DNA of 64,000 nucleotides. Source: an uncultured Nitrospirales bacterium. GTDB taxonomy: Bacteria; Nitrospirota; Nitrospiria; Nitrospirales; NS-4. The position numbers were made by a program, and so were the translations under genes. This document shows, one piece after another, positions 1 to 64,000 of this stretch (position 1 is the first letter of the stretch; every line of letters begins with the position of its first letter). Location of the stretch: contig CAYLLY010000003.1 of NCBI GenBank assembly GCA_964384595.1, positions 198-64,197 of the forward strand, written 5' to 3'. The notes beneath the pieces were generated by a model that worked only from the letters and a program-made list of their open reading frames with translations, did no database searches and was not told where the DNA came from.

Positions 1-120
1 ATCGACAAATACGTCGAAGATGGCACCTCGGTTGCAACTCCGGAGGGGCTGGACCCGACCTTTTTCAAGAAATTGCTGGGGAAATTAACTCAACAGAAGG
101 AGGCTGGATATGAGCAGTAA
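1..120 (+). CDS. 3' end of an upstream ORF running off the left edge (partial, product unknown)
   Basis: Frame 1 is open from base 1 to TAA at 118-120 (IDKYVEDGTSVATPEGLDPTFFKKLLGKLTQQKEAGYEQ*). It overlaps the next start by 11 nt. Too short for a family call. Confidence 0.25.
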   Translation: MDKYVEDGTSVATPEGLDPTFFKKLLGKLTQQKEAGYEQ

Positions 121-3100
121 ATCGTTCGGTTGGAGAGATTCCGGCCGACTGGCCGATGCTCTCCAAACGATCGCGATCGCCGGCGGCTTGATCTTCTCGC
201 CGGCGGCGTTTGCCGCGGATGAGCACGCGCAGCACGCGGCTGGGGCGTCGAGCTCGGCTTGGGCTGAAAAGCTCAAGGGCCAGACGATCATCGAAAACGC
301 GATGGAGGGGCGTGCTGACCGGGCCGTGAAGGTGGACCTTCAGCATCAGCGCCTCATGCGCCAGATCGAGGAGCAGGCGAAAACGCAGCGGACATCGGGG
401 GGCTTCAACACGATGTCCACGATGCATCAGTTCGCGGGTCAGGACGGGGCCAGCTTCCTGCTGGCTTCGACGCCGGGCGTCGAGCCTGTCGCAATGACCG
501 GCGGGCGGTGCCCCAGCGGCGTGCCGGTCAAGGCGTACGATATCTCGATGATCGCCATCGAGATCACCCTGAACCGGTGGCTCGATTACTACCCGGGCTA
601 CATGTACGCGCTCACCGAGGACATCGGCAAGGTCCGGGGGGAGGAGGCTAGGAACAAGGCCGCGCGCGAGAACGAGAAGGATCCGTTCGATCCCGGCGCG
701 GTGACCACGGGCCTGCAGGGCGACATGATCCAGCCGCTGGTCATCCGCGCCAACCAGGGCGATTGCGTCAAGATCACCTTGCGGAACCAGTTGGAGAGCG
801 AGTCGGGCAGCCTCCACATCGGGGGTGCCAGCATGGTCGTCAGCGCCACCGGCAAGCTGGCGGCGACGACGAATCGTGACACCATTCTGGAGCCGAAGAA
901 GACGGTGGATCTGGAGTGGTACATCCATCCGAACACCCAGGAGGGCGTGCGGCAATTCCACTCTTACAGCAACGACCGGGAGCTGACGGTGATGGGGCTC
1001 TTCGGGGCCTTCGTCGTGGAGCCGAAGGGATCCCGGTACCTGGAACCCCTCGGTGATCCCAATACCCCGGCCCCGGAAACCAAGAGCGGCTGGCAGGTGA
1101 TCATTGACAACGGCTCCGGGCCGGACTTCCGCGAGCACGTGATCTTCTACCACGAGGTCGGCGACGAGGCGTTTCGCCCGGTGAACAAGAAGGGCGACTT
1201 CCTGCCGCAGCGCGACCCGATCACGGATGCCTACCGTCCGGGCGGCCGCGCGCTGAATTACCGCAGCGAGCCGTTCGGCATTGACGAGATGCACCTGCAG
1301 CACGAGTATTTCGGCTTCGAGGACGAGTCGCTTGCTTACAGCGCTTATACGTTCGGCGACGTGCCCACGACGCTTCCGCGGGCGTACCTGGGCGATCCCG
1401 TCAAGTGGCGGATCGTGCACGGCGGGTCGGAAGTGTTCCATTCCCACCATCCGCACGGCGGCTCCATCCGCTGGCCGCGCAGCCCGCGCGCGTTGGACAA
1501 CGAGTTGTGGGCCACGGCCACGAATGGCCCGGTGAAGTATCCGGTCGTCCGGACCAAGACGGACCGGGTGGACGTCGAGGTGATTGGCCCGGCGGAAGCG
1601 CTCGACCTGGAGAACGAGTGCGGGTCGGGTCTCTGCCAGCAATTGGCCGGGGACTTCCTGTTCCACTGCCACGTGGCGCACCACTATGTGGCGGGAATGT
1701 GGGGCTACGGCCGCACGTACAACACGCTGCAAGTCGGCCAGTACCATACCGACACGATGCCCGATCTGCGTGAGCTGCCGGACCGCCTGGGCCGCATGAA
1801 GGTCGGCGTGACCTCCGACAAGCTCATCGGCACGACGGTGGACTGGTTCGGCAAGATCTTCAAGATCGTGGAAAAGGGCAAATCCAACTGGAAGAGCGAT
1901 CCGGCGGTCGTGACCATCAAGGATTGGGTCGAGATGCAAGTGCCGACCATGGGCAAGCCGGGCCACAAGGATGACGAGAAGGGCCAGATCATGGCCTACG
2001 ACGCGACCGTGTGGGACTGGAAGTGGAGCGGCAACAAGGCTCTCGGCGAGCGCGAGAGCACGGCGAAGAACCCGAAGTATCCCGCGGCGGCGAAGTGGGA
2101 TGACAGCACGAGGCCGCCGATCCTGTTCGACGCGAAGACGGGCAAGGTGTCCTTCCCGTTGATCAAGCCGCACTTCGGCAAGCGCGTCATGTTCCCGCCG
2201 AACCACAACGGCGCGCCCTGGCTGGAGCAGATCCATCAGGATGCGAACGGCGAACGGACCGCCGAGCCGGCGACGCCGGGCGAGCAGGGCCGCTGGAGCC
2301 TCTGCCCGGAGAACGCCAACCGGAAGTTCTATAACATCCACTTCATCCGGACGCCGATCACCCTTGCCAAGAAGCAGGGCAAGGAGCCTCCGATCGTGGA
2401 CAAGGACGGCTTGATCTACGTGCTTCACGAGGAAGAAACCGACACGCGGGCGAACGACGACAAGAAGTACCCGCTGGTCATCCGCGCGAATGTGTACGAC
2501 TGCGTGGATTCGATTCTGACGAGCGAGTGGGACGACGACGACTTCACGAACTTCCAGTCGTCCAAGATCAACATCCATCCCCACTTTATGCAATTCGACA
2601 ACCAAGCGTCGGACGGCGTGATCAGCGGGCTCTCGTACGAGCAATCCGTGCGGCCGTTCACGATGATGGAGAAGCCGAAGAAGGCAGGCCTGCCGGTGCC
2701 GATGAATACGGTGCTGACGGACGCGGTGAAGGCGGGCAGCAAGACCATCAAGGTCAAGAACGCGGCCCAGTACCATGTGAACACCGAGTTGCTGGTCGGG
2801 GCGGACTGCCTGATGCCGAGCAAGGATACCTCCACGGCGGTGAAGCGGGAAGCGAGCTGCTCGGAAGTGGGCCGGATCAAGACGATCAACGGCAACGAGA
2901 TCACGCTCTACCAGCCGTTGAGGCATAACCACCCGGTCAAAGACATCGTGACGGTGGAGTTCGCCCGCATGCGGTGGTGGGTGGACGTGGATCTGGGCAC
3001 GGTCTTCTGGCACGACCACGCCTTCGGCGCGACCACCTGGCCGCACGGGGGGTTCGGCGTGGTCCTCATCGAGCCGTACGGGTCCACCTATCATGACCCG

Positions 3101-5026
3101 AAGACCGGCAAGAAGCTCTGGAGCGGTCCCATCGCCGACATCCACACCACGGAACCGATCGGGTACGGCGTGAACGGCAGCTTCCGTGAGCTGATGGTCT
3201 CGATCCATGACACGGTGCCGCATACCGTGAACATGATCCAGGCGGGGAATCCGCCCGGGCAGCCGATCGAGGTCGCGCTGGAAGGCGGCAAGACGGTGTC
3301 CTTCCAGATGCCGGACAAGATCCAAATGCTGCCCAATCAATATGTGAACGGCGGCACGCATACCACCGGAAGCGGGTTCAACTTCCGGGCCGAGCCGTTC
3401 GCGCAGCGTCTGGCGAACAACCCGGATACGGCCAAGCTGTTCAGCAGCGCCGTGCACGGGGACCCTGATACGCCTCTTGTCAAGGCCTACGTGGGGGACA
3501 CCCTGGTGTTCCGTCTCTTGCACCAGTTGATGAACGAGTCGCACGTGTGGACCAGCGCGGGCCATACCTGGCTAAGCGAGCGCTATGCGGGCGACGCCAA
3601 TCGGAAGTACTCGCTCCATGTCGGGATCGCCGAACGGTATGATCTCGTGAGCAAAGCGGGCGGCTTCCAGGGAATGCCCGGCGACTACATTCACTTCAAC
3701 GGGCGCGCCTCCCATTTCATGGAAGGCGGCTGGGGCATCATCCGTGTCCTGGACAAGGAAACGCCGGATCTGAAAAAGCTGCCGCCCGGCACGGCCAAGG
3801 CGGAAATCCCGGCGGTGCCGAAGTCGGTCTGCCCGGACGACGCGCCGGTGAAGACCTTCAACGTGGTCGCGATGGATCGGACGCTCGTCTTCAACACGAA
3901 GGCGAAAGGCGCGATCGAGGTGGACTTCGAGCGCAAGATCGAGGTCGGCAACACCGAAGGCAAGATCTTCGCGCTGGAGGACGAAGCCTCGCGCGTGGCG
4001 ACGGGGGCCCAGCCGATGCCGTTGACCCTGCGCGTGAACCTGGGTGACTGCATCAAGGTCAACCTGAAGAACAAGATGGCCGCGAGCCGGGCGTCGTTCT
4101 TTGCGCCGGGCCTGGCCTTCGATCCGAGAGATTCGCACGGGATCAACGTCGGCAATAATCCGGGCGACCAGACGATCGGCCCGGGCGAAAGCCGCACGTA
4201 CACGTTCTATGCCCATCCCCTCAACAAGGAGACCTCCTCCCTGGTGTGGGACGGCGCGAATATCGTGTCCAATCCGCGGAACGGGCTGTTCGGCTCGGTC
4301 ATCGTCGGGCCCAAGGGTTCCAAGTATAGAGACCCTGTGACCGGCGAGGACATTTCACAGAAGAACAGCTGGCGGGCCGACGTGATCGTGGATGCGAGCC
4401 TGCCGGAGAACGCCGGCAAGAGCAACTACCGGGACGTGGCCCTCTTCTTCCAGGATGAGGACAACATCATCGGGACGAGCTTCATGCCGTACGTGCAGAA
4501 CGTGGCCGGCTTGACGGGCGTGAACTACCGGAACGAGCCGTACAAGCAGCGCGAGGAGCAGGGGTGCAAGCTCGGGCATATCTTCCAACCATGCTCGGTG
4601 ACGCAACCTGAAGATCCGCAAACGCCTTTGATCGAGGCGCATGCCGGCGATCCGGTGCGGATCCACGTGTTCGGCGCGTGGAGCGAGCAGAACGGCATGT
4701 TCGGTGTCGAAGGCCACGAGTGGCCGATCGAGCCGTACATGGCCGGCGCGGACATGATCAGCGTGGTCGAGTTCGCCGGTTCCGAGTTCCTGGACGTCTT
4801 CATCCGGGGCGGAGCGGGCGGACCATACCGGCAGACCGGCGACTATGTCTGGTCGAATCAGCGGCTCCCATACTCGCAGTCGGGACAGTGGGGGTACCTA
4901 CGGGTCCTGCCGGCGAACGACACGCGAATCAAGTCGCTGGGCGACGCGTCTGCGGCTGGCCAGAGGGCGGAAACACAGCCTGAGGCGCCCGTTGCGACGC
5001 CGGCGGCGTTGAAAGCCGAGAAGTAA
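110..5026 (+). CDS. Giant secreted multicopper oxidase, six cupredoxin domains (three repeats of a two-domain unit); same size class as MofA/MnxG-type large MCOs
   Basis: 1638-aa ORF with RBS aaggagg (97-103) 6 nt before ATG110. Signal-like N-terminus (IAIAGGLIFSPAAFAADEH). Three-fold internal repeat: LVIRANQGDCVKITLRN / LVIRANVYDCVDSILTS / LTLRVNLGDCIKVNLKN, and FGAFVVEPKGSRY / FGVVLIEPYGSTY / FGSVIVGPKGSKY. Cu-ligand motifs: HSHHPHGG, one H-C-H-x3-H-x4-M (HCHVAHHYVAGM, nt 1664-1699), IHPH, and WHDH (nt 3008-3019). Confidence 0.88.
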   Translation: MSSKSFGWRDSGRLADALQTIAIAGGLIFSPAAFAADEHAQHAAGASSSAWAEKLKGQTIIENAMEGRADRAVKVDLQHQRLMRQIEEQAKTQRTSGGFNTMSTMHQFAGQDGASFLLASTPGVEPVAMTGGRCPSGVPVKAYDISMIAIEITLNRWLDYYPGYMYALTEDIGKVRGEEARNKAARENEKDPFDPGAVTTGLQGDMIQPLVIRANQGDCVKITLRNQLESESGSLHIGGASMVVSATGKLAATTNRDTILEPKKTVDLEWYIHPNTQEGVRQFHSYSNDRELTVMGLFGAFVVEPKGSRYLEPLGDPNTPAPETKSGWQVIIDNGSGPDFREHVIFYHEVGDEAFRPVNKKGDFLPQRDPITDAYRPGGRALNYRSEPFGIDEMHLQHEYFGFEDESLAYSAYTFGDVPTTLPRAYLGDPVKWRIVHGGSEVFHSHHPHGGSIRWPRSPRALDNELWATATNGPVKYPVVRTKTDRVDVEVIGPAEALDLENECGSGLCQQLAGDFLFHCHVAHHYVAGMWGYGRTYNTLQVGQYHTDTMPDLRELPDRLGRMKVGVTSDKLIGTTVDWFGKIFKIVEKGKSNWKSDPAVVTIKDWVEMQVPTMGKPGHKDDEKGQIMAYDATVWDWKWSGNKALGERESTAKNPKYPAAAKWDDSTRPPILFDAKTGKVSFPLIKPHFGKRVMFPPNHNGAPWLEQIHQDANGERTAEPATPGEQGRWSLCPENANRKFYNIHFIRTPITLAKKQGKEPPIVDKDGLIYVLHEEETDTRANDDKKYPLVIRANVYDCVDSILTSEWDDDDFTNFQSSKINIHPHFMQFDNQASDGVISGLSYEQSVRPFTMMEKPKKAGLPVPMNTVLTDAVKAGSKTIKVKNAAQYHVNTELLVGADCLMPSKDTSTAVKREASCSEVGRIKTINGNEITLYQPLRHNHPVKDIVTVEFARMRWWVDVDLGTVFWHDHAFGATTWPHGGFGVVLIEPYGSTYHDPKTGKKLWSGPIADIHTTEPIGYGVNGSFRELMVSIHDTVPHTVNMIQAGNPPGQPIEVALEGGKTVSFQMPDKIQMLPNQYVNGGTHTTGSGFNFRAEPFAQRLANNPDTAKLFSSAVHGDPDTPLVKAYVGDTLVFRLLHQLMNESHVWTSAGHTWLSERYAGDANRKYSLHVGIAERYDLVSKAGGFQGMPGDYIHFNGRASHFMEGGWGIIRVLDKETPDLKKLPPGTAKAEIPAVPKSVCPDDAPVKTFNVVAMDRTLVFNTKAKGAIEVDFERKIEVGNTEGKIFALEDEASRVATGAQPMPLTLRVNLGDCIKVNLKNKMAASRASFFAPGLAFDPRDSHGINVGNNPGDQTIGPGESRTYTFYAHPLNKETSSLVWDGANIVSNPRNGLFGSVIVGPKGSKYRDPVTGEDISQKNSWRADVIVDASLPENAGKSNYRDVALFFQDEDNIIGTSFMPYVQNVAGLTGVNYRNEPYKQREEQGCKLGHIFQPCSVTQPEDPQTPLIEAHAGDPVRIHVFGAWSEQNGMFGVEGHEWPIEPYMAGADMISVVEFAGSEFLDVFIRGGAGGPYRQTGDYVWSNQRLPYSQSGQWGYLRVLPANDTRIKSLGDASAAGQRAETQPEAPVATPAALKAEK

Positions 5027-5141
5027 GCGGTATTGAATATCCTGCACACTGATCGGGGCGCCCGTTGCATTGACCCTTTGCTTCTCGAAGAGCAATGGGT
5101 TCCCCAGCAACGGGCACCCGGTTGAGTGCAAGCTCGGTGAA

Positions 5142-5180
5142 GGGGGGGCGCTGGTTCAAAGCGCCCCCCCGTTTCGTTTA
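5142..5180 (+). terminator. Rho-independent terminator after the giant MCO gene
   Basis: Perfect 11-bp GC-rich stem GGGGGGGCGCT (5142-5152) / AGCGCCCCCCC (5160-5170) with a 7-nt loop, followed by GTTTCGTTTAAAAA. Confidence 0.7.
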
Positions 5181-5222
5181 AAAAGAAGCGCGTTTCAGAT
5201 GTGTACTGCAGGGGAGGCCGGA

Positions 5223-6173
5223 ATGGATTATCAGAGCAAGGTCGGTCATCAGATGGGAGGAGGCCGTGGACTGCTGCTGTGCCTGGTTTTCTCACTGGCA
5301 TTCGGGGTGCCGGGGGTCTCAGCCTACCAGGAAGCGCCGGTCACGGATGGCGGGAAAATTTCCGGAACGGTCACGCTCAAGGGCGGCAAACCGGTTCCGC
5401 GGGGGTTCAACCTCGTCACGTTCCCGGACCCTTTGTACTGCGGGCGTATTTCGAACGGCGCCGGCTGGCGGCTGTTGAAGGAGTTCGCGATGGGTCAGGA
5501 GAACGGCGTCAAGGACGTGGTGGTGATGCTGAGCGGAATCGAGAAGGGCAAGCCGTTCGCGTTCCAGACGCCTCGCATCGAAGCGATCGACTGCCTGTTC
5601 AGACCGTTTGTCACCGTCGTTCGGGATCACGACAAGGTGGAAGTCGTCAACATGGACCCGGTCATGCACGACATCCAGGGTTACGAGACGTCGGAATTGG
5701 GACCGCGAGTCCTGTTCAACAGACCGATGCCGATGAATCCCCATCATCCTCGAACCGCCGGTCAGAGCGCCGAATACCATAAGCATATTCCCGGCGAGCC
5801 GATGGTTCAGGAAATCAACATGACCAAGGGACGCCACGTTTTCGTCATGCAGTGCGGATTCCACGCCTACATGGAAAGCTGGGGCCTGGCCGTGGATAAT
5901 CCCTACTTTGCCTTGACGGATCAGTCCGGGGGGTTCGAGATCGGCAATATCCCGCCGGGGACGTACAAGCTCGTCGTCTGGCATCCTCAGGCCCGTCAGA
6001 CCATCGAACAGGAAGTGACGATTCCGGCCAAGGGTTCTGCGATGATGAATTTTGAGATTCAGCCGCGCGAGGGCGCTCGGGCCGGCATGGATACGGTGGA
6101 GAACCCCCGGTTCGGCCTCGGCATCCTCGGAAGCGCCCAGATCAAGCCCACGCTTGAGCTGCAACAGCCGTAA
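5223..6173 (+). CDS. Secreted cupredoxin-like protein with putative type-1 Cu site and C-terminal beta-sandwich (carboxypeptidase-regulatory-like) domain
   Basis: ATG5223 preceded by ggggagg; the track ORF begins at 5070 but has no RBS there. Signal peptide LLLCLVFSLAFGVPGVSAYQ. Candidate Cu ligands: NMDPVMH and CGFHAYM (C-x2-H-x2-M). C-terminus GGFEIGNIPPGTYKLVVWHP...AKGSAMMNFEI. Clear paralog of 26984-27730. Confidence 0.8.
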   Translation: MDYQSKVGHQMGGGRGLLLCLVFSLAFGVPGVSAYQEAPVTDGGKISGTVTLKGGKPVPRGFNLVTFPDPLYCGRISNGAGWRLLKEFAMGQENGVKDVVVMLSGIEKGKPFAFQTPRIEAIDCLFRPFVTVVRDHDKVEVVNMDPVMHDIQGYETSELGPRVLFNRPMPMNPHHPRTAGQSAEYHKHIPGEPMVQEINMTKGRHVFVMQCGFHAYMESWGLAVDNPYFALTDQSGGFEIGNIPPGTYKLVVWHPQARQTIEQEVTIPAKGSAMMNFEIQPREGARAGMDTVENPRFGLGILGSAQIKPTLELQQP

Positions 6174-6193
6174 CCGGCGGGAGCCCTTGGCCG

Positions 6194-6799
6194 TCAGTAG
6201 GCCTGGATGGGCGGGGGACTTGGAGCGGGGGGGCGCCACTCGGCATATCCGAGAGGAGGCTCAAAGAAAAAGGCGGGCTGTTTCGAAAACACGACGTGTT
6301 CGTACTCGACGGACCAATCACGATCCCGGCTGACGGTCCGCAGGGGAACCCCGTGTTCGACCGACACCCATTGGTAGTACCGTTCAGCCGAAGCTCCGCT
6401 CCCCACGGTGACGTCGTACAGGCGGGACCGGTGCCCGCCGAGTTTCTCTTCGCCCACGAGGACGCGGGCGGTTTCTCCCTCCATGGTTTCCGTGAGCGGA
6501 ATGAGGTGGTCCGGTCGCAGCGGCAGGGAGAGGTACTGTCTGCGCTTCGAGAGGAGCAGCCACACCGCCTGCTTGTCCAGTCGCACGATCGACACCCCGG
6601 CATAGCCCAGGTCGGTGAGCACGCCGCCCCGGTGCTCCAACCGCCACCGGTCGTCCTTCACGTATAATTGCGCCCGCGTTGTTTTCCCGTTCGAGCGGGA
6701 CACATAGTCGGCCGAAAATTCCACGGCAAAGGAGCATTCGACGGAGGCGAAGAACCACAGTGCTCCCGAAGCCGCCGCTGTCAGGCGTGTGATGGTCAC
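6194..6799 (-). CDS. Secreted LolA-like/DUF4412-like protein (function unknown)
   Basis: 201-aa ORF with signal-like N-terminus (AAASGALWFFASVECSFAVEF). It starts 10 nt after the stop of the upstream minus-strand gene. Paralog of 48570-49160 (shared F.AE/ADY...RWR.E.R...YYQWV...R.VS..DW..EY..V.F..Q...FFEPP.GYA). Confidence 0.7.
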   Translation of the reverse strand: MTITRLTAAASGALWFFASVECSFAVEFSADYVSRSNGKTTRAQLYVKDDRWRLEHRGGVLTDLGYAGVSIVRLDKQAVWLLLSKRRQYLSLPLRPDHLIPLTETMEGETARVLVGEEKLGGHRSRLYDVTVGSGASAERYYQWVSVEHGVPLRTVSRDRDWSVEYEHVVFSKQPAFFFEPPLGYAEWRPPAPSPPPIQAY

Positions 6800-6808
6800 G
6801 GGCGCCCG

Positions 6809-7651
6809 CTACCGTGCGGGGGCGGGCGTGGCGTCCGCCGCGCAGCGGAATCCCGTCGAGTGGTTCCGATTCAAGGGGTCGCTCATGACACGGGTGACGG
6901 AACGCACGAGCGGCGTCTCGACTTCCCATCCGGAACTGCGCAGCACTTTGTGCGTGCCGTTCTCGGGGCCTTTCGGATTCCGCGCCGGGCTTTTCTCATA
7001 GTAGTGCGCGTCATACCAGTCGGCGACCCATTCCCAGACATTGCCGGCCATGTCGTAAACCCCAAACGGGCTCTTGCCGGCCTCATAGCTTCCCACCGGC
7101 ATGAGCGTTTTCTCGCCCTGCCAGCGCTGGTTGAAGTTCAAATGCTTGTGTGTCGGTTCGACGTTGCCCCAGGGGAAACGGCGGTCGTCCGTGCCCCGCG
7201 CGGCTTTCTCCCACTCCGCTTCGGTCGGGAGGCGCCGACCGGCCCACCGGCAATACGCATTCGCATCATGCCAGTCCACGTTGACGACCGGCCGGTCGGC
7301 AATGGACTCCGGCATGGCCGCGCCCTGCCACAGGTTCCGGCCCGGATCCTTGAGATGCTGCGGGGGCCGGTGGCCGCTCGCGCGGACGAACTCCCGGTAG
7401 CGGCCGTTCGTCACCTCGAATTTGTCGATGTAGTAGGGATCGAGAAAGATCTCGTGGTTGGGATACTCGTCGCGGCCCCCGTCGCGGTCGCCCTTGGGCA
7501 CGCCCATCGGGAACGGGCCGGCGGGAACGAGGACCATCGGCGCGCCGTCCTTGCCGGTGGTGGTTCCGGCCGGATCGGCGCCGACGCCGGGTTCCGGGAT
7601 GAGCCAAAGGACTACGCTGAACACCATGGCCCTGAATAGAATGACTTGCAT
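6809..7651 (-). CDS. Formylglycine-generating-enzyme (FGE/SUMF1, DUF323) family protein, secreted
   Basis: Family signatures: YCRWAGRRLPTEAEWEKAARG, GNVWEWVADWY, RSSGW, STGFRCA. N-terminal signal peptide. Confidence 0.85.
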   Translation of the reverse strand: MQVILFRAMVFSVVLWLIPEPGVGADPAGTTTGKDGAPMVLVPAGPFPMGVPKGDRDGGRDEYPNHEIFLDPYYIDKFEVTNGRYREFVRASGHRPPQHLKDPGRNLWQGAAMPESIADRPVVNVDWHDANAYCRWAGRRLPTEAEWEKAARGTDDRRFPWGNVEPTHKHLNFNQRWQGEKTLMPVGSYEAGKSPFGVYDMAGNVWEWVADWYDAHYYEKSPARNPKGPENGTHKVLRSSGWEVETPLVRSVTRVMSDPLNRNHSTGFRCAADATPAPAR

Positions 7652-7779
7652 CGGGACGCTCTCTCGACGTTGTATGTTGTGATCTAACAGTCCTGGGTTG
7701 CCGTGTCAAGGCACTGTCCTTGACCTTCTTCGGGATGGCGTGCTATGCCCGCGCTACGTTATGCGAGGGACGTAAGGAA

Positions 7780-9105
7780 ATGAGACGAGTGTTGCGGGTT
7801 GTCGGGGTTGTGGCCGGGGTGTGCTTCTTGCAAGCGGGCGCCGTGCCGGCGGCCGACACGCTCAACGAGGCGCGTGCAGCCTTCGAGAAACGCGATTACG
7901 CCAAAGCCGTGACCCTTCTGGATGCCCTGATCGGGAAAGGCCCGGGGCCTTCAGGTGCGCTTGAGCTGCGGATGCGGACCCATCTCAAACTGAACCTGCC
8001 GGAAAAAGCGGTCGGCGACTACAACCGATTGGCCGAGCATCGCGGCGCGGAGGATCGCCCGCTGCTCCGGGAGCTGGCGTTGGGCGTCATTGCCCCGGCG
8101 GTGCTCGACATGCGGGAGCAAATGCGCGGGGCGGCGGTGACGGCCTTGAAGGAGATGGCGGGCGCCGACACGCTGCCGTTGCTGGAGTCGGCGCTGGCCG
8201 ATCAGTCGGCGCTGGTTCGCGCCCTGGCGGTCGAAGGGGTTGCCCTCCTGGGCCACGCCGCCCACTCGGCCCGTCTGCGCAAGCTTCTGAAGGACCCGGC
8301 CGCACTGGTCCGGGAGCGTGTGGTGCGCGCACTCGGCGAATCGGGAGACCGGCAGTTCATCCCTGAAATCGAGACCCTCTTGAAAGACGACCAGCCGCGG
8401 GTGAAAGCCGCGGCCGCGGCGGCCCTCGTGGCGTTGGGACGAGCGGAGGCGCTGACCACGGTGCTGGATGGGTTGAAACATCCCAAGCCGGACGAACGGG
8501 CCGCGGTGCTCCGGATACTCGCGCACCTGAAGGACGCCCGGGCGATTCCGGCGATCAAGGCGGCGTTGACCGACCGCGACGGCAACGTCCGCGCAGTCGC
8601 GGCGGGGATATTGGCCGAGCGCGGCGAAGCCGGGGCGGCGCCGGCCATCGCCTTGCTGATCCGGGACCCCGCGGCCATCGCCAGGGGCAAAGCGGCCGCC
8701 GGTCTGGCCAAGCTGGAGGGAGCGAGGGCCGCCCCCGTGATCGAGCCGCTGTTGCAGGAGGAAAACCTGTTCGTGCGCGCCGAGGCCGCCGTGGCGTTGC
8801 TGCCGTACAAGCCGGCGTCGGCCGAGCCGGCCTTGCGGGCCTCCATGCAGTCCCGGGATCCCGGCGTCCGCTCGGCCGTGGGCAAGGCGCTCGCGCACAC
8901 CGGGAATCCCGTCGTCCTGCCGTACCTGCTCGAACTCATGCGGGACGACACCCCGCGCCCCCGCATCACGGCCATTCGCGCCCTCGGCCATCTTGGCTCC
9001 GAGAAATACCTGCCGACGCTGAAACCGCTCCTATCCGACGCTGATGTCGCGGTTCGGGTCACGGCGGCGGGGTCCATCGGTCGCCTGCTGCACGAGTCAA
9101 AATAA
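7780..9105 (+). CDS. HEAT-repeat (PBS-lyase-type) protein with N-terminal signal and TPR-like segment
   Basis: Start moved to ATG7780 (MRRVLRVVGVVAGVCFLQAGA). Repeated units such as DQSALVRALAVEGVALLG, DPAALVRERVVRALGESGDRQFIPEIETLLKDDQPRVKAAAAAALVALG, DRDGNVRAVAAGILAERG, DPGVRSAVGKALAHTGNPVVLPYLLELMRDD, DADVAVRVTAAGSIGRL. Confidence 0.8.
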   Translation: MRRVLRVVGVVAGVCFLQAGAVPAADTLNEARAAFEKRDYAKAVTLLDALIGKGPGPSGALELRMRTHLKLNLPEKAVGDYNRLAEHRGAEDRPLLRELALGVIAPAVLDMREQMRGAAVTALKEMAGADTLPLLESALADQSALVRALAVEGVALLGHAAHSARLRKLLKDPAALVRERVVRALGESGDRQFIPEIETLLKDDQPRVKAAAAAALVALGRAEALTTVLDGLKHPKPDERAAVLRILAHLKDARAIPAIKAALTDRDGNVRAVAAGILAERGEAGAAPAIALLIRDPAAIARGKAAAGLAKLEGARAAPVIEPLLQEENLFVRAEAAVALLPYKPASAEPALRASMQSRDPGVRSAVGKALAHTGNPVVLPYLLELMRDDTPRPRITAIRALGHLGSEKYLPTLKPLLSDADVAVRVTAAGSIGRLLHESK

Positions 9106-9112
9106 AGAGATT

Positions 9113-9982
9113 GTGCGGCCTTTCTCACTCATTTTGGCTGCGCTTCTCGTCACGCCGGCAGCCCAGGCGGCCGCAGCGGATGAGGTCGTCGACCTAGGGC
9201 GGCACCTCGCCGCCATCGCGCAGCTTGCCAGGCCGTCGCCTATGGTCCTGGTCACGGAAGGCCGGTTCCTCATGGGCACCATCCGAAAAGACGACGATCC
9301 CTATGGGATGGAGGCCCAGTTCGACGACACCGAGATACCGCAGCGCCGCATTTGGCTCGACACCTACGAGATTGACCGCGATGAGGTGAGCCTGGCCGAG
9401 TACCTTGCGTGGTTGCAGGAGCAGCGCCGCCCGCCGCCGGAGGAGTTGCAGCGTCTGATCCGGCACCTCGTCAGCGTGCACAGCCTGCCGGATTACGTCA
9501 TGGCGCGCTGGCCCGCGCTGTACGTCGTCTGGCAGGAGGCGGCGGACTTCTGCCGGAGCCGGGGCAAGCGTCTGCCGACGGAGGCCGAGTGGGAGAAGGC
9601 GGCACGGGGGCCCAATGGCAACCTCTTTCCGTGGGGCAAGGCGAAGCCGGAGTGGGGGCTGGCGGTGTTCGGACAGTACCACGTTCACGAGATCCCGCTC
9701 GTGGCGGCGGTGGACAGCGGGGAGGAAGGACGCAGTCCCTTCGGCCTCCGTCACATGGCGGGCAACGTGGCGGAGTGGGCGCAGGACTGGTTTGGGACCG
9801 ACTACTATGTCGTGATGCCGGAGCAGAACCCCCAGGGGCCTCCGACCGGCCGATACAGGAGCGTGCGCGGCGGCTCCTGGAAGAGCAAGCCGGGCATGCT
9901 GCGGACAGCGACCCGGGGCGGCGCCGTGCCGGACCAGCGCGCGGCGACCATCGGATTCAGATGCGCCCGACCGGTGCCGTGA
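9113..9982 (+). CDS. Formylglycine-generating-enzyme (FGE/SUMF1, DUF323) family protein, secreted (second copy)
   Basis: FCRSRGKRLPTEAEWEKAARG, GNVAEWAQDWF, RGGSW, TIGFRCARP. GTG9113 chosen because it gives the signal peptide VRPFSLILAALLVTPAAQAAA and avoids a long overlap with the HEAT gene. The start remains uncertain (track ORF begins at 9044). Confidence 0.82.
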   Translation: MRPFSLILAALLVTPAAQAAAADEVVDLGRHLAAIAQLARPSPMVLVTEGRFLMGTIRKDDDPYGMEAQFDDTEIPQRRIWLDTYEIDRDEVSLAEYLAWLQEQRRPPPEELQRLIRHLVSVHSLPDYVMARWPALYVVWQEAADFCRSRGKRLPTEAEWEKAARGPNGNLFPWGKAKPEWGLAVFGQYHVHEIPLVAAVDSGEEGRSPFGLRHMAGNVAEWAQDWFGTDYYVVMPEQNPQGPPTGRYRSVRGGSWKSKPGMLRTATRGGAVPDQRAATIGFRCARPVP

Positions 9983-10000
9983 AGAGGCCGTGCCCTTGCG

Positions 10001-10999
10001 TCAGTGCCCGGGCGAACTCTTCGGTTTCCCCTTTGCGCCGCCGCCCGGCTTGCTCTTAAGACGGTTGAGCTCGAGGACCTTGTCGGCCAGCACCTGTTTG
10101 GTCTCGGCGAGTTCCCGGCGGAGCCGATCGAGTTCCTCGCTTTGGTCCTGCCGGTTCCGGAACTCCCGTAATCTAGCTCGAAGCTCCTGGTTGGAGTCCG
10201 TCAATTCTTTGATCTGACGCTGGAGCGACTCAAGGATTTCTGAGCCTGGAGCCGGCGCCGCAAGAGGGGACGGCGTTGGAACAGCCTGAAGCGCGCCTGC
10301 CACTCCTGAGGCTCTCCCGGACGGAGGGGCGGGACTCTCGGCCTTGCGGCCGGCGTCCACGTCCGGCGCGGCGACGACCGGCGGCTCCTTGAATCGCCGC
10401 ACGTTGACGGCGACCTCAGTCGGGTGCCCTCCCAGCCATCGTCGCCCGGACTCCTTTTGCTGCTGGACCACCGCATCCGCCGGCTCGTAAGAGAGATCAA
10501 ACCCTTCTTCCGGCGAATCGTAACTCACCTGGCCGAGGGACCGGAATTTGGTGAGCGTCATGTAGAACAGGGGACCGCGCCAGTAGACGGCGCCGCTCGT
10601 CTCCTCCCGGCCTCCCATCCCGCCGGTCCGCGCCAACTGGAACGCCACGCGATCCCGTGGAGACGCGGCCTTGAGTCCGCTGCGGAGCGCAGTCGCGACG
10701 CGAGGCAGTTCGTCCTCGCGAAACACTGGTTCGTGCGGGGATTCGGCAAGCAACGATTGGAGAAGGCCCGTCCGCTTGTGTGCTTTGAGCCCTCTCAGGA
10801 TCACGGCGAGTTGGTCGGCAGTGACGTTCCGCGCATCCGTGTCCGTGGTTGGCGCGGCGTCGCCCGCGGGGTTGGGCTCCAGGCGCACCATCAGGAAGTC
10901 ATCCTGGTAGATCGGAGTCGAGACGGTCTGGAGCAAAGCGCATCCGCCCAGCGCGAGAACAAGCATTACCGTGGTCCATGCTCGTGTGCTCTGTCTCAT
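10001..10999 (-). CDS. Lipoprotein with C-terminal coiled coil (function unknown)
   Basis: Lipobox LALGGC near the N-terminus. C-terminal heptad-like segment LESLQRQIKELTDSNQELRARLREFRNRQDQSEELDRLRRELAETKQVLADKVLELNRLK, then a basic tail. Confidence 0.7.
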   Translation of the reverse strand: MRQSTRAWTTVMLVLALGGCALLQTVSTPIYQDDFLMVRLEPNPAGDAAPTTDTDARNVTADQLAVILRGLKAHKRTGLLQSLLAESPHEPVFREDELPRVATALRSGLKAASPRDRVAFQLARTGGMGGREETSGAVYWRGPLFYMTLTKFRSLGQVSYDSPEEGFDLSYEPADAVVQQQKESGRRWLGGHPTEVAVNVRRFKEPPVVAAPDVDAGRKAESPAPPSGRASGVAGALQAVPTPSPLAAPAPGSEILESLQRQIKELTDSNQELRARLREFRNRQDQSEELDRLRRELAETKQVLADKVLELNRLKSKPGGGAKGKPKSSPGH

Positions 11000-11306
11000 C
11001 CCTGTTCTCCTGCGTGTGAACCTGGCGCGTCATTCTAGGGAAGCCTCTTCAGAATCACAAGTTGAAGCAGCAAGCATTTCAGAATCGCCCGTCAATTTCA
11101 CGGCTCGTCGACGGGTAAGTTCGGGAAATTGTGCCTCAGCTTATGGGGCGCGCATGTCCCATATTGCGTCAGCCTCAACATCTGTATGGGGAGCCGGCAA
11201 AGCGTTTGATCCACAACATATTGAATTGAAACGCATTTTACATGATTTCAAGATGAGGCGTGATGGTATTGCTCTTGCTCCCATTTCTTAGAGGAGCTTA
11301 TCGGGT

Positions 11307-13715
11307 ATGGGCATGTTTCGCTCAAGTCTTAAGCGGACCATCATCGTGTATATCTTTTTTGTAGGTCTGATCCCTTTGGGGATCGGCGCTACGCTCGTCT
11401 ATTTCTACGGAACCCGCTCGCTGCAGGATTCGATCGGGATGGGCTTTCAGGAGCTTGCGGTCGAGACTTCGCATCAGGTGGATGCGGTTCTGGAGGCGGA
11501 AATCCAGCGCATGCGCGTCATCGCCAATGTTCCGGTCATCATCAAAGGCCTGGCCTACCGGGCCAACCGACGCTATGACGGCATGCCCGAGGAAGCCGTC
11601 AGGAAATTGCTGGCCAGGCAGGAGGAGGCGTGGGGCGGCAACCAGCTCTCCGATCATGAGGTGTTGTCCAACCGCGCGGCCCGCTTCCTCGTCGAGACCA
11701 AGGAGCTGGCCGGGGACACGATCATGGGGATCCTGGTCACGGACATCCATGGAGTCGTCATCGCCGCCACCTCTCGTCCGAAGCGGTTCACGCACGCGCA
11801 CGAGGCCTGGTGGAAAGGCGCGCTTGACCCGGCCGGGTCCGGTTTCTATATCAGCGATATCGTCGAGAAGGGGCAGGGCACCTTTGCTTCCCAGGGAGAC
11901 ACCCTCGACATCGCCATCCCGATCATGGACGCCAGCCAGGAAAAGCCGGTGGGTGTGCTCAAGGTGTGCTACCGGTTCGACAATCTGTTTGCCCTGATCA
12001 ACAAGATCCGCATCGGCCAGACGGGCCACGGGATGCTGTTCGCCTCCGACGGCACCCCGCTGATTTGCCCGATCCTTCCCCGGACGGCTCATCGGATGGA
12101 TGGCGGGCTGCTCCGGATGATCGTCTCCGAGAAGCCGGGTTGGGTCGTGGCGGAAGATGACGGGCATGGGGCCCGTCAGACCGTGGTCGGTTTCGCGCCC
12201 CTGCAGGGCCTCAAACATCTCAGGGGGGACAGCCTCGGCGGGAAGACCTGGCACGTGTTCATAAGGCAGCATCCGAGCGAGAGCTTCGCCCCGCTGCGGG
12301 ACCTGCTCGTCAAGGTCGGAGGGGTCGGAATCGTCCTCGTGGGGTTTCTGGCCTTCCTCGGCAACTTCGTGGGAACGAAGCTTGTCCGGCCGATCCAGAC
12401 TCTCCACGACGGGGTGGAGGCGATTCGGCGGGGTGACCTGTCCCATCGCGTGTCCCTCAGGACCGGCAATGAACTGGAAGCCCTGGCCGAAACGGTCAAC
12501 AACATGGCGCAGCAGTTGAACGCCTCCAAGGCCGAATTGGAAAGCTGCAACCGTTCCCTCACGGAACAGGTGACCGAGCAGACGAAGGAGCTGACCCGGC
12601 AGGTCCGGCGGATGGATGCGATCCTGAACAACATGGCCGAGGGGCTCATCATCATGAACAGCACATGCGACATCGAGTTCATGAATCCGGCCGCCAGGAC
12701 GCTCTACGGGATGAACATGGGGAAGCGTTGGTCAAATCTGCTCTATGGCCGGGTGAGCCCCTGCACGGAATCCGATCATGCCTGCCCGACCCCCGACTGC
12801 CCGGTTGGCGCCTTGCTTTCCGGGAGTCGCGACGTTTACCAGTACGAAACGAGGGACCAAAAGGGGCGGACCCTGCAGGTCAATATGGTTCCTACCGCCG
12901 GTGAGGAGGGAGAGGGGCTGATCGTTGTTCTCCTTCGGGACGTCAGCCGGGAGTCCAAGCTGAAGAGGCAACTCATGCTCTCCGAGAAACTGGCGACGAT
13001 GGGGAAGATGGCCGGCGGGATCGCCCACGAGATCAACAACCCGTTGGGCATCGTCCTCAACCGGATCGAGTGCATCGAGCGCGAAGCGCGGGGACAGGGC
13101 GTTCCCGCCGGCTTTCTGAAGGACCTCGCCGTCATCAGGAATCACGCCAGCCGGATCGTGCGGATCACCAAGAGCCTGCTGACGTGCTCCCGCGATTCTG
13201 CCATGACGCTGAAGCCGCTTGATGTCAATACGATCGTCAAGGACGCGATGGCTCTCGCCGGAGAGCGGCTGCACAAGGCGGGAGTCAGGATCACGAGCGA
13301 GCTCGCGGAGAACCTGCCCGCCGTCATGGGAGACAAGGACAAGATCGAGACGGTCATCGGGAACCTCCTGGATAACGCCATTGACGCGGTTCCCGCCTCG
13401 GGCGGAACGGTCACGGTGCAGACGCGGAATGTGACTCTCAGCAGGAGCGGCGGTGTGGAGATCGCCGTCTCGGATAACGGACCCGGGGTCTCCCCGGAAT
13501 TCTCGGAACGGGTGTTCGAGCCCTTCTACACGACGAAGCCAGCCGGCAAAGGGACGGGGCTGGGTCTGTTTCTCTGTTATGCGATCGTCAAGGAGCACAA
13601 AGGCGAAATCACCGTGGTCCCCAAGCGGGAGGGCAGAGGCAGCACCTTCCTCGTCACGCTGCCGGGGCTCGAAACTCGAGTCGGGGAGGAAGAGGAATGG
13701 ACGGCAAAATTCTGA
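11307..13715 (+). CDS. Sensor histidine kinase (two TM helices, periplasmic Cache-like domain, HAMP, Cys-containing PAS, HisKA, HATPase)
   Basis: TM1 IIVYIFFVGLIPLGIGATLVYFY and TM2 VGGVGIVLVGFLAFLGNFVG. HAMP RPIQTLHDGVEAIRRGDLSHRV. H-box HEINNPL. N/G boxes DNAIDA, DNGPGV, GTGLGL. Confidence 0.9.
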   Translation: MGMFRSSLKRTIIVYIFFVGLIPLGIGATLVYFYGTRSLQDSIGMGFQELAVETSHQVDAVLEAEIQRMRVIANVPVIIKGLAYRANRRYDGMPEEAVRKLLARQEEAWGGNQLSDHEVLSNRAARFLVETKELAGDTIMGILVTDIHGVVIAATSRPKRFTHAHEAWWKGALDPAGSGFYISDIVEKGQGTFASQGDTLDIAIPIMDASQEKPVGVLKVCYRFDNLFALINKIRIGQTGHGMLFASDGTPLICPILPRTAHRMDGGLLRMIVSEKPGWVVAEDDGHGARQTVVGFAPLQGLKHLRGDSLGGKTWHVFIRQHPSESFAPLRDLLVKVGGVGIVLVGFLAFLGNFVGTKLVRPIQTLHDGVEAIRRGDLSHRVSLRTGNELEALAETVNNMAQQLNASKAELESCNRSLTEQVTEQTKELTRQVRRMDAILNNMAEGLIIMNSTCDIEFMNPAARTLYGMNMGKRWSNLLYGRVSPCTESDHACPTPDCPVGALLSGSRDVYQYETRDQKGRTLQVNMVPTAGEEGEGLIVVLLRDVSRESKLKRQLMLSEKLATMGKMAGGIAHEINNPLGIVLNRIECIEREARGQGVPAGFLKDLAVIRNHASRIVRITKSLLTCSRDSAMTLKPLDVNTIVKDAMALAGERLHKAGVRITSELAENLPAVMGDKDKIETVIGNLLDNAIDAVPASGGTVTVQTRNVTLSRSGGVEIAVSDNGPGVSPEFSERVFEPFYTTKPAGKGTGLGLFLCYAIVKEHKGEITVVPKREGRGSTFLVTLPGLETRVGEEEEWTAKF

Positions 13716-15073
13716 TCATAGACGACGAGCCGGAGCTGCTCGAGAATTGCCGCCGCATCCTCTCAACGAGCGGCTATCGGTGTCTGACCGAAACCGATCC
13801 GGTCAAGGCCATTGGCGAGATCGAGCGGGAACACCCCGCCCTGATCCTGACGGACCTGAGGATGCCGACCATGAGCGGGATCGAAGTGGTGAAGGCGGCC
13901 AAGAAAATCGACCCGGATTCGGTGGTGATCTTGTTTACCGCCTTTGCGGCGGTGGAGACGGCCGTCGCCGCCATGAGGGAAGGGGCCTTCGACTACCTCT
14001 CGAAGCCGTTCTCGTCCGCCGATTTCGAGCTGGTCGTGCAGCGGGCCATGGAGCACTACAACATCCTCCATGAGAACAAGTATCTGCGCTCCCAGCTCCA
14101 GGAGCGTTTCTGCTTCGACAAGGTGATCGGCGTCAGCGAGGCGATGCAAGAGGTGTTCTCGCTTGTTCAGAAGGTCGCCAAAGCCCAGTCGAATGTCTTG
14201 ATTTACGGGGAAAGCGGGACGGGGAAGGAACTGATCGCGCGGACGATCCACGCGAACGGTCCCCGTGCGGCCAGGCCGTTCATCCCCGTCGACTGCGGCT
14301 CCCTGGCGGAGACGCTTCTGGAGTCCGAGCTCTTCGGGCACGAGAAAGGGGCCTTCACGGGCGCCCATGCGACCAAGCAGGGCTTGTTTGAGGTGGCCGA
14401 AGGGGGCACGATCTTTCTGGACGAAATCGGGGGGATGAGTCTGAACCTCCAGTCTCGCCTGCTCCGTGTCCTCCAGGAGCGCCAGGTCAGGCGAGTCGGC
14501 GGCACGAGATTTCTTGACGTGGATGTCCGGGTTATTTCGGCCTCGAACCGGGACCTGAAGGAAGCGATCAAGAACGGGACGTTCCGCGAAGACCTGTTTT
14601 ACCGTCTGAACGTGGTACAGATCACTCTGCCGCCCCTCCGTGGCAGAGCCGGGGATGTCCCGATCTTGGCGAACGCCTTTCTGCGACACTTTGCGGAAGC
14701 CAATAAGGAGACGGTCAAAACGCTTGACCCGCGCACGGTCCGCTGCCTTGAGGAATATCACTGGCCTGGCAACATCCGGGAACTGAGGAACGTGATCGAG
14801 CGCGCGGTCACCCTGGTGGATGGCCCGACGTTGTTGCCCGAGCACCTTCCCGAAGGCATCAGGTACGGGGCTCTCGAAGAATCCCGGGCCGAGGGGTCGA
14901 CGATGATGGCTGCGAAACAGGCCATCATCGGCGCCTTCGAGCGCAATTACTTGGTGGACCTGCTCAAGAGACACAAGGGACACATCGGGCACTCGGCCCA
15001 AGAGGCCGGGGTGGATCGGAAGACAGTCGAGCGCATGCTCAAGAAACACGGCCTCAAAGCCAACGGGAACTGA
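13697..15073 (+). CDS. Sigma-54-dependent response regulator (NtrC family enhancer-binding protein)
   Basis: Receiver ILIIDDEPELL...LILTDLRMP. AAA+ Walker A GESGTGKE. Sigma-54 contact motif GAFTGA. C-terminal HTH HSAQEAGVDRKTVERMLKKHGL. Overlaps the kinase gene by 19 nt. Confidence 0.92.
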   Translation: MDGKILIIDDEPELLENCRRILSTSGYRCLTETDPVKAIGEIEREHPALILTDLRMPTMSGIEVVKAAKKIDPDSVVILFTAFAAVETAVAAMREGAFDYLSKPFSSADFELVVQRAMEHYNILHENKYLRSQLQERFCFDKVIGVSEAMQEVFSLVQKVAKAQSNVLIYGESGTGKELIARTIHANGPRAARPFIPVDCGSLAETLLESELFGHEKGAFTGAHATKQGLFEVAEGGTIFLDEIGGMSLNLQSRLLRVLQERQVRRVGGTRFLDVDVRVISASNRDLKEAIKNGTFREDLFYRLNVVQITLPPLRGRAGDVPILANAFLRHFAEANKETVKTLDPRTVRCLEEYHWPGNIRELRNVIERAVTLVDGPTLLPEHLPEGIRYGALEESRAEGSTMMAAKQAIIGAFERNYLVDLLKRHKGHIGHSAQEAGVDRKTVERMLKKHGLKANGN

Positions 15074-15075
15074 TC

Positions 15076-18000
15076 TTACTTCTCCTTCGCGCCACGCAGG
15101 CTCTGCAACAGCTTGAGTGCCGGCTCGTGATAGGGATTGATCTGCAGCAGTCGCTCCAGCTCCGCGATGGCCAGTTCCCTCCGGTGAGCTTTCAGGTAGA
15201 CATCGGCCAGATGTAAACGGGCCTCCGTGCTGCCGGGATAGAAGGTGAGGACGTGTAGCAGCGCATCGCGCGCTTTCTCGAAGTCTCCGGCCGCGTGATA
15301 GGCCCCGGCGAGGGTCAGGTAGTATTGATAGTCCCGCTCATTCTGTGGACCCATCTCCTGCAGCAGCTCGATGGCCGGGCCTAACTCCCGGCGCTCGGCA
15401 AGAATGCCGATCAGTGCGGACCGCGCCGTCTTGTCGCTCCGGTCGCGCGTGAGGGCCTCCGCGTACATGACCCTCGCCTTCGAAAGGTCTCCCTTGAGGC
15501 CGTAGACCTGGCCCAGCACCTTGCGGGCTTCGGTCGAGTCCGGCGAATATTTCAAGGCCATGGTCGCCGAGGTCTCGGCCCCTTCGATCTGGTGCAGCTT
15601 CAAATTGATCTGCGCCAGCCGAATGTGGGCGGGACCGTTCTCCGGCGACCGCTGAATGTTGGACAGCAGGCGGTCCCGTTCCTGCCGGAGGCGGGGGCCG
15701 TCCCGTTGCAGTTTTTCATAGGCGATCCTCATCGAGTTTCGCGCGCGCTCCTGGTGGAACCGGACGTTGCCGTCCGCAGGGTCGATGACGGCGGCCTCCT
15801 CGAGTGCGGCCTCATCCCCGAAGAAGAAATACCGTTGCATGGCACGCGCGAGAACCTGCCGCTCCTCCACGAGGCGCAGATCGTCCGCGCTCGCGCCTCT
15901 CAGGTACGGTTGGATGCTCGTCTGATGCCGGTCGAAGCTCTGGGTGCTGAGGGGCGTGTTCCCGCGAACGGCATGCTTCTGACTGTAGGGCAGGTCGTCG
16001 GTGTTGGTGCGATGTTCATCACCGATGAATCGCGCGATCGCGTCCGGATCCATGACGAAAAATCCGGCCAGGCGGGCCGCGCGGTCCAATTGGTATTGTT
16101 TGAGCCGGACCGTTGCGGACGCCTGGTCGAGGCGTTTTTGAATCCGCGGCAGATCGAAGATAAAGGGGCCCGGTGTGGCGATCAGGAAGGCCTGGTCGGT
16201 CCCATAGATGTTCCAAAGCGTGGTGTTCGGGAAGACCGTGGTGAAGGTTTTGAGCAGGATGCGGAAGTTTTCGACCGAGATGTCGCTGAGCGGGATCCAT
16301 TGGGCGAAGACGCCGTCCGGCGTCAGGCGATTCCTGACCGTGCGGTAGAACTCCTCCGTATACAAGATCCAACTGTCATACGCGCGGGGATGAGTCGAGT
16401 CGGAAATGATGACGCCGTACCGTTTTGAACTCCGCAGCAGGAAATTGCGGCCGTCTTCGGCGACAAAGCGGAATCGGGGATCGTGGTAGACATCACCGTT
16501 GATCTCCCGGAAAAGCTCATTGATGGAGGCCACGTCCGGATTCAAGTCCACGCACGTCAGGGATGAGACCAGCCCGGAGCCCAAGGTCGCCCCGGAGGCG
16601 ATCCCCGCGCCGAACGCCACCATGAGGGCCTCCTGCGGAGCATCGGAGGGGTGCATGACGGCCGGCAGGAGACCAAGGAGCTTGAACAATTGCACGTGCC
16701 CGAAGCGCGTGGACGCCTCTTCGACGCCGTTCAGGAACATATCGCGAAATCCGAGCCACGGGAAATCCAGGACGATCGCCGTGGCGACGGCTCCTTCATG
16801 GTACAGGCGGACCGCCGGGTCGGGATCCTGCCCGCTGTAGGAGGCCAGCTTGCGCGTGTACAGGTCTTCCAGTACGTGCGGGCGATAGGCCAGTACGCCG
16901 ATCGCCAAGAGCGCTGCGGCCAGCGCGACTCCCAATTTCTTCATGGGAGCCTGAAGCGCCAGCAACAGGAGCAAACCGGCCCCCAGGCACGCCACGGAGA
17001 AGACGGCCAGGACGCCTTCGATTCCCAGAAGCGGGACCAGAAAGGCGTTGGTGAGGCCGGACCCGAGCATCCCGCCGACAGTATTCACCGCGTACAGAGT
17101 GCCGGCGTTGCTCACGGAGGCCGAGGGACCGAGAGGGGACCGGAGCACGCGAATGGCCAGCGGGAGGAGGCTGCCCAGGATGCATGCCGGCACCAGGAGA
17201 ACGATCACCACGAATGTGTCCGGCAAGTGTGTTACCCGGCCGAGTTCGACCTGCGAGAGGTGGAGGAGAAGAAGGGGGGGCGCCAGAACGGCCGGACCTG
17301 CCAGCATGGTGAAACCGGCCAGGGCCGGTCCGCTTCCTTGGACATGCGAGCCCAGGACCGTCGCTCCCAGCGCGCTGAGCCCCACGCCCATGAGGAAGGC
17401 GGTGACGACGAGGGTGAAGACGAGCAGCTCGTTCCCGAAATACAGGATCACGAGCCTCGTGACGAGGACTTCATATGAAAGGGCGATGAACCCGGTCACG
17501 AAGGTGCTTATGAGGACGATGTATCTCAGGGCCGGCGGGAAAACGGGGTCAGACCCCGTTTTGTCGGCGGGTTCTCCCTCTCCCCGAAGAAGGAAAACGG
17601 GGTCTGACCCCGTTTTCGCCTTCGCGAGCCCTTCGATTGCCAGCCCGCCTGAAGCCGCCAGGAGACTCAGGCCGCATGCCCATGCGAGTGTGAGGTCGGC
17701 CCCCCAGCGAGGCAGCAGGAAATAGCCCGCCACAACGGCTCCGAACGCCGCGCCCAGGGTGTTCACCCCGTAGAGATAGCCGGTGCGGGACGCGGTCAAG
17801 GGCGAGCCGACCGAGGCTGAGCCTGCCAGGATGGCTGGAAACGTCGCGCCCATCAGGAACGCCGGGACGAAGAGGCAGGCAAAGGCAAAGGCCAGCCTCA
17901 CGAGCTGCATCACGGGAAGAGACGCGGAGTCGCCGGCGACTAGGAGGTAGAGCTGTGATGCCGGATCGAACAAGTAAGGAGAAGAGACCGCATAGGCGCC

Positions 18001-18330
18001 GACACCGACCTCCAGCCAGGCGTACACCCTCAGGGACGGCCGTCTCCGGCTGAGCATGCGGCCGCTCACATAGCTTCCGAAGGCCAGACCACCCATGAAG
18101 GCGGCCAGGATCATGCTGGTCGCCGCGAGTGTGTTGCCGAGGACCAGCACGAGCATCCGCGCCCAGGTGATCTCGCAGATCAGGCTGCTCGCCCCGGACA
18201 GGAAGAAGATCGAGTAGAGCAGGATGAGTCGGGCGCGAGAAGAATTGGGGTCAGAGTCGGATTGTTGGTTTTTTGCCAGGCCCACGGTCTTCGCACTCCT
18301 CAAAAATCGACTCTGACTCCAATTCTTCAA
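15076..18330 (-). CDS. Fused polytopic membrane / spermidine-synthase-like methyltransferase-fold / TPR protein
   Basis: 1084-aa ORF. N-terminal multi-TM part (LLYSIFFLSGASSLICEITWARML...). Central SpeE-like fold (ALMVAFGAGIASG...VDLNPDV...YGVIISDSTHP). C-terminal TPR repeats. The start is a TTG at 18330 with GGGG 5 nt upstream, so the start is uncertain. Confidence 0.82.
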   Translation of the reverse strand: MKNWSQSRFLRSAKTVGLAKNQQSDSDPNSSRARLILLYSIFFLSGASSLICEITWARMLVLVLGNTLAATSMILAAFMGGLAFGSYVSGRMLSRRRPSLRVYAWLEVGVGAYAVSSPYLFDPASQLYLLVAGDSASLPVMQLVRLAFAFACLFVPAFLMGATFPAILAGSASVGSPLTASRTGYLYGVNTLGAAFGAVVAGYFLLPRWGADLTLAWACGLSLLAASGGLAIEGLAKAKTGSDPVFLLRGEGEPADKTGSDPVFPPALRYIVLISTFVTGFIALSYEVLVTRLVILYFGNELLVFTLVVTAFLMGVGLSALGATVLGSHVQGSGPALAGFTMLAGPAVLAPPLLLLHLSQVELGRVTHLPDTFVVIVLLVPACILGSLLPLAIRVLRSPLGPSASVSNAGTLYAVNTVGGMLGSGLTNAFLVPLLGIEGVLAVFSVACLGAGLLLLLALQAPMKKLGVALAAALLAIGVLAYRPHVLEDLYTRKLASYSGQDPDPAVRLYHEGAVATAIVLDFPWLGFRDMFLNGVEEASTRFGHVQLFKLLGLLPAVMHPSDAPQEALMVAFGAGIASGATLGSGLVSSLTCVDLNPDVASINELFREINGDVYHDPRFRFVAEDGRNFLLRSSKRYGVIISDSTHPRAYDSWILYTEEFYRTVRNRLTPDGVFAQWIPLSDISVENFRILLKTFTTVFPNTTLWNIYGTDQAFLIATPGPFIFDLPRIQKRLDQASATVRLKQYQLDRAARLAGFFVMDPDAIARFIGDEHRTNTDDLPYSQKHAVRGNTPLSTQSFDRHQTSIQPYLRGASADDLRLVEERQVLARAMQRYFFFGDEAALEEAAVIDPADGNVRFHQERARNSMRIAYEKLQRDGPRLRQERDRLLSNIQRSPENGPAHIRLAQINLKLHQIEGAETSATMALKYSPDSTEARKVLGQVYGLKGDLSKARVMYAEALTRDRSDKTARSALIGILAERRELGPAIELLQEMGPQNERDYQYYLTLAGAYHAAGDFEKARDALLHVLTFYPGSTEARLHLADVYLKAHRRELAIAELERLLQINPYHEPALKLLQSLRGAKEK
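17540..17562. repeat. Perfect 23-bp palindrome inside the CDS (copy 1)
   Basis: AAAACGGGGTC-A-GACCCCGTTTT, with 11-bp arms. Translated in frame as KTGSDPVF. Confidence 0.9.
17594..17616. repeat. Perfect 23-bp palindrome inside the CDS (copy 2)
   Basis: AAAACGGGGTC-T-GACCCCGTTTT, 54 bp (18 codons) from copy 1. Also translated as KTGSDPVF. Confidence 0.9.
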
Positions 18331-18352
18331 ATTGACCCCAATTCTTCAAATT
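18315..18352. repeat. 19-bp tandem direct repeat spanning the putative start codon of the 15076-18330 gene
   Basis: GACTCCAATTCTTCAAATT (18315-18333) and GACCCCAATTCTTCAAATT (18334-18352), with one mismatch. Confidence 0.85.
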
Positions 18353-18360
18353 CTTCTAGG

Positions 18361-18375
18361 GCAATTTGTATGCCT
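18361..18375 (-). promoter_or_regulatory. Candidate sigma-54 (-24/-12) promoter facing the 15076-18330 gene
   Basis: The minus strand reads AGGCAT-ACAAA-TTGCC. GG-N10-GC spacing is exact. It lies about 30 nt upstream of the TTG start. Confidence 0.4.
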
Positions 18376-18685
18376 GCTGTCTTGCATAGGCCGGTTTCGA
18401 TGGGACTCCGGCGCCCCATTCCGACATTGCCTCCCTGCATCCGCATTAATCGTTTGAAAACGCGCAATCTTAGCGCGCCTTGCCCATCCCGATCCGACAA
18501 AGTTGTCTGCCCGCTGGCGCACGATACTCTCAGCCGGCGCAGCGGTGCGCGTCGAAGAGGACTCGACAATGCTCGGTAAAACAACACGTTGAGAAGGGCA
18601 CAGTCGAATCGCTCCTCGATGCAGACAACAGGCAAGGATCATGCTCTAGGTGCAAGGGGCGCTCTGTTCATCTGGAGGTTATACC

Positions 18686-20125
18686 ATGCGAAGGTGGGCA
18701 CAAATAAGCGGAACGGTCTGCGGAGTTGCGGCAATTGCCGCTCTTGTGTGGGTGGCGCCGGCGCTGGCGCAAAGCACGCAGGAAGAGATCGATGCGATCA
18801 AGAAGCGGGTGGGGCAGTTGGAGGAAAAGCAGAAGAAGGCCGAATGGACCGAAAAGCTCAAGATCAGCGGGCAGCTGGGCCTACGGACGGAATTCATCAC
18901 CAATGAGAATTTCAACACAGGCGATGAAGAGCGCTGGCGCGAGCGGGTCCGCATCCGGTTGCAGTTCACTTACGATGTGAACCCGCAGTTCATGGCGGGA
19001 TTCCGCCTGAGCACGGGGGATCCGCGGTTCCCGAGCACCGGATGGGAGACCTTCGGGGGCGGCAGCAGTGGTTCCGGCACTAATGTTACCGCCGACGGCT
19101 TCGAGAACAGCAGCTCCAGGTTCCGCGTCGGCTTTGACCGTGCCTGGGTGACGTGGAAGCCGACCTCGGCGCTGAAGCTGAACTTCGGCAAGTTCGAGCT
19201 CCCGTTCTTCAAGCCCCAGGCGGTCTGGGGGTCTGGCATCTGGTGGGACGACGACGTGCAGCCGACGGGCGCCTCGCAGACCCTCAGCCTTCCGACCGGC
19301 GGCGCCCTCAAGTCGTTGCGGCTGACCTTCGGCGAGTTCCTCTTCCAAGAGCTTCGAGACGATTTGAACCCGGCCCGGGGCTCCGGGTGGGTCGGCGGGC
19401 AACTGAGCGGTGTGGTGGCCCCGACGCCTGACATAGATGTCTCGGCCGGGCTTGGGTTCTACTCGTTTATGAATCCCCACCGGCTGGTCCAGGGAGGCAC
19501 GGGCGGGATGATCACCCTGGACAGCGGCAACTACAACAACCGGTACACCAACCGGACGACTTTTCGTGGTTTTGCTCCAAGCGCCAACTGCGGCAACAGC
19601 TTCACTACAAGCTGTGGAGACCTTGTTTCCGAGTACCAGTTGCTGAACCTCAGTTTTCAGGGAGACATCAAAACCGGACGCTATCCGATTCTGCTCACGG
19701 CGGACTACATCAACAACGTGGGGGCCAGCGCTGACCCCCTGACGAAAACCGGCCACAAGAACAACGCGTTCCTTGTGGGAGCCGCCGTCGGGTCCACGAA
19801 GGATCCCGGAAACTGGCGCTTGGGCTACTGGTATTATTACAGCCAGGCCGACTCGGCCCTCGCGATGTTCGTCGATGATGATTATCAGTTTACGAACGTG
19901 AAGAGCCACATCATTGATTTCCAGTATCGGATTTGGAAGGGTGTGCTGCTTCAGTGGGACAACTACTTCCAGAAGTTCGAGGACTCCCAGCTCGCCAACA
20001 TGCAAGGGATCCCTGCAGGGACGGGGTGCACGGCGGCAGGTATTGGGGGAGCAGGAACGGGGTGTACGTTCTTTTCTGACCCGCTCAAGTGGCGGAGCCG
20101 AATCAGCGTGCTGGTGAATTTCTAG
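18686..20125 (+). CDS. Putative outer-membrane beta-barrel porin with N-terminal coiled coil
   Basis: ATG18686 after ggagg (18674-18678). Signal peptide ending APALAQS. Coiled coil QEEIDAIKKRVGQLEEKQKK. Alternating amphipathic strands. C-terminal ...RISVLVNF with a terminal Phe. Confidence 0.78.
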   Translation: MRRWAQISGTVCGVAAIAALVWVAPALAQSTQEEIDAIKKRVGQLEEKQKKAEWTEKLKISGQLGLRTEFITNENFNTGDEERWRERVRIRLQFTYDVNPQFMAGFRLSTGDPRFPSTGWETFGGGSSGSGTNVTADGFENSSSRFRVGFDRAWVTWKPTSALKLNFGKFELPFFKPQAVWGSGIWWDDDVQPTGASQTLSLPTGGALKSLRLTFGEFLFQELRDDLNPARGSGWVGGQLSGVVAPTPDIDVSAGLGFYSFMNPHRLVQGGTGGMITLDSGNYNNRYTNRTTFRGFAPSANCGNSFTTSCGDLVSEYQLLNLSFQGDIKTGRYPILLTADYINNVGASADPLTKTGHKNNAFLVGAAVGSTKDPGNWRLGYWYYYSQADSALAMFVDDDYQFTNVKSHIIDFQYRIWKGVLLQWDNYFQKFEDSQLANMQGIPAGTGCTAAGIGGAGTGCTFFSDPLKWRSRISVLVNF

Positions 20126-20141
20126 TAGACCCTGTTCGGTA

Positions 20142-21158
20142 ATGGACAGCGAAGCCCAGATCGCCATGCCACCGGCCGATGGCGAGATCGTGTGCGCCTG
20201 CTACAACCTGAGGCGGCAAGATCTGCAGTCCATGCTCGCGGCCGATCCGGCGCTGTCCTTCGAAGCGCTGATGAACGAGACGGGGGCCGGCAAGCTCTGT
20301 ACGGCCTGCATGCTCGATCTCGAGTACCATTTCGTGACGCTTCCGCGAACCGGCAGGACCGGAGGGCCCTGGCTTCGTGTTGATCCGGTCCAAGCGCCCA
20401 CGTTCCGGCGGCGAGTCTGGCGTCTCCTGGATCGCCTCTCACCCCTGATGCCCGTGCCGCTGACCGAGTACATGCCCGTGCTGACCGGCGACGGGATCGA
20501 GCAGTGGGTCTGGGTGGCCAACCACTCATTGCTCTATGACGACAAGGAACGCCCTCCGGACTTCGACGTGGTCATAACGGTGAGAGACTCGGAAGGGCGG
20601 GTCAGATATCGGGAAGCGCACGGGATTGCCCAGGGCGCCGCCTTGCATCTGAACGTGTCCCAATTTCTGCCCCTGCCGGAACGGCAGCCGGGACCTCCAC
20701 TGCCCGGGATCGGGTCCGTCACGATCGAGAGGCGCGCCCTCAGGCCGGGGTTCCGCGGGACAATCCGGCCGCAGATCGAGATCATCGCGCCGGCCGGCAG
20801 TTGTGCCGTACACACGCAGGCTCCCAGCGTACACCCTGCTGCGCAATGGTTCCCGAATCTCTACCGGCCGCGCGATGAACGGCTGTTCTTCAGTATCGTG
20901 AACGCCTCCCGGGGACCGCTGGAGGTCGAGTTCGCTTATCCGTTCGACGCTGCCCGAAGGGGTATTGCCCCCGTCGTCGAAACGGTGCGGGTGCCACCGG
21001 GCGGAGCGCGTCTGCATGAGATTGTCTTGCCGGAAGCCGAGGCGGTGCGGTTCGTCGATCGGCTGTACAGCATCCGATGGCGATCGTCCGGCGCAAGAAA
21101 GGTTCACGTACTGTGCGCGACTCCGGCCTTGGACCGGTTTTCAATCGATCACCTGTAG
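20142..21158 (+). CDS. Protein with N-terminal BFD-like [2Fe-2S]-binding motif and uncharacterised C-terminal domain
   Basis: VCACYNL...x...GKLCTACMLDL (C-x-C ... C-x2-C). I do not recognise the remaining ~270 aa. Confidence 0.72.
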   Translation: MDSEAQIAMPPADGEIVCACYNLRRQDLQSMLAADPALSFEALMNETGAGKLCTACMLDLEYHFVTLPRTGRTGGPWLRVDPVQAPTFRRRVWRLLDRLSPLMPVPLTEYMPVLTGDGIEQWVWVANHSLLYDDKERPPDFDVVITVRDSEGRVRYREAHGIAQGAALHLNVSQFLPLPERQPGPPLPGIGSVTIERRALRPGFRGTIRPQIEIIAPAGSCAVHTQAPSVHPAAQWFPNLYRPRDERLFFSIVNASRGPLEVEFAYPFDAARRGIAPVVETVRVPPGGARLHEIVLPEAEAVRFVDRLYSIRWRSSGARKVHVLCATPALDRFSIDHL

Positions 21159-21166
21159 GACGCCAT

Positions 21167-22003
21167 ATGTCGTACCCGTTCATCTTCCCGTGCATCGTGC
21201 ATCTGCCGGCCGGATATGACTGCACCATCCCCCTGCCGTATGAGAGTGTCGCGGATCGGCTGATCGGGGGCAATGGGACGGTCACCTACGGGGTCCAGGT
21301 TTTCTGCGCCGGCGCGAAGCGGGCCGAGTGGAGCGAGAAGCTCATCTTTGCAAACGGCGGCTTGGTCGGACCCCCGCCTGACCCATTCACCTGGCGGGAC
21401 GCGGGCGAGGACTGGGGTGGCAACTCCGGCTACCTTGAATTGAGCTTGCAGGCCGCCGATGCCCGTCCGATATTTCATGCCCGGGCGCCGATCAGCTTTT
21501 ACTCGATCTATACCAAGCCTGGGAAGAAGGCCTTCTTCTCCGACAACGCGTACAAGTATGGGGCCCCGCCGGTCATCGCCCAGATCGCGGCGTTCGGCCG
21601 ATTTGTGGAGGGCTATCCGGTCGTTCATCTCGACCGGGAACGTGACCTCGGCCAGACGCTCGCCCTGATCAATCCCTATAAGAAGGTGGTCAGTGCCCGC
21701 ATCTTCACCTGTGACGGCCGGGCGCTCGGGCCGTTGAAGGTCCAGCCGGCCAGCGTGCGCCTCATTCGGCTGACGGATTTGTTGCGGCCTGATGAGACCT
21801 CATGGGCGGGACAGCTCCAGCTCACCGCCAACAATCGGGTGGTGACCTACGTCATGATGCATTCGTTGCGGAGCCCGTGCGTCTTATCGGACCATGAGCA
21901 CTTGGATGTTTTCCGCAGCGATCCGACTCATATCCCGGCCTTTCAGCTTCTCCGGCGCCGGATCGGTCAGCTCCTTAGGTCTCGGGGGTTCGTCATAAGG
22001 TGA
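21167..22003 (+). CDS. Hypothetical protein
   Basis: ATG21167 lies 8 nt after the previous stop (track ORF starts at 21077, inside the previous gene). High-GC3 coding pattern. No recognisable motif. Confidence 0.65.
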   Translation: MSYPFIFPCIVHLPAGYDCTIPLPYESVADRLIGGNGTVTYGVQVFCAGAKRAEWSEKLIFANGGLVGPPPDPFTWRDAGEDWGGNSGYLELSLQAADARPIFHARAPISFYSIYTKPGKKAFFSDNAYKYGAPPVIAQIAAFGRFVEGYPVVHLDRERDLGQTLALINPYKKVVSARIFTCDGRALGPLKVQPASVRLIRLTDLLRPDETSWAGQLQLTANNRVVTYVMMHSLRSPCVLSDHEHLDVFRSDPTHIPAFQLLRRRIGQLLRSRGFVIR

Positions 22004-22242
22004 GATGACCGGCTGGGACCGCGACTCCGCATTGGGACATTCTTTCCCGATTCGGCGAAATGACTTGAAAACACAAAGACTTGCCCCGGTTCGGCGGCGT
22101 TCGCAGCTGCTGAAGGCGTCTCATTGTACGGGGAGAAGAAGGCGCAACAGCCCTACGCAGGCATACAGGCCATCCGCCGGAATCCATCGTTTTTTCAAGT
22201 CAATAGGCCGCGCCACCCAGGAAGCTCCTTGGGGAAAGCTGA

Positions 22243-22258
22243 TGGCATCGCCATTGCT
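22243..22258 (+). promoter_or_regulatory. Sigma-54 (-24/-12) promoter candidate for the peroxidase/Rieske/Mo-enzyme array
   Basis: TGGCAT-CGCCA-TTGCT (consensus TGGCAC-N5-TTGCW) with exact GG-N10-GC spacing. It sits in a 383-bp non-coding gap, about 130 nt upstream of the 22387 start. Confidence 0.55.
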
Positions 22259-22386
22259 GTATCCGAAGAAAAGGGAAAAGGGAAACCTGCAAGCCTTGGT
22301 TCGAGAAAGGGGGGATGGTGCAAGGAGGTCGGAGCAAGGAGCAGGTTCGAGAAAAGGCGTAAGACAGCCTGAAAGGGGGGAGTGAA

Positions 22387-23589
22387 GTGGAGAGAAAAAA
22401 GAACAAACTATGGACATTCGTCATTTTGCTGTTCGGTGTGGCGATTGTGGCGGCTATGACGATGGCGTGGACCGCCTGGGCCGGAAACAACGAGGGCAAG
22501 ACCCCTCGTCCGCTCGCGGCCCTGCCGCCGGGCCCGCACCCGGGACCGGCGGACAACCCAACCACTCCGGAGAAGGCCAAGCTGGGGGAGTTGCTCTTCT
22601 TCGAGCAGCGGTTGTCGGGTGACGGGAGCACGCCCTGCTCCAAGTGCCATGATCCGAAGCAGGGATGGGGAACGACGGACGATCTCTCGATCGGCTATCC
22701 GGGGACGCAGCACTTCCGCAACTCGCACACAGTCCTCAACACCGGTCACCTGAAGAAGTATTTCTGGGAGGGCCGGGCCACGAGTCTTGAGGCCCAGGCC
22801 GGCGGCGCGGCGGGCGGGCAATCGGCCGGCAATCTCCAGTTCGACATAGGGGAGGCCCGGATGCGCCAGGTGCCGGAGTACCGGGAGATGTTCATGAAGG
22901 TCTTCGGCGAACTGCCGACCTGGGACAACGCGGCGCGGGCGATCGCGGCCTTCCAGCGGACGTTGAACTCGGATCCAAAGGTAGTCCCGTTCGACCGTTA
23001 CATGAACGGCGACAAGAGCGCCATGACCCCGCAGCAGGTCAAGGGCATGGAGCTCTTCAAAGGCAAGGCCAACTGCATCGCCTGCCACGATGGGATGATG
23101 TTCACCGACGAGGACCATCACAATCTCGGCCTGCCGCGCAACCCGGCCTTCGACGACGATCCGCTCAGGCAGATCGAGTTGCGGTTCCGCATGAAGTCGA
23201 ACGGCATCCAGAACTACAACGAAGTGGACGAGGATTTGGGACTCTACATGGCGACCCACCGGACGCAGGACATCGGGCGGTTTCGCACCGAGAAGCTGCG
23301 TGAGTCGAAGCACACGGCGCCGTACATGCACAACGGCGTCTTTTCCACGCTGGAGGAAGTCGTCGAGTTCTACGACAAGGGCGGCGAGGAGCCGGGCAAG
23401 TTCAAGGGCGTCAAGGACCCGCTCATGAAACCGCTGGAGCTGACGGCCGACGAGAAGAAGGCATTGGTGGCGTTCCTCGAGGCGCTCAGCAGCCCTGAGA
23501 CTCCGTTCAAGGACATCAACCCGGTCCTGCCGAAGGACGGGATCGTCACGGTGGACAAAAAAGTCGTGCCGCTGCCGGCCGGCAAGTAG
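22387..23589 (+). CDS. Di-haem cytochrome c peroxidase (CCP/MauG family)
   Basis: GTG start after gggggag. N-terminal TM/signal. Two CxxCH motifs (CSKCHD, CIACHDG). Conserved APYMHNGVFSTLEEVVEFY segment. Confidence 0.9.
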   Translation: MERKKNKLWTFVILLFGVAIVAAMTMAWTAWAGNNEGKTPRPLAALPPGPHPGPADNPTTPEKAKLGELLFFEQRLSGDGSTPCSKCHDPKQGWGTTDDLSIGYPGTQHFRNSHTVLNTGHLKKYFWEGRATSLEAQAGGAAGGQSAGNLQFDIGEARMRQVPEYREMFMKVFGELPTWDNAARAIAAFQRTLNSDPKVVPFDRYMNGDKSAMTPQQVKGMELFKGKANCIACHDGMMFTDEDHHNLGLPRNPAFDDDPLRQIELRFRMKSNGIQNYNEVDEDLGLYMATHRTQDIGRFRTEKLRESKHTAPYMHNGVFSTLEEVVEFYDKGGEEPGKFKGVKDPLMKPLELTADEKKALVAFLEALSSPETPFKDINPVLPKDGIVTVDKKVVPLPAGK

Positions 23590-23607
23590 GTAGGAGGTAC
23601 AACGACG

Positions 23608-24231
23608 ATGGACGAGAAGGAAACCAAAGACAGCAAACTGAAGATGCTCAAGGAATTGGGCGAGGATGTGGGATGCATGACGCGCCGCAAGCTGCTCTTC
23701 CTGGGCGGCTTGGCCACGGCCACGACGCTGCTCCCGCCGGCCGTTGCGGACACGCTTGCCGCGGCGCCGAAGGCCAAGCCCAAGGAGGCGTCGAAGAAAC
23801 CGACGCCGGTGGCGATGCAGAGCACGCATTACCCGAGAAAGAAAGTCGGCAAATTGAGCGCGTTGAAACAGGACGAGCCGGTGAAGATCTCCTATCCGGC
23901 CGAGCATCCGAATCACAAGGCGCTGCTCATCAAACTGGGCGTGCCGGCGCTCGGCGGCGTGGGTCCGCAGAAGGACGTGGTGGCGTTCAGCGCGCTGTGC
24001 GTCCACCAGGGCGGACCGCTCGAAGACCGGTACAACGCGAAGGAAAAGATCATGGGGCCGTGCGAATTCCATCTCTCAATGTACGATCTCACGAAGCACG
24101 GGATAATCACGAGCGCGTCGGCGACCCAGAACCTCCCGCAAGTTGTGCTGGAGGTGGAAGGGGACGACATTTACGCGGTAGGGATGCAGGGGCTCATCTA
24201 CGGGTTCCCGGACAACCTGCTGCCCGTCTAG
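23608..24231 (+). CDS. TAT-exported Rieske [2Fe-2S] small subunit, AioB/IdrB-like
   Basis: RBS aggagg (23591-23596). Twin-arginine TRRKLLFLGGLATA. Rieske boxes CVHQGG and CEFH (C-x-H ... C-x2-H). 18-nt gaps to both neighbouring genes. Confidence 0.88.
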   Translation: MDEKETKDSKLKMLKELGEDVGCMTRRKLLFLGGLATATTLLPPAVADTLAAAPKAKPKEASKKPTPVAMQSTHYPRKKVGKLSALKQDEPVKISYPAEHPNHKALLIKLGVPALGGVGPQKDVVAFSALCVHQGGPLEDRYNAKEKIMGPCEFHLSMYDLTKHGIITSASATQNLPQVVLEVEGDDIYAVGMQGLIYGFPDNLLPV

Positions 24232-24249
24232 ACGTAAGGGGGTGAAGAC

Positions 24250-26919
24250 ATGAGTAAGGCAGGAATCAACGTATCATTCGCCACCGTCGTTCCGGAGGAC
24301 AAGGTCCCGCTGCCTCCGCCCGACGCGAAGATCTATCCCACGGCCTGTGACTATTGCGTCGTGGGGTGCGCGTACCGGGCGATCGTCTGGCCGGTCGGCA
24401 AGGAGGGCGGCCCGAAAGCCAATCAGAACGCCTACGGCGTGGATTTCCCGATCACCGAGGCGCAGGCCGGGAACTGGGCCACGCCGGAGCAGCACACGAT
24501 CGTGCTGAAAGACGGGGAGCCGCACCACTGCATCGTAATTCCGGCGATCAGCGAGCGGGTGAACCGCTCGGGCAACCACAGCATCCGGGGCGGGAACATC
24601 GCCCAGAAGTGTTACAGCCCGGTGAAGCCGACGTCGGACCGGCTCCAGACGCCGCTGATGCGGGTCCGGAATGTGCTGGTACCCATCTCCTGGGAGGACG
24701 CGACCACCATCACGGCCGAGGTGGGGAAGTATGTGCTCGACAAGTACGACGAGCTGGCCTACGGGGCCCAGACCTTCTCGTACCAGTTCTGGGAGAACAC
24801 CTACGCGATTACCAAGCTCCTGCTGCAATCCATCGAGACGCCATGCTGGGCGCACCACGACAAGCCGTCGGCCCAGGGCGACGCGGTCGGAATGGAGGAT
24901 GCGGGGATCGACACGTTCGGCTCGGCCTATGAGGACTTCAAGCTGGCCGAGGTGATCTATATCTCAGGGGCCGACCCCTACGAGAACCAGACCATCATGT
25001 TTACCGAGTGGATCATGGACGGGGGCGCCAAGTTGATCAATGCGCTGCCCCGCAAGTCCACGGGGGCCGCGTACGGCGAGAAGAACGGCGGCCTGTTCCT
25101 CCAGGTCATTCCGGGCACGGACCCTGTGCTGAACAACGCGATGTGCCGGGTCATCATCGAGAACGGCTGGGAGGACAAGGAGTTCATCGCCAAGTGGTGC
25201 GCCGACGACGAGGAGATTGACTGGGGCATGGGTCGCGGCGTCCGCAACACGCCCTGGCAGTGGCGGACGACGCGGTGGGGCGTGTCCTTCGCGAAGTGGA
25301 AGGACTGGCTCCTGAAGGACGAGTTCACGACGCTGGAATATGCGGAGAAGACGACGGGGGTTCCGCGCGCCAAGATCGTGAAGGCGGCGGAGATGCTGAC
25401 CGGCGGCGGGAAGGGCCCGCGCCCGAAGGCGTCCTTCCTCCATGAGAAAGGCAACTACTGGTCCAATAACTACCTGAGCTCGACCTCGTTCTGCAACCTG
25501 GGGCTCATCTGCGGCGCCGGAACGAAACCCGGGCAGCGGATCAGCCGGTGCGGCGGTCACCAGCGCGGTGGGATGGGCGCGGCGCCGTATCCCATCACGA
25601 AGACGCCGCAGCGGTTCGGGCGGATCGGCCGGCTGGCGATGGATGTGGACCGGTGGATCTTGAGCAACAACCTTCGGTTCCTGTGGGTGATCGGGGCCCA
25701 GAAGCTCGAGAACTCCTGCGCGAATGGCGCGCTGCACGACTATTTCCGGCAGCATGTGACCCTGTCGCCTCATCAGATTGACAGTACGGATCCGAAGCGG
25801 GCGATCGAAGTGCTCAAAGCGCGGGTGGACAACCAGGATATCGTGTGCGTCAACTCGGAAATCTATCTGCGGACGTTCGGCAACCAGTACGCGGACATCG
25901 TGATGCCGGCGGCGACCTGGGGCGAAGAGGACTTCACTCGCGCGCAAGGCGAGCGGGTGATGCGGATCTATTCCAAGTTCTACGACCCGCCGGGCGACGC
26001 GAAGCCCGATTGGTGGATCATCTCCCAGGTGGCGAAGAAAATGGGGTTCGAGGGGTACAACTGGAAGTCCTCCCAAGATGTCTTCAAGGAGGCGGCGCGC
26101 TTCTCGCGCGGCGGGATTCTGGAGTACGCGCCGTTGTTGCCCTACGCCAAGCTCAAAGGGAAGGAGCCCTATGAGTTGCTGCGGGAGCGGGGCGCCATGG
26201 GGTACCAGACGCCGCTGCGGCTGCACGACGGCGAGCTGATCGAGACCAAGCGGACCAACGACGAAACGGCGGCGCCCATGATCGAGACCCCGCAGGGGAT
26301 CTCGACCATGCAGAAGCGGCTCTCGGGATTTACCCGGCCGTCCGGCAAGGCGCTCCTGCACAAGGTGGACTGGAAGCTCTACAAGGACTTCCACGAGGCC
26401 ATCAGCCCCAAGAAGGAGAAGGGCGAGCTGTGGGTTACCAACGGGCGGGTCAACGAGATCTGGCAGTCGGTCTTCGACGACATGCGGAAACCGTACATCA
26501 TGCAGCGGTATCCGATGAACTTCGTCGAGATCCACCCGGAGGACGCGAAGGCGCGGGGGATCGAGAACGGCGACATCGTGTCCATGGAGAATGACGAGGT
26601 CTTTGTCCAGACCGGCGGCTTCTACTTCCTGCGGGATTCGGACGCGCTGTTCACGAGCCTGATGAAGAACGGCCACATCAAGACGACCAAGGGGTCGGCG
26701 ACGGCCATGGCGATCGTGACGGATGCCGTGCAGCCGGGGCTGGCATACCAGTACTTCCTGTGGCCGGGCGCGAGCGGCAACGCGCTGGCGCACAATGTGC
26801 CGGATCCGATCACCAATGCCCCGCGCTACAAGACGGGGAAGGCGGTGATCAAGAAGATCGGCACGCTGCCGGATCGCCTGAAGGCGCGCATCACGTGGGC
26901 GAACAAGAACGCGGTATAG
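24250..26919 (+). CDS. Molybdopterin (bis-MGD) oxidoreductase large subunit of the arsenite-oxidase (AioA) / iodate-reductase (IdrA) family
   Basis: 889 aa. N-terminal C-x2-C-x3-C (CDYCVVGCAY), as in the AioA 3Fe-4S site. No signal peptide, consistent with TAT hitch-hiking on the Rieske partner. MGD-binding-type segments (YISGADPYENQ, CGGHQRGG). Adjacent to the Rieske subunit. Confidence 0.9.
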   Translation: MSKAGINVSFATVVPEDKVPLPPPDAKIYPTACDYCVVGCAYRAIVWPVGKEGGPKANQNAYGVDFPITEAQAGNWATPEQHTIVLKDGEPHHCIVIPAISERVNRSGNHSIRGGNIAQKCYSPVKPTSDRLQTPLMRVRNVLVPISWEDATTITAEVGKYVLDKYDELAYGAQTFSYQFWENTYAITKLLLQSIETPCWAHHDKPSAQGDAVGMEDAGIDTFGSAYEDFKLAEVIYISGADPYENQTIMFTEWIMDGGAKLINALPRKSTGAAYGEKNGGLFLQVIPGTDPVLNNAMCRVIIENGWEDKEFIAKWCADDEEIDWGMGRGVRNTPWQWRTTRWGVSFAKWKDWLLKDEFTTLEYAEKTTGVPRAKIVKAAEMLTGGGKGPRPKASFLHEKGNYWSNNYLSSTSFCNLGLICGAGTKPGQRISRCGGHQRGGMGAAPYPITKTPQRFGRIGRLAMDVDRWILSNNLRFLWVIGAQKLENSCANGALHDYFRQHVTLSPHQIDSTDPKRAIEVLKARVDNQDIVCVNSEIYLRTFGNQYADIVMPAATWGEEDFTRAQGERVMRIYSKFYDPPGDAKPDWWIISQVAKKMGFEGYNWKSSQDVFKEAARFSRGGILEYAPLLPYAKLKGKEPYELLRERGAMGYQTPLRLHDGELIETKRTNDETAAPMIETPQGISTMQKRLSGFTRPSGKALLHKVDWKLYKDFHEAISPKKEKGELWVTNGRVNEIWQSVFDDMRKPYIMQRYPMNFVEIHPEDAKARGIENGDIVSMENDEVFVQTGGFYFLRDSDALFTSLMKNGHIKTTKGSATAMAIVTDAVQPGLAYQYFLWPGASGNALAHNVPDPITNAPRYKTGKAVIKKIGTLPDRLKARITWANKNAV

Positions 26920-26931
26920 GGGGAACGAATC

Positions 26932-26960
26932 TGGGGGACAGATTTGAAATCTGTCCCCCA
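26932..26960 (+). other. Perfect intergenic stem-loop (14-bp arms)
   Basis: TGGGGGACAGATTT-G-AAATCTGTCCCCCA, 13 nt after the Mo-subunit stop. No following T-tract. Confidence 0.8.
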
Positions 26961-26983
26961 TCAAATCAGGGAGGATTAGAGCG

Positions 26984-27730
26984 ATGGGCAAGTATAGGTT
27001 TGTAATGGCGGCCGTGGCGGCGATGGGGCTCGTGGCGGCGCCGGCGGCATTCGGATATGAGGAAGCGGCTGTGAGCGACGGGGGCGCCGTCACCGGCAAG
27101 ATCAGCTTCAAGGGGAAGGTCCCTGAGCCACAGCATTTCCTGGTGCAGAAGAACCCTGACGTCTGCGGGAAGGAGCGCGATTTTCCGTTCGTGCGGGTGA
27201 AAGACGGAGCGCTCCAGAACGTGGTGGTGGTCATCGAAGGCATTGAAAAGGGGAAACCCTTCACGCACGCGCCGACCGAGTTTATCGGGAAGGAATGCGC
27301 GTTTCTTCCGTATGTGTCGTTCGTGACCAAGAAGGGCGTGGACGGGTGGCCGGTGTTCAAGATCGAGAACACGGACACCGTCATTCACAATCCCCACACC
27401 TATGCGATCGCGGGGGCGACGCGGGTGACGTTATTTAACGTCGCATTGCCGGAGAAAGGCTCCAAGCTGGAGAAGGAGCTGAAGAACAGGAAAGGCAACG
27501 TCATCAAGCTGGAGTGCGACCAGCACGACTTCATGCACAGTTGGACGCGGGTGGTGGAGCATCCCTACTTCGCGGTGGTGGACGACGGGGGCGCCTTCAA
27601 GATCGACGGCGTGCCGGCAGGCAAGTACAAGCTCGTGGCGTGGCATCCGATCCTGGGCGAGCAGACGGCGGAAGTAACCGTCGCGGCCAAGGGATCGGCG
27701 AAGGCGGATTTCACGTTCGCGGGAAAGTAA
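26984..27730 (+). CDS. Secreted cupredoxin-like protein with putative type-1 Cu site and C-terminal beta-sandwich domain (paralog of 5223-6173)
   Basis: Signal peptide MAAVAAMGLVAAPAAFG. Candidate Cu ligands NTDTVIH and CDQHDFM (C-x2-H-x2-M). C-terminus GGAFKIDGVPAGKYKLVAWHP...AKGSAKADFTF. Confidence 0.85.
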   Translation: MGKYRFVMAAVAAMGLVAAPAAFGYEEAAVSDGGAVTGKISFKGKVPEPQHFLVQKNPDVCGKERDFPFVRVKDGALQNVVVVIEGIEKGKPFTHAPTEFIGKECAFLPYVSFVTKKGVDGWPVFKIENTDTVIHNPHTYAIAGATRVTLFNVALPEKGSKLEKELKNRKGNVIKLECDQHDFMHSWTRVVEHPYFAVVDDGGAFKIDGVPAGKYKLVAWHPILGEQTAEVTVAAKGSAKADFTFAGK

Positions 27731-27748
27731 AGAAAGGGGTGAAAGACA

Positions 27749-28918
27749 ATGAGTAGGCGAGGGAAAAATCTGATGGGGTTGGCGGCCTTCGTGGTCGTGT
27801 CGGGGCTTGCCTTGGTCGTGGCGCCGAGCGTCAATGCGGCCGAGACGGATCTGGGCCCTCTGCCGGCCTTGAAGGTGGATGAGAAGAAGGCGGAGCTGGG
27901 CAAGCTGCTGTTCTTCGACAAGCGAATGTCGGGCGATGCGGCGAGGTCTTGCAATGAGTGCCACAATCCCAAGAAAGGGTACGGAGACGATAGGGCGCTC
28001 TCGGAAGGGTATCCGGGGACCCTGCATTGGCGGAATGCCCAGACGCTGCTGAACGCGGCGCACCAGAAGGACCTCCACTGGCCGGGCTCGCAGGGCGACC
28101 TGGATACGTCCATCCGGACCCATGTGACCGGATGGATCCTCCTGAACGACGACGGGCGCGCCCTGGAAGAGCGCATGATCCTGGTTCCGGAGTATCGGAA
28201 CCGGTTCACGGAAGTGTACAAGATCAAACGGCATCCGATGTTCGGGCAGATCATGGGGGCGCTCTCGGAGTTCGTGAAGACGCTGGTGTCGGACCCGAAG
28301 AAAGTGCCGTTCGACCGGTACCTGGGCGGGGACCAATCGGCCTTGACGCCTCAACAAGTGAAAGGCCTGGAGCTGTTCAAGGGCAAGGCCAATTGCGCCG
28401 CCTGTCACAACGGCCCGCTGCTGAGCGACAAGGGCTACCACAACACGGGCGTTCCGACGAGCCCGGAGTTGTTGACGAATCCGCAGGTGCAGATCGCCGC
28501 TCGGCTCGAGAACATGACGATCGGCGTGTCGGGCTACGACACGATGATCGAGGACCTCGGCCGGTACATGTACACGAAGAACAAGAAGGACATCCGTAAG
28601 TTCCGGACACCGTCCTTGCGGGAGGCGAAGTACACGGCCCCGTACATGCATAACGGGACGCTCGCGACTCTGGCGGACGTGGTCGAGTTCTACAATGCGG
28701 GCGGCGGAAATGATGCGAATAAGGATGCGGCTCTCAAGCCGCTGGGGCTGACCGCGGAAGAGAAGGCGGCCCTGGTTGCCTTCCTGCAGAGCCTCAGCAG
28801 CGACACGTCGCCGTACGCGGATGCCCAGCCGGCGAAGTACGGCGAAGAGGGGTATCCGTATCAGGCGTTGAAGATCAATGAAGGCAAGCCCTGGACGAAG
28901 AAGGACCCGCGGGACTAA
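27749..28918 (+). CDS. Di-haem cytochrome c peroxidase (CCP/MauG family), second copy
   Basis: Signal peptide. CNECHNP and CAACHNG. APYMHNGTLATLADVVEFY. Confidence 0.9.
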   Translation: MSRRGKNLMGLAAFVVVSGLALVVAPSVNAAETDLGPLPALKVDEKKAELGKLLFFDKRMSGDAARSCNECHNPKKGYGDDRALSEGYPGTLHWRNAQTLLNAAHQKDLHWPGSQGDLDTSIRTHVTGWILLNDDGRALEERMILVPEYRNRFTEVYKIKRHPMFGQIMGALSEFVKTLVSDPKKVPFDRYLGGDQSALTPQQVKGLELFKGKANCAACHNGPLLSDKGYHNTGVPTSPELLTNPQVQIAARLENMTIGVSGYDTMIEDLGRYMYTKNKKDIRKFRTPSLREAKYTAPYMHNGTLATLADVVEFYNAGGGNDANKDAALKPLGLTAEEKAALVAFLQSLSSDTSPYADAQPAKYGEEGYPYQALKINEGKPWTKKDPRD

Positions 28919-28951
28919 GGGGTGGTTTGATTCGAACCGAGAGGGAGAGCG

Positions 28952-29419
28952 ATGAGGCGACGGGCGGTCTGTGCGAGCGTAGCGATGGTAGGGCTGGTTC
29001 TGGGTGCGGCGATCGCTTACGGGGATGAGCCCCTCCCTCCGGTGCCGCCGGAATACAACAACCATAGCATGCCGAAAGGCTGGTGGACGGACCCGAAAGT
29101 GATCGCGGCCGGCAAGAAGATCTACACGGAAGGAATGCCCGACGAGGAGGGGAAGATCCAGAAGTGCGCCAAGTGCCATGGAGAAGATGGGAACCCCAAG
29201 CTGCGCGGCGCCAGGGACTTCCGGGCCGAGACGAAGATCAACCGGTATTCGGACAGTTACTTCTTCTGGCGGGTGTCCGAAGGCGTTCCCAAGACCAAGA
29301 TGAAGGGGTGGAAAGAGCGGCTGACGGATGAACAACGCTGGCAGGTGATCGCGTATGTCCATACCTTTTCGCACGGCGGAAAGCCGGAAGAGCACAAACA
29401 CAAGGAGGTCGGGAAGTGA
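28952..29419 (+). CDS. Mono-haem c-type cytochrome, periplasmic
   Basis: Signal peptide. Single CxxCH (CAKCHGEDG). Downstream YFFWRVSEG...MKGW with a Met candidate ligand. Confidence 0.85.
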   Translation: MRRRAVCASVAMVGLVLGAAIAYGDEPLPPVPPEYNNHSMPKGWWTDPKVIAAGKKIYTEGMPDEEGKIQKCAKCHGEDGNPKLRGARDFRAETKINRYSDSYFFWRVSEGVPKTKMKGWKERLTDEQRWQVIAYVHTFSHGGKPEEHKHKEVGK

Positions 29420-29493
29420 GGATGACCGGGAGGCGGGCCCCGGCGGGCTGAGCGAGTTGGCCGCTGCCGGCTCCGGAATACTGTGGACAGCGT

Positions 29494-29871
29494 ATGCCGA
29501 ACGGCGGTCGTTTGGCGAGGGTGGCATTCATGCTCGTGAGTCTCATGATTACGATCCTGACCGGGGTGGCCGTTCCGGCTGAAATCCATGAGGTGACCTT
29601 GCTGGACCGGGCGCCGTTCTACAGTTCCGGTCAGACGGTCAAGGTGACCGTCGGCGACACGGTCAGGTGGAAGAACCCGATGACGAAGGACGGCGCGACG
29701 CATACGGTGACGCAGATGGGATGCCTGACGGGCGATGCGTGCGAGTTCGATTCAGGGGTGTTGGCGCCGGGCCAGACATTCACCCACACGTTCACTGTGG
29801 CGGGCACGTTCACGTACCGCTGTCGCCTGCATGCGCTGATGGAGGGGGTCATCGTCGTCAATGGTCAATGA
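29494..29871 (+). CDS. Small blue-copper protein (plastocyanin/amicyanin-like cupredoxin)
   Basis: GDTVRWKNP...GATHTV and YRCRLHALMEG (C-x2-H-x2-M). Alternative start at ATG29530, which has a gaggg RBS. Confidence 0.82.
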   Translation: MPNGGRLARVAFMLVSLMITILTGVAVPAEIHEVTLLDRAPFYSSGQTVKVTVGDTVRWKNPMTKDGATHTVTQMGCLTGDACEFDSGVLAPGQTFTHTFTVAGTFTYRCRLHALMEGVIVVNGQ

Positions 29872-29905
29872 GAGGGAGTTGCCCGAGGAAAGGGGAGAGT
29901 TCGAG

Positions 29906-30451
29906 ATGAAGCGTACGTGGCTCAAGCGACCGAGGAAAGCGCTGGTGCTCGGACTGGCGGCGGCTCTTCTGGGCGGTCTGGTTGTGACGGCCGCCGCCCA
30001 GGTCTCAAGCATGACAGGGCAGGTGATGGATTTCGACAAGTCGGCGGGAACGCTGGAGGTCGAGCTCCAACGGGGGGACTTCGCCACGCTTTACCTGGAG
30101 AAGAATTCGCACTGGATCTTCCAGAAGGTGGATATCGGGGATCGGGTCCATGCGACGGTGGAGAAGCAGAACAACCGGTTGCTGGTCAAGGAGATCACCT
30201 TGCAGATCGGTCCCGGCGTGCAGATCGACTCGGTCCAGGGGGTCGTGACCAAAGTGAACCGCCGGGCCCATTCGCTCGAGGTCAAGACGGCGGCGGACAA
30301 GGAAGAGGTGCTCTACCTCGACCTGGACGCGCTGTCGGTGCTCGGGAAAGTGGCCGTGGGCGATCGGATCGAGGCCCGCGTGGAGACCGTGATCGAGGCG
30401 GGTGGTCCCAAAAAAGTGATTCGGGTCATCGTTGTGGGGAGCGGACCGTGA
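29906..30451 (+). CDS. Secreted hypothetical protein with two GDR(V/I)-type beta-rich repeats
   Basis: ATG29906 after aggggag. Signal LVLGLAAALLGGLVVTAAAQ. Repeats IGDRVHATVEKQNNRLLVKEITL and VGDRIEARVETVIEAGGPKKVIRVIVV. Confidence 0.68.
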   Translation: MKRTWLKRPRKALVLGLAAALLGGLVVTAAAQVSSMTGQVMDFDKSAGTLEVELQRGDFATLYLEKNSHWIFQKVDIGDRVHATVEKQNNRLLVKEITLQIGPGVQIDSVQGVVTKVNRRAHSLEVKTAADKEEVLYLDLDALSVLGKVAVGDRIEARVETVIEAGGPKKVIRVIVVGSGP

Positions 30452-30465
30452 CGGGAGGTGGCGCG

Positions 30466-30882
30466 ATGAAAGAGTTGACCCATCCGTCGCAGAGCGTGGT
30501 GGTGGCGGTCGTCGAGGATCTGCAACGGATCGCGCGGAGACTGATGACGATCTCCGAGGACGGGGTGGCCAGGGGAATGACCCATACCAACGGCGTCGAC
30601 TGCCTGATCGGGTTGGTTGATCGGATGGATTTTGCCTGCGCGTTGGCCGAGACCAAGAGCGGCGGTCAAACCGAGCCCGCAGAGACGGCCGGCGACCCCA
30701 CGGTGGGTGACCTGCCCGGACTCTGCCAAGACGTGCGCTGCAAGGCCGCCGACCTCGACCGGTTGAATCGGGACGGCGTGGGCGTGGCCTCTGAGATCGG
30801 AGAACTTGCGGCCGAGTTGATGCGCATCGAAGGTGAGCTTCGACGGGGGCTGGCTTCCGCAAGCGAGCCGCCGGCCGCCTGA
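30466..30882 (+). CDS. Hypothetical protein (no signal peptide)
   Basis: ATG30466 after gggagg (30453-30458). 138 aa. This is the in-frame tail of the longer track ORF 29917-30882, whose upstream part overlaps the better-supported 29906-30451 gene. Confidence 0.5.
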   Translation: MKELTHPSQSVVVAVVEDLQRIARRLMTISEDGVARGMTHTNGVDCLIGLVDRMDFACALAETKSGGQTEPAETAGDPTVGDLPGLCQDVRCKAADLDRLNRDGVGVASEIGELAAELMRIEGELRRGLASASEPPAA

Positions 30883-31076
30883 TCGTGAGAATCGGCGGGT
30901 GTCTGTTGAACTTGGGTCCGCGGGAACCACACGGACTGGCCTCCGGTTGCCCTGCGGATCTGCTGGTAGGGCCGGGCTTCACCCTCGCTGAAGGAGCGAG
31001 TACGCCCGGCTCCTACCGGCCATATTCTGAACGGCAGGCGATGCCGTCGGAGAGGAGCCAGAAGGGGAGAAGGGGA

Positions 31077-32918
31077 ATGGATGATCGCGTGAGAGCCGGA
31101 ACGAGGAACTTCCTCCCAATCGTGTGGATGTCGGCGCTCTTGCTCGGCGCCGTGATCGCGCTGTGGCCGCCGGGGGCGGCGCTGGCCCAGGAGACTCCGG
31201 CGGGACCAGGCGTGGAGTATCGGGACATCCCGTTCATGGGGAGCCGGAACCTCATCTGGATCGTCGCGCAGCTCCATCTCCTGTTGGCAGGGTTCGTGCT
31301 GGGCGTGCCGATCTTCGCGTGGGTGTGCGAGATCGTGGGGGTCAGAACGAAGGACCCGCGCTACGACAAGCTGGCCAAGGAGTTCACCAAGCTGCTCACC
31401 TCGTCCTACGCCACGACCGCGCTGTTCGGCGGCATCTTGTTGTTCCTGCTGATCGGCTCCTACCCGAAGCTGATGTCCTATCTCGCGGACGTCTTCTATC
31501 CGTCGTTCCTCGTCTATTGCGCGCTGTTCCTGCTGGAGACCGCGACCCTCTACCTCTACTGGTACGGCTGGGATTCGATGCAGGGGAGCAAGAAAGGCAT
31601 GCATCTGTTCCTCGGGTTCCTCCTCAACGTCTTCGCGTTCTTCATCATGATCGTGCCGAACTCCTGGGCGACCTTCCAGGCCAGCCCTGTCGTGATCGCG
31701 GAAGGCGATATGTGGGCGAAGGCCTGGGCGGCGACGTGGAACCCGACCTGGTGGCCGGTGAACATCCACCGCCTGATCGCGAACGTGGTGCTGGGCGGCT
31801 TCATCTGCGGGGCCTACGCCGGGCTCAAATACCTGATGGCTCAGAGCCCGGAAGAACGGGTGCACTACGACTGGATGGGGTACGTCGGGAATTTCATCGG
31901 CGTGTTCGGGATGCTGCCCCTCCCGTTCGCGGGCTACTGGCTGATGCGGGAGATCTACCAGTACAACCAGCAGATGGGCATCACCCTCATGGGCGGCTTC
32001 CTCTCCTGGCTGTTCATCCTGCAGGCCATGTTGATCGGCATCCTGTTCCTGGGGGCGAACTATTATTTCTGGCTCGGCATCATGTATCGCATTCCGGGTT
32101 CCGAAGCCAAGTACCGCAAGCCGATCCTGACGATGCTGGTCATCCTGCTCGTGTGCCTGGGGGTCTGGATGACCCCGCACTCCCTGGTCGCCAGCCTGGA
32201 AGAGGCCCGCAAGATGGGCGGGACTCATCACCCCTTGCTGGGCGTCTTGGGCGTGATGTCCGCGAAGATGACCGTGGCGAATCTCATGATCCTGGTGACG
32301 TTCATGAGCTTCGTCATGTACTGGCGGGCCGGCAAACAGGAGACCGCGCGTTGGGCAAAGGCCGCCAAGGTGGGCCAGTGGGCCATCCTGGGGATCGCGG
32401 TGATCGTGGTGCTGGTGCTGGGGGTGTGGGGCTACTTCGTGCCGGCCATCACGCGGATCAACTACTTTTCCACGACGCAGGTGCTGGTGGTGCTGTTTGT
32501 CTTGTTGACGATCACGCCCCTGACCGGGCTCTTACTCAAGAGCGCGAAGACGACCACGGAGATGATCTGGGGCGTCATGCCGGCGCGGGCGGGCTACGCG
32601 CTCGTCTTGAACGCCATCATGGTCATCCTCCTCATGACTCTGATGGGATACGCGCGCTCGTCGTCCAGGGTTCACTGGCATGTCTATGGGGTCATACAGG
32701 ATACGTCCCAGTACGCCTATTCCCCGGCGCTGGGCTACGCGGCCGCGTTGATGTCGCTATGCACGTTCCTCTTTTGCCTGCTGGTGGCGTTCATCTTCTG
32801 GGTGGCCTCGCTGGGTGGGGAGAAGAAAGGCCCTGTGACGGTGATGGCGGCTGAGAGAGAGAAGGAAGTGGTGACGCCGCCGGCCGGCGCGGCGCCGGTT
32901 ACAGCGGTTCGGGAATAG
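31077..32918 (+). CDS. Cytochrome bd-like oxidase, CydA-related subunit with extra C-terminal TM helices (no CydB partner in the locus)
   Basis: ATG31077 after gaaggggagaagggg. CydA-like N-terminus (NLIWIVAQLHLLLAGFVLGVPIFAW) and NPTWWPVNIHRLIANVVLGG. About 13-14 hydrophobic segments by eye, versus 9 in canonical CydA. The canonical GRQPW string is absent; SRVHWHVYG sits near the corresponding C-terminal region. Confidence 0.8.
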   Translation: MDDRVRAGTRNFLPIVWMSALLLGAVIALWPPGAALAQETPAGPGVEYRDIPFMGSRNLIWIVAQLHLLLAGFVLGVPIFAWVCEIVGVRTKDPRYDKLAKEFTKLLTSSYATTALFGGILLFLLIGSYPKLMSYLADVFYPSFLVYCALFLLETATLYLYWYGWDSMQGSKKGMHLFLGFLLNVFAFFIMIVPNSWATFQASPVVIAEGDMWAKAWAATWNPTWWPVNIHRLIANVVLGGFICGAYAGLKYLMAQSPEERVHYDWMGYVGNFIGVFGMLPLPFAGYWLMREIYQYNQQMGITLMGGFLSWLFILQAMLIGILFLGANYYFWLGIMYRIPGSEAKYRKPILTMLVILLVCLGVWMTPHSLVASLEEARKMGGTHHPLLGVLGVMSAKMTVANLMILVTFMSFVMYWRAGKQETARWAKAAKVGQWAILGIAVIVVLVLGVWGYFVPAITRINYFSTTQVLVVLFVLLTITPLTGLLLKSAKTTTEMIWGVMPARAGYALVLNAIMVILLMTLMGYARSSSRVHWHVYGVIQDTSQYAYSPALGYAAALMSLCTFLFCLLVAFIFWVASLGGEKKGPVTVMAAEREKEVVTPPAGAAPVTAVRE

Positions 32919-32935
32919 AAACGGAGATTCTTGTT

Positions 32936-33532
32936 ATGACGGAGACTCAGATCCTGCAAGCCCTCGGGTTGAGCATCATAGGATTGGGGGGCGCCGTGTT
33001 CCTGTTCGTGAATGCCCGTTTTCTCCGCGTGACGGCGTTCGTCGCCATCGTGCTGGGCACGTTTTCCCTCGTGGCGCTGGGCGTGCCGCAGATGGCCTCC
33101 ATGCCCCCCGTCGTGGAGAAGTTCGACCTGGCCGCGATCAAGGACAAGAGAGAGTTGGCGGGGATCGGGCAGAAAATCTTCTTCGGCGCGGGGCAGTGCG
33201 CGCTGTGCCACACCATCGGGAGCAGTGAGGGCCGATGTCCGGACTTGAAAGGCGTCGGCGCCAAGCTCACGCGCGAGTTCATTTTTGAGAGCCTCACACA
33301 ACCGCAAGCGTTCACCTACATGGATTACGAGCATGTGGGACCAGCCAAGGGGTTTCCGGCTAAGATGCCCTACATTAATAAAAAACCGATCGGCCTGAAC
33401 AAGAACGAGATACTGGCCGTGATCGCGTTTCTCCAGAACATGTCCGGTGAGGAGGTCACGGTGGATCTGGCCGAGCTCGAGGCCCCGAAGGATGTGGCGG
33501 CGGGACCAGGTGATAAGGCGAAGCCCTTGTGA
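32936..33532 (+). CDS. Membrane-anchored mono-haem cytochrome c
   Basis: Two N-terminal hydrophobic helices, then CALCHTIG (CxxCH). Confidence 0.82.
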   Translation: MTETQILQALGLSIIGLGGAVFLFVNARFLRVTAFVAIVLGTFSLVALGVPQMASMPPVVEKFDLAAIKDKRELAGIGQKIFFGAGQCALCHTIGSSEGRCPDLKGVGAKLTREFIFESLTQPQAFTYMDYEHVGPAKGFPAKMPYINKKPIGLNKNEILAVIAFLQNMSGEEVTVDLAELEAPKDVAAGPGDKAKPL

Positions 33533-33554
33533 TGGGAAACCGAGGAGAGACGGT

Positions 33555-34277
33555 ATGAAGCGTTCAGCATTGGCGTTAAAAGGCCTCATCCTGCTGGCGG
33601 CCGTTTTTGCGTTCCTGCAATACGGCCTGCCGTTCTTCACCGCGCCCCTGCCCATGAGCCTGATCTGGCTCTATTTGTTCACGACCGCCGTGGGGGTCAT
33701 CGTGTTTGGGACGCTCAGCGGGGAATCCACGGAAGCCTTCTTAGGGCCGATCTTTCGATTTTTGAGCGGAGAGGGCATGAACGGAGTGGCCAAGCATGCG
33801 CGGCTCTTGATCCTCGTGCTCCTGCCCCTTTTGGTGGGCTGGCAGACGTACAGCGGGCTGGTCCCGAGCACGGAGCCGCCCGCCGAGAACCGCACGATCC
33901 ATCCGGCGCCGCCCGGGGAGTTCGTCGGATTGGCCAATCCCGTGCCGAATACGCCGGAGAACGTGATGATGGGGAAGGGCTTGTACGCCGCCTTTTGTGC
34001 GCCGTGCCATGGGGCCAAATTCAACGGCAACGGCCCCGCCGCCGACGGCTTCAACCCGCCACCGGCCAATTTCGCCGATCCCGGCACCATCGCCATGCTC
34101 CAGGAGTCGTACCTCTTCTGGCGTATCAAGAAGGGTGGGGTGGGGCTGTCGGTCGAGGGCCATCCGTGGAAATCGGCCATGCCGCGCTGGGAAGTGGAGC
34201 TGCCGGACGATTGGATATGGAAGATCATCATGGCGGAATACGAAGGGGCCGGGCAAAAGCCCCGGACGTGGGAGTAA
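33555..34277 (+). CDS. Membrane-anchored mono-haem cytochrome c
   Basis: ATG33555 after gaggagag. Three hydrophobic helices, then CAPCHGAKFNG. YLFWRIKKGG...MPRW resembles the 28952 cytochrome. Confidence 0.82.
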   Translation: MKRSALALKGLILLAAVFAFLQYGLPFFTAPLPMSLIWLYLFTTAVGVIVFGTLSGESTEAFLGPIFRFLSGEGMNGVAKHARLLILVLLPLLVGWQTYSGLVPSTEPPAENRTIHPAPPGEFVGLANPVPNTPENVMMGKGLYAAFCAPCHGAKFNGNGPAADGFNPPPANFADPGTIAMLQESYLFWRIKKGGVGLSVEGHPWKSAMPRWEVELPDDWIWKIIMAEYEGAGQKPRTWE

Positions 34278-34280
34278 GCG

Positions 34281-35228
34281 ATGGCTGTGTGGTTCCGATA
34301 TCTGGTTGCCGGATGTACGATTGCGGCGGTGGGGTTTCTGAGCGCGCCGCCGGCGCACTCCCAGGAGAGCGTGGTGGTCCGCGTGAAGCTGGTCCAGGGA
34401 GAGGTGCCGACCGACCCCCTGGCGCTGGTCTGGGGCACGGTTCCGGCGGCGGAGTTTCCGCTGTCTCCGCAGGTCCACTGGCAGAAACGCATCGGGTCGG
34501 TGACGGCCAAGTCCGTCAAGGTCCGGGGGGTTCACAACAACAAGCAGATTGCGTTCATGGTGGAGTACGCCGATCCGGCCCAGGACCCCGCCGACGCCGC
34601 CGCGCTGGAGTTCATGGTGGGGGACAAGAAGGCTCATTTCGCGCACGGGCAGCCCATGGTTCAGGTGGAAGGCGGGCCGGTCAACATCTGGTACTGGCGG
34701 AACGACGTCCCGGGAGCCGCGGACATGTCCGCGCAGGGCTTCGGGACGCTGGCAAAGCAGGCCCAGCAGGACGTCCGGGCGAAGGGCGTCTGGAAGGACG
34801 AGAAGACCAAGATCACGTTCAAGGAGCGCAAGCAGAGCCTGCGGAAAGACCCCCAGGGGGAATTGGTGAAAGACCCCAAAACCGGGGACCCCGTGGTCGA
34901 TGAAGAGACAAAGGTGGTCGAGCAGGACGTGAGCGGCGTGTGGCGCGTCGTTTTCACCCGCGCGCTGACCACGACCGACAAGGAGGACGTCCAGATCCAG
35001 ACGGGGACGTTCCCCAACGTCGCCTTCGCAGTGTGGGACGGCAAGAAGCTGGAGAGCGGCGATCTGAAGGAGTCCGGCTCGCAAAAGGCCATCAGTTCCT
35101 GGTGGTTCTTCAACGCGGAGCCGCCGCCCGACTATTCGATCTATCTGTACGGCTTGGTGGCGGTGGTGCTCGCGGGTGGTGTCGAATTCATCATCATCCG
35201 CAAGACCAGAAAGGGGCAGCAGACATGA
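34281..35228 (+). CDS. EB_dh/DOMON-like (ethylbenzene-dehydrogenase gamma / NxrC-like) putative haem-b protein with C-terminal TM anchor
   Basis: Signal peptide. Pattern VKVRGVHNNKQIAFMVEYADPAQD...ALEFMVGD...VNIWYWRND, typical of the EB_dh fold as I remember it. C-terminal helix IYLYGLVAVVLAGGVEFIII. The family call is by pattern only. Confidence 0.6.
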   Translation: MAVWFRYLVAGCTIAAVGFLSAPPAHSQESVVVRVKLVQGEVPTDPLALVWGTVPAAEFPLSPQVHWQKRIGSVTAKSVKVRGVHNNKQIAFMVEYADPAQDPADAAALEFMVGDKKAHFAHGQPMVQVEGGPVNIWYWRNDVPGAADMSAQGFGTLAKQAQQDVRAKGVWKDEKTKITFKERKQSLRKDPQGELVKDPKTGDPVVDEETKVVEQDVSGVWRVVFTRALTTTDKEDVQIQTGTFPNVAFAVWDGKKLESGDLKESGSQKAISSWWFFNAEPPPDYSIYLYGLVAVVLAGGVEFIIIRKTRKGQQT

Positions 35229-36049
35229 GGGCACAGCACGTTGTGGGAATCGCCGCCGCCGCGGCCGTGGCGGCCACAGTCGGACTCGCGGGCTGCGCGC
35301 TGTTCGAGAGCGAGCAGGTCGCCACGGGGCGCAAGCTCTTCGAGTACTATTGCCTGCACTGTCACGGCGAAAAAGGAATGGGGAACGGGTTCAACGCGAA
35401 GCATCTCGACCCCAAACCGCGGGATCTCACGGACAAAGATGAAGAGTTCATGGTGAAGATGTCCAACGAGGAGATCTATGAGGTGATTTCCCGCGATATG
35501 ATGTCCCAGGAGGAGTTCGACGAGAAATACGGCGAAGACACGGACAAGCTGTTCACGCCGCCGAACATGCCCTCGTTCAAGCACACCCTCTCCGATGCGG
35601 AGCGCTGGTCGCTGGTCGCGTTCGTGCGGACGTTGCACAAGAACGCCGCGCCCAGGGTGGAGATTCCGGCCCAGGCCGCCAAGGAGCGGCCCAAGTTCCC
35701 GCCCGCGCCCAAGCCGACGCTTGCCTCCGCGCCCGCGGACCTGGAGAAGCTGGCCGCGAAGGGAAAGACCCTCTATGAGGATAAATACGGGTGCCATGCC
35801 TGCCACGCGATCGGCGCGAAGGGGGGGATCGTCGGCCCCGAACTCGACCGGGCGGGGTTCCGCTTGAACGCCGCGTGGGTGTACCGGTGGATCAAGTATC
35901 CGCAGGCCATGAAGCCGCACACCAAGATGCCGAACCTGGGCGTGTCGGACGACGACGCGCTGGCGATCACGGCCCATCTCGGGACCCTGAAGGCGGAGCC
36001 TCCGGCCGAGCCGTCCGCCGCGCCCACGAAACAGGCCTCGGCGCAGTGA
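35225..36049 (+). CDS. Di-haem c-type cytochrome lipoprotein
   Basis: ATG35225 overlaps the previous stop (ATGA). Lipobox GLAGC. Two CxxCH motifs (CLHCHGEKG, CHACHAIG). Confidence 0.85.
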   Translation: MRAQHVVGIAAAAAVAATVGLAGCALFESEQVATGRKLFEYYCLHCHGEKGMGNGFNAKHLDPKPRDLTDKDEEFMVKMSNEEIYEVISRDMMSQEEFDEKYGEDTDKLFTPPNMPSFKHTLSDAERWSLVAFVRTLHKNAAPRVEIPAQAAKERPKFPPAPKPTLASAPADLEKLAAKGKTLYEDKYGCHACHAIGAKGGIVGPELDRAGFRLNAAWVYRWIKYPQAMKPHTKMPNLGVSDDDALAITAHLGTLKAEPPAEPSAAPTKQASAQ

Positions 36050-36066
36050 CCGGAGAGGAGCGCGGC

Positions 36067-36576
36067 ATGAAAAGGAGAGTCCTGGTCATTTCTAGGAACG
36101 AGGAGGTCGGGGAGTGGTTCAGGGGAGTTCTCGGCGGCCGTAAATCGGGGCAGACGGTCACCGTGGTGGGCGATCTGCAACCGGCTATCCGGATGCTGAA
36201 GCGAACTTCCCCCCACGTGGTGATTTTCGTCGAAGAGGGGCCTGAGAGGGACGACGACAGGCTGATGTTGCTGCGGGCGCTGCTCCTTATCGAGGAGCAG
36301 TGCCACCGGAACACGCTGGCGATCCTGTACGACCTCGCCGAAAACCGTATGACGATGTACCACAACGTTCACTTCCCGCAGGTGAATCGGCTGGACGTGG
36401 CGATGGCGGCACAGGAGGGCGCGCGTTGCCCGCTCTTCGGCGATGCGGAGGAGGCGGATGTGGCAGCTCAGGCGTATCCTGCAGATTGCCCCTACCTCCC
36501 CATCGGGACCGCCGGGATGGGCGCCGGCTGCGGGACGGCGGTGAGAGAGAATGAGTCGGTCGAACGGAAAGAATAA
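36067..36576 (+). CDS. Hypothetical cytoplasmic protein, receiver-like flavodoxin fold?
   Basis: ATG36067 after ggagaggag. RVLVISRNEE...PHVVIFVEEG resembles a CheY-like beta-alpha pattern, but I cannot identify the phospho-acceptor Asp. Cys-containing C-terminus. Confidence 0.5.
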   Translation: MKRRVLVISRNEEVGEWFRGVLGGRKSGQTVTVVGDLQPAIRMLKRTSPHVVIFVEEGPERDDDRLMLLRALLLIEEQCHRNTLAILYDLAENRMTMYHNVHFPQVNRLDVAMAAQEGARCPLFGDAEEADVAAQAYPADCPYLPIGTAGMGAGCGTAVRENESVERKE

Positions 36577-36617
36577 CCATCGGCCGATATCCGGCTGATG
36601 TTGATAAGGGGGACGTC

Positions 36618-37751
36618 ATGGGCATACAGAGCATGGTGATCAGGATGAGATCTGCGCCGATCTTCGCGGTGGTCGGCCTCGCGACCCTGCTGGCCGGAGC
36701 AGCGGAGGCCCAATCCCCGGAGGTGGACGCTCCGAAGCAGCCGATCCCGGTGTTCAAGAACGTGCAGGTCAACCCCTATTCCATGCCGGACCTCACGAGC
36801 CAGCAGAATCTCTCCGTGAAGGCGACGGGCAAGGTGGTGGAGTATACCCTCACGATCGAGGCGATCCGGTGGAAGATCACGGGGAATGTCTACATGAATC
36901 AGTGGGCCTTCAACGGGCAAGTGCCGGGTCCGCTCATGGAGGCCACAGAGGGGGACTTGGTCCGGGTTTCGGTGAAGAACAATACCACGGTCAACCATAC
37001 CATTCACCACCACGGGATATGGACCCCGACCGTGATGGACGGTGTGCCGGACATGACGCAGAAACCCATCGAGCCCGGCGAGACCTTCGTGTACGAATTC
37101 ATCGCCAAGCCGGCGGGTTTTCACTGGTATCACTGTCATGTCAACGCGGCGGAGCATCTGGAGATGGGATTGTACGGCGGGTTCATCGTCCATCCGGCGC
37201 CCGAGACCGGACTGGGCACGACCAAGGAGCAGGTGGCCGATCCCGCGCTCAAGATTGATCGGGAGTACATCTTCGTCGTGGACGAGATGGACACGCGAAT
37301 CGAGGAGGGCAAGGCGGGCGGCCTCGGCCTCGGCCACCCACGGATGATCAGCAACTTCAATTACTTCACGATCAACGGGAAGGCGTTCCCCGAGACCCCG
37401 ATGATTTACGTGCGCGAGGGGGAGACGGTTCGGATCCGGCTGCTGAACGTGGGCTCCGTGGTGCACTCGTTCCACCTGCACGGACACACCTTCGCCACGA
37501 GCAGCGCCGAATGTGATCGGTGTCCGCGGACCTGGGAATACCGCGACGTCATCAACATCAGCCCGGCGCAGCGGCTGGACGTCGTCTTCAAAGCGAACAA
37601 TCCCGGGCGCTGGATGTTCCACTGTCACATCCCTCCCCACGTGACGAACGATGGCGTGTACCCGGGCGGCATGATGTCCATGGTGGAGTACGAGAACAAT
37701 CCCTATCTCAAGTTCCTGCCGCCGATGGACGGGCACGGGAAGCACAAATGA
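36618..37751 (+). CDS. Two-domain multicopper oxidase with type-1-Cu-type motifs in both domains
   Basis: 377 aa with a signal peptide. HTIHHHG (HxH), WYHCHVNAAEHLEMG (H-C-H-x3-H-x4-M), HSFHLHGH (HxH), FHCHIPPHVTNDG...M. Confidence 0.88.
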   Translation: MGIQSMVIRMRSAPIFAVVGLATLLAGAAEAQSPEVDAPKQPIPVFKNVQVNPYSMPDLTSQQNLSVKATGKVVEYTLTIEAIRWKITGNVYMNQWAFNGQVPGPLMEATEGDLVRVSVKNNTTVNHTIHHHGIWTPTVMDGVPDMTQKPIEPGETFVYEFIAKPAGFHWYHCHVNAAEHLEMGLYGGFIVHPAPETGLGTTKEQVADPALKIDREYIFVVDEMDTRIEEGKAGGLGLGHPRMISNFNYFTINGKAFPETPMIYVREGETVRIRLLNVGSVVHSFHLHGHTFATSSAECDRCPRTWEYRDVINISPAQRLDVVFKANNPGRWMFHCHIPPHVTNDGVYPGGMMSMVEYENNPYLKFLPPMDGHGKHK

Positions 37752-38812
37752 CCCGCCATGCCCGGGAGGGAGGAGATCAAGCGGACGAGACGCGGCCCCA
37801 GGACCGTTCGGAACAACAGCTTGATGAGTTGATCCGGCACGAGACGGAGGCCTTTTTTCGGCAACGGCCCGGCTGGAGCCTGACGACCGGCCCCAAGGAC
37901 ATCGAGCTGGTGGCCCATGCCCTGCGCGTGGTCCTGCATCTGGGGCCGGAGGCGGTGGCCTCCCACGCCGATGACTTCATGGCGCTGGTGGATATCCAGC
38001 GGCCCGACGGCGGCTGGGGGAATACGGAGGACGCGGGCGGCCGGGTGTGGGCGTCCGCGTTCGCCGCTCTCATGGTGGTGAGGGGCAATGAACTTCTGGG
38101 CGATGCGCGTTTGACCCGCGCGGTCACGCGCGCCACGGACTACTTCCTGGACAGCCAGCTAAGCGACGGGCGATGGGTTGACCCACCGACCTGGACCGAC
38201 CTCGACGCCACCAGCCACCCGGTGAGCTTCTTCAACGTGGTCCGCGCCTTCGGCGAGACCTATCGGTTCGAGGAAGTCAACCGGGCGTGGGAGAAGGGGC
38301 TGAAGTTTCTGCTCGACCGCCAGGGCGAGGACGGTGGGTGGTACGCCCTCGACTTCAAGTCCCCCAGCGAGGTGGTCGCCTCCGGCAGCCCCATCGAGAT
38401 GACCGCGCACCTCGTGCAGGATGCGCTCGTGGCGGATCTTCTGCTGGAGAACCGCTTGGATGTCCGCGAGGCGTGCGCCCGCGCGGTCGCGCGGCTGGCG
38501 GCCTGGCAGGGAACGGATGGGTCCTGGGACAGGGGCAATACCGATCATACGATGGACAGCGCGCGGTCCTTGATGCTGGTCTCCAAGGTCCTGGACGATC
38601 AATCCGTGTTTTCAGTGATTCACCGGGCAGTGGCATGGATCGTGGCGGTGAAGAACGAGGTGGGCTGGGGGAACTTCCCGGGAGATGCCACCAACCTGGA
38701 GCGGCTGTGCGACGGCCTGGACACGTTGCTCAAGTACCGGGCGTTTCTCAAACAGGACACCACGGAACTCATCAGGCTCTGGGGCTATCTCCCGAGCCGC
38801 GTGAGCTTGTAA
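37748..38812 (+). CDS. Prenyltransferase / squalene-cyclase-like alpha-alpha-toroid repeat protein
   Basis: ATG37748 overlaps the previous stop (ATGA). Repeated QxxDGGW-type units: IQRPDGGWGN, SQLSDGRWVD, RQGEDGGWYA, WQGTDGSWDR, KNEVGWGNF. Confidence 0.68.
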   Translation: MTRHAREGGDQADETRPQDRSEQQLDELIRHETEAFFRQRPGWSLTTGPKDIELVAHALRVVLHLGPEAVASHADDFMALVDIQRPDGGWGNTEDAGGRVWASAFAALMVVRGNELLGDARLTRAVTRATDYFLDSQLSDGRWVDPPTWTDLDATSHPVSFFNVVRAFGETYRFEEVNRAWEKGLKFLLDRQGEDGGWYALDFKSPSEVVASGSPIEMTAHLVQDALVADLLLENRLDVREACARAVARLAAWQGTDGSWDRGNTDHTMDSARSLMLVSKVLDDQSVFSVIHRAVAWIVAVKNEVGWGNFPGDATNLERLCDGLDTLLKYRAFLKQDTTELIRLWGYLPSRVSL

Positions 38813-38868
38813 GACTTGAGAAGGAGGGATACACGACGGGGAATGGAAATGCAGCCTAGCGGCGAATC

Positions 38869-39699
38869 ATGATGGCCGGAAGAGAACTGAACGTTCCGAC
38901 CCTCGTGTTGTTCGTGGCCGTGAGCCTCACGGCCGTCGTCGGGGTGCCCGTTTTCGGGTATGTCTATGGCTATACCTGGCTGGACTGGACGGTATTCGGT
39001 GTTCTCTATGTGGTCACTGCATTGGGCATCACGGTCGGGTACCACCGGCTGATCTCCCATCGCAGCTTCCAATGCCCCGACTGGGTGAAGGCCGCGCTCC
39101 TGGTCGCGGGCGGGTGGGCGTTTGAAAACTCGGCGCTGAAATGGGGCGCCGATCATGGGCGGCACCATGCGCGCGTGGACGAGGAGGAGGACCCGTACGA
39201 TGCGACAAAAGGGTTCTGGTACAGCCACTGCGGCTGGGTCCTTCTGAAAGATCCCCACTACACCGAGAAATTCACGCCCTGGTTGCGGGAGGATCGCGTG
39301 GTGATGTGGCAACACCGCTGGTACGTTCCCATCGTCCTGTCCGGCCTCGCGCTGCCGTTCGCCGTGGGCTATGCCTACGGCGGATGGATGAGCGGCATAG
39401 GCTGCTTCATGCTGGCCGGCGTCGGACGGATGTTTTTGGTGCTGAACTCCACGTTCTGCATCAATTCCGTGTGTCACCTGTGGGGAAGCCAGCCGTACAG
39501 TCAGTCCAACACCAGCCGGGACAGTTGGCTGGTGTCGCTGATCACCATGGGCGAGGGCTACCACAATTACCACCATGCGTTCCAACGGGACTACCGAAAT
39601 GGTCCCCTGTGGTACAACTTCGACCCGTCCAAATGGCTCATCTACAATTTGTCGGTTCTTGGGTTGGCCGGCGACCTCGTCCGTTCAGGTCCGAGATGA
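38869..39699 (+). CDS. Membrane acyl-CoA/acyl-lipid delta-9-type fatty-acid desaturase
   Basis: Three His boxes: HRLISH, HGRHHA and HNYHHAF. Four hydrophobic helices. Typical length. Confidence 0.88.
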   Translation: MMAGRELNVPTLVLFVAVSLTAVVGVPVFGYVYGYTWLDWTVFGVLYVVTALGITVGYHRLISHRSFQCPDWVKAALLVAGGWAFENSALKWGADHGRHHARVDEEEDPYDATKGFWYSHCGWVLLKDPHYTEKFTPWLREDRVVMWQHRWYVPIVLSGLALPFAVGYAYGGWMSGIGCFMLAGVGRMFLVLNSTFCINSVCHLWGSQPYSQSNTSRDSWLVSLITMGEGYHNYHHAFQRDYRNGPLWYNFDPSKWLIYNLSVLGLAGDLVRSGPR

Positions 39700-39788
39700 G
39701 CGCGTCGTCCCAATAACACGTCCTGTGGACGGAGCGGCCTTACGAGTTTCGCGGGGGTGGGCACCGCGGAATACAGGGAGGAGGGCCT

Positions 39789-41105
39789 ATGGAAGCGAAA
39801 TTTTGCGCCGTCTGTGCCTGGAGGGGAAACTGCCAGATCAAATTTGCGCGGCTTGACGGCATCGCCAGCCAGTGCCTCCACTTTACCCGCGATGTCGAGC
39901 TGGAGCGCCGCGCGGCGGTGCGCGAGAGCGCCGACGTCGTGATCGCCGGGGCCGGCATCGGCGGGTTGTCGTTGGGTTTGTTCCTCGCCGAAAAAGGCCA
40001 CCGCATCATCATCCTGGAGCGCGGGGAAGAGCTCGTGCCGGTCCAGAAGCCGGAAGTGCTGCAGCCAGAAGCGCTGGAGATCCTGGAGCGACTCGGCGCC
40101 CTGGACGGGCTTCTCGCCATGGGGCCTGCCCGGTGCGAGTGTTATCATTTCTATCAACCGGGCGGGCGGCCCCTCGTCAACGTGCGTTGCTGTCCTCCGG
40201 CGTGGCGTCCTGTTCACGGTCTGATCACGCTGCCCCATTGGACCAGGCAGGCCCTTCTTGGCAGGCTGCAGGCCTATCCCCGCGCGCGCCTCTTCTGGGG
40301 CGCCGACCTGACGGACCTGACGCGCGCGGGCGGCGCCGTCACCGGCGTGCGGGCGAGGGTCAAGGGAAGAGATTGGAGCTTCTCCGCTCCGGTGGTGGTG
40401 GGCGCGGACGGCGCGGCCTCGCGTGTGCGCGCCGCCTTGAAGGTCGCCGGCGAGGTCCACCGGTATCCGGACGCCTTTGTCTCGGTGCTCGTGGATCGTT
40501 CCGCCGGCATCGGAAGCGATGTCCACTACTATGTGGGTCGCCGTTCGTTTCTCGGCGTCTTCCCGATCTCCTCGGACGCGCTGTGCCTGCTGCTCTCGGT
40601 TGACGCCGAACAGGCGCATCCCTTCACGTCCCTGTTGGGTCCTTCGCTGGCGGAACGGGTGGCTGCCATGGCGCCCGCCGTGGCGGAGGCTGTGCGGACG
40701 AGCGCCGACTGGGAGCATGCGACCCTGTTGCCCTGCGTGTGTGCCTGCGTTGCCCGGTGGGTCGCCGACGGAGCGGCGCTCATGGGCGACAGCGCCCATG
40801 CGTGCCATCCCTACATGGGGCTCGGCAGCGCGCTGGCGATGGAGGATGCGCGGGTTCTGGCCCAGGTGCTGGAGGGATGTTTTCAGCGAGGGGATTTCTC
40901 CGCCGAGGCCCTCACGGCCTATGAGGCGGCTCGCCGGCCGGTGGTGGAAAGGCTGCAGCGTCTCGCCGAACAGCGGGTCATGTTGTGGAACACGGCCAAT
41001 CCCTTCCTGGCCTGGGCCCGGAGCGGGATGTTCCGGGCTGTGGCGAGGCATCCCCGGCTCCTCTCGAAGGAGTTCATCGCGAATGCGGTAGGGGTGGCGC
41101 AATAA
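39789..41105 (+). CDS. FAD-dependent monooxygenase (UbiH/aromatic-ring hydroxylase-like) with Cys-containing N-terminal extension
   Basis: VVIAGAGIGGLSLGLFLAEKGHRIIILER (GxGxxG). GDSAHACHPYMGLG. About 50-aa extension MEAKFCAVCAWRGNCQIKF...QCLHF. Paralog of 55176-56420. Start uncertain. Confidence 0.82.
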   Translation: MEAKFCAVCAWRGNCQIKFARLDGIASQCLHFTRDVELERRAAVRESADVVIAGAGIGGLSLGLFLAEKGHRIIILERGEELVPVQKPEVLQPEALEILERLGALDGLLAMGPARCECYHFYQPGGRPLVNVRCCPPAWRPVHGLITLPHWTRQALLGRLQAYPRARLFWGADLTDLTRAGGAVTGVRARVKGRDWSFSAPVVVGADGAASRVRAALKVAGEVHRYPDAFVSVLVDRSAGIGSDVHYYVGRRSFLGVFPISSDALCLLLSVDAEQAHPFTSLLGPSLAERVAAMAPAVAEAVRTSADWEHATLLPCVCACVARWVADGAALMGDSAHACHPYMGLGSALAMEDARVLAQVLEGCFQRGDFSAEALTAYEAARRPVVERLQRLAEQRVMLWNTANPFLAWARSGMFRAVARHPRLLSKEFIANAVGVAQ

Positions 41106-41115
41106 GAGGGTCCTC

Positions 41116-42327
41116 ATGAGTGAGCGCGACTTTCTGACTGAGGGAGGCGTGACCAGACGGGCCGTCCTTGCGAAGGCGGGAGGAATCGGCGCCATGCTTG
41201 CCTTGGGCGGCGTGACCGCCCCCCTTCGCCGGATTGCCGGTGAGGCGTATGCCGCAGACCAGCCGGTCATTCAGGGAAAGGACCGGTTGATCGTCAGATC
41301 GGGTCGGCCGCTCAATCTCGAGATGCCGATCGGGCTCGTGGATTCCTGGATCACGCCGACGCCCCTTCACTTTGTGCGCAACCATTACGAAGTCCCGGTC
41401 GTGGACCCGAACGAATTGCGCCTGCGCGTTGAAGGAGCGGTGGAGCGCCCGCTTGCGCTCGCGCTCGACGACCTGAAGCGTCTGCCGGTGATCGAGGAAG
41501 TCGTCACACTGGAATGCGCCGGGAACGGGCGTTCGTTTTTCGATCCGAAGGTGCCGGGCGCCCAGTGGCAGCGCGGGGCCGTCGGCACGGCTCGTTACAA
41601 GGGGGCTCGGCTGGCCGATGTGCTCCAGCGTGCCGGGATCAGCCCGGCGGGCAGGCACGTCTTGCTCGATGGCGCCGACCAGCCACCGGTCCCGACGGCG
41701 CCCGATTTCGTCCGGAGCATTCCGGTCGAGAAGGCGATGGCCCCGGAGACCCTGCTGGCCTACGAGATGAACGGGGAGCCGTTGCCTGCCGTGCACGGGT
41801 TCCCGCTCCGGGCGATCGTGCCCGGCTGGATCGGCTCGGCGAACGTCAAGTGGCTCGTCCGGGTTGCGGTGCTGGAGCAGCCGCATGACGGGCATTTTAT
41901 GGTCAAGGGGTATCGGTTTCCGCGCTCGCCTGTGGCCCCCGGCGAGAAGGTGGACCCCAAAGACATGGAGGTGGTCACCGAACTGGACGTGAAATCCGTG
42001 ATCGCGCAGCCGGGTGACGGGGCTCGGATCGCGACGGGCTCCGTGAAGGTCACCGGGGCGGCCTGGGCCGGTGAGGCGGAGATCGCCCGCGTGGACGTGT
42101 CCACCGATTTCGGCCGGACATGGCAGCCGGCGCGTCTCGGGGCCGATCGCGCCCGGTACGCGTGGCGGCTCTGGGAGCTCGACTGGATGGTCCGGGAGCG
42201 GGGAGCCTACCTTCTGATGTCGCGCGCCACGGACTCGCGTGGGCGGACTCAGCCGATCGCGCCGTTCTGGAACCCGAACGGCTATCTGTGGAACGTCGTT
42301 GATCAGGTCCAGGTCCGCGTGAGCTGA
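41116..42327 (+). CDS. Sulfite-oxidase-family molybdoenzyme (SorA-like), TAT-exported
   Basis: Twin-arginine VTRRAVLAKAGGIGAML. Mo-ligand Cys context VVTLECAGNGRS. GFPLRAIVPGWIGSANVKW. C-terminal dimerisation-type Ig domain. Confidence 0.86.
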   Translation: MSERDFLTEGGVTRRAVLAKAGGIGAMLALGGVTAPLRRIAGEAYAADQPVIQGKDRLIVRSGRPLNLEMPIGLVDSWITPTPLHFVRNHYEVPVVDPNELRLRVEGAVERPLALALDDLKRLPVIEEVVTLECAGNGRSFFDPKVPGAQWQRGAVGTARYKGARLADVLQRAGISPAGRHVLLDGADQPPVPTAPDFVRSIPVEKAMAPETLLAYEMNGEPLPAVHGFPLRAIVPGWIGSANVKWLVRVAVLEQPHDGHFMVKGYRFPRSPVAPGEKVDPKDMEVVTELDVKSVIAQPGDGARIATGSVKVTGAAWAGEAEIARVDVSTDFGRTWQPARLGADRARYAWRLWELDWMVRERGAYLLMSRATDSRGRTQPIAPFWNPNGYLWNVVDQVQVRVS

Positions 42328-42359
42328 TTATACATAACGACATAAGTCCTGTCCTCTTC

Positions 42360-42421
42360 GTCATTCCGGGCTTGACCCGGAATCCAGGTTTTTCCTGGAT
42401 TCCCGCTTTCGCGGGAATGAC
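42360..42421. repeat. REP/MITE-like composite palindromic element (three hairpins)
   Basis: GTCATTCCGGG-cttga-CCCGGAAT, ATCCAGG-ttttt-CCTGGAT, ATTCCCGC-tttc-GCGGGAATGAC. Outer arms GTCATTCC/GGAATGAC. Spurious translation gives the familiar ...WIPAFAGMT string. Confidence 0.85.
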
Positions 42422-42567
42422 AGATTGTGCGGTGATTAATGTCTCTGTGTATAGAGAGAAGATCGCTGGTGAAGGGCGGGTATGTTTTGGTCCAGACCTC
42501 CAAACAAACCCGGCTCAGCTAAAGGAGACCCTTCACCAGCCCTTTTCTTTCGCTCGTTCCGGGAGGG

Positions 42568-44460
42568 ATGCGGATGTCGGAGGTCAAACAGTTCCTTGAC
42601 GTGCTGTCCGCGCCCGGCGCCGTCGTTTTTGATGGGAACCGGTCGAGCCTCCGTCTGCTGTCCGACCGGGCGACGGATCTGATCGGGACGGAGCGGACGG
42701 AGGATTCGGGGACGACGACGGTCTGGCACTTTCCTGACGCGTCCCCGGAGGCGGGGGCTTGTATCCGGGTGCTCCCGTCCGGTCACATGGTCGCATACGG
42801 GCGCCAGGGGCGCCGCATCCTGTGCGCCGATCCGGGCGGCACACCGCTCCATGAATGCGAATGGACCCGCGCGGGGTCCGGCGTGGCCAGGATGACGCGT
42901 GCGCGCATCCAACTGGACTGCGGGCAGTGGGTAGGAATCCGGCCGGAAGCGACGGAACAGGTCACCACGCTGCCGATCCCGCCGCATGGGGGGCCGTGCG
43001 TCCCGACGTTCGACGACCTGCGCCGGATGGCTGCGCAGTCGTGGAACGTGCCGCTGGACGACGTGCGTTACTTTTACCCCGACGGGAGCTTTGCGCGTGA
43101 TGCAAGTGGACACATCACCATCCGTCTGAAGAAAGACGGCCTCTATTTCCTGGAAGACGGGAGCTTCGCGCATCCGCGATTCGTCAGCTACATGGGCGCG
43201 ATTCCCTGGGCTCGGATTGATGTGCTCAACGTGGTGGAGCTGTACCAGTCCACGCTTGCCGGCACCGGCGGAGCGGCCTTTGACCTGATCTGGGGCCTTT
43301 GCGACGATCAGCTTCGGGAGGAAGGCGCGATCCCGTTGCGGTACCGGGGCCTGCCGACCTTCCCGTCCGACCAGGCCTACGGGCTGTTCTGCGCCTTTTT
43401 CCGGCCCGAGACCCCGGCCGGAGAGGATCCCTACAAGCTCTTCATGGACACCCGACGGAGCTATGAGATCGCGTGGCGGCTCCGCCCGGATCCTCCGTGG
43501 CGGTACTTCGACCAGCGGCGGCGGCTCTGCATTACGGCGCAGAACGGCGTGGTTCAGAAGGTCACGCCCATCCATGATGCCGCCGCGGTCCCCTACGTCA
43601 ATATCGGGATGCGCGGTTTTGCCTCCTGCGGCCGGACGGTGAGCGCCGCCGGGACCGTCTTGCAGTTGCGCGATGGCCATCGGGTGACCGACATCCCGCT
43701 CGACCCCGTCTGGAACGTCGCCCCTCCGAAGGAGCCCCCGGGGCCGCCGCCGAGCTATCCATTCGAATGGCGCTCCATGTTCGGCGGAGGGCTGCCGACG
43801 CTCGATCCGGCCAGGGTCTGGACCACGGCGCACTTTTTTCCCGCGGACGGCTCGCAGGTGGGCGAAGAGGCGACTCAGCTCTTCGTGTTGGAGCAGATCT
43901 TTAATTGCCTCAACACGATCCCGGACCTGCCGTCCAGGCTTAAGAAGACCCACCGGGTCCTTATCCACAATTTTGATCCGGTCTGCGCCGGTTTCGTTGA
44001 CCCGGACTATGCGCAGCGCCGCTACACGGTGCTCTACAACCGTCCTGAGTGGGCGATCAGGAATGCCCAGTCGGTCTGGGATCGCGCGGCACGGGAGGGT
44101 CGTCTTGAGGCAGTGCAAAAGGTGGACTTCCTGCCGGAGCGGGAGTTGCGGGCCTGGACCTACGGAGGCCGGTACGAGTTGATCTACGAGTGGATCCCGT
44201 TCGCGGACTACGGCGATCCACGGGAGTGCGAGGCGGTCGTCAAGGATGTCGCGCGCGCGCTCACACCGCGCGGCCTGGTGTTCGTCGTGGGGCCCCCGTG
44301 CGTCGCATCCATGATTCCCGCGCACGGGCTTCGTCTGCTGTGCAAGGAAGGGCCTGAGGATATGCGCGGGTTGCCCGTCATGATCGAGCATTTGCGGATT
44401 CATCCTGACACGCGGGTGAACCCCGACTTGACCGTTGTGATGGGCGAGAAAGGCGATTAG
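42568..44460 (+). CDS. Large hypothetical protein (630 aa), possible degenerate methyltransferase-like C-terminus
   Basis: Long high-GC3 ORF. RBS gggaggg. A second ATG at 42574 is an alternative start. C-terminal YELIYEWIPF...ARALTPRGLVFVVGPP loosely resembles the end of a class-I MTase fold. No firm motif. Confidence 0.65.
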   Translation: MRMSEVKQFLDVLSAPGAVVFDGNRSSLRLLSDRATDLIGTERTEDSGTTTVWHFPDASPEAGACIRVLPSGHMVAYGRQGRRILCADPGGTPLHECEWTRAGSGVARMTRARIQLDCGQWVGIRPEATEQVTTLPIPPHGGPCVPTFDDLRRMAAQSWNVPLDDVRYFYPDGSFARDASGHITIRLKKDGLYFLEDGSFAHPRFVSYMGAIPWARIDVLNVVELYQSTLAGTGGAAFDLIWGLCDDQLREEGAIPLRYRGLPTFPSDQAYGLFCAFFRPETPAGEDPYKLFMDTRRSYEIAWRLRPDPPWRYFDQRRRLCITAQNGVVQKVTPIHDAAAVPYVNIGMRGFASCGRTVSAAGTVLQLRDGHRVTDIPLDPVWNVAPPKEPPGPPPSYPFEWRSMFGGGLPTLDPARVWTTAHFFPADGSQVGEEATQLFVLEQIFNCLNTIPDLPSRLKKTHRVLIHNFDPVCAGFVDPDYAQRRYTVLYNRPEWAIRNAQSVWDRAAREGRLEAVQKVDFLPERELRAWTYGGRYELIYEWIPFADYGDPRECEAVVKDVARALTPRGLVFVVGPPCVASMIPAHGLRLLCKEGPEDMRGLPVMIEHLRIHPDTRVNPDLTVVMGEKGD

Positions 44461-44489
44461 ACCGGTCGAACACGTGCAGAGGGGGCGTT

Positions 44490-44813
44490 GTGCTGTCCGG
44501 AGCCGCATGGCGTGTCGTGGCTGTTCTGTTGAGCGCGGTCGGTTTGGCGGGCGCGGAGGTCCGCTCGCCCGTCGATGGCGGGTATTCCCCGACGCCGGCG
44601 CTTCCGGAAGGCAGGGGAGTCGAGAAGGTGAGTCAGCGCTGCGGGACCTGTCATGGGATTGAGATCGTGGCCCAGCAGCGGTTGGGTCGGACCGAATGGA
44701 GCCGTGTGGTGGACCAGATGATCGAGTTCGGAGCGGCGTTGACGCCTGACGACCGGCGCGACATCGTGGACTATCTGTCGTCGTATCTCGGCCCGGATAA
44801 ACGCGGCGGCTGA
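44490..44813 (+). CDS. Small periplasmic mono-haem cytochrome c
   Basis: GTG start. Signal VVAVLLSAVGLAGAEV. CGTCHGIE. ...RTEWSRVVDQMIEFGAALTPDDRRDIVDYLSSYLG. Confidence 0.78.
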   Translation: MLSGAAWRVVAVLLSAVGLAGAEVRSPVDGGYSPTPALPEGRGVEKVSQRCGTCHGIEIVAQQRLGRTEWSRVVDQMIEFGAALTPDDRRDIVDYLSSYLGPDKRGG

Positions 44814-44826
44814 GCGAGAGGATACC

Positions 44827-46461
44827 GTGGCGAACGGCTGGAACAGTCTTCCCGGCGACCGGTATGTCGGGCTGGCGCCGTGGGCGTGGGTGGAGTTCGA
44901 GTGCGCGGACCCGCCGGGCCCTTTTCCTTTCCTCGGCGGCGTCGATCCGCAGGTCGTGGCAGGCCTCCATGAGGTGCACCGGCATCTGTCGGGCGCGATC
45001 GACATCGCGATCAGCGATGTGTTCGCCGGCCGCGCCTCCATCCACGATCCGGCGTTCCGGAAGCGCTTGGAGAACGCGTATGCCGAGGTGGTCAACTCGC
45101 GGCCCCGCCTGCGCGAGCGCATCCGATGCGGGCGGCTGCCGGACGGAACGTTCCAATGGGAGTTCCCTCTCGATCCGGACAAATCCGCCGTACTCCGGTA
45201 CTTGGGACTGCGGGTGTGCAACACCGTGGCGCGGCAGGCCATCCCGCTCGGCATGGAACCGCAGATGGCCCCGGCGGTGGGTCGTTTCCTCGGTTGTCTG
45301 GATGGGACGCAGCGTGTCGTGGATATTCGGGAGGAGGTCCGGAGAATGGGGGCGGCCTTCAGTTACACCTTCGCCAAATACCTGTGCGAATTGCTGGATC
45401 TGCTCTGCGAGCACGACTGTCTGGCCGTGACCGATCGCTCGGCCGTTCGCGAGCATTGGCTCGGCGCGACCCGCGATCGCGACGTGGTGCATCTCGGGCA
45501 CGCCGCCCTGATGTATCGGCGGGGCACGGACTTCCTGTTCTTCGATCCCTGGCTGATCCCCTGGTTCGCCGAGGCGCCGGTGCCCTCACTCTGGACCTCG
45601 CTGCTCCCGAAACCGGCCGCGATCTTTCTCACCCACGACCATGACGACCATGTGGACCCCCGGACGCTGTTGGCATTTCCGAAGGAGACCCCGGTGATCG
45701 TCCCCAGCCGAGCCAACCGGCGGGCGCTGTATTACGATTACAAGGCGCTGCTGGGCGGGCTGGGATTCACACGGGTGATTGAGTTGGCCCACGGCGAGAG
45801 CTGGACGTTCGACGGCGGCGGTGTGGTCTCGGTGCCGTTCTACGGCGAATGCTCGTGCGAGCTGGGCCTGCCCCGCAACTGCTATCTGATCGCGGACCGC
45901 GGCCGGAACATCTTCATCCCGGTGGACAGCGGCCCGACCAACAACGGGGATAACGCGGTTAAGGACGGCGTGATCGACGAACTGGTCCGGAATTACGGAC
46001 CCATTGACACGGTGTTTGCCCAGCCGGGTCAGCTCCTGGAGCTGCGCACGTTCGCGGCCTACGCGTGCCTCTCGCACCCCGGACGGTGGCTGGAGGTCGG
46101 TGAGAACTGCTGCGTGACGAGCGATTACCTGGCCCGGCTCGCGGCGGCGGCCAAGGCACGCCTGTTCGTCGCGTACGCGAACGGCGGAGCGGACTGGTTG
46201 CCGGACCATCCGGTCTTTACGTTCAGCGGTCGGAACCAGGCGCTCCGCGAGATGATCACCGCGCACTGGTGGCCGCTGGAGGAACTGCGGGAGAAGCTGG
46301 CGGCCATGGGGTGCCGGAGCCACAGCAGCCGGGCCATGGACATCTTTCGCGAGAGCGCCGGCGGCGGCACGGAACCGATGCCGGCCGCAGCGCCGACACC
46401 GCTCACGCTCTACCGGCTGGATCACGGCGAGCCGCCCTTTATGCAGAAGCAAGGCGCGTGA
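44827..46461 (+). CDS. Two-domain protein: unknown N-terminal domain plus metallo-beta-lactamase-fold hydrolase domain
   Basis: AAIFLTHDHDDHVD (HxHxDH) in the C-terminal half. GTG start 13 nt after the cytochrome stop. Confidence 0.72.
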   Translation: MANGWNSLPGDRYVGLAPWAWVEFECADPPGPFPFLGGVDPQVVAGLHEVHRHLSGAIDIAISDVFAGRASIHDPAFRKRLENAYAEVVNSRPRLRERIRCGRLPDGTFQWEFPLDPDKSAVLRYLGLRVCNTVARQAIPLGMEPQMAPAVGRFLGCLDGTQRVVDIREEVRRMGAAFSYTFAKYLCELLDLLCEHDCLAVTDRSAVREHWLGATRDRDVVHLGHAALMYRRGTDFLFFDPWLIPWFAEAPVPSLWTSLLPKPAAIFLTHDHDDHVDPRTLLAFPKETPVIVPSRANRRALYYDYKALLGGLGFTRVIELAHGESWTFDGGGVVSVPFYGECSCELGLPRNCYLIADRGRNIFIPVDSGPTNNGDNAVKDGVIDELVRNYGPIDTVFAQPGQLLELRTFAAYACLSHPGRWLEVGENCCVTSDYLARLAAAAKARLFVAYANGGADWLPDHPVFTFSGRNQALREMITAHWWPLEELREKLAAMGCRSHSSRAMDIFRESAGGGTEPMPAAAPTPLTLYRLDHGEPPFMQKQGA

Positions 46462-46499
46462 CGCACGACTGTGGATAGGAATACAGGGAGGAGCAGACG

Positions 46500-47198
46500 A
46501 TGGTGAGAAGGCCCACTGTGTGCCTGTTGGTCTTGTTGGGGGCGGCGTTCGTATGGACTCTCGCGACGGCTCAAGCCGGTGCGGCGTCCGGAGGCCCTCT
46601 CGCCGAGCAACTCTATGAGGGTTCGGCCGAGCAGAAAGCCTACTCGGAGTTCAACCACCGCCTCAGTGGAGCGGTGCTGTTGATGATCGGCGGATTATTC
46701 GTGCTGAAAGAACGGGGGTCCGTGACGCGTCGGTGGCTGGCGCTGTGGCCGTTCGGCCTACTGTATCTGGCCGGCTATCTGGTGGTCTGGAGCGATCATG
46801 ATGCGTGGCCGGTCGGATCGCAGAGTTTTGCCCAAACTTTCTTCAGCGGCGATCTCGAAACCGTACAGCACAAGCTCTATGCCGTGGTGCTCTTCGCGTT
46901 GGGCGCTCTGGAGTGGGCGCGTCTGGAGGGTCGGGCGCCACAGTGGGGCGACCTCCTGTTTTTCGGGATCGTCGCGTTTGCCGGCCTGTTGATGTTGCAC
47001 CATAGCCATCTTATGGCGCACAATCATCACTCCCCGGCGCTGCTGTCCGACCATGTGCTGCTGGGGGCCTTGACGATCGGGTCGGCCGGCGTCAAGTTGG
47101 CGTGGGAGCGGCGTTGGATGACATGGCGCCACGGCGGTCTGCTGTGGCCGGGAAGCGTCTTGCTGATAGGAGCGCTGCTTGTCTTCTATACGGAATGA
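46500..47198 (+). CDS. Integral membrane protein with His-rich helix (function unknown)
   Basis: Signal peptide plus about 5 further hydrophobic helices. MLHHSHLMAHNHHSP, WSDHDAW, NHRLSG. Confidence 0.68.
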   Translation: MVRRPTVCLLVLLGAAFVWTLATAQAGAASGGPLAEQLYEGSAEQKAYSEFNHRLSGAVLLMIGGLFVLKERGSVTRRWLALWPFGLLYLAGYLVVWSDHDAWPVGSQSFAQTFFSGDLETVQHKLYAVVLFALGALEWARLEGRAPQWGDLLFFGIVAFAGLLMLHHSHLMAHNHHSPALLSDHVLLGALTIGSAGVKLAWERRWMTWRHGGLLWPGSVLLIGALLVFYTE

Positions 47199-47216
47199 TC
47201 CAGGAGCGGCTGAGGC

Positions 47217-47879
47217 ATGAAGGACCTGGTGACCTCACTGACGGCAGCCGCCGATGGCGCCATGATTGTGGATCGGGACGGGGCGGTCGTGTTCTGGAAT
47301 CGCGCCGCCGAACGTCTGCTGGGCTACCGGGCTGAAGAAGTGAAGGGGCGTAAGTGTCACGAAATCTTTCGCGGAGAGACGCTGGGGGGGCATGCGCTGT
47401 GCTCGCCCTCCTGCCCGATTGCCAGCCGAATCGCGTGTGGGCGCGGCGTGCGCAATTTCGACATGCTGACCACGACAAAGGCCGGCCGGGCGATCTGGTT
47501 GAACGTGAGCTCGTTCCCGGTCTCCTTCGGGAAGAAACGAGACTTTGTGGCGGCGCACCTCTTCCGGGACATCACCAAGCAGTTCAAGGTCCGTCGGATG
47601 GTGGAGGACTTGCACGCCGAGCTGTGTGGTGGTGCCGTCAAGTCCGATGATCCGCCCAGAGGTCACGATCCGCCGGAGACGCCGGCCACACTCCCGCTGA
47701 CCGAGCGGGAGCGCGAGATTCTCTCGTGGACTGCAGCCGGCAGGAGCAACAAGGAGATCGCAGAGCGGTTGTCCGTCTCCGTGGACACGGTGAAATCCCA
47801 CCTGCATCACATCTATCGCAAGCTCGGCGTCAGCGGTCGGGTCGAGGCGATCCTCCTCTTCTATGTGAGCGCAAAATAA
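47217..47879 (+). CDS. PAS-domain / LuxR-type HTH transcriptional regulator
   Basis: PAS core MIVDRDGAVVFWNRAAERLLGY. Cys cluster CSPSCPIASRIAC. LuxR HTH LTEREREILSWTAAGRSNKEIAERLSVSVDTVKSHLHHIYRKLGV. Confidence 0.87.
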   Translation: MKDLVTSLTAAADGAMIVDRDGAVVFWNRAAERLLGYRAEEVKGRKCHEIFRGETLGGHALCSPSCPIASRIACGRGVRNFDMLTTTKAGRAIWLNVSSFPVSFGKKRDFVAAHLFRDITKQFKVRRMVEDLHAELCGGAVKSDDPPRGHDPPETPATLPLTEREREILSWTAAGRSNKEIAERLSVSVDTVKSHLHHIYRKLGVSGRVEAILLFYVSAK

Positions 47880-48031
47880 GCAAAAACGCTGGTTGCTGCC
47901 TCCGAGCCTCACCCCAAAGGCGGAGGCGAAAAATCCACCATTCGAGTAGTTGTTTGGCTCTGTGCTGTGGCACATCCTGGTGTCATGCGCACGACGGAGG
48001 CAGTGCGCTTCTCACGAGAGGAGGATGAGCG

Positions 48032-48466
48032 ATGAAACAGAGAGTGAACCATAGGTTTCTGCCGGCATTCTTTGCGGGAGGATTGACGTTGATCCTGATG
48101 TTGCCCACCGTGGCGGTCAGCGCTCAGCTTTCCAATCCGGAAGGATGGATTGATAAGCTGACCGCCTTCGTGCTGTTCCAGAAGGCGAATGAAAAGGAAG
48201 GGGCCTTTGATCCCTATCTCGAGCAGATCAAGGCGATGCAGACAGCCTTGAGAGAGGAATGGACACAGGGTGAGCTGCAGCGTACATACGCGGCGATGAA
48301 TCGCCTGATGGACATGCTGCTGGCTCGCGAGGGCGGCATTCGACCGGAGGCAGCCAAAGCGATCTGGGAATTCTGCTACCAGGTGACGCCGGTCGCATTG
48401 CATGATGGCCATCGGTATCCCAGGACGCTGGACATAGGAGATCTGGCAAACCCGAAGCGGATGTAG
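48032..48466 (+). CDS. Secreted hypothetical protein
   Basis: Signal FFAGGLTLILMLPTVAVSAQ. Helical-looking 144-aa ORF. RBS gaggaggatgagcgATG. Confidence 0.6.
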   Translation: MKQRVNHRFLPAFFAGGLTLILMLPTVAVSAQLSNPEGWIDKLTAFVLFQKANEKEGAFDPYLEQIKAMQTALREEWTQGELQRTYAAMNRLMDMLLAREGGIRPEAAKAIWEFCYQVTPVALHDGHRYPRTLDIGDLANPKRM

Positions 48467-48569
48467 CCGGGATCACCGTTGCGCTTGCTTGCCCTGTCCC
48501 GTGGTGGCACGAAGTATGCTTGTGTAGTATGAGAACATCGGAGGCCGCCTATGACGGGGAGGACACACG

Positions 48570-49160
48570 ATGTCACGATGTAAAGGCGCGGTCGTCGTTC
48601 TCGGAGTGCTGCTGGCGACGCCGGTTTCAGCCTTTGAATTTTCCGCCGAGCGGATGGTGAAGCAAGGAGGCAAGCTGACGGCGTCGAGCGTGAAGGCCGA
48701 TGGACAACGCTGGCGGTTCGAATACAGGGAGCCTCAGGCCGGTGCGCAAGTGTGCATCGTCCGTCAGGATCGTCGTTTCGCGTGGCTGATTCTCTCGTCG
48801 CTGTGGGCCTTCGTTGAAATCCCGATTGCGGGAGACCACATGCTTCTCGTGGACGAAAGGATGGGCGGGGAGGTCGCGCGGGAACAGTTCGGAACCGAGG
48901 TGGTCAACGGCTATCGGACGGAGGTGTTCCAGGTTACCGTGGACAGAGAGGGCGAGCGGCTCCTGTTCTATCAGTGGGTGACCGTTGCGGAACGGTTTGC
49001 GATCAGAACCGTGAGCAAGAACGGAGACTGGCTGCTCGAGTACTCGAAGGTCAAGTTCGCGCCTCAGTATTGGCGGTACTTCGAGCCGCCCCGAGGGTAT
49101 GCCCCCAAAGCCTTCAACCCGCATTCCTCAGGGTACGGTCCGGAACGCAAGCGCAGTTGA
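48570..49160 (+). CDS. Secreted LolA-like/DUF4412-like protein (paralog of 6194-6799)
   Basis: Signal VVVLGVLLATPVSAFEF. Shared blocks with 6194-6799: QRWRFEYRE, LFYQWVTV, RTVSKNGDWLLEYSKVKF, YFEPPRGYA. Confidence 0.7.
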   Translation: MSRCKGAVVVLGVLLATPVSAFEFSAERMVKQGGKLTASSVKADGQRWRFEYREPQAGAQVCIVRQDRRFAWLILSSLWAFVEIPIAGDHMLLVDERMGGEVAREQFGTEVVNGYRTEVFQVTVDREGERLLFYQWVTVAERFAIRTVSKNGDWLLEYSKVKFAPQYWRYFEPPRGYAPKAFNPHSSGYGPERKRS

Positions 49161-49327
49161 CCGTTCCGCCGTCTCGGCGCCGGTGGACGGCGAGCCCAGA
49201 GGCCCGCGTCGTTCCGGTTGAGGCATGCGTGTCCCAACCTGGACCCTGAAGTCCCATCCCGAAAATGGCTTTCTTTTCTTTTGAGACAGTTGGAAGGGCT
49301 TTTCCCTCCAGTTTACCTTCCAACGGC

Positions 49328-49342
49328 GGGCACGGCCTTTGC
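49328..49342 (+). promoter_or_regulatory. Weaker sigma-54 promoter candidate
   Basis: GGGCAC-GGCCT-TTGCG with exact GG-N10-GC spacing, about 115 nt upstream of ATG49458. Confidence 0.35.
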
Positions 49343-49457
49343 GTGAACAATTTGGTCGGAAGCAGGGGACGAGTATGCTCGCCATCCGACGTGATGGCGT
49401 TCGTGCTGGAGTGATCGAGAACCCGGATGTCACCGAATAAAAAAGGAGGTTGTGCCG

Positions 49458-49853
49458 ATGAGCATAATAAGGGTGCCGGTTATCGCGATGGCGCTGTTTT
49501 TCGGACTCTGTGGAGTGAGCTTTGGAGCCGACGATCCGAGCATCAAGGGGAAAACGCGGGAAGGGATTCAGTCGGCCATGAAACGCCACATTGACGGGAA
49601 CATCGTAGACGGCAAGTACGTGATTTACGATGCCGTTGACGGCAAACTGAGGAAGTTGAAGTTCGACAAGGTGCACGAGGGTATTGTGAAGAAAGCCGAT
49701 TTCTACATCAGTTGCGCCGACTTTGTTGATGGCGGCGGGAACAAGTACGACCTCGACCTGTTGGTGGTCGAACGGAACGGTGATTTTCGCGTGCTTGAAA
49801 CGGTGGTGCACTCAATCAACGGCGAGAAGCGCAAATACCATCTCGAGGACTAG
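49458..49853 (+). CDS. Small secreted hypothetical protein
   Basis: ATG49458, 9 nt after aaaaggagg. Signal IIRVPVIAMALFFGLCGVSFGA. Confidence 0.6.
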   Translation: MSIIRVPVIAMALFFGLCGVSFGADDPSIKGKTREGIQSAMKRHIDGNIVDGKYVIYDAVDGKLRKLKFDKVHEGIVKKADFYISCADFVDGGGNKYDLDLLVVERNGDFRVLETVVHSINGEKRKYHLED

Positions 49854-49928
49854 TCAGAGCGGGGAGCGCAAGCGACGTCGGTTGCATGGCTGGCCGAGCA
49901 GGGAATTCATGCGCTTGTCGGTGGTGAC

Positions 49929-51191
49929 ATGACCGCTCAAGAGGCCCGCGCCTACCTGCATCATCTGATGACGCTGTACCTCCGCAAGGAGGAGGCCTTC
50001 GCGCCCCTGGCGCTGAAGTTCGTGAAGGAGCACGACCTGGCTCGCCTCGACCTGCAACCGGAAGAGCAGGTGAACCTGCTGCTCGCCATGGCTGAAGCCT
50101 ACGGGGATGAGCCGAAGCGGTACCCCCAAAAGCTCGAATGCCTGCAGAAGGCGGTGACCCTCATGTCGAACGGACGATGGCCGGAGCCCGGGATCGCCGG
50201 GGAGATCCGGCATGAGATCGCGAAACTGGAAACCGAGCGGGAGATTTACAATGACGCGTGCCGGGCTCAGCGCGACTTTACGGGCGGAAAGCAGCGGCTC
50301 GTCATCGAGACGGATCTGCCGGACTACTTCCTCACAATCGCCCAGAAGCGGGCCGCGAGTTACTATCAGCGGAAGTTCAAGCTTACCGAGGACACCGAGC
50401 GGGCACAGCAGTTCACTCAGCCGTCCGCGCACCGGAAATTCGAGCCCGAGAATCCGACGGTGCACAAGGGGTTCCCGGGCTCATGCCCGCCGTTCAAGAA
50501 CGCCAGGGCCGGCGCATTCCACGTGATGCTGCCGTTCGATCTGAAAATCAGCCGGAAGCCGGATGATCCGTTGTCGGCGGGCGCCAGGATCTGGTACATG
50601 AAGCACGGGTATTCGTTCCCGCTGCGCGCCGAATGGGGCAAGCTCTGCAGTTGGTACGATAACCAGGCGCTTGACCTGGCAACGGACGATCCGCATCTCG
50701 TGTACATCTCGGTCTCCGAGATTAAGGAAAAAGAACTCGGCAGGGTCGAAAGAGACGTTCCTCCCGATGCCACGCCGGAAACGGGACTGCCGCTGACCTT
50801 CCTGTACGCGACGGCCGCAGTCGGCACGTTCATCCAGATCCCCTGCAACATCAAAGTGTGGTTTGACGCGAGCCAGGTTGCGCTGCTGCTGCAAGGCGCT
50901 CCCGATCTGCCCGATTACGGCCTTCACGGAGCGTCGGGTCTCATCACCCGCACGTACGGCATGGAGAAGGTGGGTGCCTACGTCGAATCGTTCAGCAAGC
51001 CGTGGCAGGAGGGGTTGAGCTTCAATTTCATCAACATCCACGTGCAGTTGCTGCCGGGCGTCGAGACGGCGTTCGTGCCGTACAACACACCGATCTTCTC
51101 CGTATTCCCCGTGCTCAGCCGCCAGAGCTACGAGATTGTTGATCGGCAGAATGTCGACGCGGCCTCGCGGGCCGCGTCGCCGTCGCGCTGA
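49929..51191 (+). CDS. Hypothetical protein (420 aa)
   Basis: Long ORF with coding-type GC3. No signal peptide and no motif recognised. Confidence 0.62.
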   Translation: MTAQEARAYLHHLMTLYLRKEEAFAPLALKFVKEHDLARLDLQPEEQVNLLLAMAEAYGDEPKRYPQKLECLQKAVTLMSNGRWPEPGIAGEIRHEIAKLETEREIYNDACRAQRDFTGGKQRLVIETDLPDYFLTIAQKRAASYYQRKFKLTEDTERAQQFTQPSAHRKFEPENPTVHKGFPGSCPPFKNARAGAFHVMLPFDLKISRKPDDPLSAGARIWYMKHGYSFPLRAEWGKLCSWYDNQALDLATDDPHLVYISVSEIKEKELGRVERDVPPDATPETGLPLTFLYATAAVGTFIQIPCNIKVWFDASQVALLLQGAPDLPDYGLHGASGLITRTYGMEKVGAYVESFSKPWQEGLSFNFINIHVQLLPGVETAFVPYNTPIFSVFPVLSRQSYEIVDRQNVDAASRAASPSR

Positions 51192-51202
51192 TAGTCTCGC
51201 CT

Positions 51203-52060
51203 GTGAACACCACCGATGCCTCACACGTCGGCGATCGGCTGGAGTTCCTTTCGCAAACCGCGAACACGGCCGTCCTCATCGTCGGTCTGCTGGTGCTGGC
51301 CGGCTGGATCTTCGACATTCCCGCGTTGCAGGCGGTGGTTCCCGGTCTGGCCACGATGAAACCCAACACGGCGGTGGCGTTCTTCCTCTCCGGCATGGCG
51401 CTGTGGCTGTTCCAGGACGAGCAGATCAGGCGATGGAAGCGCCGCATGGCGTTGGGATGCGCGCTCTCCGTCGCCCTGATCGGCTTTCTCACACTCATGG
51501 AGTATCTCTGGAGGTGGGATTCCGGGATTGACCAGCTCCTGTTCAGGGATGTTTCCCGGGACGCGGATGCCGCCGCTCCAGGGCGGATGTCTTTCACGAC
51601 CGCTCTGAGTTTTTACATGGTCGGTTTGGCCTTGATGCTTGTGAAGGCGGGCAACGGCCGGAACCGTTTGTTTGTGCAGTTCCTCATACTGGCAACCTTC
51701 GCGGTCTCTCTACTGGCTCTGGTCGGCTATGCTTACGGCGTCGAGTCTTTGTACCGGGTCGCGCCGTACGGGTCCATGGCGTTGCATACGGTGGTCACGT
51801 TTCTCGTGCTTTGCCTCGGCATTCTCTGTGCCTGCCCCCGTTGCTGGCTCACGGCTACACTTTTCCGGTCGGATGCCGGAGGTGTGAGGGCGTGGCTATG
51901 GATGGTGACTTCGATCGGGATTCCATTCTTGATCGGGTGGTTGGGCTTGGCGGGTCTGAGGGCGGGTTTCTACGATTCGGTGTTCGGGGTAGCCCTTGTG
52001 ACCGTCGGAACTATGGTCGCTCTCGCCGTCACGCTGTTATGGTCGAACAGCTCCCGATAG
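51203..52060 (+). CDS. Polytopic integral membrane protein (function unknown)
   Basis: GTG start 11 nt after the previous stop. About 8 hydrophobic helices by eye. Confidence 0.62.
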   Translation: MNTTDASHVGDRLEFLSQTANTAVLIVGLLVLAGWIFDIPALQAVVPGLATMKPNTAVAFFLSGMALWLFQDEQIRRWKRRMALGCALSVALIGFLTLMEYLWRWDSGIDQLLFRDVSRDADAAAPGRMSFTTALSFYMVGLALMLVKAGNGRNRLFVQFLILATFAVSLLALVGYAYGVESLYRVAPYGSMALHTVVTFLVLCLGILCACPRCWLTATLFRSDAGGVRAWLWMVTSIGIPFLIGWLGLAGLRAGFYDSVFGVALVTVGTMVALAVTLLWSNSSR

Positions 52061-52162
52061 GTATGGTTTTTGCTTAGATTTTATTGCAGCTGAGGCGACG
52101 AAGGCTGAGCACTGCCTACGCAAGCCAGGGAAAAGAGCCAGCAAGCAGGAAGGAGGATCCTT

Positions 52163-52606
52163 ATGAGGCGAACCGAATACATGGCCAAAGCCTGCGATCC
52201 AAAGACGTTGACCGTGCGGCACATCATGGAAGACGCGGTGATCACCTGCACCCCGGTGACATTGGGAGTCGCTGTGGCGCAGTTGCTGACCGACAGGAAC
52301 TTCGGGAGCGTACCCGTGGTGGACGAGAATAAGACACTTCGTGGCCTGATCAGCGAATTCGATCTGCTCAAGGCCATGACCAACGGGAAGGACTTGCGGA
52401 GGGTCATGGCCGGGGAAATCATGACTCTCGAAGAAGATCTTGTGACTGTGGCGGAAGACATGCCGATCATGGACCTCGCGAAGATCCTCGAGGAGAGCCA
52501 TTTGATCCGAGTGCCGGTTGTGACGGGCAAGACACTCATCGGGATCGTGGCGAGACGGGATGTTGTCTACGGGTATCTCAGGGCCGTCGCCCATTACTGG
52601 CCGTGA
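52163..52606 (+). CDS. CBS-domain pair protein
   Basis: RBS aggaaggagg. Two CBS-type units (VRHIMEDAVITCTP...SVPVVDENKTLRGLISEFDLLKAM; GEIMTLEEDLVTV...IRVPVVTGKTLIGIVARRDV). Confidence 0.84.
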   Translation: MRRTEYMAKACDPKTLTVRHIMEDAVITCTPVTLGVAVAQLLTDRNFGSVPVVDENKTLRGLISEFDLLKAMTNGKDLRRVMAGEIMTLEEDLVTVAEDMPIMDLAKILEESHLIRVPVVTGKTLIGIVARRDVVYGYLRAVAHYWP

Positions 52607-52914
52607 CAGTCGAAACAGTCTGGTGCGCTGTAGCGAAACGCCCCCTGAGTTCATCAGCAGTGTTGACGTCTGGCGGAGATAGGTCGGAAGGCATGGGACA
52701 ACATCGTCCCAAGAGGGTGCTGCTGTCCAAATTCTGAAAAGCGTTTATCCTTCAATGAGTTGCGCACTTTTGATGTCCTGAGTCCTTCGATATTTCCCGT
52801 GGTTCGAGACAGATCAATTCTCAAAACTTCGGCTTGAATCACTTTATGCGGTGAATTCCCGCTGTTTCCCTGGCGAATTTGGGATTCCGGTGCCAGTCAG
52901 GCCAAAAATTCCCA

Positions 52915-52930
52915 TGGCATAGGGCTTGCT
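52915..52930 (+). promoter_or_regulatory. Sigma-54 (-24/-12) promoter candidate upstream of the radical-SAM block
   Basis: TGGCAT-AGGGC-TTGCT with exact GG-N10-GC spacing. Same half-sites as the 22243 site. About 70 nt upstream of ATG53001, within a ~390-bp lower-GC gap. Confidence 0.5.
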
Positions 52931-53000
52931 CACTCTCCTTGGTTCTAAAGCGGTTGCGCATGGTTTCTGAGGAGTCCGGCGCAGAACCAGGGAGGGAGAG

Positions 53001-54131
53001 ATGCCTACTACCGAGCGCTCGCGGGCCAAACGGACGTACCTGCCTCATCTCATTGCCTGGGAGGTGACCCGGAGTTGCAACCTGAACTGCAAACATTGCC
53101 GGGCCGCCGCGCGATTCGGTCCCTACCCCGGCGAGCTCAGCACGGAGGAGTGCCGCCGGTTCCTGGATGATGTGGCCTCGTTCAGCAGCCCCATCATGAT
53201 CCTCACGGGGGGCGAACCCATGCTGCGTGACGATATCTATGACATCGCCGCGTACGGGACCTCGCTGGGTCTGCGAATGGTCATGTCGCCCTGCGGACTC
53301 CTGATGACGGAGGAAAATACCCGCCGCATGTTGGAGGTCGGGATCAAGCGGATCAGCCTCAGCGTTGATGGAGCCGACGCCGCCACGCACGACGGGTTTC
53401 GTGGGATGCCGGGTGCGTTCGACGGTGTCATGCATGCGGTAGAGCTGGCCAGGCGCGTCGGGATGGAGTTCCAGATCAACACCACCATCTCTCGGCACAA
53501 CCTGCATCAGCTTCCGGAGATCCTGGATCTGTCGCTCCAGCTCGGCGCCGTGACATGGTACCCGTTCCTCCTGGTCCCGACCGGAAGAGGGTCCGCCCTG
53601 GTCGAATGGGAGCTGTCGCCCGTGGAATACGAAAAGACGATCGGCTGGATCTATGAGCAGCAGGAACGCCTGGCCATCGGCATCAAGCCGACGTGCGCTG
53701 CTCACTATCAGCGGGTGTTCCGGCAGAAGGCGTGGGAGAGCGGCCACAAGGCGACCTGCTTCACTCACGGCCAGGCCGCATCGGGCGGGATGCATGCGAT
53801 GACCAAGGGGTGCATGGGAGGGTCCTCGTTTGCGTTCGTGTCGCATGTGGGGAAGGTCCAGATCTGCGGGTTTCTCGAGGTCGAGTGCGGGGACATCCGC
53901 CGGGAGCCGTTCAGCCGGATATGGGAGACGTCGCCGGTCTTCCTCGAAATGCGCAACGAAGACGGCTACGGGGGCCGATGCGGGGTGTGCGAGTTTCGGA
54001 AAGTCTGCGGCGGCTGCCGGGCGAGGGCCTTTGCGATGACGGGCGATTATCTCGCGGAAGAGCCCTATTGCACCTACGAGCCCAAGCTGGCCAGGGCTTC
54101 CGCGGGAGGCCGTCTGCAGGCGGGGGAATAG
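53001..54131 (+). CDS. Radical SAM / SPASM-domain protein of the NirJ / AhbC / AhbD (haem-modifying) type
   Basis: HLIAWEVTRSCNLNCKHCRAAA (CxxxCxxC). C-terminal Cys cluster CGFLEVECGD...GRCGVCEFRKVCGGCRARA. Confidence 0.86.
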   Translation: MPTTERSRAKRTYLPHLIAWEVTRSCNLNCKHCRAAARFGPYPGELSTEECRRFLDDVASFSSPIMILTGGEPMLRDDIYDIAAYGTSLGLRMVMSPCGLLMTEENTRRMLEVGIKRISLSVDGADAATHDGFRGMPGAFDGVMHAVELARRVGMEFQINTTISRHNLHQLPEILDLSLQLGAVTWYPFLLVPTGRGSALVEWELSPVEYEKTIGWIYEQQERLAIGIKPTCAAHYQRVFRQKAWESGHKATCFTHGQAASGGMHAMTKGCMGGSSFAFVSHVGKVQICGFLEVECGDIRREPFSRIWETSPVFLEMRNEDGYGGRCGVCEFRKVCGGCRARAFAMTGDYLAEEPYCTYEPKLARASAGGRLQAGE

Positions 54132-54172
54132 AGAAATGATGAGCGGCGAGGCCCAACCAAGGAGGTGCTGCG

Positions 54173-54517
54173 ATGGTCGGTGAGAGCTTCGTGCTGGGAG
54201 TGGTGACATTGGTGGGGGTGGTGGCGTTCGTGTACGGGATTCTGTCCGTTTCTTCGCAGGGACAGATTCTTCATGGGGTCCGCAAGCGGTTCTTCTGCGA
54301 TGGAAAGCAGCAAGTGGTGGATGTGGATTTTGTGGAGGTGAACCGCAACAAGTATGACGTGGCGTCCTGCACGGCGTTCGTGGAGGACCAAAACATCTCC
54401 TGCGACAAGCACTGTGTGAAAATCCTGGAGGAAGACGTGTCGCAGGCCGACGGGAAGGGAAAAGTGCTGAATCAGGTTCGGGCGCCGCAGCCGGCCTTTC
54501 CGGGCGACGGACGATAA
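54173..54517 (+). CDS. Small membrane-anchored Cys-containing protein
   Basis: Strong RBS aaggagg. N-terminal TM helix FVLGVVTLVGVVAFVYGILSV. Four Cys (FFCDG, VASCTAF, ISCDKHC). Confidence 0.6.
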   Translation: MVGESFVLGVVTLVGVVAFVYGILSVSSQGQILHGVRKRFFCDGKQQVVDVDFVEVNRNKYDVASCTAFVEDQNISCDKHCVKILEEDVSQADGKGKVLNQVRAPQPAFPGDGR

Positions 54518-54554
54518 GACCACGCCGATCGCGGCGAGGTGAGGAGGTACGACC

Positions 54555-55151
54555 ATGGATTGGATTTTGGGTCTGGGGACGACGGTGGCGCTTCTTCTGG
54601 CGATCGGCTATGGGATCAACTCGCTTCTGCAAAGCAGGAAGGTGACGGTGTTTCCTCTCCTGCGCGTCAAAGAAGGCGGGGTCTCCCGGGATGTGCTTCA
54701 TATGACGCAGGGGCAGGGGTCAAACACAGGAGAAAAGAGAGGTGAGGACATGATCTCGGTAGAGCAAGTCATCTCAAAGAAGGGAGTGCTGAAGATCAGC
54801 CTCCGGGACTCCGCTCAAAAAGCGGCGGCCGTCATGGCGGAGCATAGTGTGGGCAGCCTGTTTGTGGAGGAAGACGGCAGGGTCCAGGGTATCGTCACCG
54901 AAACGGATATCGTGCGGAAAGTGGTCGCCGCCAACCGTCCATTGTCCGTCACGGCGGTGGGTGAGATCATGAGCGCTCCGTTGATCACGATCGACCGCGC
55001 GCGGTCTGTGGCGGAGGCGGACGAGCTGATGAGCCGTCACCATATCCGGCACTTGGCCGTGACCGACGAGGGGCGTGTCGTCGGAGTCCTGTCGGTTCGC
55101 GATCTCCTGCGTCCGATCGAGACGGCCGAGCCTGCGGCGCAGGGTGCCTGA
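54555..55151 (+). CDS. TM-anchored CBS-domain pair protein
   Basis: RBS gaggtgaggagg. N-terminal helix ILGLGTTVALLLAIGYGI, then two CBS units. An in-frame alternative start at ATG54750 also has a strong RBS (gagaggtgagg). Confidence 0.78.
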   Translation: MDWILGLGTTVALLLAIGYGINSLLQSRKVTVFPLLRVKEGGVSRDVLHMTQGQGSNTGEKRGEDMISVEQVISKKGVLKISLRDSAQKAAAVMAEHSVGSLFVEEDGRVQGIVTETDIVRKVVAANRPLSVTAVGEIMSAPLITIDRARSVAEADELMSRHHIRHLAVTDEGRVVGVLSVRDLLRPIETAEPAAQGA

Positions 55152-55175
55152 ACAACGCGCCGATTCGCCTGTTTG

Positions 55176-56420
55176 ATGGGAGTGCGGAACGGTGAGAGGC
55201 CGGATGTCCTGATCGTCGGGGCGGGGATTGGCGGGCTCACCCTGGGTCTCTTGCTGGGGGAGCGGGGCCATCGCGTCACGGTTCTGGATGATCGGGAGTA
55301 CGTTGAACCGCTTTACCGGCCGGAGTTGCTCCAGCCGGCCGGCCTTGAGGTGCTGGACGCGCTGGGTGTCCTGGACAAGCTCGCGTCCCGTGGAGCGGTC
55401 CGATGCGAGATCTTCGACTTCCTGTCCACGGCCGGCCGGCGCCTCTGCCGGGTGGATTATCGCAGGTTGGATCACCGGTTTCCCCATACCCTGATCGCCT
55501 TTCCCCACCTGACCCAGGCCGCCCTGCTCGAGAGGTTGTCGAGGTACCCGACGGTCCGGGTCCGGCGTGGATGCTCGCTCTACTGGCTTGTTCGATCCCG
55601 TGACGGCCTTTCCCATGTGACGCTTTGGGAGCACGGCGAACTCAAACGCCTCTCGGCCGGGGTCGTCATCGGGGCGGACGGCAGACATTCCCGGGTCCGC
55701 AGGGCTGCCGGCATCCGGACGGTCCGGACTTCCTACCGTGACGCGTTTCTCACCTTGATGGTGAAACGCCCCCCGGGCTTTGGAGACGCGATCCGGTACT
55801 ACGTGGGTCGGCGGCAGATTCTCGGCATGTTCCCGGCCTCGCCCGACGGCCTGTGTCTCCTCTACATGGTTCCGGCTGAGGGGTTCAGCGCGGTGAAGGC
55901 CCGCGGACTCCCTGCGCTGAAGGACGAGATCGCGGCCATGGATGGAGACGCGGCGGGCGTGCTCTCGGAGGTGGTCGCATGGGACCGGATCTCCTACCTG
56001 GACTGCCAGACCACGCAGGCCGGCTCATGGGTGGCGGATGGGGTGGCGCTCCTGGGTGATGCCGCGCATACGTGTCATCCCCACGTCGCTCAGGGCGGCA
56101 CTCAAGCCATGCTGGACGCGACGGCCTTGGCTCCGGTGTTGACTCGATGCCTGGAAGACGGAGACTGCTCGGCGGAACGGCTTTCGGCTTATGAAGAAGC
56201 CCGCCGTCCGGTCGTGGAGAAGCTCCAGCGGATTGCCCACGAATACGCCTGGCTCTGGAACACCGGCAATCCTTTTCTCGCATGGCTGCGTGATCGCATG
56301 TTCAGCGAAATCGGACGGCGGCCCCGGCTCCTTTCGAAAGTGATGGAGACCGAGGCCGGGCTGCGCGTGGCGCCGCTCACTGTCGCTGAACGGCTCCAAG
56401 CGCTGGGGGTGTTTTCATGA
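55176..56420 (+). CDS. FAD-dependent monooxygenase (paralog of 39789-41105)
   Basis: VLIVGAGIGGLTLGLLLGERGHRVTVLDD. GDAAHTCHPHVAQGG. C-terminal block LWNTGNPFLAWLRDRMF...RPRLLSK shared with the paralog. Confidence 0.84.
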   Translation: MGVRNGERPDVLIVGAGIGGLTLGLLLGERGHRVTVLDDREYVEPLYRPELLQPAGLEVLDALGVLDKLASRGAVRCEIFDFLSTAGRRLCRVDYRRLDHRFPHTLIAFPHLTQAALLERLSRYPTVRVRRGCSLYWLVRSRDGLSHVTLWEHGELKRLSAGVVIGADGRHSRVRRAAGIRTVRTSYRDAFLTLMVKRPPGFGDAIRYYVGRRQILGMFPASPDGLCLLYMVPAEGFSAVKARGLPALKDEIAAMDGDAAGVLSEVVAWDRISYLDCQTTQAGSWVADGVALLGDAAHTCHPHVAQGGTQAMLDATALAPVLTRCLEDGDCSAERLSAYEEARRPVVEKLQRIAHEYAWLWNTGNPFLAWLRDRMFSEIGRRPRLLSKVMETEAGLRVAPLTVAERLQALGVFS

Positions 56421-57502
56421 GATCCGGCTGCGCGCGACACACGAATACATCCTGCCTTCGCGCACAGGCCATCCTTGCCAAGTGCGAGACAGGCGACCCT
56501 CTCGATCTTGAGGATGTTGCGCATCTCTTAAAACAGGAGAATCACTACGTTCGGGAAAGGGTTGCTCTCGCTGCCGGGCATCTGAAGGAGCGCCATTTCG
56601 GGAGGCGCATCGTTCTCTTTGCTCCGCTGTACCTTTCCAATGAGTGTGTGAACAACTGTCTCTACTGCGGCTTTCGTCGCGACAATGCGACTGTTCCCAG
56701 AAGGACGCTGACCGTGCCTGAGGCGGTGCGGGAAGCCGAGGTCCTGGCCGACCGGGGTTTTCGCCGTGTCTTGCTGGTCACGGCCGAACACCCCGGCCAC
56801 GCGTCCATCGGATATTTGTGCCGTGTCGTGGAGGCGATTCTCCGTGAGACCCGCATCAGGGAGATCGGCGTCAATGCCGCGCCGATGCCGACCGAGGACT
56901 TCCGCGCCTTGAGGGAATCCGGGGCGACGGCCTATCAGTGTTTTCAGGAAACCTACCAGCCGCGAGTCTACGGTCTGGTCCACCCGTCGGGGAAGAAACG
57001 GGACTACATGTGGCGCGTTGACGCGCTGGACCGCGCTTTGACGGCCGGCTTCAGGCAGGTCGGCTTGGGTGTGCTGCTGGGGCTGTGGGACTTTCGCGGC
57101 GATGTGCTGGCGATGGTCGCCCATGCCCGGCAACTCCTGTATCGATTCGGGAGCCTCCGAGTGATTGTGTCGTTGCCGCGATTCAGGACGGCGGCGGGCG
57201 CTGCGCTGGCGCATCCCCCGTTTCCGGTCACTGATTCGCAGTTTCTGCAGTCCGTCGCCGTCTGCCGCCTGGCCTTGCCGACGGCTGAGATCGCGATCTC
57301 GACCCGCGAGCGACAAGGGTTCCGCGAGGTTCTGATGAAGTGCGGCGCCTCGATGATGAGCGCGGGGTCGGTGACGTGGCCGGGCGGGTACTCGGGAGTC
57401 TCGGGATCAGGTGCGACCGGGCAGTTCACCATTGAGGATTGCAGGTCGGTTGGACAGGTGTGTGCCGCACTCAGCTCGCGGGGACTGAGCCCGGCTTTTT
57501 AA
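56417..57502 (+). CDS. Radical SAM enzyme of the ThiH / HydG (tyrosine-lyase) family
   Basis: ATGA overlap with the previous gene. APLYLSNECVNNCLYCGFRRDN closely follows the ThiH pattern PLYLSN.C.N.C.YCGF. 361 aa. Confidence 0.84.
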   Translation: MRSGCARHTNTSCLRAQAILAKCETGDPLDLEDVAHLLKQENHYVRERVALAAGHLKERHFGRRIVLFAPLYLSNECVNNCLYCGFRRDNATVPRRTLTVPEAVREAEVLADRGFRRVLLVTAEHPGHASIGYLCRVVEAILRETRIREIGVNAAPMPTEDFRALRESGATAYQCFQETYQPRVYGLVHPSGKKRDYMWRVDALDRALTAGFRQVGLGVLLGLWDFRGDVLAMVAHARQLLYRFGSLRVIVSLPRFRTAAGAALAHPPFPVTDSQFLQSVAVCRLALPTAEIAISTRERQGFREVLMKCGASMMSAGSVTWPGGYSGVSGSGATGQFTIEDCRSVGQVCAALSSRGLSPAF

Positions 57503-57532
57503 CAGGGCGAGGGGGGGGTAAGGAGTCAAGGC

Positions 57533-59080
57533 GTGTACAAGACCATCTACGTGCCGGTGGACAACTCGGACTGCTCCAACTGCGCCGTTGATCTGGCTGT
57601 GATGCTGGGCAAGCGCCTTGGCGCTCGGGTCATCGGGAGCCACGTCTATGCGGCGCGCATGCATGAGCGACGGTTCAAGCAGATGGAGGCCGGGCTCCCG
57701 GAGGAATACCACGAGGAGACCGTCCTGGAGCGGCAACGGAAAATCCATGACTCGTTGATTTTCCGGGGCTTGCAAATCATCACGGATTCCTATCTCGACC
57801 GTGTCGAGCGCACGTGCTCCGACGCGAACCTCCCGTTCGAACGGCGCACATTGGAAGGCAAGAACTATAAGGCTCTTGTCGAGGATATCGACACGCACCG
57901 GTACGATCTCGTCGTGATGGGCGCATTCGGGCTCGGAGCCGTGAGCGAGAGCGATATCGGAAGCGTCTGCGAGCGCGTCGTCCGGCGGGTCAGGTCGTCG
58001 GACATCCTCGTGACCAAGGATACGCGGCCGATGAACGGCGGCAACATCATGGTCGCGCTCGACGGCAGTCCCCACGCCTTCGGCGGGCTCAGGACGGCCG
58101 TGGCCTTGGGTCAGGCCCTCGGCGTCCCGGTGGACGTGGTCGCGGCCTTCGACCCATATTTTCACTATGCGGCCTTTCACAGCATCGGAGCGGTCCTGTC
58201 AGAGGAAGCCGGGCGGGTCTTCCGGTTCCGGGAGCAGGAGAAGCTTCACGAAGAAATCATCGACAGCGGTCTGGCGAAGATCTACCACTCCCAGCTCGAC
58301 ATCGCGCGGGACATCGCGCGGAGCATGGGCTCCGACATCACCACGTCACTGTTGGACGGCAAACCCCTGCAGAAGCTGCTGCAACGCGTCAAGCAGAGTC
58401 GGCCTTGGCTTCTGATCATGGGCCGCGTCGGCATTCATAGTGACCAAGATCTGGATATCGGGAGCATCACGGAACGACTCCTGCGGGAGGCGTCTTGCCA
58501 TGTGCTGATCTCAAACCAAACGTCTACGCCTCCCCTCCAGACCGCGGCGCAGCACACCGTCGTCTGGTCCGAAGAGGCGGCCCGGCGGATGGCGCGGATG
58601 GGGATGCCGGCATGCGCGCGGGTCGGCATCATGCAGTACGCGATCGAGCAAGGACATTCCGTCATCACGACCTCCGTGATGGACACGGCCATCGCTCGTC
58701 TGATGCCGGGAAGCCACGGCGTTGCGACCGAGAGGCCGGCGGCGGCGACGCGACTCATCTATCGGTGTGGGAATTGCGGACATGTGGCGAAAGACGAGCA
58801 GCCTCATGCCTGTCCCGTCTGCGGCGCGGTTCGCGCGCGGTTCACCACGGAAAACGTGGCGGCGCTCCAGTCGGGACGGTCGACCGAAGGGCCGTTGACA
58901 TGCGAGGCGGCTTTTGACGGGACGAGCCTTGAGTGGACCCGGGAAGCGCGCGAGCTGTTGCAAGGAGCGGCGACCGAGATTGAACGCCGCAGACTCCGGG
59001 CGGAAGTCGAAAAGAGCGCGCGTCGGCTGGGGCTGACCACGATCACGAAAGCGCTCTGCCTGCCCTTCGTCGAGCCATGA
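57533..59080 (+). CDS. Tandem universal-stress-protein domains fused to PCP_red-like helical domains and a rubredoxin-like Zn-ribbon
   Basis: GTG after aaggag. Two USP units (IYVPVDNSDCS..., IMVALDGSPHA...). CGNCGHV...CPVCGA. C-terminal LEWTREARELLQ...RRLRAEVEKSARRLGLTTIT. Confidence 0.8.
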   Translation: MYKTIYVPVDNSDCSNCAVDLAVMLGKRLGARVIGSHVYAARMHERRFKQMEAGLPEEYHEETVLERQRKIHDSLIFRGLQIITDSYLDRVERTCSDANLPFERRTLEGKNYKALVEDIDTHRYDLVVMGAFGLGAVSESDIGSVCERVVRRVRSSDILVTKDTRPMNGGNIMVALDGSPHAFGGLRTAVALGQALGVPVDVVAAFDPYFHYAAFHSIGAVLSEEAGRVFRFREQEKLHEEIIDSGLAKIYHSQLDIARDIARSMGSDITTSLLDGKPLQKLLQRVKQSRPWLLIMGRVGIHSDQDLDIGSITERLLREASCHVLISNQTSTPPLQTAAQHTVVWSEEAARRMARMGMPACARVGIMQYAIEQGHSVITTSVMDTAIARLMPGSHGVATERPAAATRLIYRCGNCGHVAKDEQPHACPVCGAVRARFTTENVAALQSGRSTEGPLTCEAAFDGTSLEWTREARELLQGAATEIERRRLRAEVEKSARRLGLTTITKALCLPFVEP

Positions 59081-59096
59081 GCCGGTGAGGAACTGA

Positions 59097-60050
59097 ATGC
59101 AGTACGTCTATGGACCCGTGCTTTCGCGAAGGCTGGGCCAGTCGCTGGGGGTCGATCCGGTTCCGCTCAAGACCTGCAACCTGAACTGCGTCTACTGTCA
59201 ACTCGGTCCGACACCCGTCGGCAGTTGGACGGAAGCGGTTTATCCGCCGCTCTCGGTGATCCTCATGGAAGTCGGTGAGGCCTTGGCATCGGCACAGGAC
59301 CTCGACTACGTGACCATCTCCGGATCCGGTGAACCGATGCTGTATGGAGACATCGCGGCGTTAATCAGAGCTATCAAGGACATGACAGAGGTGCCGGTGG
59401 CTGTCGTCACCAATGGGACGCTGCTTACTTTCCAGACCGTGCGGGAAGCGCTGTATCAGGCCGATGTCGTGCTCCCCTCCCTGGATGCGGCCGATAACCG
59501 GACCTACAACCGTATCGTTCGCCCTCCGGGCGGGTTGAGTGTCGAGCAGGTCATTGCCGGGCTCGCCACGTTCCGTCGGCATTTTGCCGGGCAGATCTGG
59601 CTGGAGATCATGCTGGTCCGCGGGCTGAACGACACCCCGGAGCAACTTGAACGGCTGAAGATCATGATGGACTTCATCCTGCCGGACCGCATCCATCTCA
59701 ACACCGTGGTCAGGCCGCCGGCGGTGAAATCGGCGCTGCCGGTCGCTCCGGAGCGCATGGCCGCGATCGCCGCGTACTTTGGGCCCGCTTGTGAAGTGAT
59801 CGCCGAGCATCCGGACGCCGCGCCACTACCGCCCGTCGAGGCGCTGGCTGAGCGGCTCGTCGAGATCGTCACGCGCCACCCCGCGACGCTCAGCGAGCTC
59901 GCCGAGACGCTGGGGACATTACCGTCCCTGGTGGCTGGGCGCTTGGTGGAACTCGCAGCGGAAGGCGTGATCGAGACGCGGTTCCATCACGGCCGTCTGT
60001 ATTACGTCGCAAATCGCGCGAATGACGGATTGGTCGGGCTCAAGCCATGA
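59097..60050 (+). CDS. Radical SAM protein (uncharacterised subfamily) with C-terminal winged-helix-like tail
   Basis: YGPVLSRRLGQSLGVDPVPLKTCNLNCVYCQLG (CxxxCxxC). GSGEPMLY. Confidence 0.84.
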   Translation: MQYVYGPVLSRRLGQSLGVDPVPLKTCNLNCVYCQLGPTPVGSWTEAVYPPLSVILMEVGEALASAQDLDYVTISGSGEPMLYGDIAALIRAIKDMTEVPVAVVTNGTLLTFQTVREALYQADVVLPSLDAADNRTYNRIVRPPGGLSVEQVIAGLATFRRHFAGQIWLEIMLVRGLNDTPEQLERLKIMMDFILPDRIHLNTVVRPPAVKSALPVAPERMAAIAAYFGPACEVIAEHPDAAPLPPVEALAERLVEIVTRHPATLSELAETLGTLPSLVAGRLVELAAEGVIETRFHHGRLYYVANRANDGLVGLKP

Positions 60051-61483
60051 TGGCCGGGATGTTTTCGGCGGTGGTTTCGAGCGAGGTGGTGCCTCGATGG
60101 GGATCCGTGTGGGTTCGAGTGCGTGACGGCCTGGCATCACTCCGGCTTGCCATTATTCTGTTCATCACGATCGCGATCGTGGCCACGATCGGCACCGTCA
60201 TCCCGCAAGGCGAGCCGGGCGAACGATACGTCGGCGCATACGGGGAGGTCGTCGCGCGGTGGCTCCGGACGCTGGGCCTCACCGACCTCTATCATGCCTG
60301 GTGGTTTGCCGGGCTACTCGTCCTGCTCTGCGTCAATTCTCTCACCTGTTTTTTCAAGCGCTTTCCGGCGATCTGGCGCTCGGTCCGCCAGGACAGGACC
60401 GGCGTCACGCCGCAGTTCATTTCGAGCCTCGATCACAACCTCCGTCTGGACGCGGCGGCTGAGAAAGAATCGCTGGCCTGCGAGATCGCCGCGACGCTGG
60501 CCGGGAAAGGGTATCGCGTCCTCGTCGAGCGGGGCGCGGGAGAATTGACGTTGTTCGCGTCCAAGGGCGTCATGGGTCGAGTCGGGGCCCACGTCGCCCA
60601 CCTGAGCGTTCCCGTGATCCTCCTTGGGGGGCTCATCGGAGTCCTGTTCGGGTTCAAGGATTTCGGGGCCGGTGTGGAAGGCGAGACATACTACATTGCT
60701 CAGGGCGGCTTTCATCTCAGGGTGGATCGGTTCTGGATGGATTACTACGACACGGGGGCGGTGAAATCCTACAACAGCACCCTCACGGTGGTCGACCAAG
60801 GCAAGGACATCCTTACGAAAACGATCCGAGTCAACGACCCCTTGGAGTACAAGGGCATCAGGTTCTACCAATCGAGCTATGGGGACGTGTGGGATCGTGT
60901 CGAGAAGGTACGGGTCCTTGTCTCGGACCGGGAGACAGGCCGGATGCTGCAGGACGTATTGTTGGAGTGGCGGAAAGAGACCGTGCTGGAGGACCTCGGG
61001 CTCACCTTGGCCGCGACCGAGTTCGTGGCGGACTTCGGATTCGATCCGCACAAGAAGGCGGTGTTTTCCAAGTCGATCGAGCACCGCAACCCCGCCGTGA
61101 AAATCACGGTCGCCGAAGGGGACCGCCTCAGAGCCTCTCCGTGGCTGCTGTACGAGTTCCCCGATCTTGTCCAGGTGCAGGGCTCGAAGTATGACTTTGA
61201 GCTTGTCGGCTATATGCCCCGAAAATTCACGGGGCTCCAGATCGCCAAGGACCCCGGCGCGTGGCTGGTCTGGGTCGGCTCCACGGCGCTGGTGGTGGGA
61301 TTGACGCTCTCGGCCTTCATCTATCACCGACGACTGTGGGTGAAGGTTCACCGCGGCAATCAGGGAAGCGTTGTGTATGTAGGAGGTTCCACCCACAAGA
61401 GCGAGATGGACTTCAGCCGCGAGTTTGCCAGCCTCGCCGAAGAGATTCGACGGTTAGGGAGCGGAGTGCAAAGCCGCCAATAG
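60047..61483 (+). CDS. resB: Cytochrome c biogenesis protein ResB/Ccs1 (system II)
   Basis: ATGA overlap with the previous gene. SLRLAIILFITIAIVATIGTVIPQG is the typical ResB N-terminus. Large periplasmic domain and a C-terminal TM helix. Confidence 0.85.
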   Translation: MMAGMFSAVVSSEVVPRWGSVWVRVRDGLASLRLAIILFITIAIVATIGTVIPQGEPGERYVGAYGEVVARWLRTLGLTDLYHAWWFAGLLVLLCVNSLTCFFKRFPAIWRSVRQDRTGVTPQFISSLDHNLRLDAAAEKESLACEIAATLAGKGYRVLVERGAGELTLFASKGVMGRVGAHVAHLSVPVILLGGLIGVLFGFKDFGAGVEGETYYIAQGGFHLRVDRFWMDYYDTGAVKSYNSTLTVVDQGKDILTKTIRVNDPLEYKGIRFYQSSYGDVWDRVEKVRVLVSDRETGRMLQDVLLEWRKETVLEDLGLTLAATEFVADFGFDPHKKAVFSKSIEHRNPAVKITVAEGDRLRASPWLLYEFPDLVQVQGSKYDFELVGYMPRKFTGLQIAKDPGAWLVWVGSTALVVGLTLSAFIYHRRLWVKVHRGNQGSVVYVGGSTHKSEMDFSREFASLAEEIRRLGSGVQSRQ

Positions 61484-61499
61484 CAGGGAGTTGGCGGGT

Positions 61500-61576
61500 G
61501 TCCCCATCGTCTAGTCGGCCAAGGACGCGGGCCTTTCGGGCCGGAAACACGGGTTCAAATCCCGTTGGGGACTCCA
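61500..61576 (+). tRNA. tRNA-Glu (anticodon UUC), CCA encoded
   Basis: Acceptor stem GTCCCCA/TGGGGAC. D stem GTCT/GGAC. Anticodon loop CTTTCGG. T arm ACGGG-TTCAAAT-CCCGT. Strong resemblance to bacterial tRNA-Glu. One G-G mismatch in the anticodon stem as I fold it. Confidence 0.85.
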
Positions 61577-61595
61577 CATAAGAGAGCACAACCAC

Positions 61596-63599
61596 ATGGT
61601 ACGACGTCTGGTGCCCATCGTCCTCGCGGCAGTCGTCCTGCTCCTCCAGCCGTGGCTGCTTGGGGTGTCCCCGGCTGCCGGACAGACGACCGCCGAAGGG
61701 GTCGAGGCGCTTAAGCAACTGAAGGAACGGATGGAACAGATGGAGCGCCGGCATCAGGCGGAGCGCGAGGAGATGCTGCGCCGCTTTGAGCAATTGGAGC
61801 GGGCTCTGCAAGGCGCCGGGAAGGACGCGGCCCAGGCGCCTCAAGGGCTCGGGGACAAGGCAGAAACGGGGAACCGGACGCCGACAGAGCCGCTGGAGCA
61901 AGGAGAGCGGGCGGACACCCAACGGCGGCTCGAGCAGTTGGAGCGAGCGGTCGCCGCGTCGCCTCCGCCTCCCGACCCCGAGACTTCGCTCCGCGTGAAT
62001 ATCCGCAAACCGAGCCGGTACACGGCCTGTCCCGGCTTCATCGGCTGCGCTCCCGAGCCGCACCTCGAACTGGAGATGCCGGCTCCGGCGAAGGGGCCGG
62101 GCTGGGAACTGGATCTCCTGGGCTACACCCGCTGGCGGTTCAATGCCCGGCATGCGTTCGGGGATACGGTGAATACCGTGGCCGGGGACGCTGGCCATAT
62201 CGCCGGCGTGACCACGAAGAACAGCTCCGGCGCCTCGTTCGGCGGAAACGTGCTGGGGACCGACACCAACAGGCAGCTCAGTTTTCTCCGCTATACGGAT
62301 ATCCGCGGCTATGTGACCACGGCCCTGAAAAAGGCCCCCTTCATGCTGGTGTACGGGCTCGACTTCGCCGGGGACGAATTCAACGACGGCGTCCTCCTGG
62401 GAAATGACTTGGGTCCCCTCGCGGCGGCGGGGCAACGCCAGTTCCAGGTCAACACCCAGCTTTTCTACCTTCAGTACGACGGCTGGGCCACCGTGCGGGC
62501 CGGGCGGATGCCGGGCCACCTCGGCAATGGCATCATAGGCCATATCGTGCGGGACTCCGTCACCGCCATCAAGCCCTGGACGCCGGAGTTGAGCACGCAA
62601 CTGACCTGGGTCCATGGCTCGACTGGCCGTTCGATCGACAACCAGGCCGGCGTGAGCTTCCTTCCGTTCACGGGCAATGCCGTCAGCCAGAACAGCGAGA
62701 CCGCGCAGCAGAAGGTAGGGGACGTGACCGGCAAGGAGGAGAACCTGGAGGGCATCTTGCTCCTGGCCAATTACAAGATCACGCCGAGCCATCGGACCCA
62801 GGGATTCCTCTGGCGGATGTGGGATACGACCGCCGTCGGGCGCAACAAACAGAACCAGTACGTCGACCTCAACGGGTCCGGCCTCTTCGAGTCCCGCCTG
62901 TCGGGGTCGCTGAACTATTGGTGGGAACTGGCTCACTTGCGCGGCACCTCGCCGGTGAACTCGGGTGCCGCCGGCGGCGTTGCCGGAAGGAGGGAAAGGC
63001 ATCGGGCGTACCTAGCCTACTTGGACATGCAGTACACGCCTCCAGAGGCGTTCCAGCCGGTCTGGCAACGGTTCCTGTCGCCGGGGATCACGTTCGGATA
63101 CGGCAGTGGAGACAACAGGCCCAACGACGAGACCAACACGAACTTCGACCAGTTGTTCGTTGACGAGGCGAGTTTCAAGTACAACTTCATTTTCTCGGAC
63201 GACGTGCATGGGTACAACGGTCGGGGGTTCGACACGCGGCGGGGCGGGGGGTTCTCGAACGTCACGTTCGCCCAGCCGTATCTCATCGTCAGGCCGACGC
63301 CCAAGCTCGAAACGCGACTGTCGTGGACCTACCTCACGGCCACCGTGTCTCAGCCGGCGGGGACGGGCGTGCTGGGGCCGCGTCCCGTGCTGAGTTCGTC
63401 GCTGGCTTACAGCACGACATCCGTTCCCGGCGATGCGACGAGGGACATCGGGCAGGAGGTGAATGTGCTCACGGATTATTACGTGACGCCTACCGCGCGT
63501 CTGTTCGCCTACTGGGGCGAGTTTTTCCCGGGCCGCCTCTACGCCCCGCATCGCGAGAATGCCATCAAGTTCGAGAGCGGTCTGGAATGGCGCTTCTGA
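61596..63599 (+). CDS. Putative outer-membrane beta-barrel protein with N-terminal coiled coil
   Basis: Signal IVLAAVVLLLQPWLLGVSPAAGQ. Coiled coil EGVEALKQLKERMEQMERRHQAEREEMLRRFEQLERALQ. Long strand-rich region. C-terminal ...ESGLEWRF with a terminal Phe. Confidence 0.72.
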   Translation: MVRRLVPIVLAAVVLLLQPWLLGVSPAAGQTTAEGVEALKQLKERMEQMERRHQAEREEMLRRFEQLERALQGAGKDAAQAPQGLGDKAETGNRTPTEPLEQGERADTQRRLEQLERAVAASPPPPDPETSLRVNIRKPSRYTACPGFIGCAPEPHLELEMPAPAKGPGWELDLLGYTRWRFNARHAFGDTVNTVAGDAGHIAGVTTKNSSGASFGGNVLGTDTNRQLSFLRYTDIRGYVTTALKKAPFMLVYGLDFAGDEFNDGVLLGNDLGPLAAAGQRQFQVNTQLFYLQYDGWATVRAGRMPGHLGNGIIGHIVRDSVTAIKPWTPELSTQLTWVHGSTGRSIDNQAGVSFLPFTGNAVSQNSETAQQKVGDVTGKEENLEGILLLANYKITPSHRTQGFLWRMWDTTAVGRNKQNQYVDLNGSGLFESRLSGSLNYWWELAHLRGTSPVNSGAAGGVAGRRERHRAYLAYLDMQYTPPEAFQPVWQRFLSPGITFGYGSGDNRPNDETNTNFDQLFVDEASFKYNFIFSDDVHGYNGRGFDTRRGGGFSNVTFAQPYLIVRPTPKLETRLSWTYLTATVSQPAGTGVLGPRPVLSSSLAYSTTSVPGDATRDIGQEVNVLTDYYVTPTARLFAYWGEFFPGRLYAPHRENAIKFESGLEWRF

Positions 63600-64000
63600 T
63601 GACCTGCTTCGCCGAAGCGCACGACAATCCGGCCGCTCTCACGTGGCCGCCGCTCTTTCGCGATCGGCACGTGCATGTGGGGTGTCTGGTGAACATGATC
63701 GGAGAAGTGACGCGGGAAACGGAGACGCAATTGAAGGAGGCGGGGATCGAGGTGTCGCTGAGCGCCGGACCTTGGGGCGGCTTTAATTTTCTGGTCGGGC
63801 CTGACGGCTACACGAGGATGCCGATCGGTCGGTTGACGGTCGTGATCGGGGCCTCCGCCGAGACGCCGCTGGAGGAGGACGGCGGGCCCGTGTTTCAGGC
63901 CTTTCTGCCTCGATACATCCGGCGGCTTAGGGAGGCCGGATGGCAGGCGCCGGACGAATGGGTGTTCCGGTATCCCAAGCGGACCCTCGCCGGGAGGCTG
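63599..64000 (+). CDS. 5' part of a hypothetical gene running off the right edge (partial)
   Basis: ATG63599 overlaps the previous TGA. The frame stays open for 134 codons to the window end (MTCFAEAHDNPAALTWPPLF...), with GC3-rich codons. Absent from the ORF track because it has no stop. Confidence 0.5.
   Translation, partial: MTCFAEAHDNPAALTWPPLFRDRHVHVGCLVNMIGEVTRETETQLKEAGIEVSLSAGPWGGFNFLVGPDGYTRMPIGRLTVVIGASAETPLEEDGGPVFQAFLPRYIRRLREAGWQAPDEWVFRYPKRTLAGRL

Follow-up and report, generated by a model that had tools for sequence, protein, structure and literature searches.

The window analysed here, a stretch of 64 kb (64,000 nt) from a Nitrospira genome, encodes what we read as a Sec-exported, six-cupredoxin multicopper oxidase of the MnxG type, with Mn(II) as its likeliest electron donor and a partner encoded in the neighbouring gene; taken as a whole, this reading has in our judgement about an even chance of being correct. 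A 'possible manganese oxidase' had been noted earlier in Nitrospira and Nitrospina genomes, and the enzyme is orthologous to it; the family has already been described in nitrite oxidisers (PMC3578206, PMC9477243). This analysis adds three elements of context: a conserved predicted sigma-54 promoter, the conservation of a terminator hairpin and an adjacent blue-copper-like exported protein. The most useful new clue is the last of these, a small protein encoded beside the oxidase and kept across two phyla. Feature co-ordinates are given in Table 1.

Table 1. Features of the oxidase locus, numbered from the first nucleotide of the window.
Feature	Position	Strand	Basis or remark
Predicted sigma-54 (-24/-12) promoter, TGGCAC-N5-TTGCA	21..36	+	Motif; about 74-90 nt 5' of ATG
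Ribosome-binding site, GAAGGAGG	96..103	+	6 nt 5' of ATG; read from sequence
CDS, 1638-aa six-domain multicopper oxidase (MnxG type)	110..5026	+	ATG start
Predicted Sec-type signal peptide, aa 1-35, cleavage after AFA	110..214	+	Read from translation
N-terminal extension, aa 36-130, helical, poorly modelled	215..499	+	pLDDT <50 at model residues 1-37 and 50-95
Domain 1, aa ~131-312, cupredoxin fold	500..1045	+	Pfam Cu-oxidase_3 at 201-306; pLDDT >90
Domain 2, aa ~325-540	1082..1729	+	Pfam Cu-oxidase_2 at 425-531; invariant ligands
Module between domains 2 and 3, aa ~541-725	1730..2284	+	MnxG alignment gap; pLDDT ~90
Domain 3, aa ~726-1000	2285..3109	+	Ligand conservation, MnxG alignment, hhalign, model
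Domain 4, aa ~1010-1215, even-type cupredoxin	3137..3754	+	hhalign U1 vs U2, model
Domain 5, aa ~1235-1410, odd-type cupredoxin	3812..4339	+	Profile match, hhalign
Domain 6, aa ~1411-1605, even-type cupredoxin	4340..4924	+	MnxG match, hhalign
Intrinsic-terminator-like hairpin and T-rich tail, between oxidase and next gene	5142..5180	+	11-bp stem, 10 G-C
Exported protein of about 316-317 aa, database name 'carboxypeptidase regulatory-like' only	5223..6173	+	Conserved neighbour
Uncharacterised 201-aa protein	6194-6799	-	Signal-peptide-like N-terminus
FGE-sulfatase-domain protein	6809-7651	-	Pfam; signal-peptide-like N-terminus
HEAT-repeat protein	7720-9105	+	Pfam; signal-peptide-like N-terminus
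Second FGE-sulfatase-domain protein	9044-9982	+	Pfam; signal-peptide-like N-terminus

Translation from the ATG yields the 1638-aa plus-strand reading frame of the initial annotation; GGAGGC(C) stands 5' of the ATG in most orthologues inspected. Identity among orthologues is 70-92% across Nitrospira, 60% to the Ca. Manganitrophus protein and 55% to that of Nitrospina gracilis, and homologues are labelled 'manganese oxidase' in their sources. The N-terminus (K4/R9/R13, a hydrophobic stretch at 16-32, then AFA|A), examined by eye in the translation, reads as a signal peptide, as the initial annotation proposed, and as one of the predicted Sec type, with neither a twin-arginine motif nor a lipobox Cys; the protein would be periplasmic (or secreted).

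The six-domain architecture is secure. Profile-profile alignment with hhalign resolves a threefold repeat of a two-domain unit (U1, aa 130-545; U2, 725-1215; U3, 1235-1605), each pairwise alignment covering about 340 columns [U1 vs U2, P 98.4%, E 9e-15; U1 vs U3, P 99.6%, E 7e-25; U2 vs U3, P 99.4%, E 5e-21], although a plain self-BLAST of the oxidase finds no internal repeat. The three tandem two-cupredoxin units of the initial annotation are thus borne out by P values of 98.4-99.6%, and hhalign, the structural model, Pfam and the MnxG matches together give six cupredoxin domains and not fewer, as expected of a MnxG-type enzyme. The repeat motifs on which that annotation drew stand in part: FGxxxxxPxGSxY does occur three times (aa 298-310, 982-994, 1394-1406), but LVIRANxxDC and LTLRVNLGDC do not occur three times each, the former being present at aa 210-219 and 789-798 and the latter at 1305-1314, and all three belong to a single motif family. 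For aa 36-1225 (domains 1-4), AlphaFold gives a model with a pLDDT of 84.7 and a pTM of 0.84. Domain 5 matches domain 1 of two-domain laccases by profile at aa 1299-1406, and domain 6 matches all three even-numbered MnxG domains (180-354, 634-804, 1071-1208) with E 1.5e-26. Outside the cupredoxin cores, the N-terminal extension bears a conserved Met/His patch (NTMSTMHQ in the window, MSMMHQYM as the family consensus); H79, M105 and H106 of the extension are invariant among homologues. The module between domains 2 and 3 is ~110 aa longer than that of Bacillus MnxG (query 559-741 vs MnxG 377-447), and two of its residues, H688 and H699, show no variation in Nitrospira and at least 90% conservation across the family. 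Domain 3 holds a β-rich insert of ~105 aa (aa ~845-950; nt 2642-2959) with no counterpart in Bacillus MnxG.

The whole 1638-aa protein carries one canonical copper ligand set only. In domain 2, HxxHxH (H444, H447 and H449 of HSHHPH 444-449; nt 1439-1456) and HCHxxxHxxxxM (H519, C520, H521, H525 and M530; nt 1664-1699) supply the T1 ligands H444, C520 and H525 with M530 axial. The trinuclear cluster would be held by eight histidines, H447, H449, H519 and H521 of domain 2 together with the HPH (H823, H825; nt 2576-2584) and HDH (H968, H970; nt 3011-3019) pairs of domain 3. As judged from the sequence, these are ligands for four coppers only, one blue T1 and a three-copper trinuclear cluster. Ligand alignment gives no copper sites in domains 1, 4, 5 and 6: domain 1 lacks the HxH pairs (Cys134/Cys219 conserved), domain 5 has no His ligands (Cys1241/Cys1314 conserved), and an invariant Asn takes the place of the T1 Cys in both domain 4 (Asn1197, with Gly1207 in the place of the axial Met) and domain 6 (Asn1583). 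The ligands are invariant in 119 Nitrospira homologues; in a 54-sequence alignment reaching down to 34% identity, 11 are invariant, and H825 and H968 are conserved in at least 90%. They align one-to-one with the solved MnxG, where H525 corresponds to H340, the residue replaced in the mutant of PDB entry 9bxa ('Mnx H340A complex'). Here, as in MnxG-type enzymes, the predicted arrangement has its one T1 site in domain 2 and draws the trinuclear His ligands from domains 2 and 3; for such enzymes a lone HCH motif is the norm and no oddity. Because the ligand order is the same in MnxG, the cluster is predicted at the domain 2/3 interface; the oxygen-reducing centre would lie there and not at a 1/6 interface as in ceruloplasmin. 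The initial annotation had located the single H-C-H-x3-H-x4-M motif correctly (aa 519-530); the HxH motifs that it saw as scattered prove to be the remaining canonical ligands (444-449, 823-825, 968-970) and complete the T1 and trinuclear sets. Its suspicion that the third unit had lost its metal sites agrees with the missing ligands and the Cys to Asn1583 replacement, and domain 4 (Asn1197) has gone the same way.

Bacillus MnxG (9bxa_A) is the sole PDB sequence match of the oxidase (phmmer E 1.7e-79; profile search E 2.8e-97), with similarity over the full length in both searches. It is also the best Foldseek match of the aa 36-1225 model (Bacillus Mnx, E 7e-62), followed by ceruloplasmin (~1e-23), factors V/VIII and two-domain laccases. 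The best NCBIfam match is the MnxG model NF041487, with 127.5 bits in eight stretches against a cut-off of 3100, so that the protein is no equivalog of that family. Ascorbate oxidase was rejected at 22 bits against an NCBIfam cut-off of 615. The affinity to large metal-oxidising multicopper oxidases put forward at first sight is upheld, since it is the Mn(II) oxidase MnxG, and not a phenol or bilirubin oxidase, that stands nearest among characterised proteins, by sequence as well as by fold. That the enzyme is instead a laccase, phenol oxidase or bilirubin oxidase acting on organic substrates, as generic multicopper oxidase chemistry and a weak similarity to two-domain laccases (E ~1e-6) would allow, is highly improbable: the laccase matches are confined to single domains and fall short of the MnxG match by 50 to 90 orders of magnitude. 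We know of no phenol oxidase among the characterised members of the giant six-domain clade.

On the established mechanism of multicopper oxidases, a one-electron donor would be oxidised at T1, electrons would reach the trinuclear cluster by way of the bridge H519-C520-H521, and four of them would reduce O2 to two H2O, with domains 1, 4, 5 and 6 serving as a copper-free scaffold. The substrate, be it Mn(II), a partner protein or Cu/Fe, is something we infer; homology points to Mn(II) as the likeliest donor, with Mn(III)/Mn(IV) as the product, and to reactive-oxygen defence or Mn handling, not energy gain, as possible roles. Counted against this reading are the NF041487 score (127 vs 3100 bits), the apparently low identity to MnxG, the extra linker and insert, the lack of any match between two neighbouring proteins and the chains of 9bxa, and the dedicated blue-copper-like neighbour. 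Nitrospira is not known to oxidise Mn(II), in line with the literature, which also holds homology to be a poor predictor of function for such oxidases. The Nitrospina/N. defluvii protein has been listed as a possible Mn oxidase, and a Mn(III)-based defence against reactive oxygen species proposed (PMC3578206). The Nitrospinae homologue, whose function is putative, ranks second in abundance among the oxidoreductases of that group in ocean metaproteomes, and co-varies with catalase in the oxygenated South Pacific and with NxrA in the oxygen-depleted north (PMC9477243).

The oxidase gene appears to have its own promoter and terminator. TGGCAC-N5-TTGC has a single match in the 64 kb window, where 0.10 would be expected by chance. 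In 35 of 39 orthologous loci (at least 73% identity) the related pattern GGCA[CT]-N5-[TC]TGC is present in the coding-strand orientation, no more than 500 nt upstream of the gene, whereas one of 36 paralogue-clade loci has it; the controls gave one match on the minus strand and seven in about 600 kb. With GG at -24, GC at -12, the proper spacing and conservation across orthologues, the element is a strong candidate for a sigma-54 promoter, lying closer to the ATG than in most orthologues (210-300 nt). Control by an enhancer-binding regulator is therefore implied, and such sigma-54 activators are encoded upstream of the oxidase in N. defluvii, where the upstream genes are regulators, and in Ca. 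Manganitrophus. At the 3' end, the strong terminator seen in the initial annotation is confirmed: the stem (5142-5170; 11 bp, 10 of them G-C pairs) is followed by GTTTCGTTTA, and of the 23 related loci checked, all have a comparable G+C-rich hairpin 3' of the stop codon and most have a T run behind it. Going by these motifs, transcription would start at the sigma-54 promoter and largely stop at the hairpin. Neither the promoter nor the blue-copper-like neighbour figured in the initial annotation, and they open a rival reading.

The neighbour carries the His...Cys-x2-His-x2-Met ligand set of a blue copper protein, the same as that of amicyanin: H150 (nt 5667-5669), C212 (5853-5855), H215 (5862-5864) and M218 (5871-5873), numbered on the translation of 5220-6170, are invariant in sets of 66 and 42 homologues. 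Of 79 Nitrospira loci, 67 have a homologue of it, in both paralogue clades and for the most part immediately 3' of the oxidase. The gene also stands 3' of the oxidase in Ca. Manganitrophus, in N. gracilis and on a metagenome contig of the Nitrospina clade (L080), with C-x2-H-x2-M retained; a paralogue in the window keeps the ligand set as well. Foldseek pairs the model (pLDDT 63.6, below 50 around residues 213-216) with amicyanin, plastocyanin, 5fc9 and NirK at prob 1.00, with weak E values of 2-7e-3. Pfam recognises only CarboxypepD_reg at 231-280, and neither Pfam nor NCBIfam returns a cupredoxin domain. Since the gene is kept beside the oxidase across two phyla, a protein redox partner is suggested; the neighbour is a conserved partner of the oxidase, and probably a redox partner.

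On this pairing rests a rival reading, which we consider unlikely: that the oxidase physiologically exchanges electrons with the co-encoded protein, in place of a free metal ion or alongside one. Either the reduced cupredoxin would feed the oxidase, which would then drain the nitrite-oxidation chain by reducing O2 in the periplasm as a soluble enzyme, or T1 would hand metal-derived electrons to the cupredoxin and on to the respiratory chain. The gene pair persists in Nitrospira, N. gracilis, L080 and Ca. Manganitrophus although the oxidases are only 55-60% identical, and the partner's ligand set is invariant. Paralogues of the partner fit a family of periplasmic electron carriers: one with the same motif adjoins an arsenite-oxidase-like Mo/Rieske enzyme in the window, and others adjoin c-type cytochromes in Nitrospina. 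The window also encodes a cytochrome c, a small cupredoxin and a bd-like oxidase. For Manganitrophaceae, such oxidases would require a periplasmic carrier to serve lithotrophy (PMC9040806). However, the partner's cupredoxin fold is weakly backed (pLDDT 63.6, Foldseek 3-7e-3, the missing Pfam/NCBIfam domain), the conserved terminator between the two genes means that they may not be co-transcribed, periplasmic O2 reduction conserves no energy, and the partner could be a copper-delivery factor instead.

Beyond this pair, homologues of the accessory genes between 6194 and 9982 occur in 31-33 of the 79 loci and on L080, a recurrence that may point to a tie to the oxidase. The FGE-sulfatase-domain neighbours among them bear on another alternative, a periplasmic cuprous oxidase or ferroxidase of CueO or ceruloplasmin/Fet3p likeness serving Cu(I) detoxification or Fe(II) oxidation, which we think quite unlikely. 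True FGE is a copper enzyme, and CueO-type enzymes bear Met-rich Cu(I) sites, which the Met/His-rich N-terminal patch (consensus MSMMHQYM) recalls. A CopD-like gene lies directly upstream of the Ca. Manganitrophus oxidase, and next to distant members of the family the flanking genes encode SCO1/PCuAC-type chaperones, not the blue-copper-like protein; copper chaperones, however, are equally expected for the maturation of any four-copper enzyme. Scores for the three-domain oxidases CueO (13.4 bits vs a cut-off of 525) and CopA (20.8 vs 479) in NCBIfam are negligible. Ceruloplasmin is a six-domain ferroxidase, and the model matches its fold at E ~1e-23, but its layout of three T1 sites and a cluster at the 1/6 interface is absent: N1197 and N1583 replace the T1 Cys, domain 1 is without HxH, and the cluster ligands fall in domains 2 and 3. 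Nor is the nearest relative that has been characterised of this kind, being a Mn oxidase.

Among known systems, the nearest are the direct orthologues in N. defluvii (locus L027, 74% identity) and Nitrospina gracilis (NITGRv1_620037, 55%), which have the same length, ligand set and downstream partner gene and differ in no essential way. The Mn(II)/Mn(III) oxidase MnxG of Bacillus sp. PL-12 (9bxa) shares the six cupredoxin domains in three two-domain units, collinear from 1 to 6, and the ligand order HxxHxH, HCHxxxHxxxxM, HxH, HxH, at an identity, estimated by eye, of ~30% or less in aligned blocks. The Nitrospira oxidase is longer (1638 vs 1227 aa) owing to the N-terminal extension of ~95 aa, the longer domain 2-3 linker and the domain 3 insert, and carries a predicted periplasm-directed Sec signal peptide, whereas Bacillus MnxG is a spore-coat protein. 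In Bacillus, MnxE/MnxF are encoded with mnxG; the Nitrospira locus has the blue-copper-like neighbour instead, and in a PDB comparison of two neighbours (5220-6170 and 6194-6796), the region upstream being cut off in the window, neither matches a chain of 9bxa, and no counterpart of MnxE/MnxF came to light in this way. The Pseudomonas putida-type MnxG (NF041487) belongs to a common superfamily of giant multicopper oxidases, yet is no equivalog, and we take Leptothrix MofA to belong to the same superfamily. The six-domain fold, built from three two-domain units, recurs in ceruloplasmin and coagulation factors V/VIII, which are eukaryotic cupredoxin proteins, with Foldseek E values from 1e-20 to 1e-24. 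In ceruloplasmin, domains 2, 4 and 6 each house a T1 site and the trinuclear cluster lies where domains 1 and 6 meet, whereas the Nitrospira oxidase has one T1 site and cluster ligands in domains 2 and 3. One subunit of the two-domain laccase SLAC resembles a repeat unit of the oxidase, domain 5 corresponding to SLAC domain 1 and domain 2 to SLAC domain 2. These laccases act as trimers with clusters between subunits, an arrangement that the predicted inter-unit cluster of the oxidase mirrors, with the three units fused in one chain and one of the three possible inter-unit sites kept.

The oxidase gene (110-5026, plus strand, ATG start) encodes 1638 residues, in which Pfam detects only Cu-oxidase_3 (201-306 and one further stretch) and Cu-oxidase_2 (425-531). 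Self-BLAST of the protein finds no internal repeats. Profile-profile alignment was required, using unit profiles made from 119 homologues, and aligns every pair of units over ~340 columns: unit 1 (130-545) with unit 2 (725-1215) [P = 98.4%, E = 9e-15], unit 1 with unit 3 (1235-1605) [P = 99.6%, E = 7e-25] and unit 2 with unit 3 [P = 99.4%, E = 5e-21]. The AlphaFold model of residues 36-1225, calculated from a 54-sequence alignment reaching down to 34% identity, has a mean pLDDT of 84.7 and a pTM of 0.84. Its top fold match in the PDB is the Bacillus MnxG chain 9bxa_A ('Mnx H340A complex from Bacillus sp. PL-12', E = 7e-62); further matches are ceruloplasmin (~1e-23), factors V and VIII (~1e-20) and two-domain laccases (~1e-15). 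Since domain 5, outside the model, matches domain 1 of two-domain laccases, and domain 6 alone, also outside it, matches all three even-numbered MnxG domains (E = 1.5e-26), the three tandem two-cupredoxin units proposed in the initial annotation stand. Among the sequence repeats listed there as occurring three times each, FGxxxxxPxGSxY does so, but LVIRANxxDC is found twice and LTLRVNLGDC once. Each odd domain carries one conserved Cys pair (134/219, 732/798 and 1241/1314), which we infer to be a disulfide.

The enzyme has one complete canonical set of copper ligands, in the order HxxHxH, HCHxxxHxxxxM, HxH, HxH. The HCHxxxHxxxxM motif had been noted as unique and is so, at residues 519-530 (nt 1664-1699) exactly as claimed. 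All twelve copper ligands are invariant in the 119 Nitrospira-lineage homologues; in the diverse 54-sequence alignment ten are invariant, H825 and H968 nearly so. The ligands match those of the solved MnxG residue for residue in a comparison based on alignments and the title of PDB entry 9bxa, H525 pairing with an alanine that is the H340A mutation of that title. The ligand set in domain 2 and the residue match to MnxG therefore place the T1 (blue) copper in domain 2. The O2-reducing trinuclear cluster is predicted where domains 2 and 3 meet, a site that would correspond to one of the three places between units in the two-domain-laccase trimer. In domains 4 and 6 an invariant Asn (N1197 and N1583) stands in for the T1 Cys; domain 5 holds no ligand histidines and HxH pairs are absent from domain 1. 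The suspicion that the third unit had lost its metal sites was thus right (N1583 and domain 5), and the loss includes domains 1 and 4. Because there is one canonical ligand set, matching MnxG, a single HCH motif is normal for enzymes of this type. The protein can be assigned securely to the MnxG-type six-domain multicopper oxidases, its metal centres being a single T1 copper and a single trinuclear cluster. Following the general mechanism of the class, single electrons would be taken at T1 and O2 reduced to water at the cluster.

The N-terminus (basic residues, then a hydrophobic stretch, then AFA/A) reads as a signal peptide of the Sec type, in agreement with the initial annotation; neither a twin-arginine motif nor a lipobox was seen in it by eye. 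Within the N-terminal Met/His-rich patch M105 and H106 are invariant, in a region modelled with low confidence; the patch is reminiscent of the Met-rich stretches that bind Cu(I) in CueO-type oxidases. A 1166-aa ATG-started antisense ORF (65-3565, minus strand) was rejected as a gene, all homology being on the plus-strand product. It most probably arises from the high G+C content of the window (~63%), at which long antisense ORFs are expected. Rfam identifies no RNA family in window positions 1-7000.

The 120 best database matches of the oxidase are full-length and 70-92% identical; those with an organism name are all from Nitrospira or Nitrospiraceae, and some are titled 'manganese oxidase'. 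A scan of species-representative genomes yields 79 loci, all Nitrospira-lineage and including N. defluvii (74% identity), and homologues are present in the ~80 Nitrospira-lineage genomes retrieved. The oxidase shares 60% of its residues with a homologue from Ca. Manganitrophus and 55% with the N. gracilis 3/211 protein. At 50% identity the wider family falls into 1724 clusters, whose members span 1400-3800 aa; a cluster look-up gave almost no names for ten of the cluster representatives. Many Nitrospira genomes have two or three paralogues (loci L003/L062, L002/L055, L053/L041, L006/L064 and L024/L066/L070), which fall into two clades, the first with 73-82% and the second with 67-71% identity to the oxidase of the window. 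Two copies ~3 kb apart are found on a Nitrospina-clade metagenome contig (L080, 1-12920). The oxidase of the window is the orthologue of a gene already described, and nothing here overturns the existing annotation. The N. gracilis gene was named a 'possible manganese oxidase', with its best match in N. defluvii, and was proposed to protect against reactive oxygen by way of Mn(III) (Lücker et al., 2013; PMC3578206). In Pacific metaproteomes the Nitrospinae homologue, of unconfirmed function, ranks second in abundance among the oxidoreductases of that group (PMC9477243). A sand-filter study reports 'mnxG' in every Nitrospira MAG and cautions that homology predicts function poorly.

The putative sigma-54 element preceding the oxidase gene is the sole such match in 64 kb, where 0.10 are expected. 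The strict pattern TGGCA[CT]-N5-TTGC occurs in just 3 of 78 orthologue upstream regions, and was relaxed to the GG/GC core with flanks, with controls added. Of the 39 orthologous loci (at least 73% identity), 35 have this core motif on the coding strand in the 500 nt that precede the gene, compared with 1/36 for the second paralogue clade, in which the partner gene is kept; the controls gave one minus-strand match, and seven in ~600 kb. The motif is therefore conserved, and a sigma-54 promoter would imply a dedicated signal. The region 5' of the gene ends at the window edge. In N. defluvii and Manganitrophus, genes for sigma-54 activators lie shortly before the oxidase gene. Many orthologous loci encode homologues (43-49% identity) of the window's own NtrC-type activator 5' of the oxidase, which makes this activator a candidate regulator of the promoter at 21-36. 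The terminator hairpin reported after the oxidase gene is real (5142-5170); all 23 loci checked have a comparable G+C-rich hairpin after the stop codon, and in most of them a run of T comes after the hairpin.

Of the 79 Nitrospira loci, 67 have a homologue of the protein encoded directly downstream; these loci belong to both paralogue clades, and in most of them the homologue is encoded directly 3' of the oxidase gene. The gene is also 3' of the oxidase in N. gracilis, the Nitrospina-clade contig and Ca. Manganitrophus. The protein has an invariant H150...C212-x2-H215-x2-M218, a ligand pattern of the amicyanin-type T1 site that is retained in the Nitrospira, Nitrospina and Manganitrophus lineages. 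Because the model is poor (pLDDT 63.6) and the Foldseek matches weak (amicyanin, plastocyanin, a Nitrosopumilus cupredoxin and NirK), the blue-copper site is strongly inferred from sequence, the fold itself not being demonstrated. A paralogue in the window adjoins the arsenite-oxidase-like Mo/Rieske enzyme and others stand beside c-type cytochromes in Nitrospina, settings that fit a family of periplasmic electron carriers. The reading in which the oxidase works with this neighbour carries real weight, a dedicated blue-copper-like partner being conserved across two phyla. We think it improbable that the two form a periplasmic electron-transfer module in Nitrospira, Nitrospina and Ca. Manganitrophus, T1 exchanging electrons with the cupredoxin. 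Through such a module metal-derived electrons, e.g. from Mn(II), could enter the respiratory chain or, alternatively, nitrite-derived electrons could reach O2 via a soluble oxidase; the oxidase would then serve the energy metabolism of nitrite oxidisers, not defensive Mn oxidation.

In 31-33 of the 79 loci and on the Nitrospina-clade contig the genes of 6194-9982 are again found close to the oxidase, and their products may be maturation or copper-handling factors; NirV, encoded beside nirK, belongs to the FGE family. From its size and domain content the 377-aa copper protein may be NirK-like; at 23% identity (E = 3e-6) it is only a distant relative of the giant oxidase. The protein with two heme c-binding motifs is possibly of the cytochrome c peroxidase/MauG type, and the periplasmic redox run 27749-32918 (plus strand) resembles the NXR-associated gene set of Lücker et al. 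(2013). In the Mn-lithotroph Ca. Manganitrophus sp. SA1 (L082, 2723-13914), the orthologous oxidase-partner pair comes after genes for Rieske/cytochrome b proteins, a cytochrome c, a CopD-like membrane protein and a PAS sigma-54 activator, with a sigma-54 motif 134 nt 5' of the oxidase gene.

Features of the oxidase and its surroundings (nucleotide positions in the window, residue numbers of the oxidase)
Feature	Position	Strand	Remarks
Predicted sigma-54 -24/-12 element	21-36		TGGCACCTCGGTTGCA; perfect match
Putative ribosome-binding site	6 nt 5' of oxidase ATG		GAAGGAGG; read from sequence
Conserved Met/His-rich patch, N-terminal extension	395-430 (aa 96-107)		GGFNTMSTMHQF; family consensus MSMMHQYM
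Copper ligands, domain 2	H444, H447, H449		HxxHxH
Copper ligands, domain 2	H519, C520, H521, H525, M530		HCHxxxHxxxxM
Enlarged module between domains 2 and 3	1730-2284 (aa ~541-725)		H688, H699: no variation within Nitrospira, almost none across the family
Copper ligands, domain 3	H823, H825		HxH
Domain 3 insert	2642-2959 (aa ~845-950)		beta-rich, confidently modelled, between the two HxH motifs; H889, H941 invariant; Cys900/Cys917 pair in 98/119 homologues
Copper ligands, domain 3	H968, H970		HxH
Blue-copper-like neighbour	5223-6173	+	exported, ~316 aa; Pfam and databases: only 'carboxypeptidase regulatory-like'
Two FGE-sulfatase-domain proteins, HEAT-repeat protein, 201-aa unknown exported protein	6194-9982		signal-peptide-like N-termini throughout
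Histidine kinase (802 aa) and NtrC-type sigma-54 activator (458 aa)	11307-15073	+	6 kb downstream of oxidase
Arsenite-oxidase-like small subunit	23608-24231	+	Tat-signal-like TRRKLL, Rieske-type Cys/His motifs, by eye
Arsenite-oxidase-like large subunit	24250-26919	+	889 aa; Rieske_3, Molybdopterin, Molydop_binding domains
Neighbour paralogue	26984-27730	+	248 aa; His...C-x2-H-x2-M; 31.5% identity, E = 3e-36
Protein with two heme c-binding motifs	27749-28918	+	CNECH, CAACH
Cytochrome c	28952-29419	+	CAKCH
Plastocyanin-like cupredoxin	29494-29871	+	125 aa; C-x2-H-x2-M
Cytochrome bd-like oxidase	30885-32918	+	677 aa
Two-domain copper protein	36618-37751	+	377 aa; Cu-oxidase_3 and Cu-oxidase_2

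Mn(II) would be the best single guess for the electron donor, favoured over Cu(I) or Fe(II) oxidation, the lesser rival, because the sole close characterised relative is a manganese oxidase and the ligand layout is identical. A confident assignment is not made, since the oxidase scores 127 bits against the NCBI MnxG equivalog model (cut-off 3100), no MnxE/MnxF-like neighbours were detected when the proteins of 5220-6170 and 6194-6796 were compared with PDB entry 9bxa, and the partner is conserved. If the homologues of nitrite oxidisers oxidise Mn(II), the nitrogen and manganese cycles would be coupled in oceans, soils and drinking-water filters. The partner can be produced and tried as electron donor or acceptor of this abundant nitrite-oxidiser oxidase. 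The mapped copper sites, probable sigma-54 control and cross-phylum partner added here make the oxidase more directly testable.

An oxidase of the CueO/CopA type was rejected on curated model scores. A ceruloplasmin-type oxidase was rejected on the cluster ligands in domains 2/3 and on the Asn at the T1 Cys position of domains 4 and 6; ceruloplasmin has its trinuclear cluster between domains 1 and 6, whereas the predicted location here is domain 2/3. Bacillus MnxG and the oxidase share the same copper-ligand layout and differ in three elements: the oxidase has an additional N-terminal extension (helical, poorly modelled and bearing the Met/His patch), its domain 2/3 linker is ~110 aa longer, and its domain 3 contains the beta-rich insert of ~105 aa that MnxG lacks.

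Follow-up and report, generated by a model that had tools for sequence, protein, structure and literature searches.

Gene content of the window

The window analysed here is a 64,000-nucleotide stretch of a contig from an uncultured Nitrospirales bacterium, and it encodes two paralogous proteins, designated A and B, each located downstream of a large oxidoreductase gene. All features are given on the forward strand unless stated otherwise. The first of these oxidoreductases is a giant multicopper oxidase (MCO) of 1638 aa with Pfam Cu-oxidase_3 and Cu-oxidase_2 domains (110-5026). The gene for A (5223-6173; 316 aa; RBS GGGGAGG) starts 197 nt after the MCO stop (5026), and the gap between them holds a strong terminator-like GC hairpin with a T-run (5142-5170), the stem of which comprises 11 pairs (10 G-C) and is followed by GTTTCGTTT. 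Beyond gene A lie an FGE-sulfatase-domain gene on the reverse strand (6809-7651; Pfam FGE-sulfatase, E 1.8e-59), a gene for a secreted HEAT-repeat protein with a signal-like N-terminus from the Met at 7780 (7780-9105; Pfam HEAT_2, E 2e-47) and a second FGE-sulfatase-domain gene (9044-9982; Pfam E 2.1e-45). A forward-strand ORF at 6668-7639 was rejected as a neighbour gene because it is the shadow of the FGE-sulfatase gene on the minus strand.

The gene for B is part of a second cluster. This cluster opens with an IdrP-like di-haem cytochrome c peroxidase (22387-23589; Pfam CCP_MauG, E 6.7e-41), an AioB/IdrB-like Rieske small subunit (23608-24231; TIGR02694, 122 bits, cut-off 95.65) and an 889-aa molybdopterin (Mo) large subunit of the Aio/Idr family, with Rieske_3, Molybdopterin and Molydop_binding domains (24250-26919). 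Gene B (26984-27730; 248 aa; RBS GGGAGG) starts 65 nt after the stop of the Mo subunit (26919), the gap holding a 13-bp hairpin without a T-run (26932-26960). It is followed by a second IdrP-like di-haem cytochrome c peroxidase (27749-28918; CCP_MauG, E 2e-35), 48% identical to the first, by a mono-haem cytochrome c (28952-29419; Pfam Cytochrome_CBB3 and Cytochrom_C), by a small conventional cupredoxin of 125 aa (29494-29871; Pfam Copper-bind, E 2.9e-6) and by a TO_1-type module encoding a bd-like oxidase, two cytochromes c and an EB_dh-type haem b subunit (30885-35228).

The Mo subunit scored 415 bits against TIGR02693 (cut-off 359), and its closest solved relative is AioA (4aay, 248 bits). 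The presence of two cytochrome c peroxidase genes is the synteny by which iodate reductase (Idr) clusters have been told apart from Aio clusters (PMC8692401). By synteny, the window shows this arrangement, combining an Aio-like Mo subunit, a Rieske subunit and two flanking di-haem peroxidases in a gene order that differs from the canonical idrP2-P1-B-A. An Idr-like enzyme and its cytochrome c peroxidase system have been proposed to generate HIO and H2O2 (PMC10989891).

Conservation of the ligand motif

The ORF coordinates in the initial annotation for A, B and the small cupredoxin were correct, and the two larger proteins are paralogs as it had proposed, with 32% identity over 273 columns in BLASTP (E 5e-41). 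Both carry a Sec-type signal peptide, and A also has a His-rich insertion and, at its C-terminus, a conserved tail. They share the pattern N-x-D-x-V-x-H ... C-x2-H-x2-M, which reads NMDPVMH...CGFHAYM...GGFEIGNIPPGTYKLVVWHP in A and NTDTVIH...CDQHDFM...GAFKIDGVPAGKYKLVAWHP in B. The predicted ligands of the type-1 Cu site are His149 (5667-5669), Cys211, His214 and Met217 (loop CGFHAYM, 5853-5873) in A, and His135 (27386-27388), Cys178, His181 and Met184 (loop CDQHDFM, 27515-27535) in B. With His70 and its CRLHALM loop (29821-29841), the small cupredoxin completes the H...C-x2-H-x2-M pattern that had been noted in all three proteins. This pattern corresponds to the short ligand loop of amicyanin-type type-1 Cu sites.

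In an alignment of 115 B-type sequences, H135, C178, H181 and M184 (B numbering) are invariant, as are C61, C105, N129 and D131. The same ligand positions, the N-x-D element and the Cys pair are also invariant in an alignment of 85 sequences spanning both subfamilies. Among the 120 closest homologs of A, all present both N-x-D-P-V-M-H and C-G-F-H-x-[YF]-M, and 103 contain the His-rich insertion NPHHP..YHKH of this clade. Since the His, Cys, His and Met positions, the Cys pair and N-x-D are invariant in these alignments, the motif is not a chance resemblance. Among non-giant representatives at 50% identity, C-x2-H-x2-M is kept in 110 of 125, and about 12% of the representatives lack the Met, with a Leu in its place or a truncated protein.

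The search with A yielded 2,872 database clusters; genes of the B type occur in about 500 species-level genomes, which represent at least eight phyla. Database entries name these proteins "carboxypeptidase regulatory-like", 'polysaccharide lyase family 4 domain II' or hypothetical. As judged from alignments and structure prediction, A and B are probable members of a widespread, uncharacterised family in which a type-1 Cu domain is nested in a beta-sandwich.

Fold and domain architecture

Profile searches did not identify the putative copper domain. Neither A nor B matched the Pfam cupredoxin models (PF00127, PF13473 and similar) at E ≤ 0.1, the isolated central domain of B gave no match to them even at E ≤ 1, and no NCBIfam model matched either protein, the amicyanin model TIGR02657 included. 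Searches of PDB sequences with B alone and with a family profile returned the sandwich part or noise only. The HMM matches of A and B were CarboxypepD_reg and fn3_3, covering about 50 C-terminal residues. The CarboxypepD_reg match (PF13620) reached 35.0 bits for A (cut-off 32.3), limited to profile positions 32-81, and 27.6 bits for B, below the cut-off. Of the HMM searches proposed in the initial annotation, that for CarboxypepD_reg gave this partial match and that for cupredoxin gave none.

The AlphaFold2 models (pLDDT 83.8 for A; 92.1, with pTM 0.85, for B) provided the structural assignment. Foldseek searches with both models matched cupredoxins and, besides them, transthyretin-like sandwiches only, with the central ~100-140 residues predicted to fold as a cupredoxin. 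The top PDB matches were NirK, purple cupredoxin, amicyanin, plastocyanin and auracyanin (TMt 0.6-0.73), NirK 6hbe being the best (E 2.3e-5), with a TMt of 0.69 for purple cupredoxin 5fc9 and of 0.70 for plastocyanin 1byp. Azurin and pseudoazurin with amicyanin-type loops, AcoP and nitrosocyanin 1ic0 were also among the matches, and the sandwich-type match was the fn3_3 sandwich of rhamnogalacturonan lyase. In the B model strand 173-178 ends with the Cys, and the Met lies just before strand 185-191; in the A model the Cys likewise ends one strand and the Met immediately precedes the next. A weak hhalign alignment (E 0.045, probability about 1%) paired H135, C178, H181 and M184 of B with H53, C92, H95 and M98 of amicyanin, which we count as supportive but not as decisive, and the hhalign comparison of the family with the small cupredoxin of the window aligned the ligand loop alone (E 0.075). 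The cupredoxin assignment of A and B hence rests on the predicted fold, the register of the motif and the weak hhalign match to amicyanin. Taken with the invariance of the ligands, the predicted cupredoxin fold and the placement of the Cys at a strand end and of the Met before the next strand indicate that A and B are probably type-1 Cu proteins with a ligand loop of amicyanin length.

The initial annotation had described a C-terminal beta-sandwich common to A and B. The sandwich is present in both, but it is not purely C-terminal, and strands near the N-terminus seem to be part of it as well. When residues 30-46, 73-88 and 190-248 of B were spliced together, the resulting construct scored 36.3 bits over PF13620 positions 3-80, above the cut-off, which is consistent with a split domain hosting the cupredoxin. 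The CarboxypepD_reg sandwich appears to be split, with the cupredoxin as an insert within it. Among solved structures there was no multi-domain match for a cupredoxin nested in a transthyretin-like sandwich.

By its profile matches, the ORF at 29494-29871 is an ordinary plastocyanin/amicyanin-type cupredoxin, with 28.1 bits against PF00127 (cut-off 21.2) and 37.1 bits against TIGR02657, below the equivalog cut-off of 110.2. It is not a conserved partner: no homolog of it was found in any related locus.

Genomic context of A-type genes

The initial annotation had placed both paralogs directly downstream of a big oxidoreductase. For A-type genes this arrangement is general, with the giant MCO directly upstream in 47 of 49 loci. 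The window MCO matches in size the MCOs of Nitrospina and Nitrospira for which a role in defence against reactive oxygen species (ROS) has been proposed (PMC3578206). Its match to the MnxG model is weak (127 bits, cut-off 3100). The FGE-sulfatase gene is a second recurrent neighbour of A-type genes, and directly follows A in 28 loci.

At residues 519-530, the MCO has a T1/TNC signature of its own (HCHxxxHxxxxM). The idea that A supplies a T1 centre missing from the MCO was rejected because this signature is canonical. MCOs normally need no cupredoxin, and the MCO's own T1 site counts against A serving the MCO as an electron carrier.

A hairpin with a T-run occupies the gap between the MCO and A-type genes in 52 of 65 related loci, with differing stem sequences. 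A counterpart of the 26932-26960 hairpin, of another sequence, is present in Nitrospirota and Nitrospinota loci (L009-L014). These hairpins, one of them terminator-like, lie between gene A or B and the enzyme gene upstream of it, and their presence there counts against the interpretation favoured below.

Genomic context of B-type genes

For B-type genes the same claim did not generalise: a Mo gene is directly upstream in only 5 of 79 loci, and the position of B after an Aio/Idr-like Mo enzyme is found in the Nitrospirota and Nitrospinota only. The commonest upstream neighbour is instead a HEAT-repeat gene (38/79 loci). Directly downstream of B there is a Usp/PCP_red gene in 31 of the 79 loci, with a small ORF in this position in 7 more, and a cytochrome c peroxidase gene is located downstream in 17. 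In 34 of the 79 loci a bd-like gene is found no more than 7 kb from B, and at four loci (L015, L062, L066 and L077) B is inside the bd-like operon. Other contexts outside the Nitrospirota and Nitrospinota place B before clusters of the idrP2-P1-B-A type, and in the Proteobacteria B is followed by Usp/PCP_red, radical-SAM/SPASM and FAD-enzyme genes. The commonest B neighbours, encoding HEAT, Usp/PCP_red, radical SAM/SPASM, FAD amine-oxidase-like and FGE-sulfatase proteins, look like maturation or cofactor genes, not redox partners. Members of the family were also found at loci without any MCO. In the papers searched, nothing further was found on 'carboxypeptidase regulatory-like' proteins in Nitrospira or on genes flanking Idr clusters.

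Sequence subclades each keep one gene context. The CGFHAYM clade, which includes A, accompanies the MCO of about 1630 aa and FGE-sulfatase genes; the CDQHDFM clade, to which B of the window belongs, is flanked by the genes of the Aio/Idr-like Mo enzyme and of a cytochrome c peroxidase; and the CDQHEFM and CDAHDFM clades are found after a HEAT-repeat gene, before clusters of the idrP2-P1-B-A type or within bd-like operons. In natural fusions the module is joined to one cytochrome c domain or to two, with both CxxCH and C-x2-H-x2-M retained. Such fusions, which preserve the haem and the copper motifs together, argue for a role in electron transfer. The correspondence between subclade and context and the existence of these fusions, like the MCO association of A-type genes, lend partial support to the earlier idea of a reusable adaptor linking different oxidoreductases to the same chain, whereas the adjacency of B to a Mo gene, on which that idea had also drawn, is confined to the Nitrospirota and Nitrospinota.

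Proposed role and alternative explanations

The explanation that we consider best, and reasonably likely, is that A and B are Sec-exported periplasmic type-1 Cu electron-transfer proteins with a nested cupredoxin domain, and that their subfamilies have been inherited together with respiratory modules. For both proteins, we infer copper binding, the electron-transfer role, the partners and the direction of flow. A cupredoxin with the shortest natural loop (Cys-x2-His-x2-Met) would be nested between the strands of a transthyretin-like (CarboxypepD_reg) sandwich, the latter probably acting as a rigid pedestal or docking surface. Cycling between Cu(II) and Cu(I), the copper would move single electrons between periplasmic redox partners. 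The family would have diversified with every subfamily inherited along with one respiratory module. In the window, B would most likely connect the Rieske/Mo enzyme, the two peroxidases and the cytochrome c to the adjacent bd-like oxidase module, and A would most likely trade electrons with the giant MCO, as pseudoazurin and azurin do with NirK. Relatives of the Mo enzyme in the Aio family are known to use a cupredoxin, since the NCBIfam name of this family is 'arsenate reductase (azurin)'.

The main alternative, which we regard as unlikely, gives A and B a part in copper handling or assembly, as metallochaperones or as non-catalytic accessory subunits that would supply copper to, or stabilise, the MCO, the bd-like oxidase or other Cu enzymes. 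They would then work with the neighbouring FGE-sulfatase-like and HEAT proteins, in the manner of MnxE/F with MnxG or of AcoP with cytochrome c oxidase. The frequency of FGE-sulfatase genes after A and of HEAT-repeat genes before B fits this explanation, as do the Usp/PCP_red, radical-SAM/SPASM and FAD-enzyme genes after proteobacterial B genes, which suggest cofactor maturation. So do the His-rich insertion of the A clade, which could be a second metal site, the presence of AcoP among the Foldseek matches and the fact that the MCO already has its own T1 centre. Against it, an invariant His/Cys/His/Met set that is predicted to be buried in a rigid short loop would be an electron-transfer signature, whereas known periplasmic Cu chaperones have exposed Met/His sites. 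Moreover, the fusion partners are cytochrome c domains rather than chaperone or transporter domains, and the family is present at loci devoid of any MCO.

Far less probable is a function as small-molecule-reactive Cu proteins, akin to nitrosocyanin or the Nitrosopumilus purple cupredoxin, that, instead of shuttling electrons, bind or convert a reactive product of the neighbouring enzymes (NO, H2O2, hypoiodous acid or superoxide). The structural matches do include purple cupredoxin 5fc9 and nitrosocyanin 1ic0, but classical electron carriers rank equally high in the same searches. The location of B between the Idr-like enzyme and the peroxidases, the proposed generators of HIO and H2O2 (PMC10989891), and the ROS-defence role proposed for the MCO (PMC3578206) would suit such a function, but the invariant axial Met and the closed amicyanin-type loop give no sign of an open coordination position. 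That A and B are non-metal beta-sandwich binding proteins, with a purely structural Cys/His/Met pattern, is scarcely credible: CarboxypepD_reg and fn3_3 are their sole HMM matches and public annotations agree with these, but these HMMs span just the C-terminal residues outside the predicted central cupredoxin, the four ligand positions do not vary from phylum to phylum and the genes have respiratory surroundings throughout.

The electron-transfer interpretation can be taken a step further. Tentatively, and with considerable doubt on our part, the nested cupredoxin family could be what is still missing from a multi-phylum respiratory supermodule: a copper 'wire' of its own in the periplasm, with subfamily-specific ligand loops and docking surfaces that would decide the enzyme served by each paralog. 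This supermodule may consist of an Idr-type Mo enzyme and the associated peroxidases, together with the enigmatic bd-like (TO_1) oxidase and, in the Nitrospirales, the giant MCO. If this were true, nitrite oxidisers and many sulfur-oxidising and methylotrophic Proteobacteria would use a copper carrier, invisible to current annotation, for the passage of electrons into or out of iodate-type oxyanion reduction and O2 reduction.

Little is understood of the bd-like oxidases in Nitrospira and Nitrospina, of the ~1630-aa MCO or of the electron path to Idr-type enzymes, and a conserved, abundant protein of the A/B type is encoded alongside each of them. A probable blue-copper carrier offers a handle for expression and spectroscopy, with which to test who passes electrons to whom. 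With this carrier recognised, the genomes of nitrite oxidisers, Nitrospinota and Proteobacteria would also be better annotated, among them those of oxygen-deficient-zone populations in which 'AioA-like' IdrA has been detected.

Comparison with known systems

Amicyanin offers the closest parallel in the copper site. Like amicyanin, A and B have their predicted ligands in the order His...Cys-x2-His-x2-Met, within the shortest natural loop; they too would be periplasmic, and the folds match in Foldseek. Amicyanin and B also have in common an upstream N-x-[DE]-x3-H-N-x-H pattern, which reads NTDTVIHNPH in B and NREAMPHNVH in amicyanin. A and B differ from amicyanin in giving no significant sequence-profile match to it, and in having a larger domain that is nested in a second sandwich. 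No methylamine dehydrogenase (mau) genes were found among the annotated ORFs of the window; amicyanin orthology was hence rejected, on the basis of the HMM score (no match to TIGR02657) and of the absence of mau genes.

AcoP and MnxE/F are small Cu proteins that are encoded beside, and bound to, a large Cu oxidase. AcoP has a green site and loops different from those of A and B, and MnxE/F are unrelated to them in sequence.

In arsenite oxidase systems (EC 1.20.9.1), the acceptor of the Rieske/Mo enzyme is a soluble cupredoxin, azurin, or a cytochrome c, and in the window gene B comes directly after the Mo subunit. Azurin, unlike B, stands alone as a single domain, carries a C-x4-H-x4-M loop and is not known from aio operons; in turn, the Mo enzyme of the window differs from arsenite oxidases in being accompanied by two cytochrome c peroxidase genes, the Idr-type synteny. 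The proposed pairing of A with the MCO resembles that of NirK systems, where a T1 cupredoxin (pseudoazurin or azurin) donates electrons to a Cu enzyme with multiple cupredoxin domains, but the proposed partner of A is a MnxG-like MCO of ~1630 aa.

The nearest precedent is the description of 'cupredoxin-like copper-binding proteins' in the NXR module of Nitrospina, Nitrospira and Kuenenia, for which copper-based carriers were proposed (Lücker et al. 2013, PMC3578206). These proteins are what is already known; the A/B family itself is uncharacterised, and the study contains no domain analysis, family definition, link to Idr clusters or distribution beyond nitrite oxidisers and anammox bacteria. 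From synteny alone, we infer that the proteins described there are of the A/B type: the gene neighbourhood is the same, comprising a bd-like oxidase, mono- and di-haem cytochromes c, an alternative NxrC (EB_dh) and the ~1630-aa MCO.

Sequence and model evidence for predicted type-1 copper sites

The three open reading frames (ORFs) initially annotated as copper proteins were confirmed in coordinates and size. Gene A (5223-6173, plus strand; 316 aa) starts 197 nt past the stop codon of the giant multicopper oxidase gene (MCO; 110-5026, plus strand; 1638 aa), and gene B (26984-27730, plus strand; 248 aa) starts 65 nt past the stop codon of the gene encoding an Aio/Idr-type (arsenite oxidase/iodate reductase) molybdopterin subunit (Mo; 24250-26919, plus strand; 889 aa). 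Both genes present good Shine-Dalgarno sequences, and both proteins carry Sec-type signal peptides. Their proposed paralogy was upheld by pairwise alignment (32% identity, E 5e-41), and all the motifs described for them were located: N-x-D-x-V-x-H, the ligand loop (CGFHAYM in A, CDQHDFM in B) and GxFxIxxxPxGxYKLVxWHP. The third ORF (29494-29871; 125 aa) encodes an ordinary cupredoxin, presenting the reported CRLHALM loop with an upstream His (H70), a Pfam Copper-bind match above cut-off and, as top NCBIfam match, amicyanin, far below cut-off.

Of the two domains sought in A and B, profile libraries recovered CarboxypepD_reg (or fn3_3), confined to the last ~50 residues, but not cupredoxin. No Pfam or NCBIfam cupredoxin model matched either protein, nor did one emerge from these libraries when the central 144-residue stretch of B was scanned by itself at E<=1. 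Public records list the two as "carboxypeptidase regulatory-like domain-containing" or as hypothetical proteins. Alignment of 115 B-type sequences (homologs of B) revealed that C61, C105, N129, D131, H135, C178, H181 and M184 (B numbering) are invariant, together with a few Gly, Lys and Tyr residues. The same columns are invariant in a joint alignment of both subfamilies; NxDPVMH and CGFHx[YF]M occur in 120/120 nearest A homologs. A weak hhalign match (E 0.045) to amicyanin placed H135, C178, H181 and M184 on H53, C92, H95 and M98.

AlphaFold models built on these alignments are confident (pLDDT 92.1 and pTM 0.85 for B; pLDDT 83.8 for A), and nearly all their Foldseek matches in the PDB are cupredoxins: NirK (6hbe), the Nitrosopumilus purple cupredoxin (5fc9), amicyanin, plastocyanin, auracyanin, and azurin or pseudoazurin with engineered loops of the amicyanin type, among others. 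A rhamnogalacturonan lyase was also matched, through its fn3_3 sandwich. In both models the Cys closes one strand, the Met directly precedes the next, and the loop past the N-x-D strand holds the upstream His, a predicted placement that is the canonical type-1 topology.

The N-terminal DGGxIxGKVxxxG strand and the GALxxVVVxxEG strand resemble the first two CarboxypepD_reg strands. Splicing residues 30-46, 73-88 and 190-248 of B raised its Pfam CarboxypepD_reg match from 30.8 bits (profile positions 32-80) to 36.3 bits, above cut-off. Because the spliced match extends to positions 3-80, a split transthyretin-like sandwich appears to host the cupredoxin as an insertion, an arrangement that no solved multi-domain protein matched. 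A-type proteins (homologs of A) additionally present a His-rich insertion (NPHHP...YHKH, A residues ~170-193; kept in 103/120 homologs) and a C-terminal tail (ENPRFGLGILG..IKPTLELQQP, residues ~285-316; 94/120). These elements could provide another metal site or a peptide for docking to the MCO; B-type proteins lack them both. The nested module is also found fused to one or two cytochrome c domains, to cytochrome c plus a beta-propeller in planctomycetes, and to ankyrin repeats (P0391, P0408, P0395, P0384 and P0398 across these types). Cytochrome c fusions retain CxxCH and C-x2-H-x2-M together, and ankyrin fusions lack a complete C-x2-H-x2-M (CDQHNYE in P0384; no such motif in P0398).

Distribution and gene context of the family

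A database search with A returned 2,872 clusters, the nearest almost all from Nitrospirota. B-type genes were identified in about 500 species-representative genomes, from taxa including Nitrospirota, Nitrospinota, Gamma-, Alpha- and Betaproteobacteria, Methylomirabilota, Myxococcota, Magnetococcales and a Spirochaetaceae MAG. Among 1.84 billion representatives, 1,192 matched the family profile at E<=1e-30, including some giant proteins of CarboxypepD_reg repeats that are unrelated.

The initial annotation placed both genes immediately downstream of a big oxidoreductase. This holds for A-type genes, preceded by a giant MCO in 47 of the 49 loci (among 80 metagenomic ones) whose sequence reaches 1.5 kb or more upstream, but not for B-type genes generally, which directly follow a Mo gene in only 5/79 loci, all from Nitrospirota or Nitrospinota. 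A-type genes are usually followed by an FGE-sulfatase gene, beyond which a HEAT-repeat gene, another paralog (B') and a bd-like oxidase often come next. Among the 79 B-type loci, a HEAT-repeat gene lies upstream in 38, a Usp/PCP_red gene directly downstream in 31 (a small ORF takes that place in 7 more) and a cytochrome c peroxidase downstream in 17, running into a peroxidase-peroxidase-Rieske-Mo series. In 34/79 a bd-like oxidase is encoded no more than 7 kb away, and in four loci the B-type gene is the last of a bd-like/cytochrome c/EB_dh operon. Clades defined by average-linkage clustering of 217 family members correspond to gene context and ligand loop: CGFHAYM after MCO; CDQHEFM after HEAT in Nitrospirales; CDQHDFM, including B, between Mo and peroxidase genes; and CDAHDFM in proteobacterial HEAT-B-Usp arrangements or directly before peroxidase genes.

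The conserved proteobacterial block, seen in L001-L004 and L016-L083 (e.g. L001:5689-13273), comprises genes for a HEAT-repeat protein, the B-type protein, a small TM peptide (38-60 aa), Usp+PCP_red, radical SAM/SPASM+PCP_red and a FAD amine-oxidase/HemY-like enzyme. Homologs in the window, 25-30 kb downstream of B, include Usp+rubredoxin-like+PCP_red (57533-59080) and rSAM/SPASM (53001-54131) genes, and 53001-60050 further holds more rSAM genes, FAD-enzyme genes and ResB. These genes may encode a pathway that modifies a cofactor (possibly haem) and is linked to the bd-like oxidase.

A hairpin with a GC-rich stem followed by a T-run (5142-5170) separates MCO from A. It recurs in 52/65 related loci (L005-L006 and L089-L168) with stems that differ in sequence yet are each self-complementary, and resembles a conserved terminator or attenuator setting MCO:A expression. 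A 13-bp hairpin without T-run (26932-26960) lies between the Mo stop and the B start, and Nitrospirota and Nitrospinota relatives (L009-L014) present a hairpin of other sequence at the equivalent place.

Redox modules in the window

Gene B belongs to a same-strand array (22387-35228) encoding, in order, a peroxidase, a Rieske subunit, the Mo subunit, B, a second peroxidase, a cytochrome c, the small cupredoxin, a 196-aa ORF, a bd-like oxidase, two cytochromes c and an EB_dh haem-b subunit. The closest solved relative of the Mo enzyme is AioA, and both peroxidases are of the di-haem cytochrome c type. Under the synteny criterion applied by Reyes-Umana et al., in which two peroxidase genes accompany an Aio-like enzyme (PMC8692401; PMC10989891), the cluster is Idr-type. 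It leads straight into a TO_1-type bd-like oxidase operon, and its peroxidase-Rieske-Mo-B-peroxidase-cytochrome c block is shared with Nitrospinaceae MAGs (L010, L011, L013). The window genome looks like a relative of Nitrospirota nitrite oxidisers, and these arrangements raise the question whether nitrite oxidisers carry out oxyanion reduction of the iodate type.

The MCO bears an HCHxxxHxxxxM signature of its own and is similar in size to the "possible manganese oxidase" of Nitrospina and Nitrospira. Past gene A, the long plus-strand ORF 6668-7639 has no family match and overlaps an FGE-sulfatase-domain gene on the minus strand (6809-7651; E 1.8e-59); this gene and a second secreted paralog (9044-9982) flank a secreted HEAT-repeat gene. 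Periplasmic redox enzymes occur at high density in the window, with a 377-aa NirK/laccase-like two-domain multicopper oxidase (36618-37751) past the bd-like module and a sulfite-oxidase-type Mo enzyme (Oxidored_molyb + Mo-co_dimer; 41116-42327) farther downstream.

Proposed function and comparison with known systems

Copper-based electron carriers were already suggested by Lücker et al. (PMC3578206) for cupredoxin-like proteins of this Nitrospira/Nitrospina gene neighbourhood that, by synteny, are probably the same as the A/B type; no further published discussion of them was found in the searchable literature. Nor did we find an earlier account of the nested architecture, the family's breadth far past nitrite oxidisers, the subclade-to-module correspondence, the tie to Idr-type clusters or the cytochrome c fusions.

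The initial notion of a reusable adaptor survives in spirit, with a subclade per module and fusions to cytochrome c, but only certain lineages place the B-type gene next to that of the Mo enzyme, B-type genes most commonly partner HEAT-repeat and cofactor-maturation-like genes, and hairpins, terminator-like in the case of MCO-A, stand between the upstream enzyme genes and A or B. These same features keep a role as assembly factors or metallochaperones as the main rival, albeit an unlikely one. A small-molecule-reactive copper site is less likely still, and quite improbable. Least credible, with barely any weight, is that A and B are non-metal sandwich proteins, given their invariant ligands and predicted fold.

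The best-supported interpretation is that the A/B family represents candidate periplasmic type-1 copper electron carriers, each paralog dedicated to one respiratory module. It is based on the invariance of the ligand set, on the fold predicted for both proteins, on subclades specific to one context and on the fusions to cytochrome c, with the pairing of arsenite oxidase with azurin and that of NirK with pseudoazurin among the precedents.

Follow-up and report, generated by a model that had tools for sequence, protein, structure and literature searches.

What are two perfect palindromes doing inside the coding sequence of a membrane protein? In the 64 kb stretch of DNA analysed here, which we refer to as the window, two palindromes of 23 bp each, P1 and P2, lie within the gene for a fused MFS/spermidine-synthase-like protein (Table 1). 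The reading we favour, with a probability of roughly 70%, is that P1 and P2 are two inverted copies of a REP-type hairpin repeat, neutral or selfish DNA that is tolerated in a disordered loop of the protein. The open reading frame called mechanically for the host gene spans 15076-18330 on the minus strand (1084 codons). The recorded start lies 15 codons later, which is why an exact-protein look-up of the 1084-aa translation returned no record. The closest named homologs of the protein come from Elusimicrobiota, at 44-50% identity.

Table 1. Coordinates of the host gene, the palindromes and the other hairpin features in the window
Feature	Position	Strand	Description
Host gene, fused MFS/spermidine-synthase-like membrane protein with C-terminal TPR repeats	15076-18285	-	Database copy P0001, 1069 aa, start GTG 18285
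Palindrome P1	17540-17562	.	AAAACGGGGTC-A-GACCCCGTTTT = AAAACGGGGTCAGACCCCGTTTT; GGGGTCAG on + strand; encodes K257-F264 (KTGSDPVF)
Disordered inter-domain loop, residues 240-263	17542-17613	-	AlphaFold pLDDT <50, coil; hypervariable in orthologs
P1-P2 spacer	17563-17593	-	31 nt; encodes LLRGEGEPAD; loop of the P1:P2 hairpin
Palindrome P2	17594-17616	.	AAAACGGGGTC-T-GACCCCGTTTT = AAAACGGGGTCTGACCCCGTTTT; GGGGTCAG on - strand; encodes K239-F246 (KTGSDPVF)
Family-A hairpin element	18239-18347	.	Arms 18239-18259/64 and 18305/08-18328; extra half copy 18333-18347; overlaps the 5' end of the host gene
Intergenic 29-bp palindrome	26932-26960	.	TGGGGGACAGATTT-G-AAATCTGTCCCCCA; just after ORF 24250-26919

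A preliminary description of this DNA had placed the two palindromes 54 bp apart with the same in-frame peptide, and both the coordinates and the frame were confirmed. P2 is the exact reverse complement of P1, including the centre base, and the start-to-start distance corresponds to 18 codons, so that both fall in one frame of the 1084-codon ORF; the local peptide is AKAKTGSDPVFLLRGEGEPADKTGSDPVFPPALRY and the repeat-derived stretch runs from K239 to F264, 26 amino acids in all. Each palindrome is built on the core GGGGTC-W-GACCCC and flanked by (G)AAAAC and GTTTT(G/C), and the doublet with its spacer measures 77 bp in a genome of 63% G+C. Treated as one inverted repeat, the pair has arms at 17539-17562 and 17594-17617. 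With one mismatch allowed, GGGGTCWGACCCC matched nothing in the 64 kb beyond P1 and P2 (shuffle mean 0.13), and the full 23-mer at three mismatches likewise found these two alone (shuffle mean 0.00). Searched with up to five mismatches, a further 19.5 kb of the contig outside the window, which brings the total to 83.5 kb, yielded no other copy, and neither did about 70 kb from the loci of four relatives.

We observed that the encoded peptide coincides with a very particular part of the protein. In the AlphaFold model residues 240-263 lie between helices 180-239 and 266-298 and have no secondary structure, the segment being the sole low-confidence coil between two transmembrane helices and separating the two halves of the membrane domain. 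A check of the protein model, which had been proposed at the outset, thus returned disordered coil instead of a structured loop. The proposed comparison with orthologs gave the following: the loop is unrelated in length and sequence and cannot be aligned among 23 orthologs, the palindrome peptide is not conserved in them, and the close relatives carry decayed copies or other elements in its place. The preliminary description had suggested that a motif unique to this spot and conserved in distant orthologs would be ordinary coding sequence; the motif is indeed unique in the 83.5 kb, but its peptide is not conserved.

Outside this genome the palindrome is a dispersed repeat. The 19-mer AACGGGGTCWGACCCCGTT occurs at more than 120 loci in species-representative genomes, some assemblies having several, and we surveyed 892 kb of sequence from the listed loci. 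This sequence contained 169 GGGGTC-N-GACCCC palindromes, while any other 6+1+6 palindrome was present at most 16 times. Dimers spaced 21-108 bp apart were common, with 24 pairs among the listed loci, and their commonest orientation was the A-then-T arrangement of the window. Coding potential was judged by a codon-position G+C test, adopted in place of a crude long-ORF test that is uninformative in high-G+C DNA; by this measure about 1-3 of the 115 evaluable copies among the listed loci were spanned by a coding-like ORF. Among the matches listed, the palindrome is therefore clustered, almost always extragenic and often dimeric, in at least five phyla. In 600 kb of metagenome DNA retrieved with the arm of a different hairpin, the family-A element described below, the core palindrome was present at one locus only.

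The listed loci also point to a partner protein. Ten of the 120 encode a Y1_Tnp protein, and in eight of these ten the palindrome lies on both sides of the gene within 311 bp. These loci are from Actinomycetes, Planctomycetota, candidate-phyla-radiation bacteria, Firmicutes and Omnitrophota. The NCBIfam model that best fitted the tested proteins was the REP-associated tyrosine transposase (RAYT) NF047646, at 68-78 bits and so just below its 80-bit cut-off, compared with 22-27 bits for the IS200 model. The RAYT-like protein of one locus, L101, had no close match by sequence among solved structures. A Y1 transposase gene was absent from the window, the 19.5-kb extensions and the relatives' loci (83.5 kb plus about 70 kb). 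In other genomes the palindrome is dispersed and flanks RAYT-like genes, in line with the earlier suggestion of a mobile element; here the pair stands by itself with no transposase gene in 83.5 kb, so mobility in this genome is something we infer. We found no clean target-site duplication around the pair. Measured against a MITE, inverted ends are present, the 7-bp repeat CGGCGGG flanks P1, but with a 2-bp offset and without a counterpart in the relative L122, which makes it unconvincing as a duplication, and no parent IS was seen.

How does this arrangement compare with known systems? REP and REPIN sequences with their RAYT proteins are represented by the REP/BIME elements of E. coli with TnpA-REP and by the REPINs of Pseudomonas. 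The resemblance lies in the short stem-loop palindrome, single units of 23-25 bp, perfect except for the centre base, falling within the range of about 20-40 bp for such elements; in the inverted dimers with a short spacer; in the mostly extragenic position where the repeat is present; and, at the listed loci of other genomes, in copies on either side of a Y1/HUH transposase gene that is matched best by NF047646. P1 and P2 also show the REPIN layout, in which an inverted dimer forms one long hairpin (arms complementary at 24 of 24 positions, 31 nt apart, -67 kcal/mol). They differ from REP/REPIN systems in that the palindrome is perfect save the centre base and lacks a GTAG or CGTC end tag, in the sub-cut-off scores of the transposases at the listed loci, and in the solitary pair without a transposase gene in 83.5 kb of this genome. 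The Rickettsia palindromic elements are about 100-150 bp long, specific to Rickettsia, and encode conserved peptides in frame in many genes of one genome. The parallel drawn with them in the preliminary description stands for the phenomenon, an in-frame palindromic insertion in a protein-coding gene, but not for size or sequence: the units here are 23 bp (77 bp as a doublet) in a G+C-rich genome, occur in one gene in the available sequence and encode a peptide that is not conserved.

Further precedents are found in Di Nocera et al. (2013, PMC3733652), where two REP super-families are described, end-tagged GTAG or CGTC, and where intragenic REPs are documented, mostly dimers encoding 20-30 amino acids and some of them at N-termini. 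P1 and P2 match this picture as an in-frame dimer encoding 26 amino acids, and the family-A element at the 5' end of the host gene resembles the N-terminal cases. The in-frame hairpin pair is thus a clear-cut instance of something already described and not a new phenomenon. The same paper reports the motif GGGGWSAS for TIR repeats flanking TIRYT genes and gives a few genomes (PMC3733652). Compared by motif, the two share several features: GGGGTCAG fits GGGGWSAS and is present a single time in each palindrome, P1 and P2 having it on opposite strands, as well as in family A and in a hairpin of the relative L123; both kinds of repeat come as singles, dimers or groups; and RAYT-like genes are what they flank. 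That the repeat takes a self-complementary 13-nt form, GGGGTC-W-GACCCC, and that this form is spread over five or more phyla are observations of this analysis, made on the matches listed. A full-text literature search with the core sequences matched nothing relevant.

Several close relatives carry the same loop in a different condition. L122 has a copy at the P1 site only, with two mismatches. L123 has a copy at the P2 site, also with two mismatches, and at its P1 site a 63-bp hairpin that ends in GGGGTCAG...CTGACCCC. All four substitutions in these copies are non-synonymous, so the peptide is under no constraint. In L124, an ortholog at 77% identity, the loop contains instead, in frame, a rod-like hairpin of about 140 bp that is demonstrably dispersed, a second copy being intergenic and about 80% identical; the differences between the copies occur on both sides of the stem and preserve the pairing. 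Seen together, the relatives display successive states: a perfect pair, a decayed single copy, a larger hairpin and an unrelated element.

These observations make a tolerated palindromic element in a protein loop, one of the readings offered in the preliminary description, the best supported, through the disordered and hypervariable loop, the dispersed RAYT-flanking repeat elsewhere and the element in L124. We propose the following course of events. RAYT-like HUH/Y1 transposases of the IS200/IS605 superfamily presumably recognise the repeat as a single-stranded DNA hairpin, and the repeat would have entered the non-conserved linker between the membrane-domain halves in an ancestor shared by the three sampled species that are closest. 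Insertion probably began at the P1 site, towards the gene's 3' end, and reached the P2 site, towards its 5' end, later. The repeat would have survived because its frame has no stop codon, the 54-bp spacing keeps the frame and the loop is structurally unconstrained, and its DNA would then be transcribed and translated as KTGSDPVF twice within the loop. We see no sign that the peptide or the mRNA hairpin has a function, and the sequence is probably best regarded as selfish or neutral DNA that the gene tolerates.

It is also possible, though we think it unlikely, that the palindromes arose in place, fold-back or template-switch errors having perfected a quasi-palindromic loop (R-T-G-S/A-P codons) and a further template switch having copied it, inverted, to the other site. 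The 5' arm of the P2 site on the coding strand (AAA ACG GGG) aligns with the ancestral loop codons CGG ACG GGN, or R-T-G, in L122 and L125; R-T-G is likewise found in protein P0007 and R-A-G in P0006. This alignment also counts against the favoured reading, since part of the palindrome may be old coding sequence and not inserted DNA. A small palindrome, GGCGGAC-GG-GTCCGCC, sits at the same place in L125, and the lack of other copies in 83.5 kb and of a clean target-site duplication would also agree with a local origin. However, the ancestral codons share only about 5-6 nt, whereas 19-23 nt are identical to the RAYT-flanking repeat of several phyla, and convergence of this kind twice in one loop is improbable. 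Furthermore, the L124 loop demonstrably took in a dispersed element, and the longer hairpin of L123 has the same ends as the repeat.

Less probable again is that the pair is kept for its RNA structure, as a translation-dependent attenuator or terminator, as an RNase III site within a perfect 24-bp duplex, or as a translational pause between the membrane-domain halves. The loop RNA does fold into this 24-bp stem with z = -7.2, and the corresponding loops of L123 (z = -3.7) and L124 (z = -5.7) also contain strong hairpins, of unrelated sequence. Both copies are also perfect although the host gene has diverged by about 12% from its relatives, which could hint at selection or ongoing correction and counts against the favoured reading as well. 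Against such a role, the single copies left in L122 and L123 each carry two mismatches that break the stem, which means that pairing between P1 and P2 has not been conserved, and the loop folds weakly in L122 (z = -0.7) and L125 (z = -2.1). Rfam, applied to the whole window at the gathering threshold and to 17300-18600 and six related loci at an E-value threshold, gave only sub-threshold matches to generic, miRNA-like hairpins. The shape of a bidirectional terminator had been noted before, and the G+C-rich stem is present, but the four U residues pair with the A run, leaving no unpaired U-rich tail as required of an intrinsic (Rho-independent) terminator; a consensus scan called neither palindrome. 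The earlier proposal of an intragenic attenuator or RNA-processing site is therefore not supported.

We also considered a broader version, to which we attach still lower credence, in which unrelated hairpin repeats have landed repeatedly in the mid-gene linker of this protein family (three element types among four closely related species) and are retained since a very stable mRNA structure at this place is useful. Such a structure might pause translation to help the protein insert into the membrane co-translationally, or serve as a control point for RNase III, and the perfect copies would be kept matched by selection or mutual correction. Finally, a palindrome by chance in ordinary coding sequence, or an assembly artefact, would agree with a motif unique within the window but is refuted by the shuffle statistics (two perfect 23-mers against 0.00 expected), by the ortholog comparison and the relatives' non-synonymous substitutions, and by the identity of the 161 bp around the pair in three independent assemblies (the Logan assembly, SRR5747861, and JGI metagenome assemblies 3300025157 and 3300009444).

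As a tolerated REP-type repeat, the pair offers a well-resolved case of selfish hairpin repeats turned into part of a protein, the peptide coinciding with its sole disordered loop. The occurrence of GGGGTC-W-GACCCC alongside RAYT-like genes in distant phyla could help in studying how transposases recognise hairpins. For annotation, KTGSDPVF and SDSDPNSS, the latter derived from family A, flag repeat-derived segments and not conserved protein motifs.

The family-A element is an inverted repeat of about 90 bp, GAAGAATTGGGGTCAGAGTCGA...TCGACTCTGACCCCAATTCTTC, that has displaced the original start region of the host gene. The sequence at 18242-18262, previously taken for a degenerate relative of the palindromes, is in fact the right-hand arm of this separate element and has only GGGGTCAGA in common with P1 and P2. 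When metagenome DNA was scanned with its arm, family A proved abundant. The sole other GGGGWSAS-type hairpin pair in the window is the intergenic 29-bp palindrome, whose GGGGACAG fits the motif.

We confirmed the two 23-bp palindromes, P1 and P2, that the preliminary description had reported in a minus-strand membrane-protein gene, and its reading of each copy as KTGSDPVF: both lie in the same frame of the ORF 15076-18330, within the peptide AKAKTGSDPVFLLRGEGEPADKTGSDPVFPPALRY. P1 is the exact reverse complement of P2, including the centre base, and as an inverted pair their arms are complementary at 24 of 24 positions with 31 nt in between. A scan for the 19-mer AACGGGGTCWGACCCCGTT in one genome per species returned at least 120 loci (892 kb of sequence). 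Hosts among the matches listed include Actinomycetes (Gaiellales, Thermoleophilia, Solirubrobacterales), Planctomycetota, Acidobacteriota, candidate-phyla-radiation lineages, Clostridia, Omnitrophota and others; some of these assemblies hold several loci, and the flanks extend the palindrome in lineage-specific ways. In the same listed matches GGGGTC-N-GACCCC occurs 169 times in 892 kb, and no other 6+1+6 palindrome exceeds 16 occurrences, so that extra copies cluster near the selected ones. Pairs spaced 21-108 bp are common among them (24 pairs), the centre-base order A then T, as in the window, being the most frequent type. A coding-like ORF spans about 1-3 of the 115 evaluable copies listed (codon-position G+C test), and the intragenic position in the window is an exception for the core palindrome. 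In one Gaiellales locus (L028) the palindrome at 2385-2403 appears to lie within an ORF (1417-2706, plus strand) that is coding-like on both sides, with third-position G+C of 0.90 and 0.92. The protein is small and Cys-rich, the palindrome is again translated KTGSDPVF (...GRGAKTGSDPVFAGK...), and this may be a second in-frame case.

By motif search and local tblastn, 10 of the at least 120 loci listed contain IS200-like Y1 transposase ORFs. All four ORFs tested from these ten passed the Pfam Y1_Tnp threshold. For three of three proteins scanned the best NCBIfam model was NF047646, "REP-associated tyrosine transposase" (RAYT), at 68-75 bits, slightly below its cut-off of 80 bits; the IS200 model gave the same three 22-27 bits. 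GGGGTC-W-GACCCC lies on both sides of the transposase gene, within 311 bp, in 8 of the 10 loci among the matches listed (as a half-site on one flank of L101), which matches the published arrangement of RAYT genes and their REPs. Di Nocera et al. 2013 (PMC3733652) report GGGGWSAS as a motif common to the repeats found beside some RAYT-like genes, termed "TIRYT". GGGGTCAG fits this motif; each palindrome contains it once, and the strand that carries it in P1 is opposite to that in P2. A 13-nt self-complementary core common to RAYT-flanking repeats in at least five phyla may merit separate study.

Palindromes, hairpins and inverted repeats in the window and its close relatives (L122-L125)
Feature	Coordinates	Sequence or form	Remarks
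P1	17540-17562	AAAACGGGGTC-A-GACCCCGTTTT	
P2	17594-17616	AAAACGGGGTC-T-GACCCCGTTTT	
L123, first copy (P2 site)		AAAAaGGGGTCAGACaCCGTTTT	two mismatches
L123, second site (P1 site)	10712-10774	63-bp hairpin GGGGTCAGGAACCATTTG...CAAGTGGTTCCTGACCCC	in frame, translated GVRNHLCAAPGWPFRQVVPDP
L122, second copy alone (P1 site)		cAAACGGtGTCTGACCCCGTTTT	two mismatches
L124, loop		~140-bp rod-like hairpin, ends GAAAATGCGGGT/ACCCGCATTTTC	in frame; -75 kcal/mol, z = -5.7
L125, loop		unrelated perfect hairpin	10-bp stem
Family A, general form		GAAGAATTGGGGTCAGAGTCGA + variable spacer + TCGACTCTGACCCCAATTCTTC	
Family A, window	18239-18328		extra half copy 18333-18347
Intergenic palindrome	26932-26960	TGGGGGACAGATTT-G-AAATCTGTCCCCCA	perfect, 14+1+14; just after molybdopterin-oxidoreductase gene

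The host gene encodes a fused MFS/spermidine-synthase-type membrane protein whose C-terminal part consists of TPR repeats, matching Pfam Spermine_synth, Pfam TPR families and NCBIfam NF037959; the version on record (P0001) is 1069 aa long, with its start at GTG 18285. In an AlphaFold2 model with 24 homologs as input (mean pLDDT 78), only one internal stretch longer than 11 residues, 240-263, both falls below pLDDT 50 and lacks secondary structure; low confidence also applies to residues 1-26 of the mechanical ORF. The T of the first KTGSDPVF and the V of the second delimit the stretch 240-263, and the loop between hydrophobic blocks proposed earlier is borne out as an unstructured coil between helices 180-239 and 266-298. 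Among 23 orthologs the linker is highly variable in length and unalignable, and the adjoining helices are well conserved. From the low-pLDDT segment and the unalignable linker it follows that the palindromes code for an inter-domain loop that is disordered and free of constraint.

We recovered four syntenic relatives, with nucleotide identities to the window over the gene of 88% (L122), 84-89% (L123), ~80% (L124) and ~77% (L125); copies are counted in gene direction, the first being at the P2 site. In this comparison with orthologs L122 and L123 each keep one mutated copy, and all four substitutions in these decayed copies are nonsynonymous (T to K, P to T, K to Q and G to V), so that the peptide is not conserved and is free of constraint. 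L124 shows that a dispersed hairpin element sits in frame within the same loop: a second, intergenic copy, ~80% identical, lies 3.7 kb away (6122-6263 and ~2385-2520), and the two differ on both sides of the stem with pairing preserved and carry no GGGGWSAS motif. The in-frame hairpin of L123 belongs to a third type, with ends GGGGTCAGGAACC...GGTTCCTGACCCC, also present at 38-81 of L058, a Gaiellales genome that contains the core palindrome; its arm has one exact match in viral contigs (L247).

We favour, with a probability of roughly 70%, the explanation that a RAYT-associated REP-type hairpin of the GGGGWSAS class entered an unconstrained linker, became an inverted dimer and was tolerated there. 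Its entry would date to an ancestor shared by the three closest species, and in relatives the element decays or is replaced. The pair is probably tolerated because the frame used is open and the 54-bp spacing preserves it. REPs lying in frame inside genes have been described from several species (PMC3733652); they encode 20-30 aa, over half of them are dimers or grouped repeats, and some are located at N-termini. Among larger in-frame intragenic repeats the classic example is that of the Rickettsia palindromic elements (PMC10969869). P1/P2 differ from the latter in size and sequence and fall outside both the GTAG and the CGTC REP super-families, and they are a further case of the already documented in-frame intragenic REPs, in an uncultured 63% G+C lineage. 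Of the small mobile palindromic element in a protein loop that had been suggested, the repeat class and the disordered loop stand, but neither a further 23-mer copy nor a Y1 transposase gene was found in the window, the four relatives' loci or the 19.5 kb of contig sequence adjoining the window ends, and by analogy with other genomes we infer repetition and mobility in this one. No convincing target-site duplication was seen at the palindromes.

On the coding strand, the first copy has a 5' arm (AAA ACG GGG) that aligns with ancestral loop codons CGG ACG GGN (R-T-G), seen in L122 and L125 DNA and as R-T-G or R-A-G in the P0006 and P0007 proteins, and part of this copy may be old coding sequence. 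The overlap leaves room for template switching or conversion from the other copy. An origin in place via template switching would account for the shared ACGGG and for the lack of other copies, but we consider it unlikely as it leaves the identity to a cross-phylum repeat unexplained. The loop RNA of the window folds into a P1:P2 stem of 24 bp (-67 kcal/mol, z = -7.2), and this very stable duplex of two perfect copies could point to a working RNA element; the z-scores in L123, L122 and L125 are -3.7, -0.7 and -2.1. We regard such a role as improbable, and the attenuator or RNA-processing site first envisaged is not upheld, as each relative has lost one partner and with it the pairing, there is no free U tail and no Rfam match lies above threshold. 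Chance palindromes in ordinary coding sequence and artefact are excluded, P1 and P2 being the sole matches in 64 kb to the core with up to one mismatch (shuffle mean 0.13) and to the 23-mer with up to three (0.00), the encoded peptide not being conserved in orthologs, with 161 bp at the site identical in a Logan and two JGI assemblies of the same organism.

The site at 18242-18262, previously taken for a degenerate relative of the palindrome, is one arm of a different repeat, family A. This family occurs at three more sites in the relatives (intergenic in L123, gene 5' and 3' ends in L125), and a metagenome scan with its arm (GAATTGGGGTCAGAGTCG...) returned at least 119 loci (L128-L246), mostly from soil, where it is very abundant. 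Outer arms are conserved among the matches listed and inner stems vary, often perfectly paired; copies are sometimes tandem or nested, with two GGGGTCWGACCCC palindromes inside one in L154. As it is dispersed and its arms flank RAYT-like genes beginning MARLGRYFLPDQPLH in L162, L210, L221 and L226, family A is a second GGGGWSAS-type family. In the region 18239-18375 it stands in place of ~88 bp that in L123 (9940-10060) include the ATG and the opening 17 codons, so that the host gene start now lies inside the element. GTG 18285, in the hairpin spacer and with GAGGAG ten bases upstream, is the sole usable start in the window and most likely the one used, which would make the first ~18 residues (MGLAKNQQSDSDPNSS...) repeat-derived. 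GGGGWSAS inverted pairs in the window are limited to the in-gene pair and the intergenic palindrome (chance expectation ~0.03). The orthologous spacer in L123 (~120-200) has different GGGGACAG/CTGTCCCC repeats instead, and the palindrome is a second GGGGWSAS-type repeat site, turning over between relatives.

The neighbourhood of the host gene is conserved (window 11307-26919 and loci L122-L127). To one side it has genes for a sensor kinase (dCache/HAMP/HisKA) and a sigma-54 response regulator; on the other are a Porin_5 protein, two unknown proteins and a CCP_MauG peroxidase, followed by a Rieske_3 and molybdopterin oxidoreductase pair similar to arsenite oxidase. Just past the window's right end there is a V-type ATPase operon (L249). 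Over all 64 kb the cumulative GC skew increases monotonically, and nearly all genes are on the plus strand, the host gene being among the few on the minus strand.
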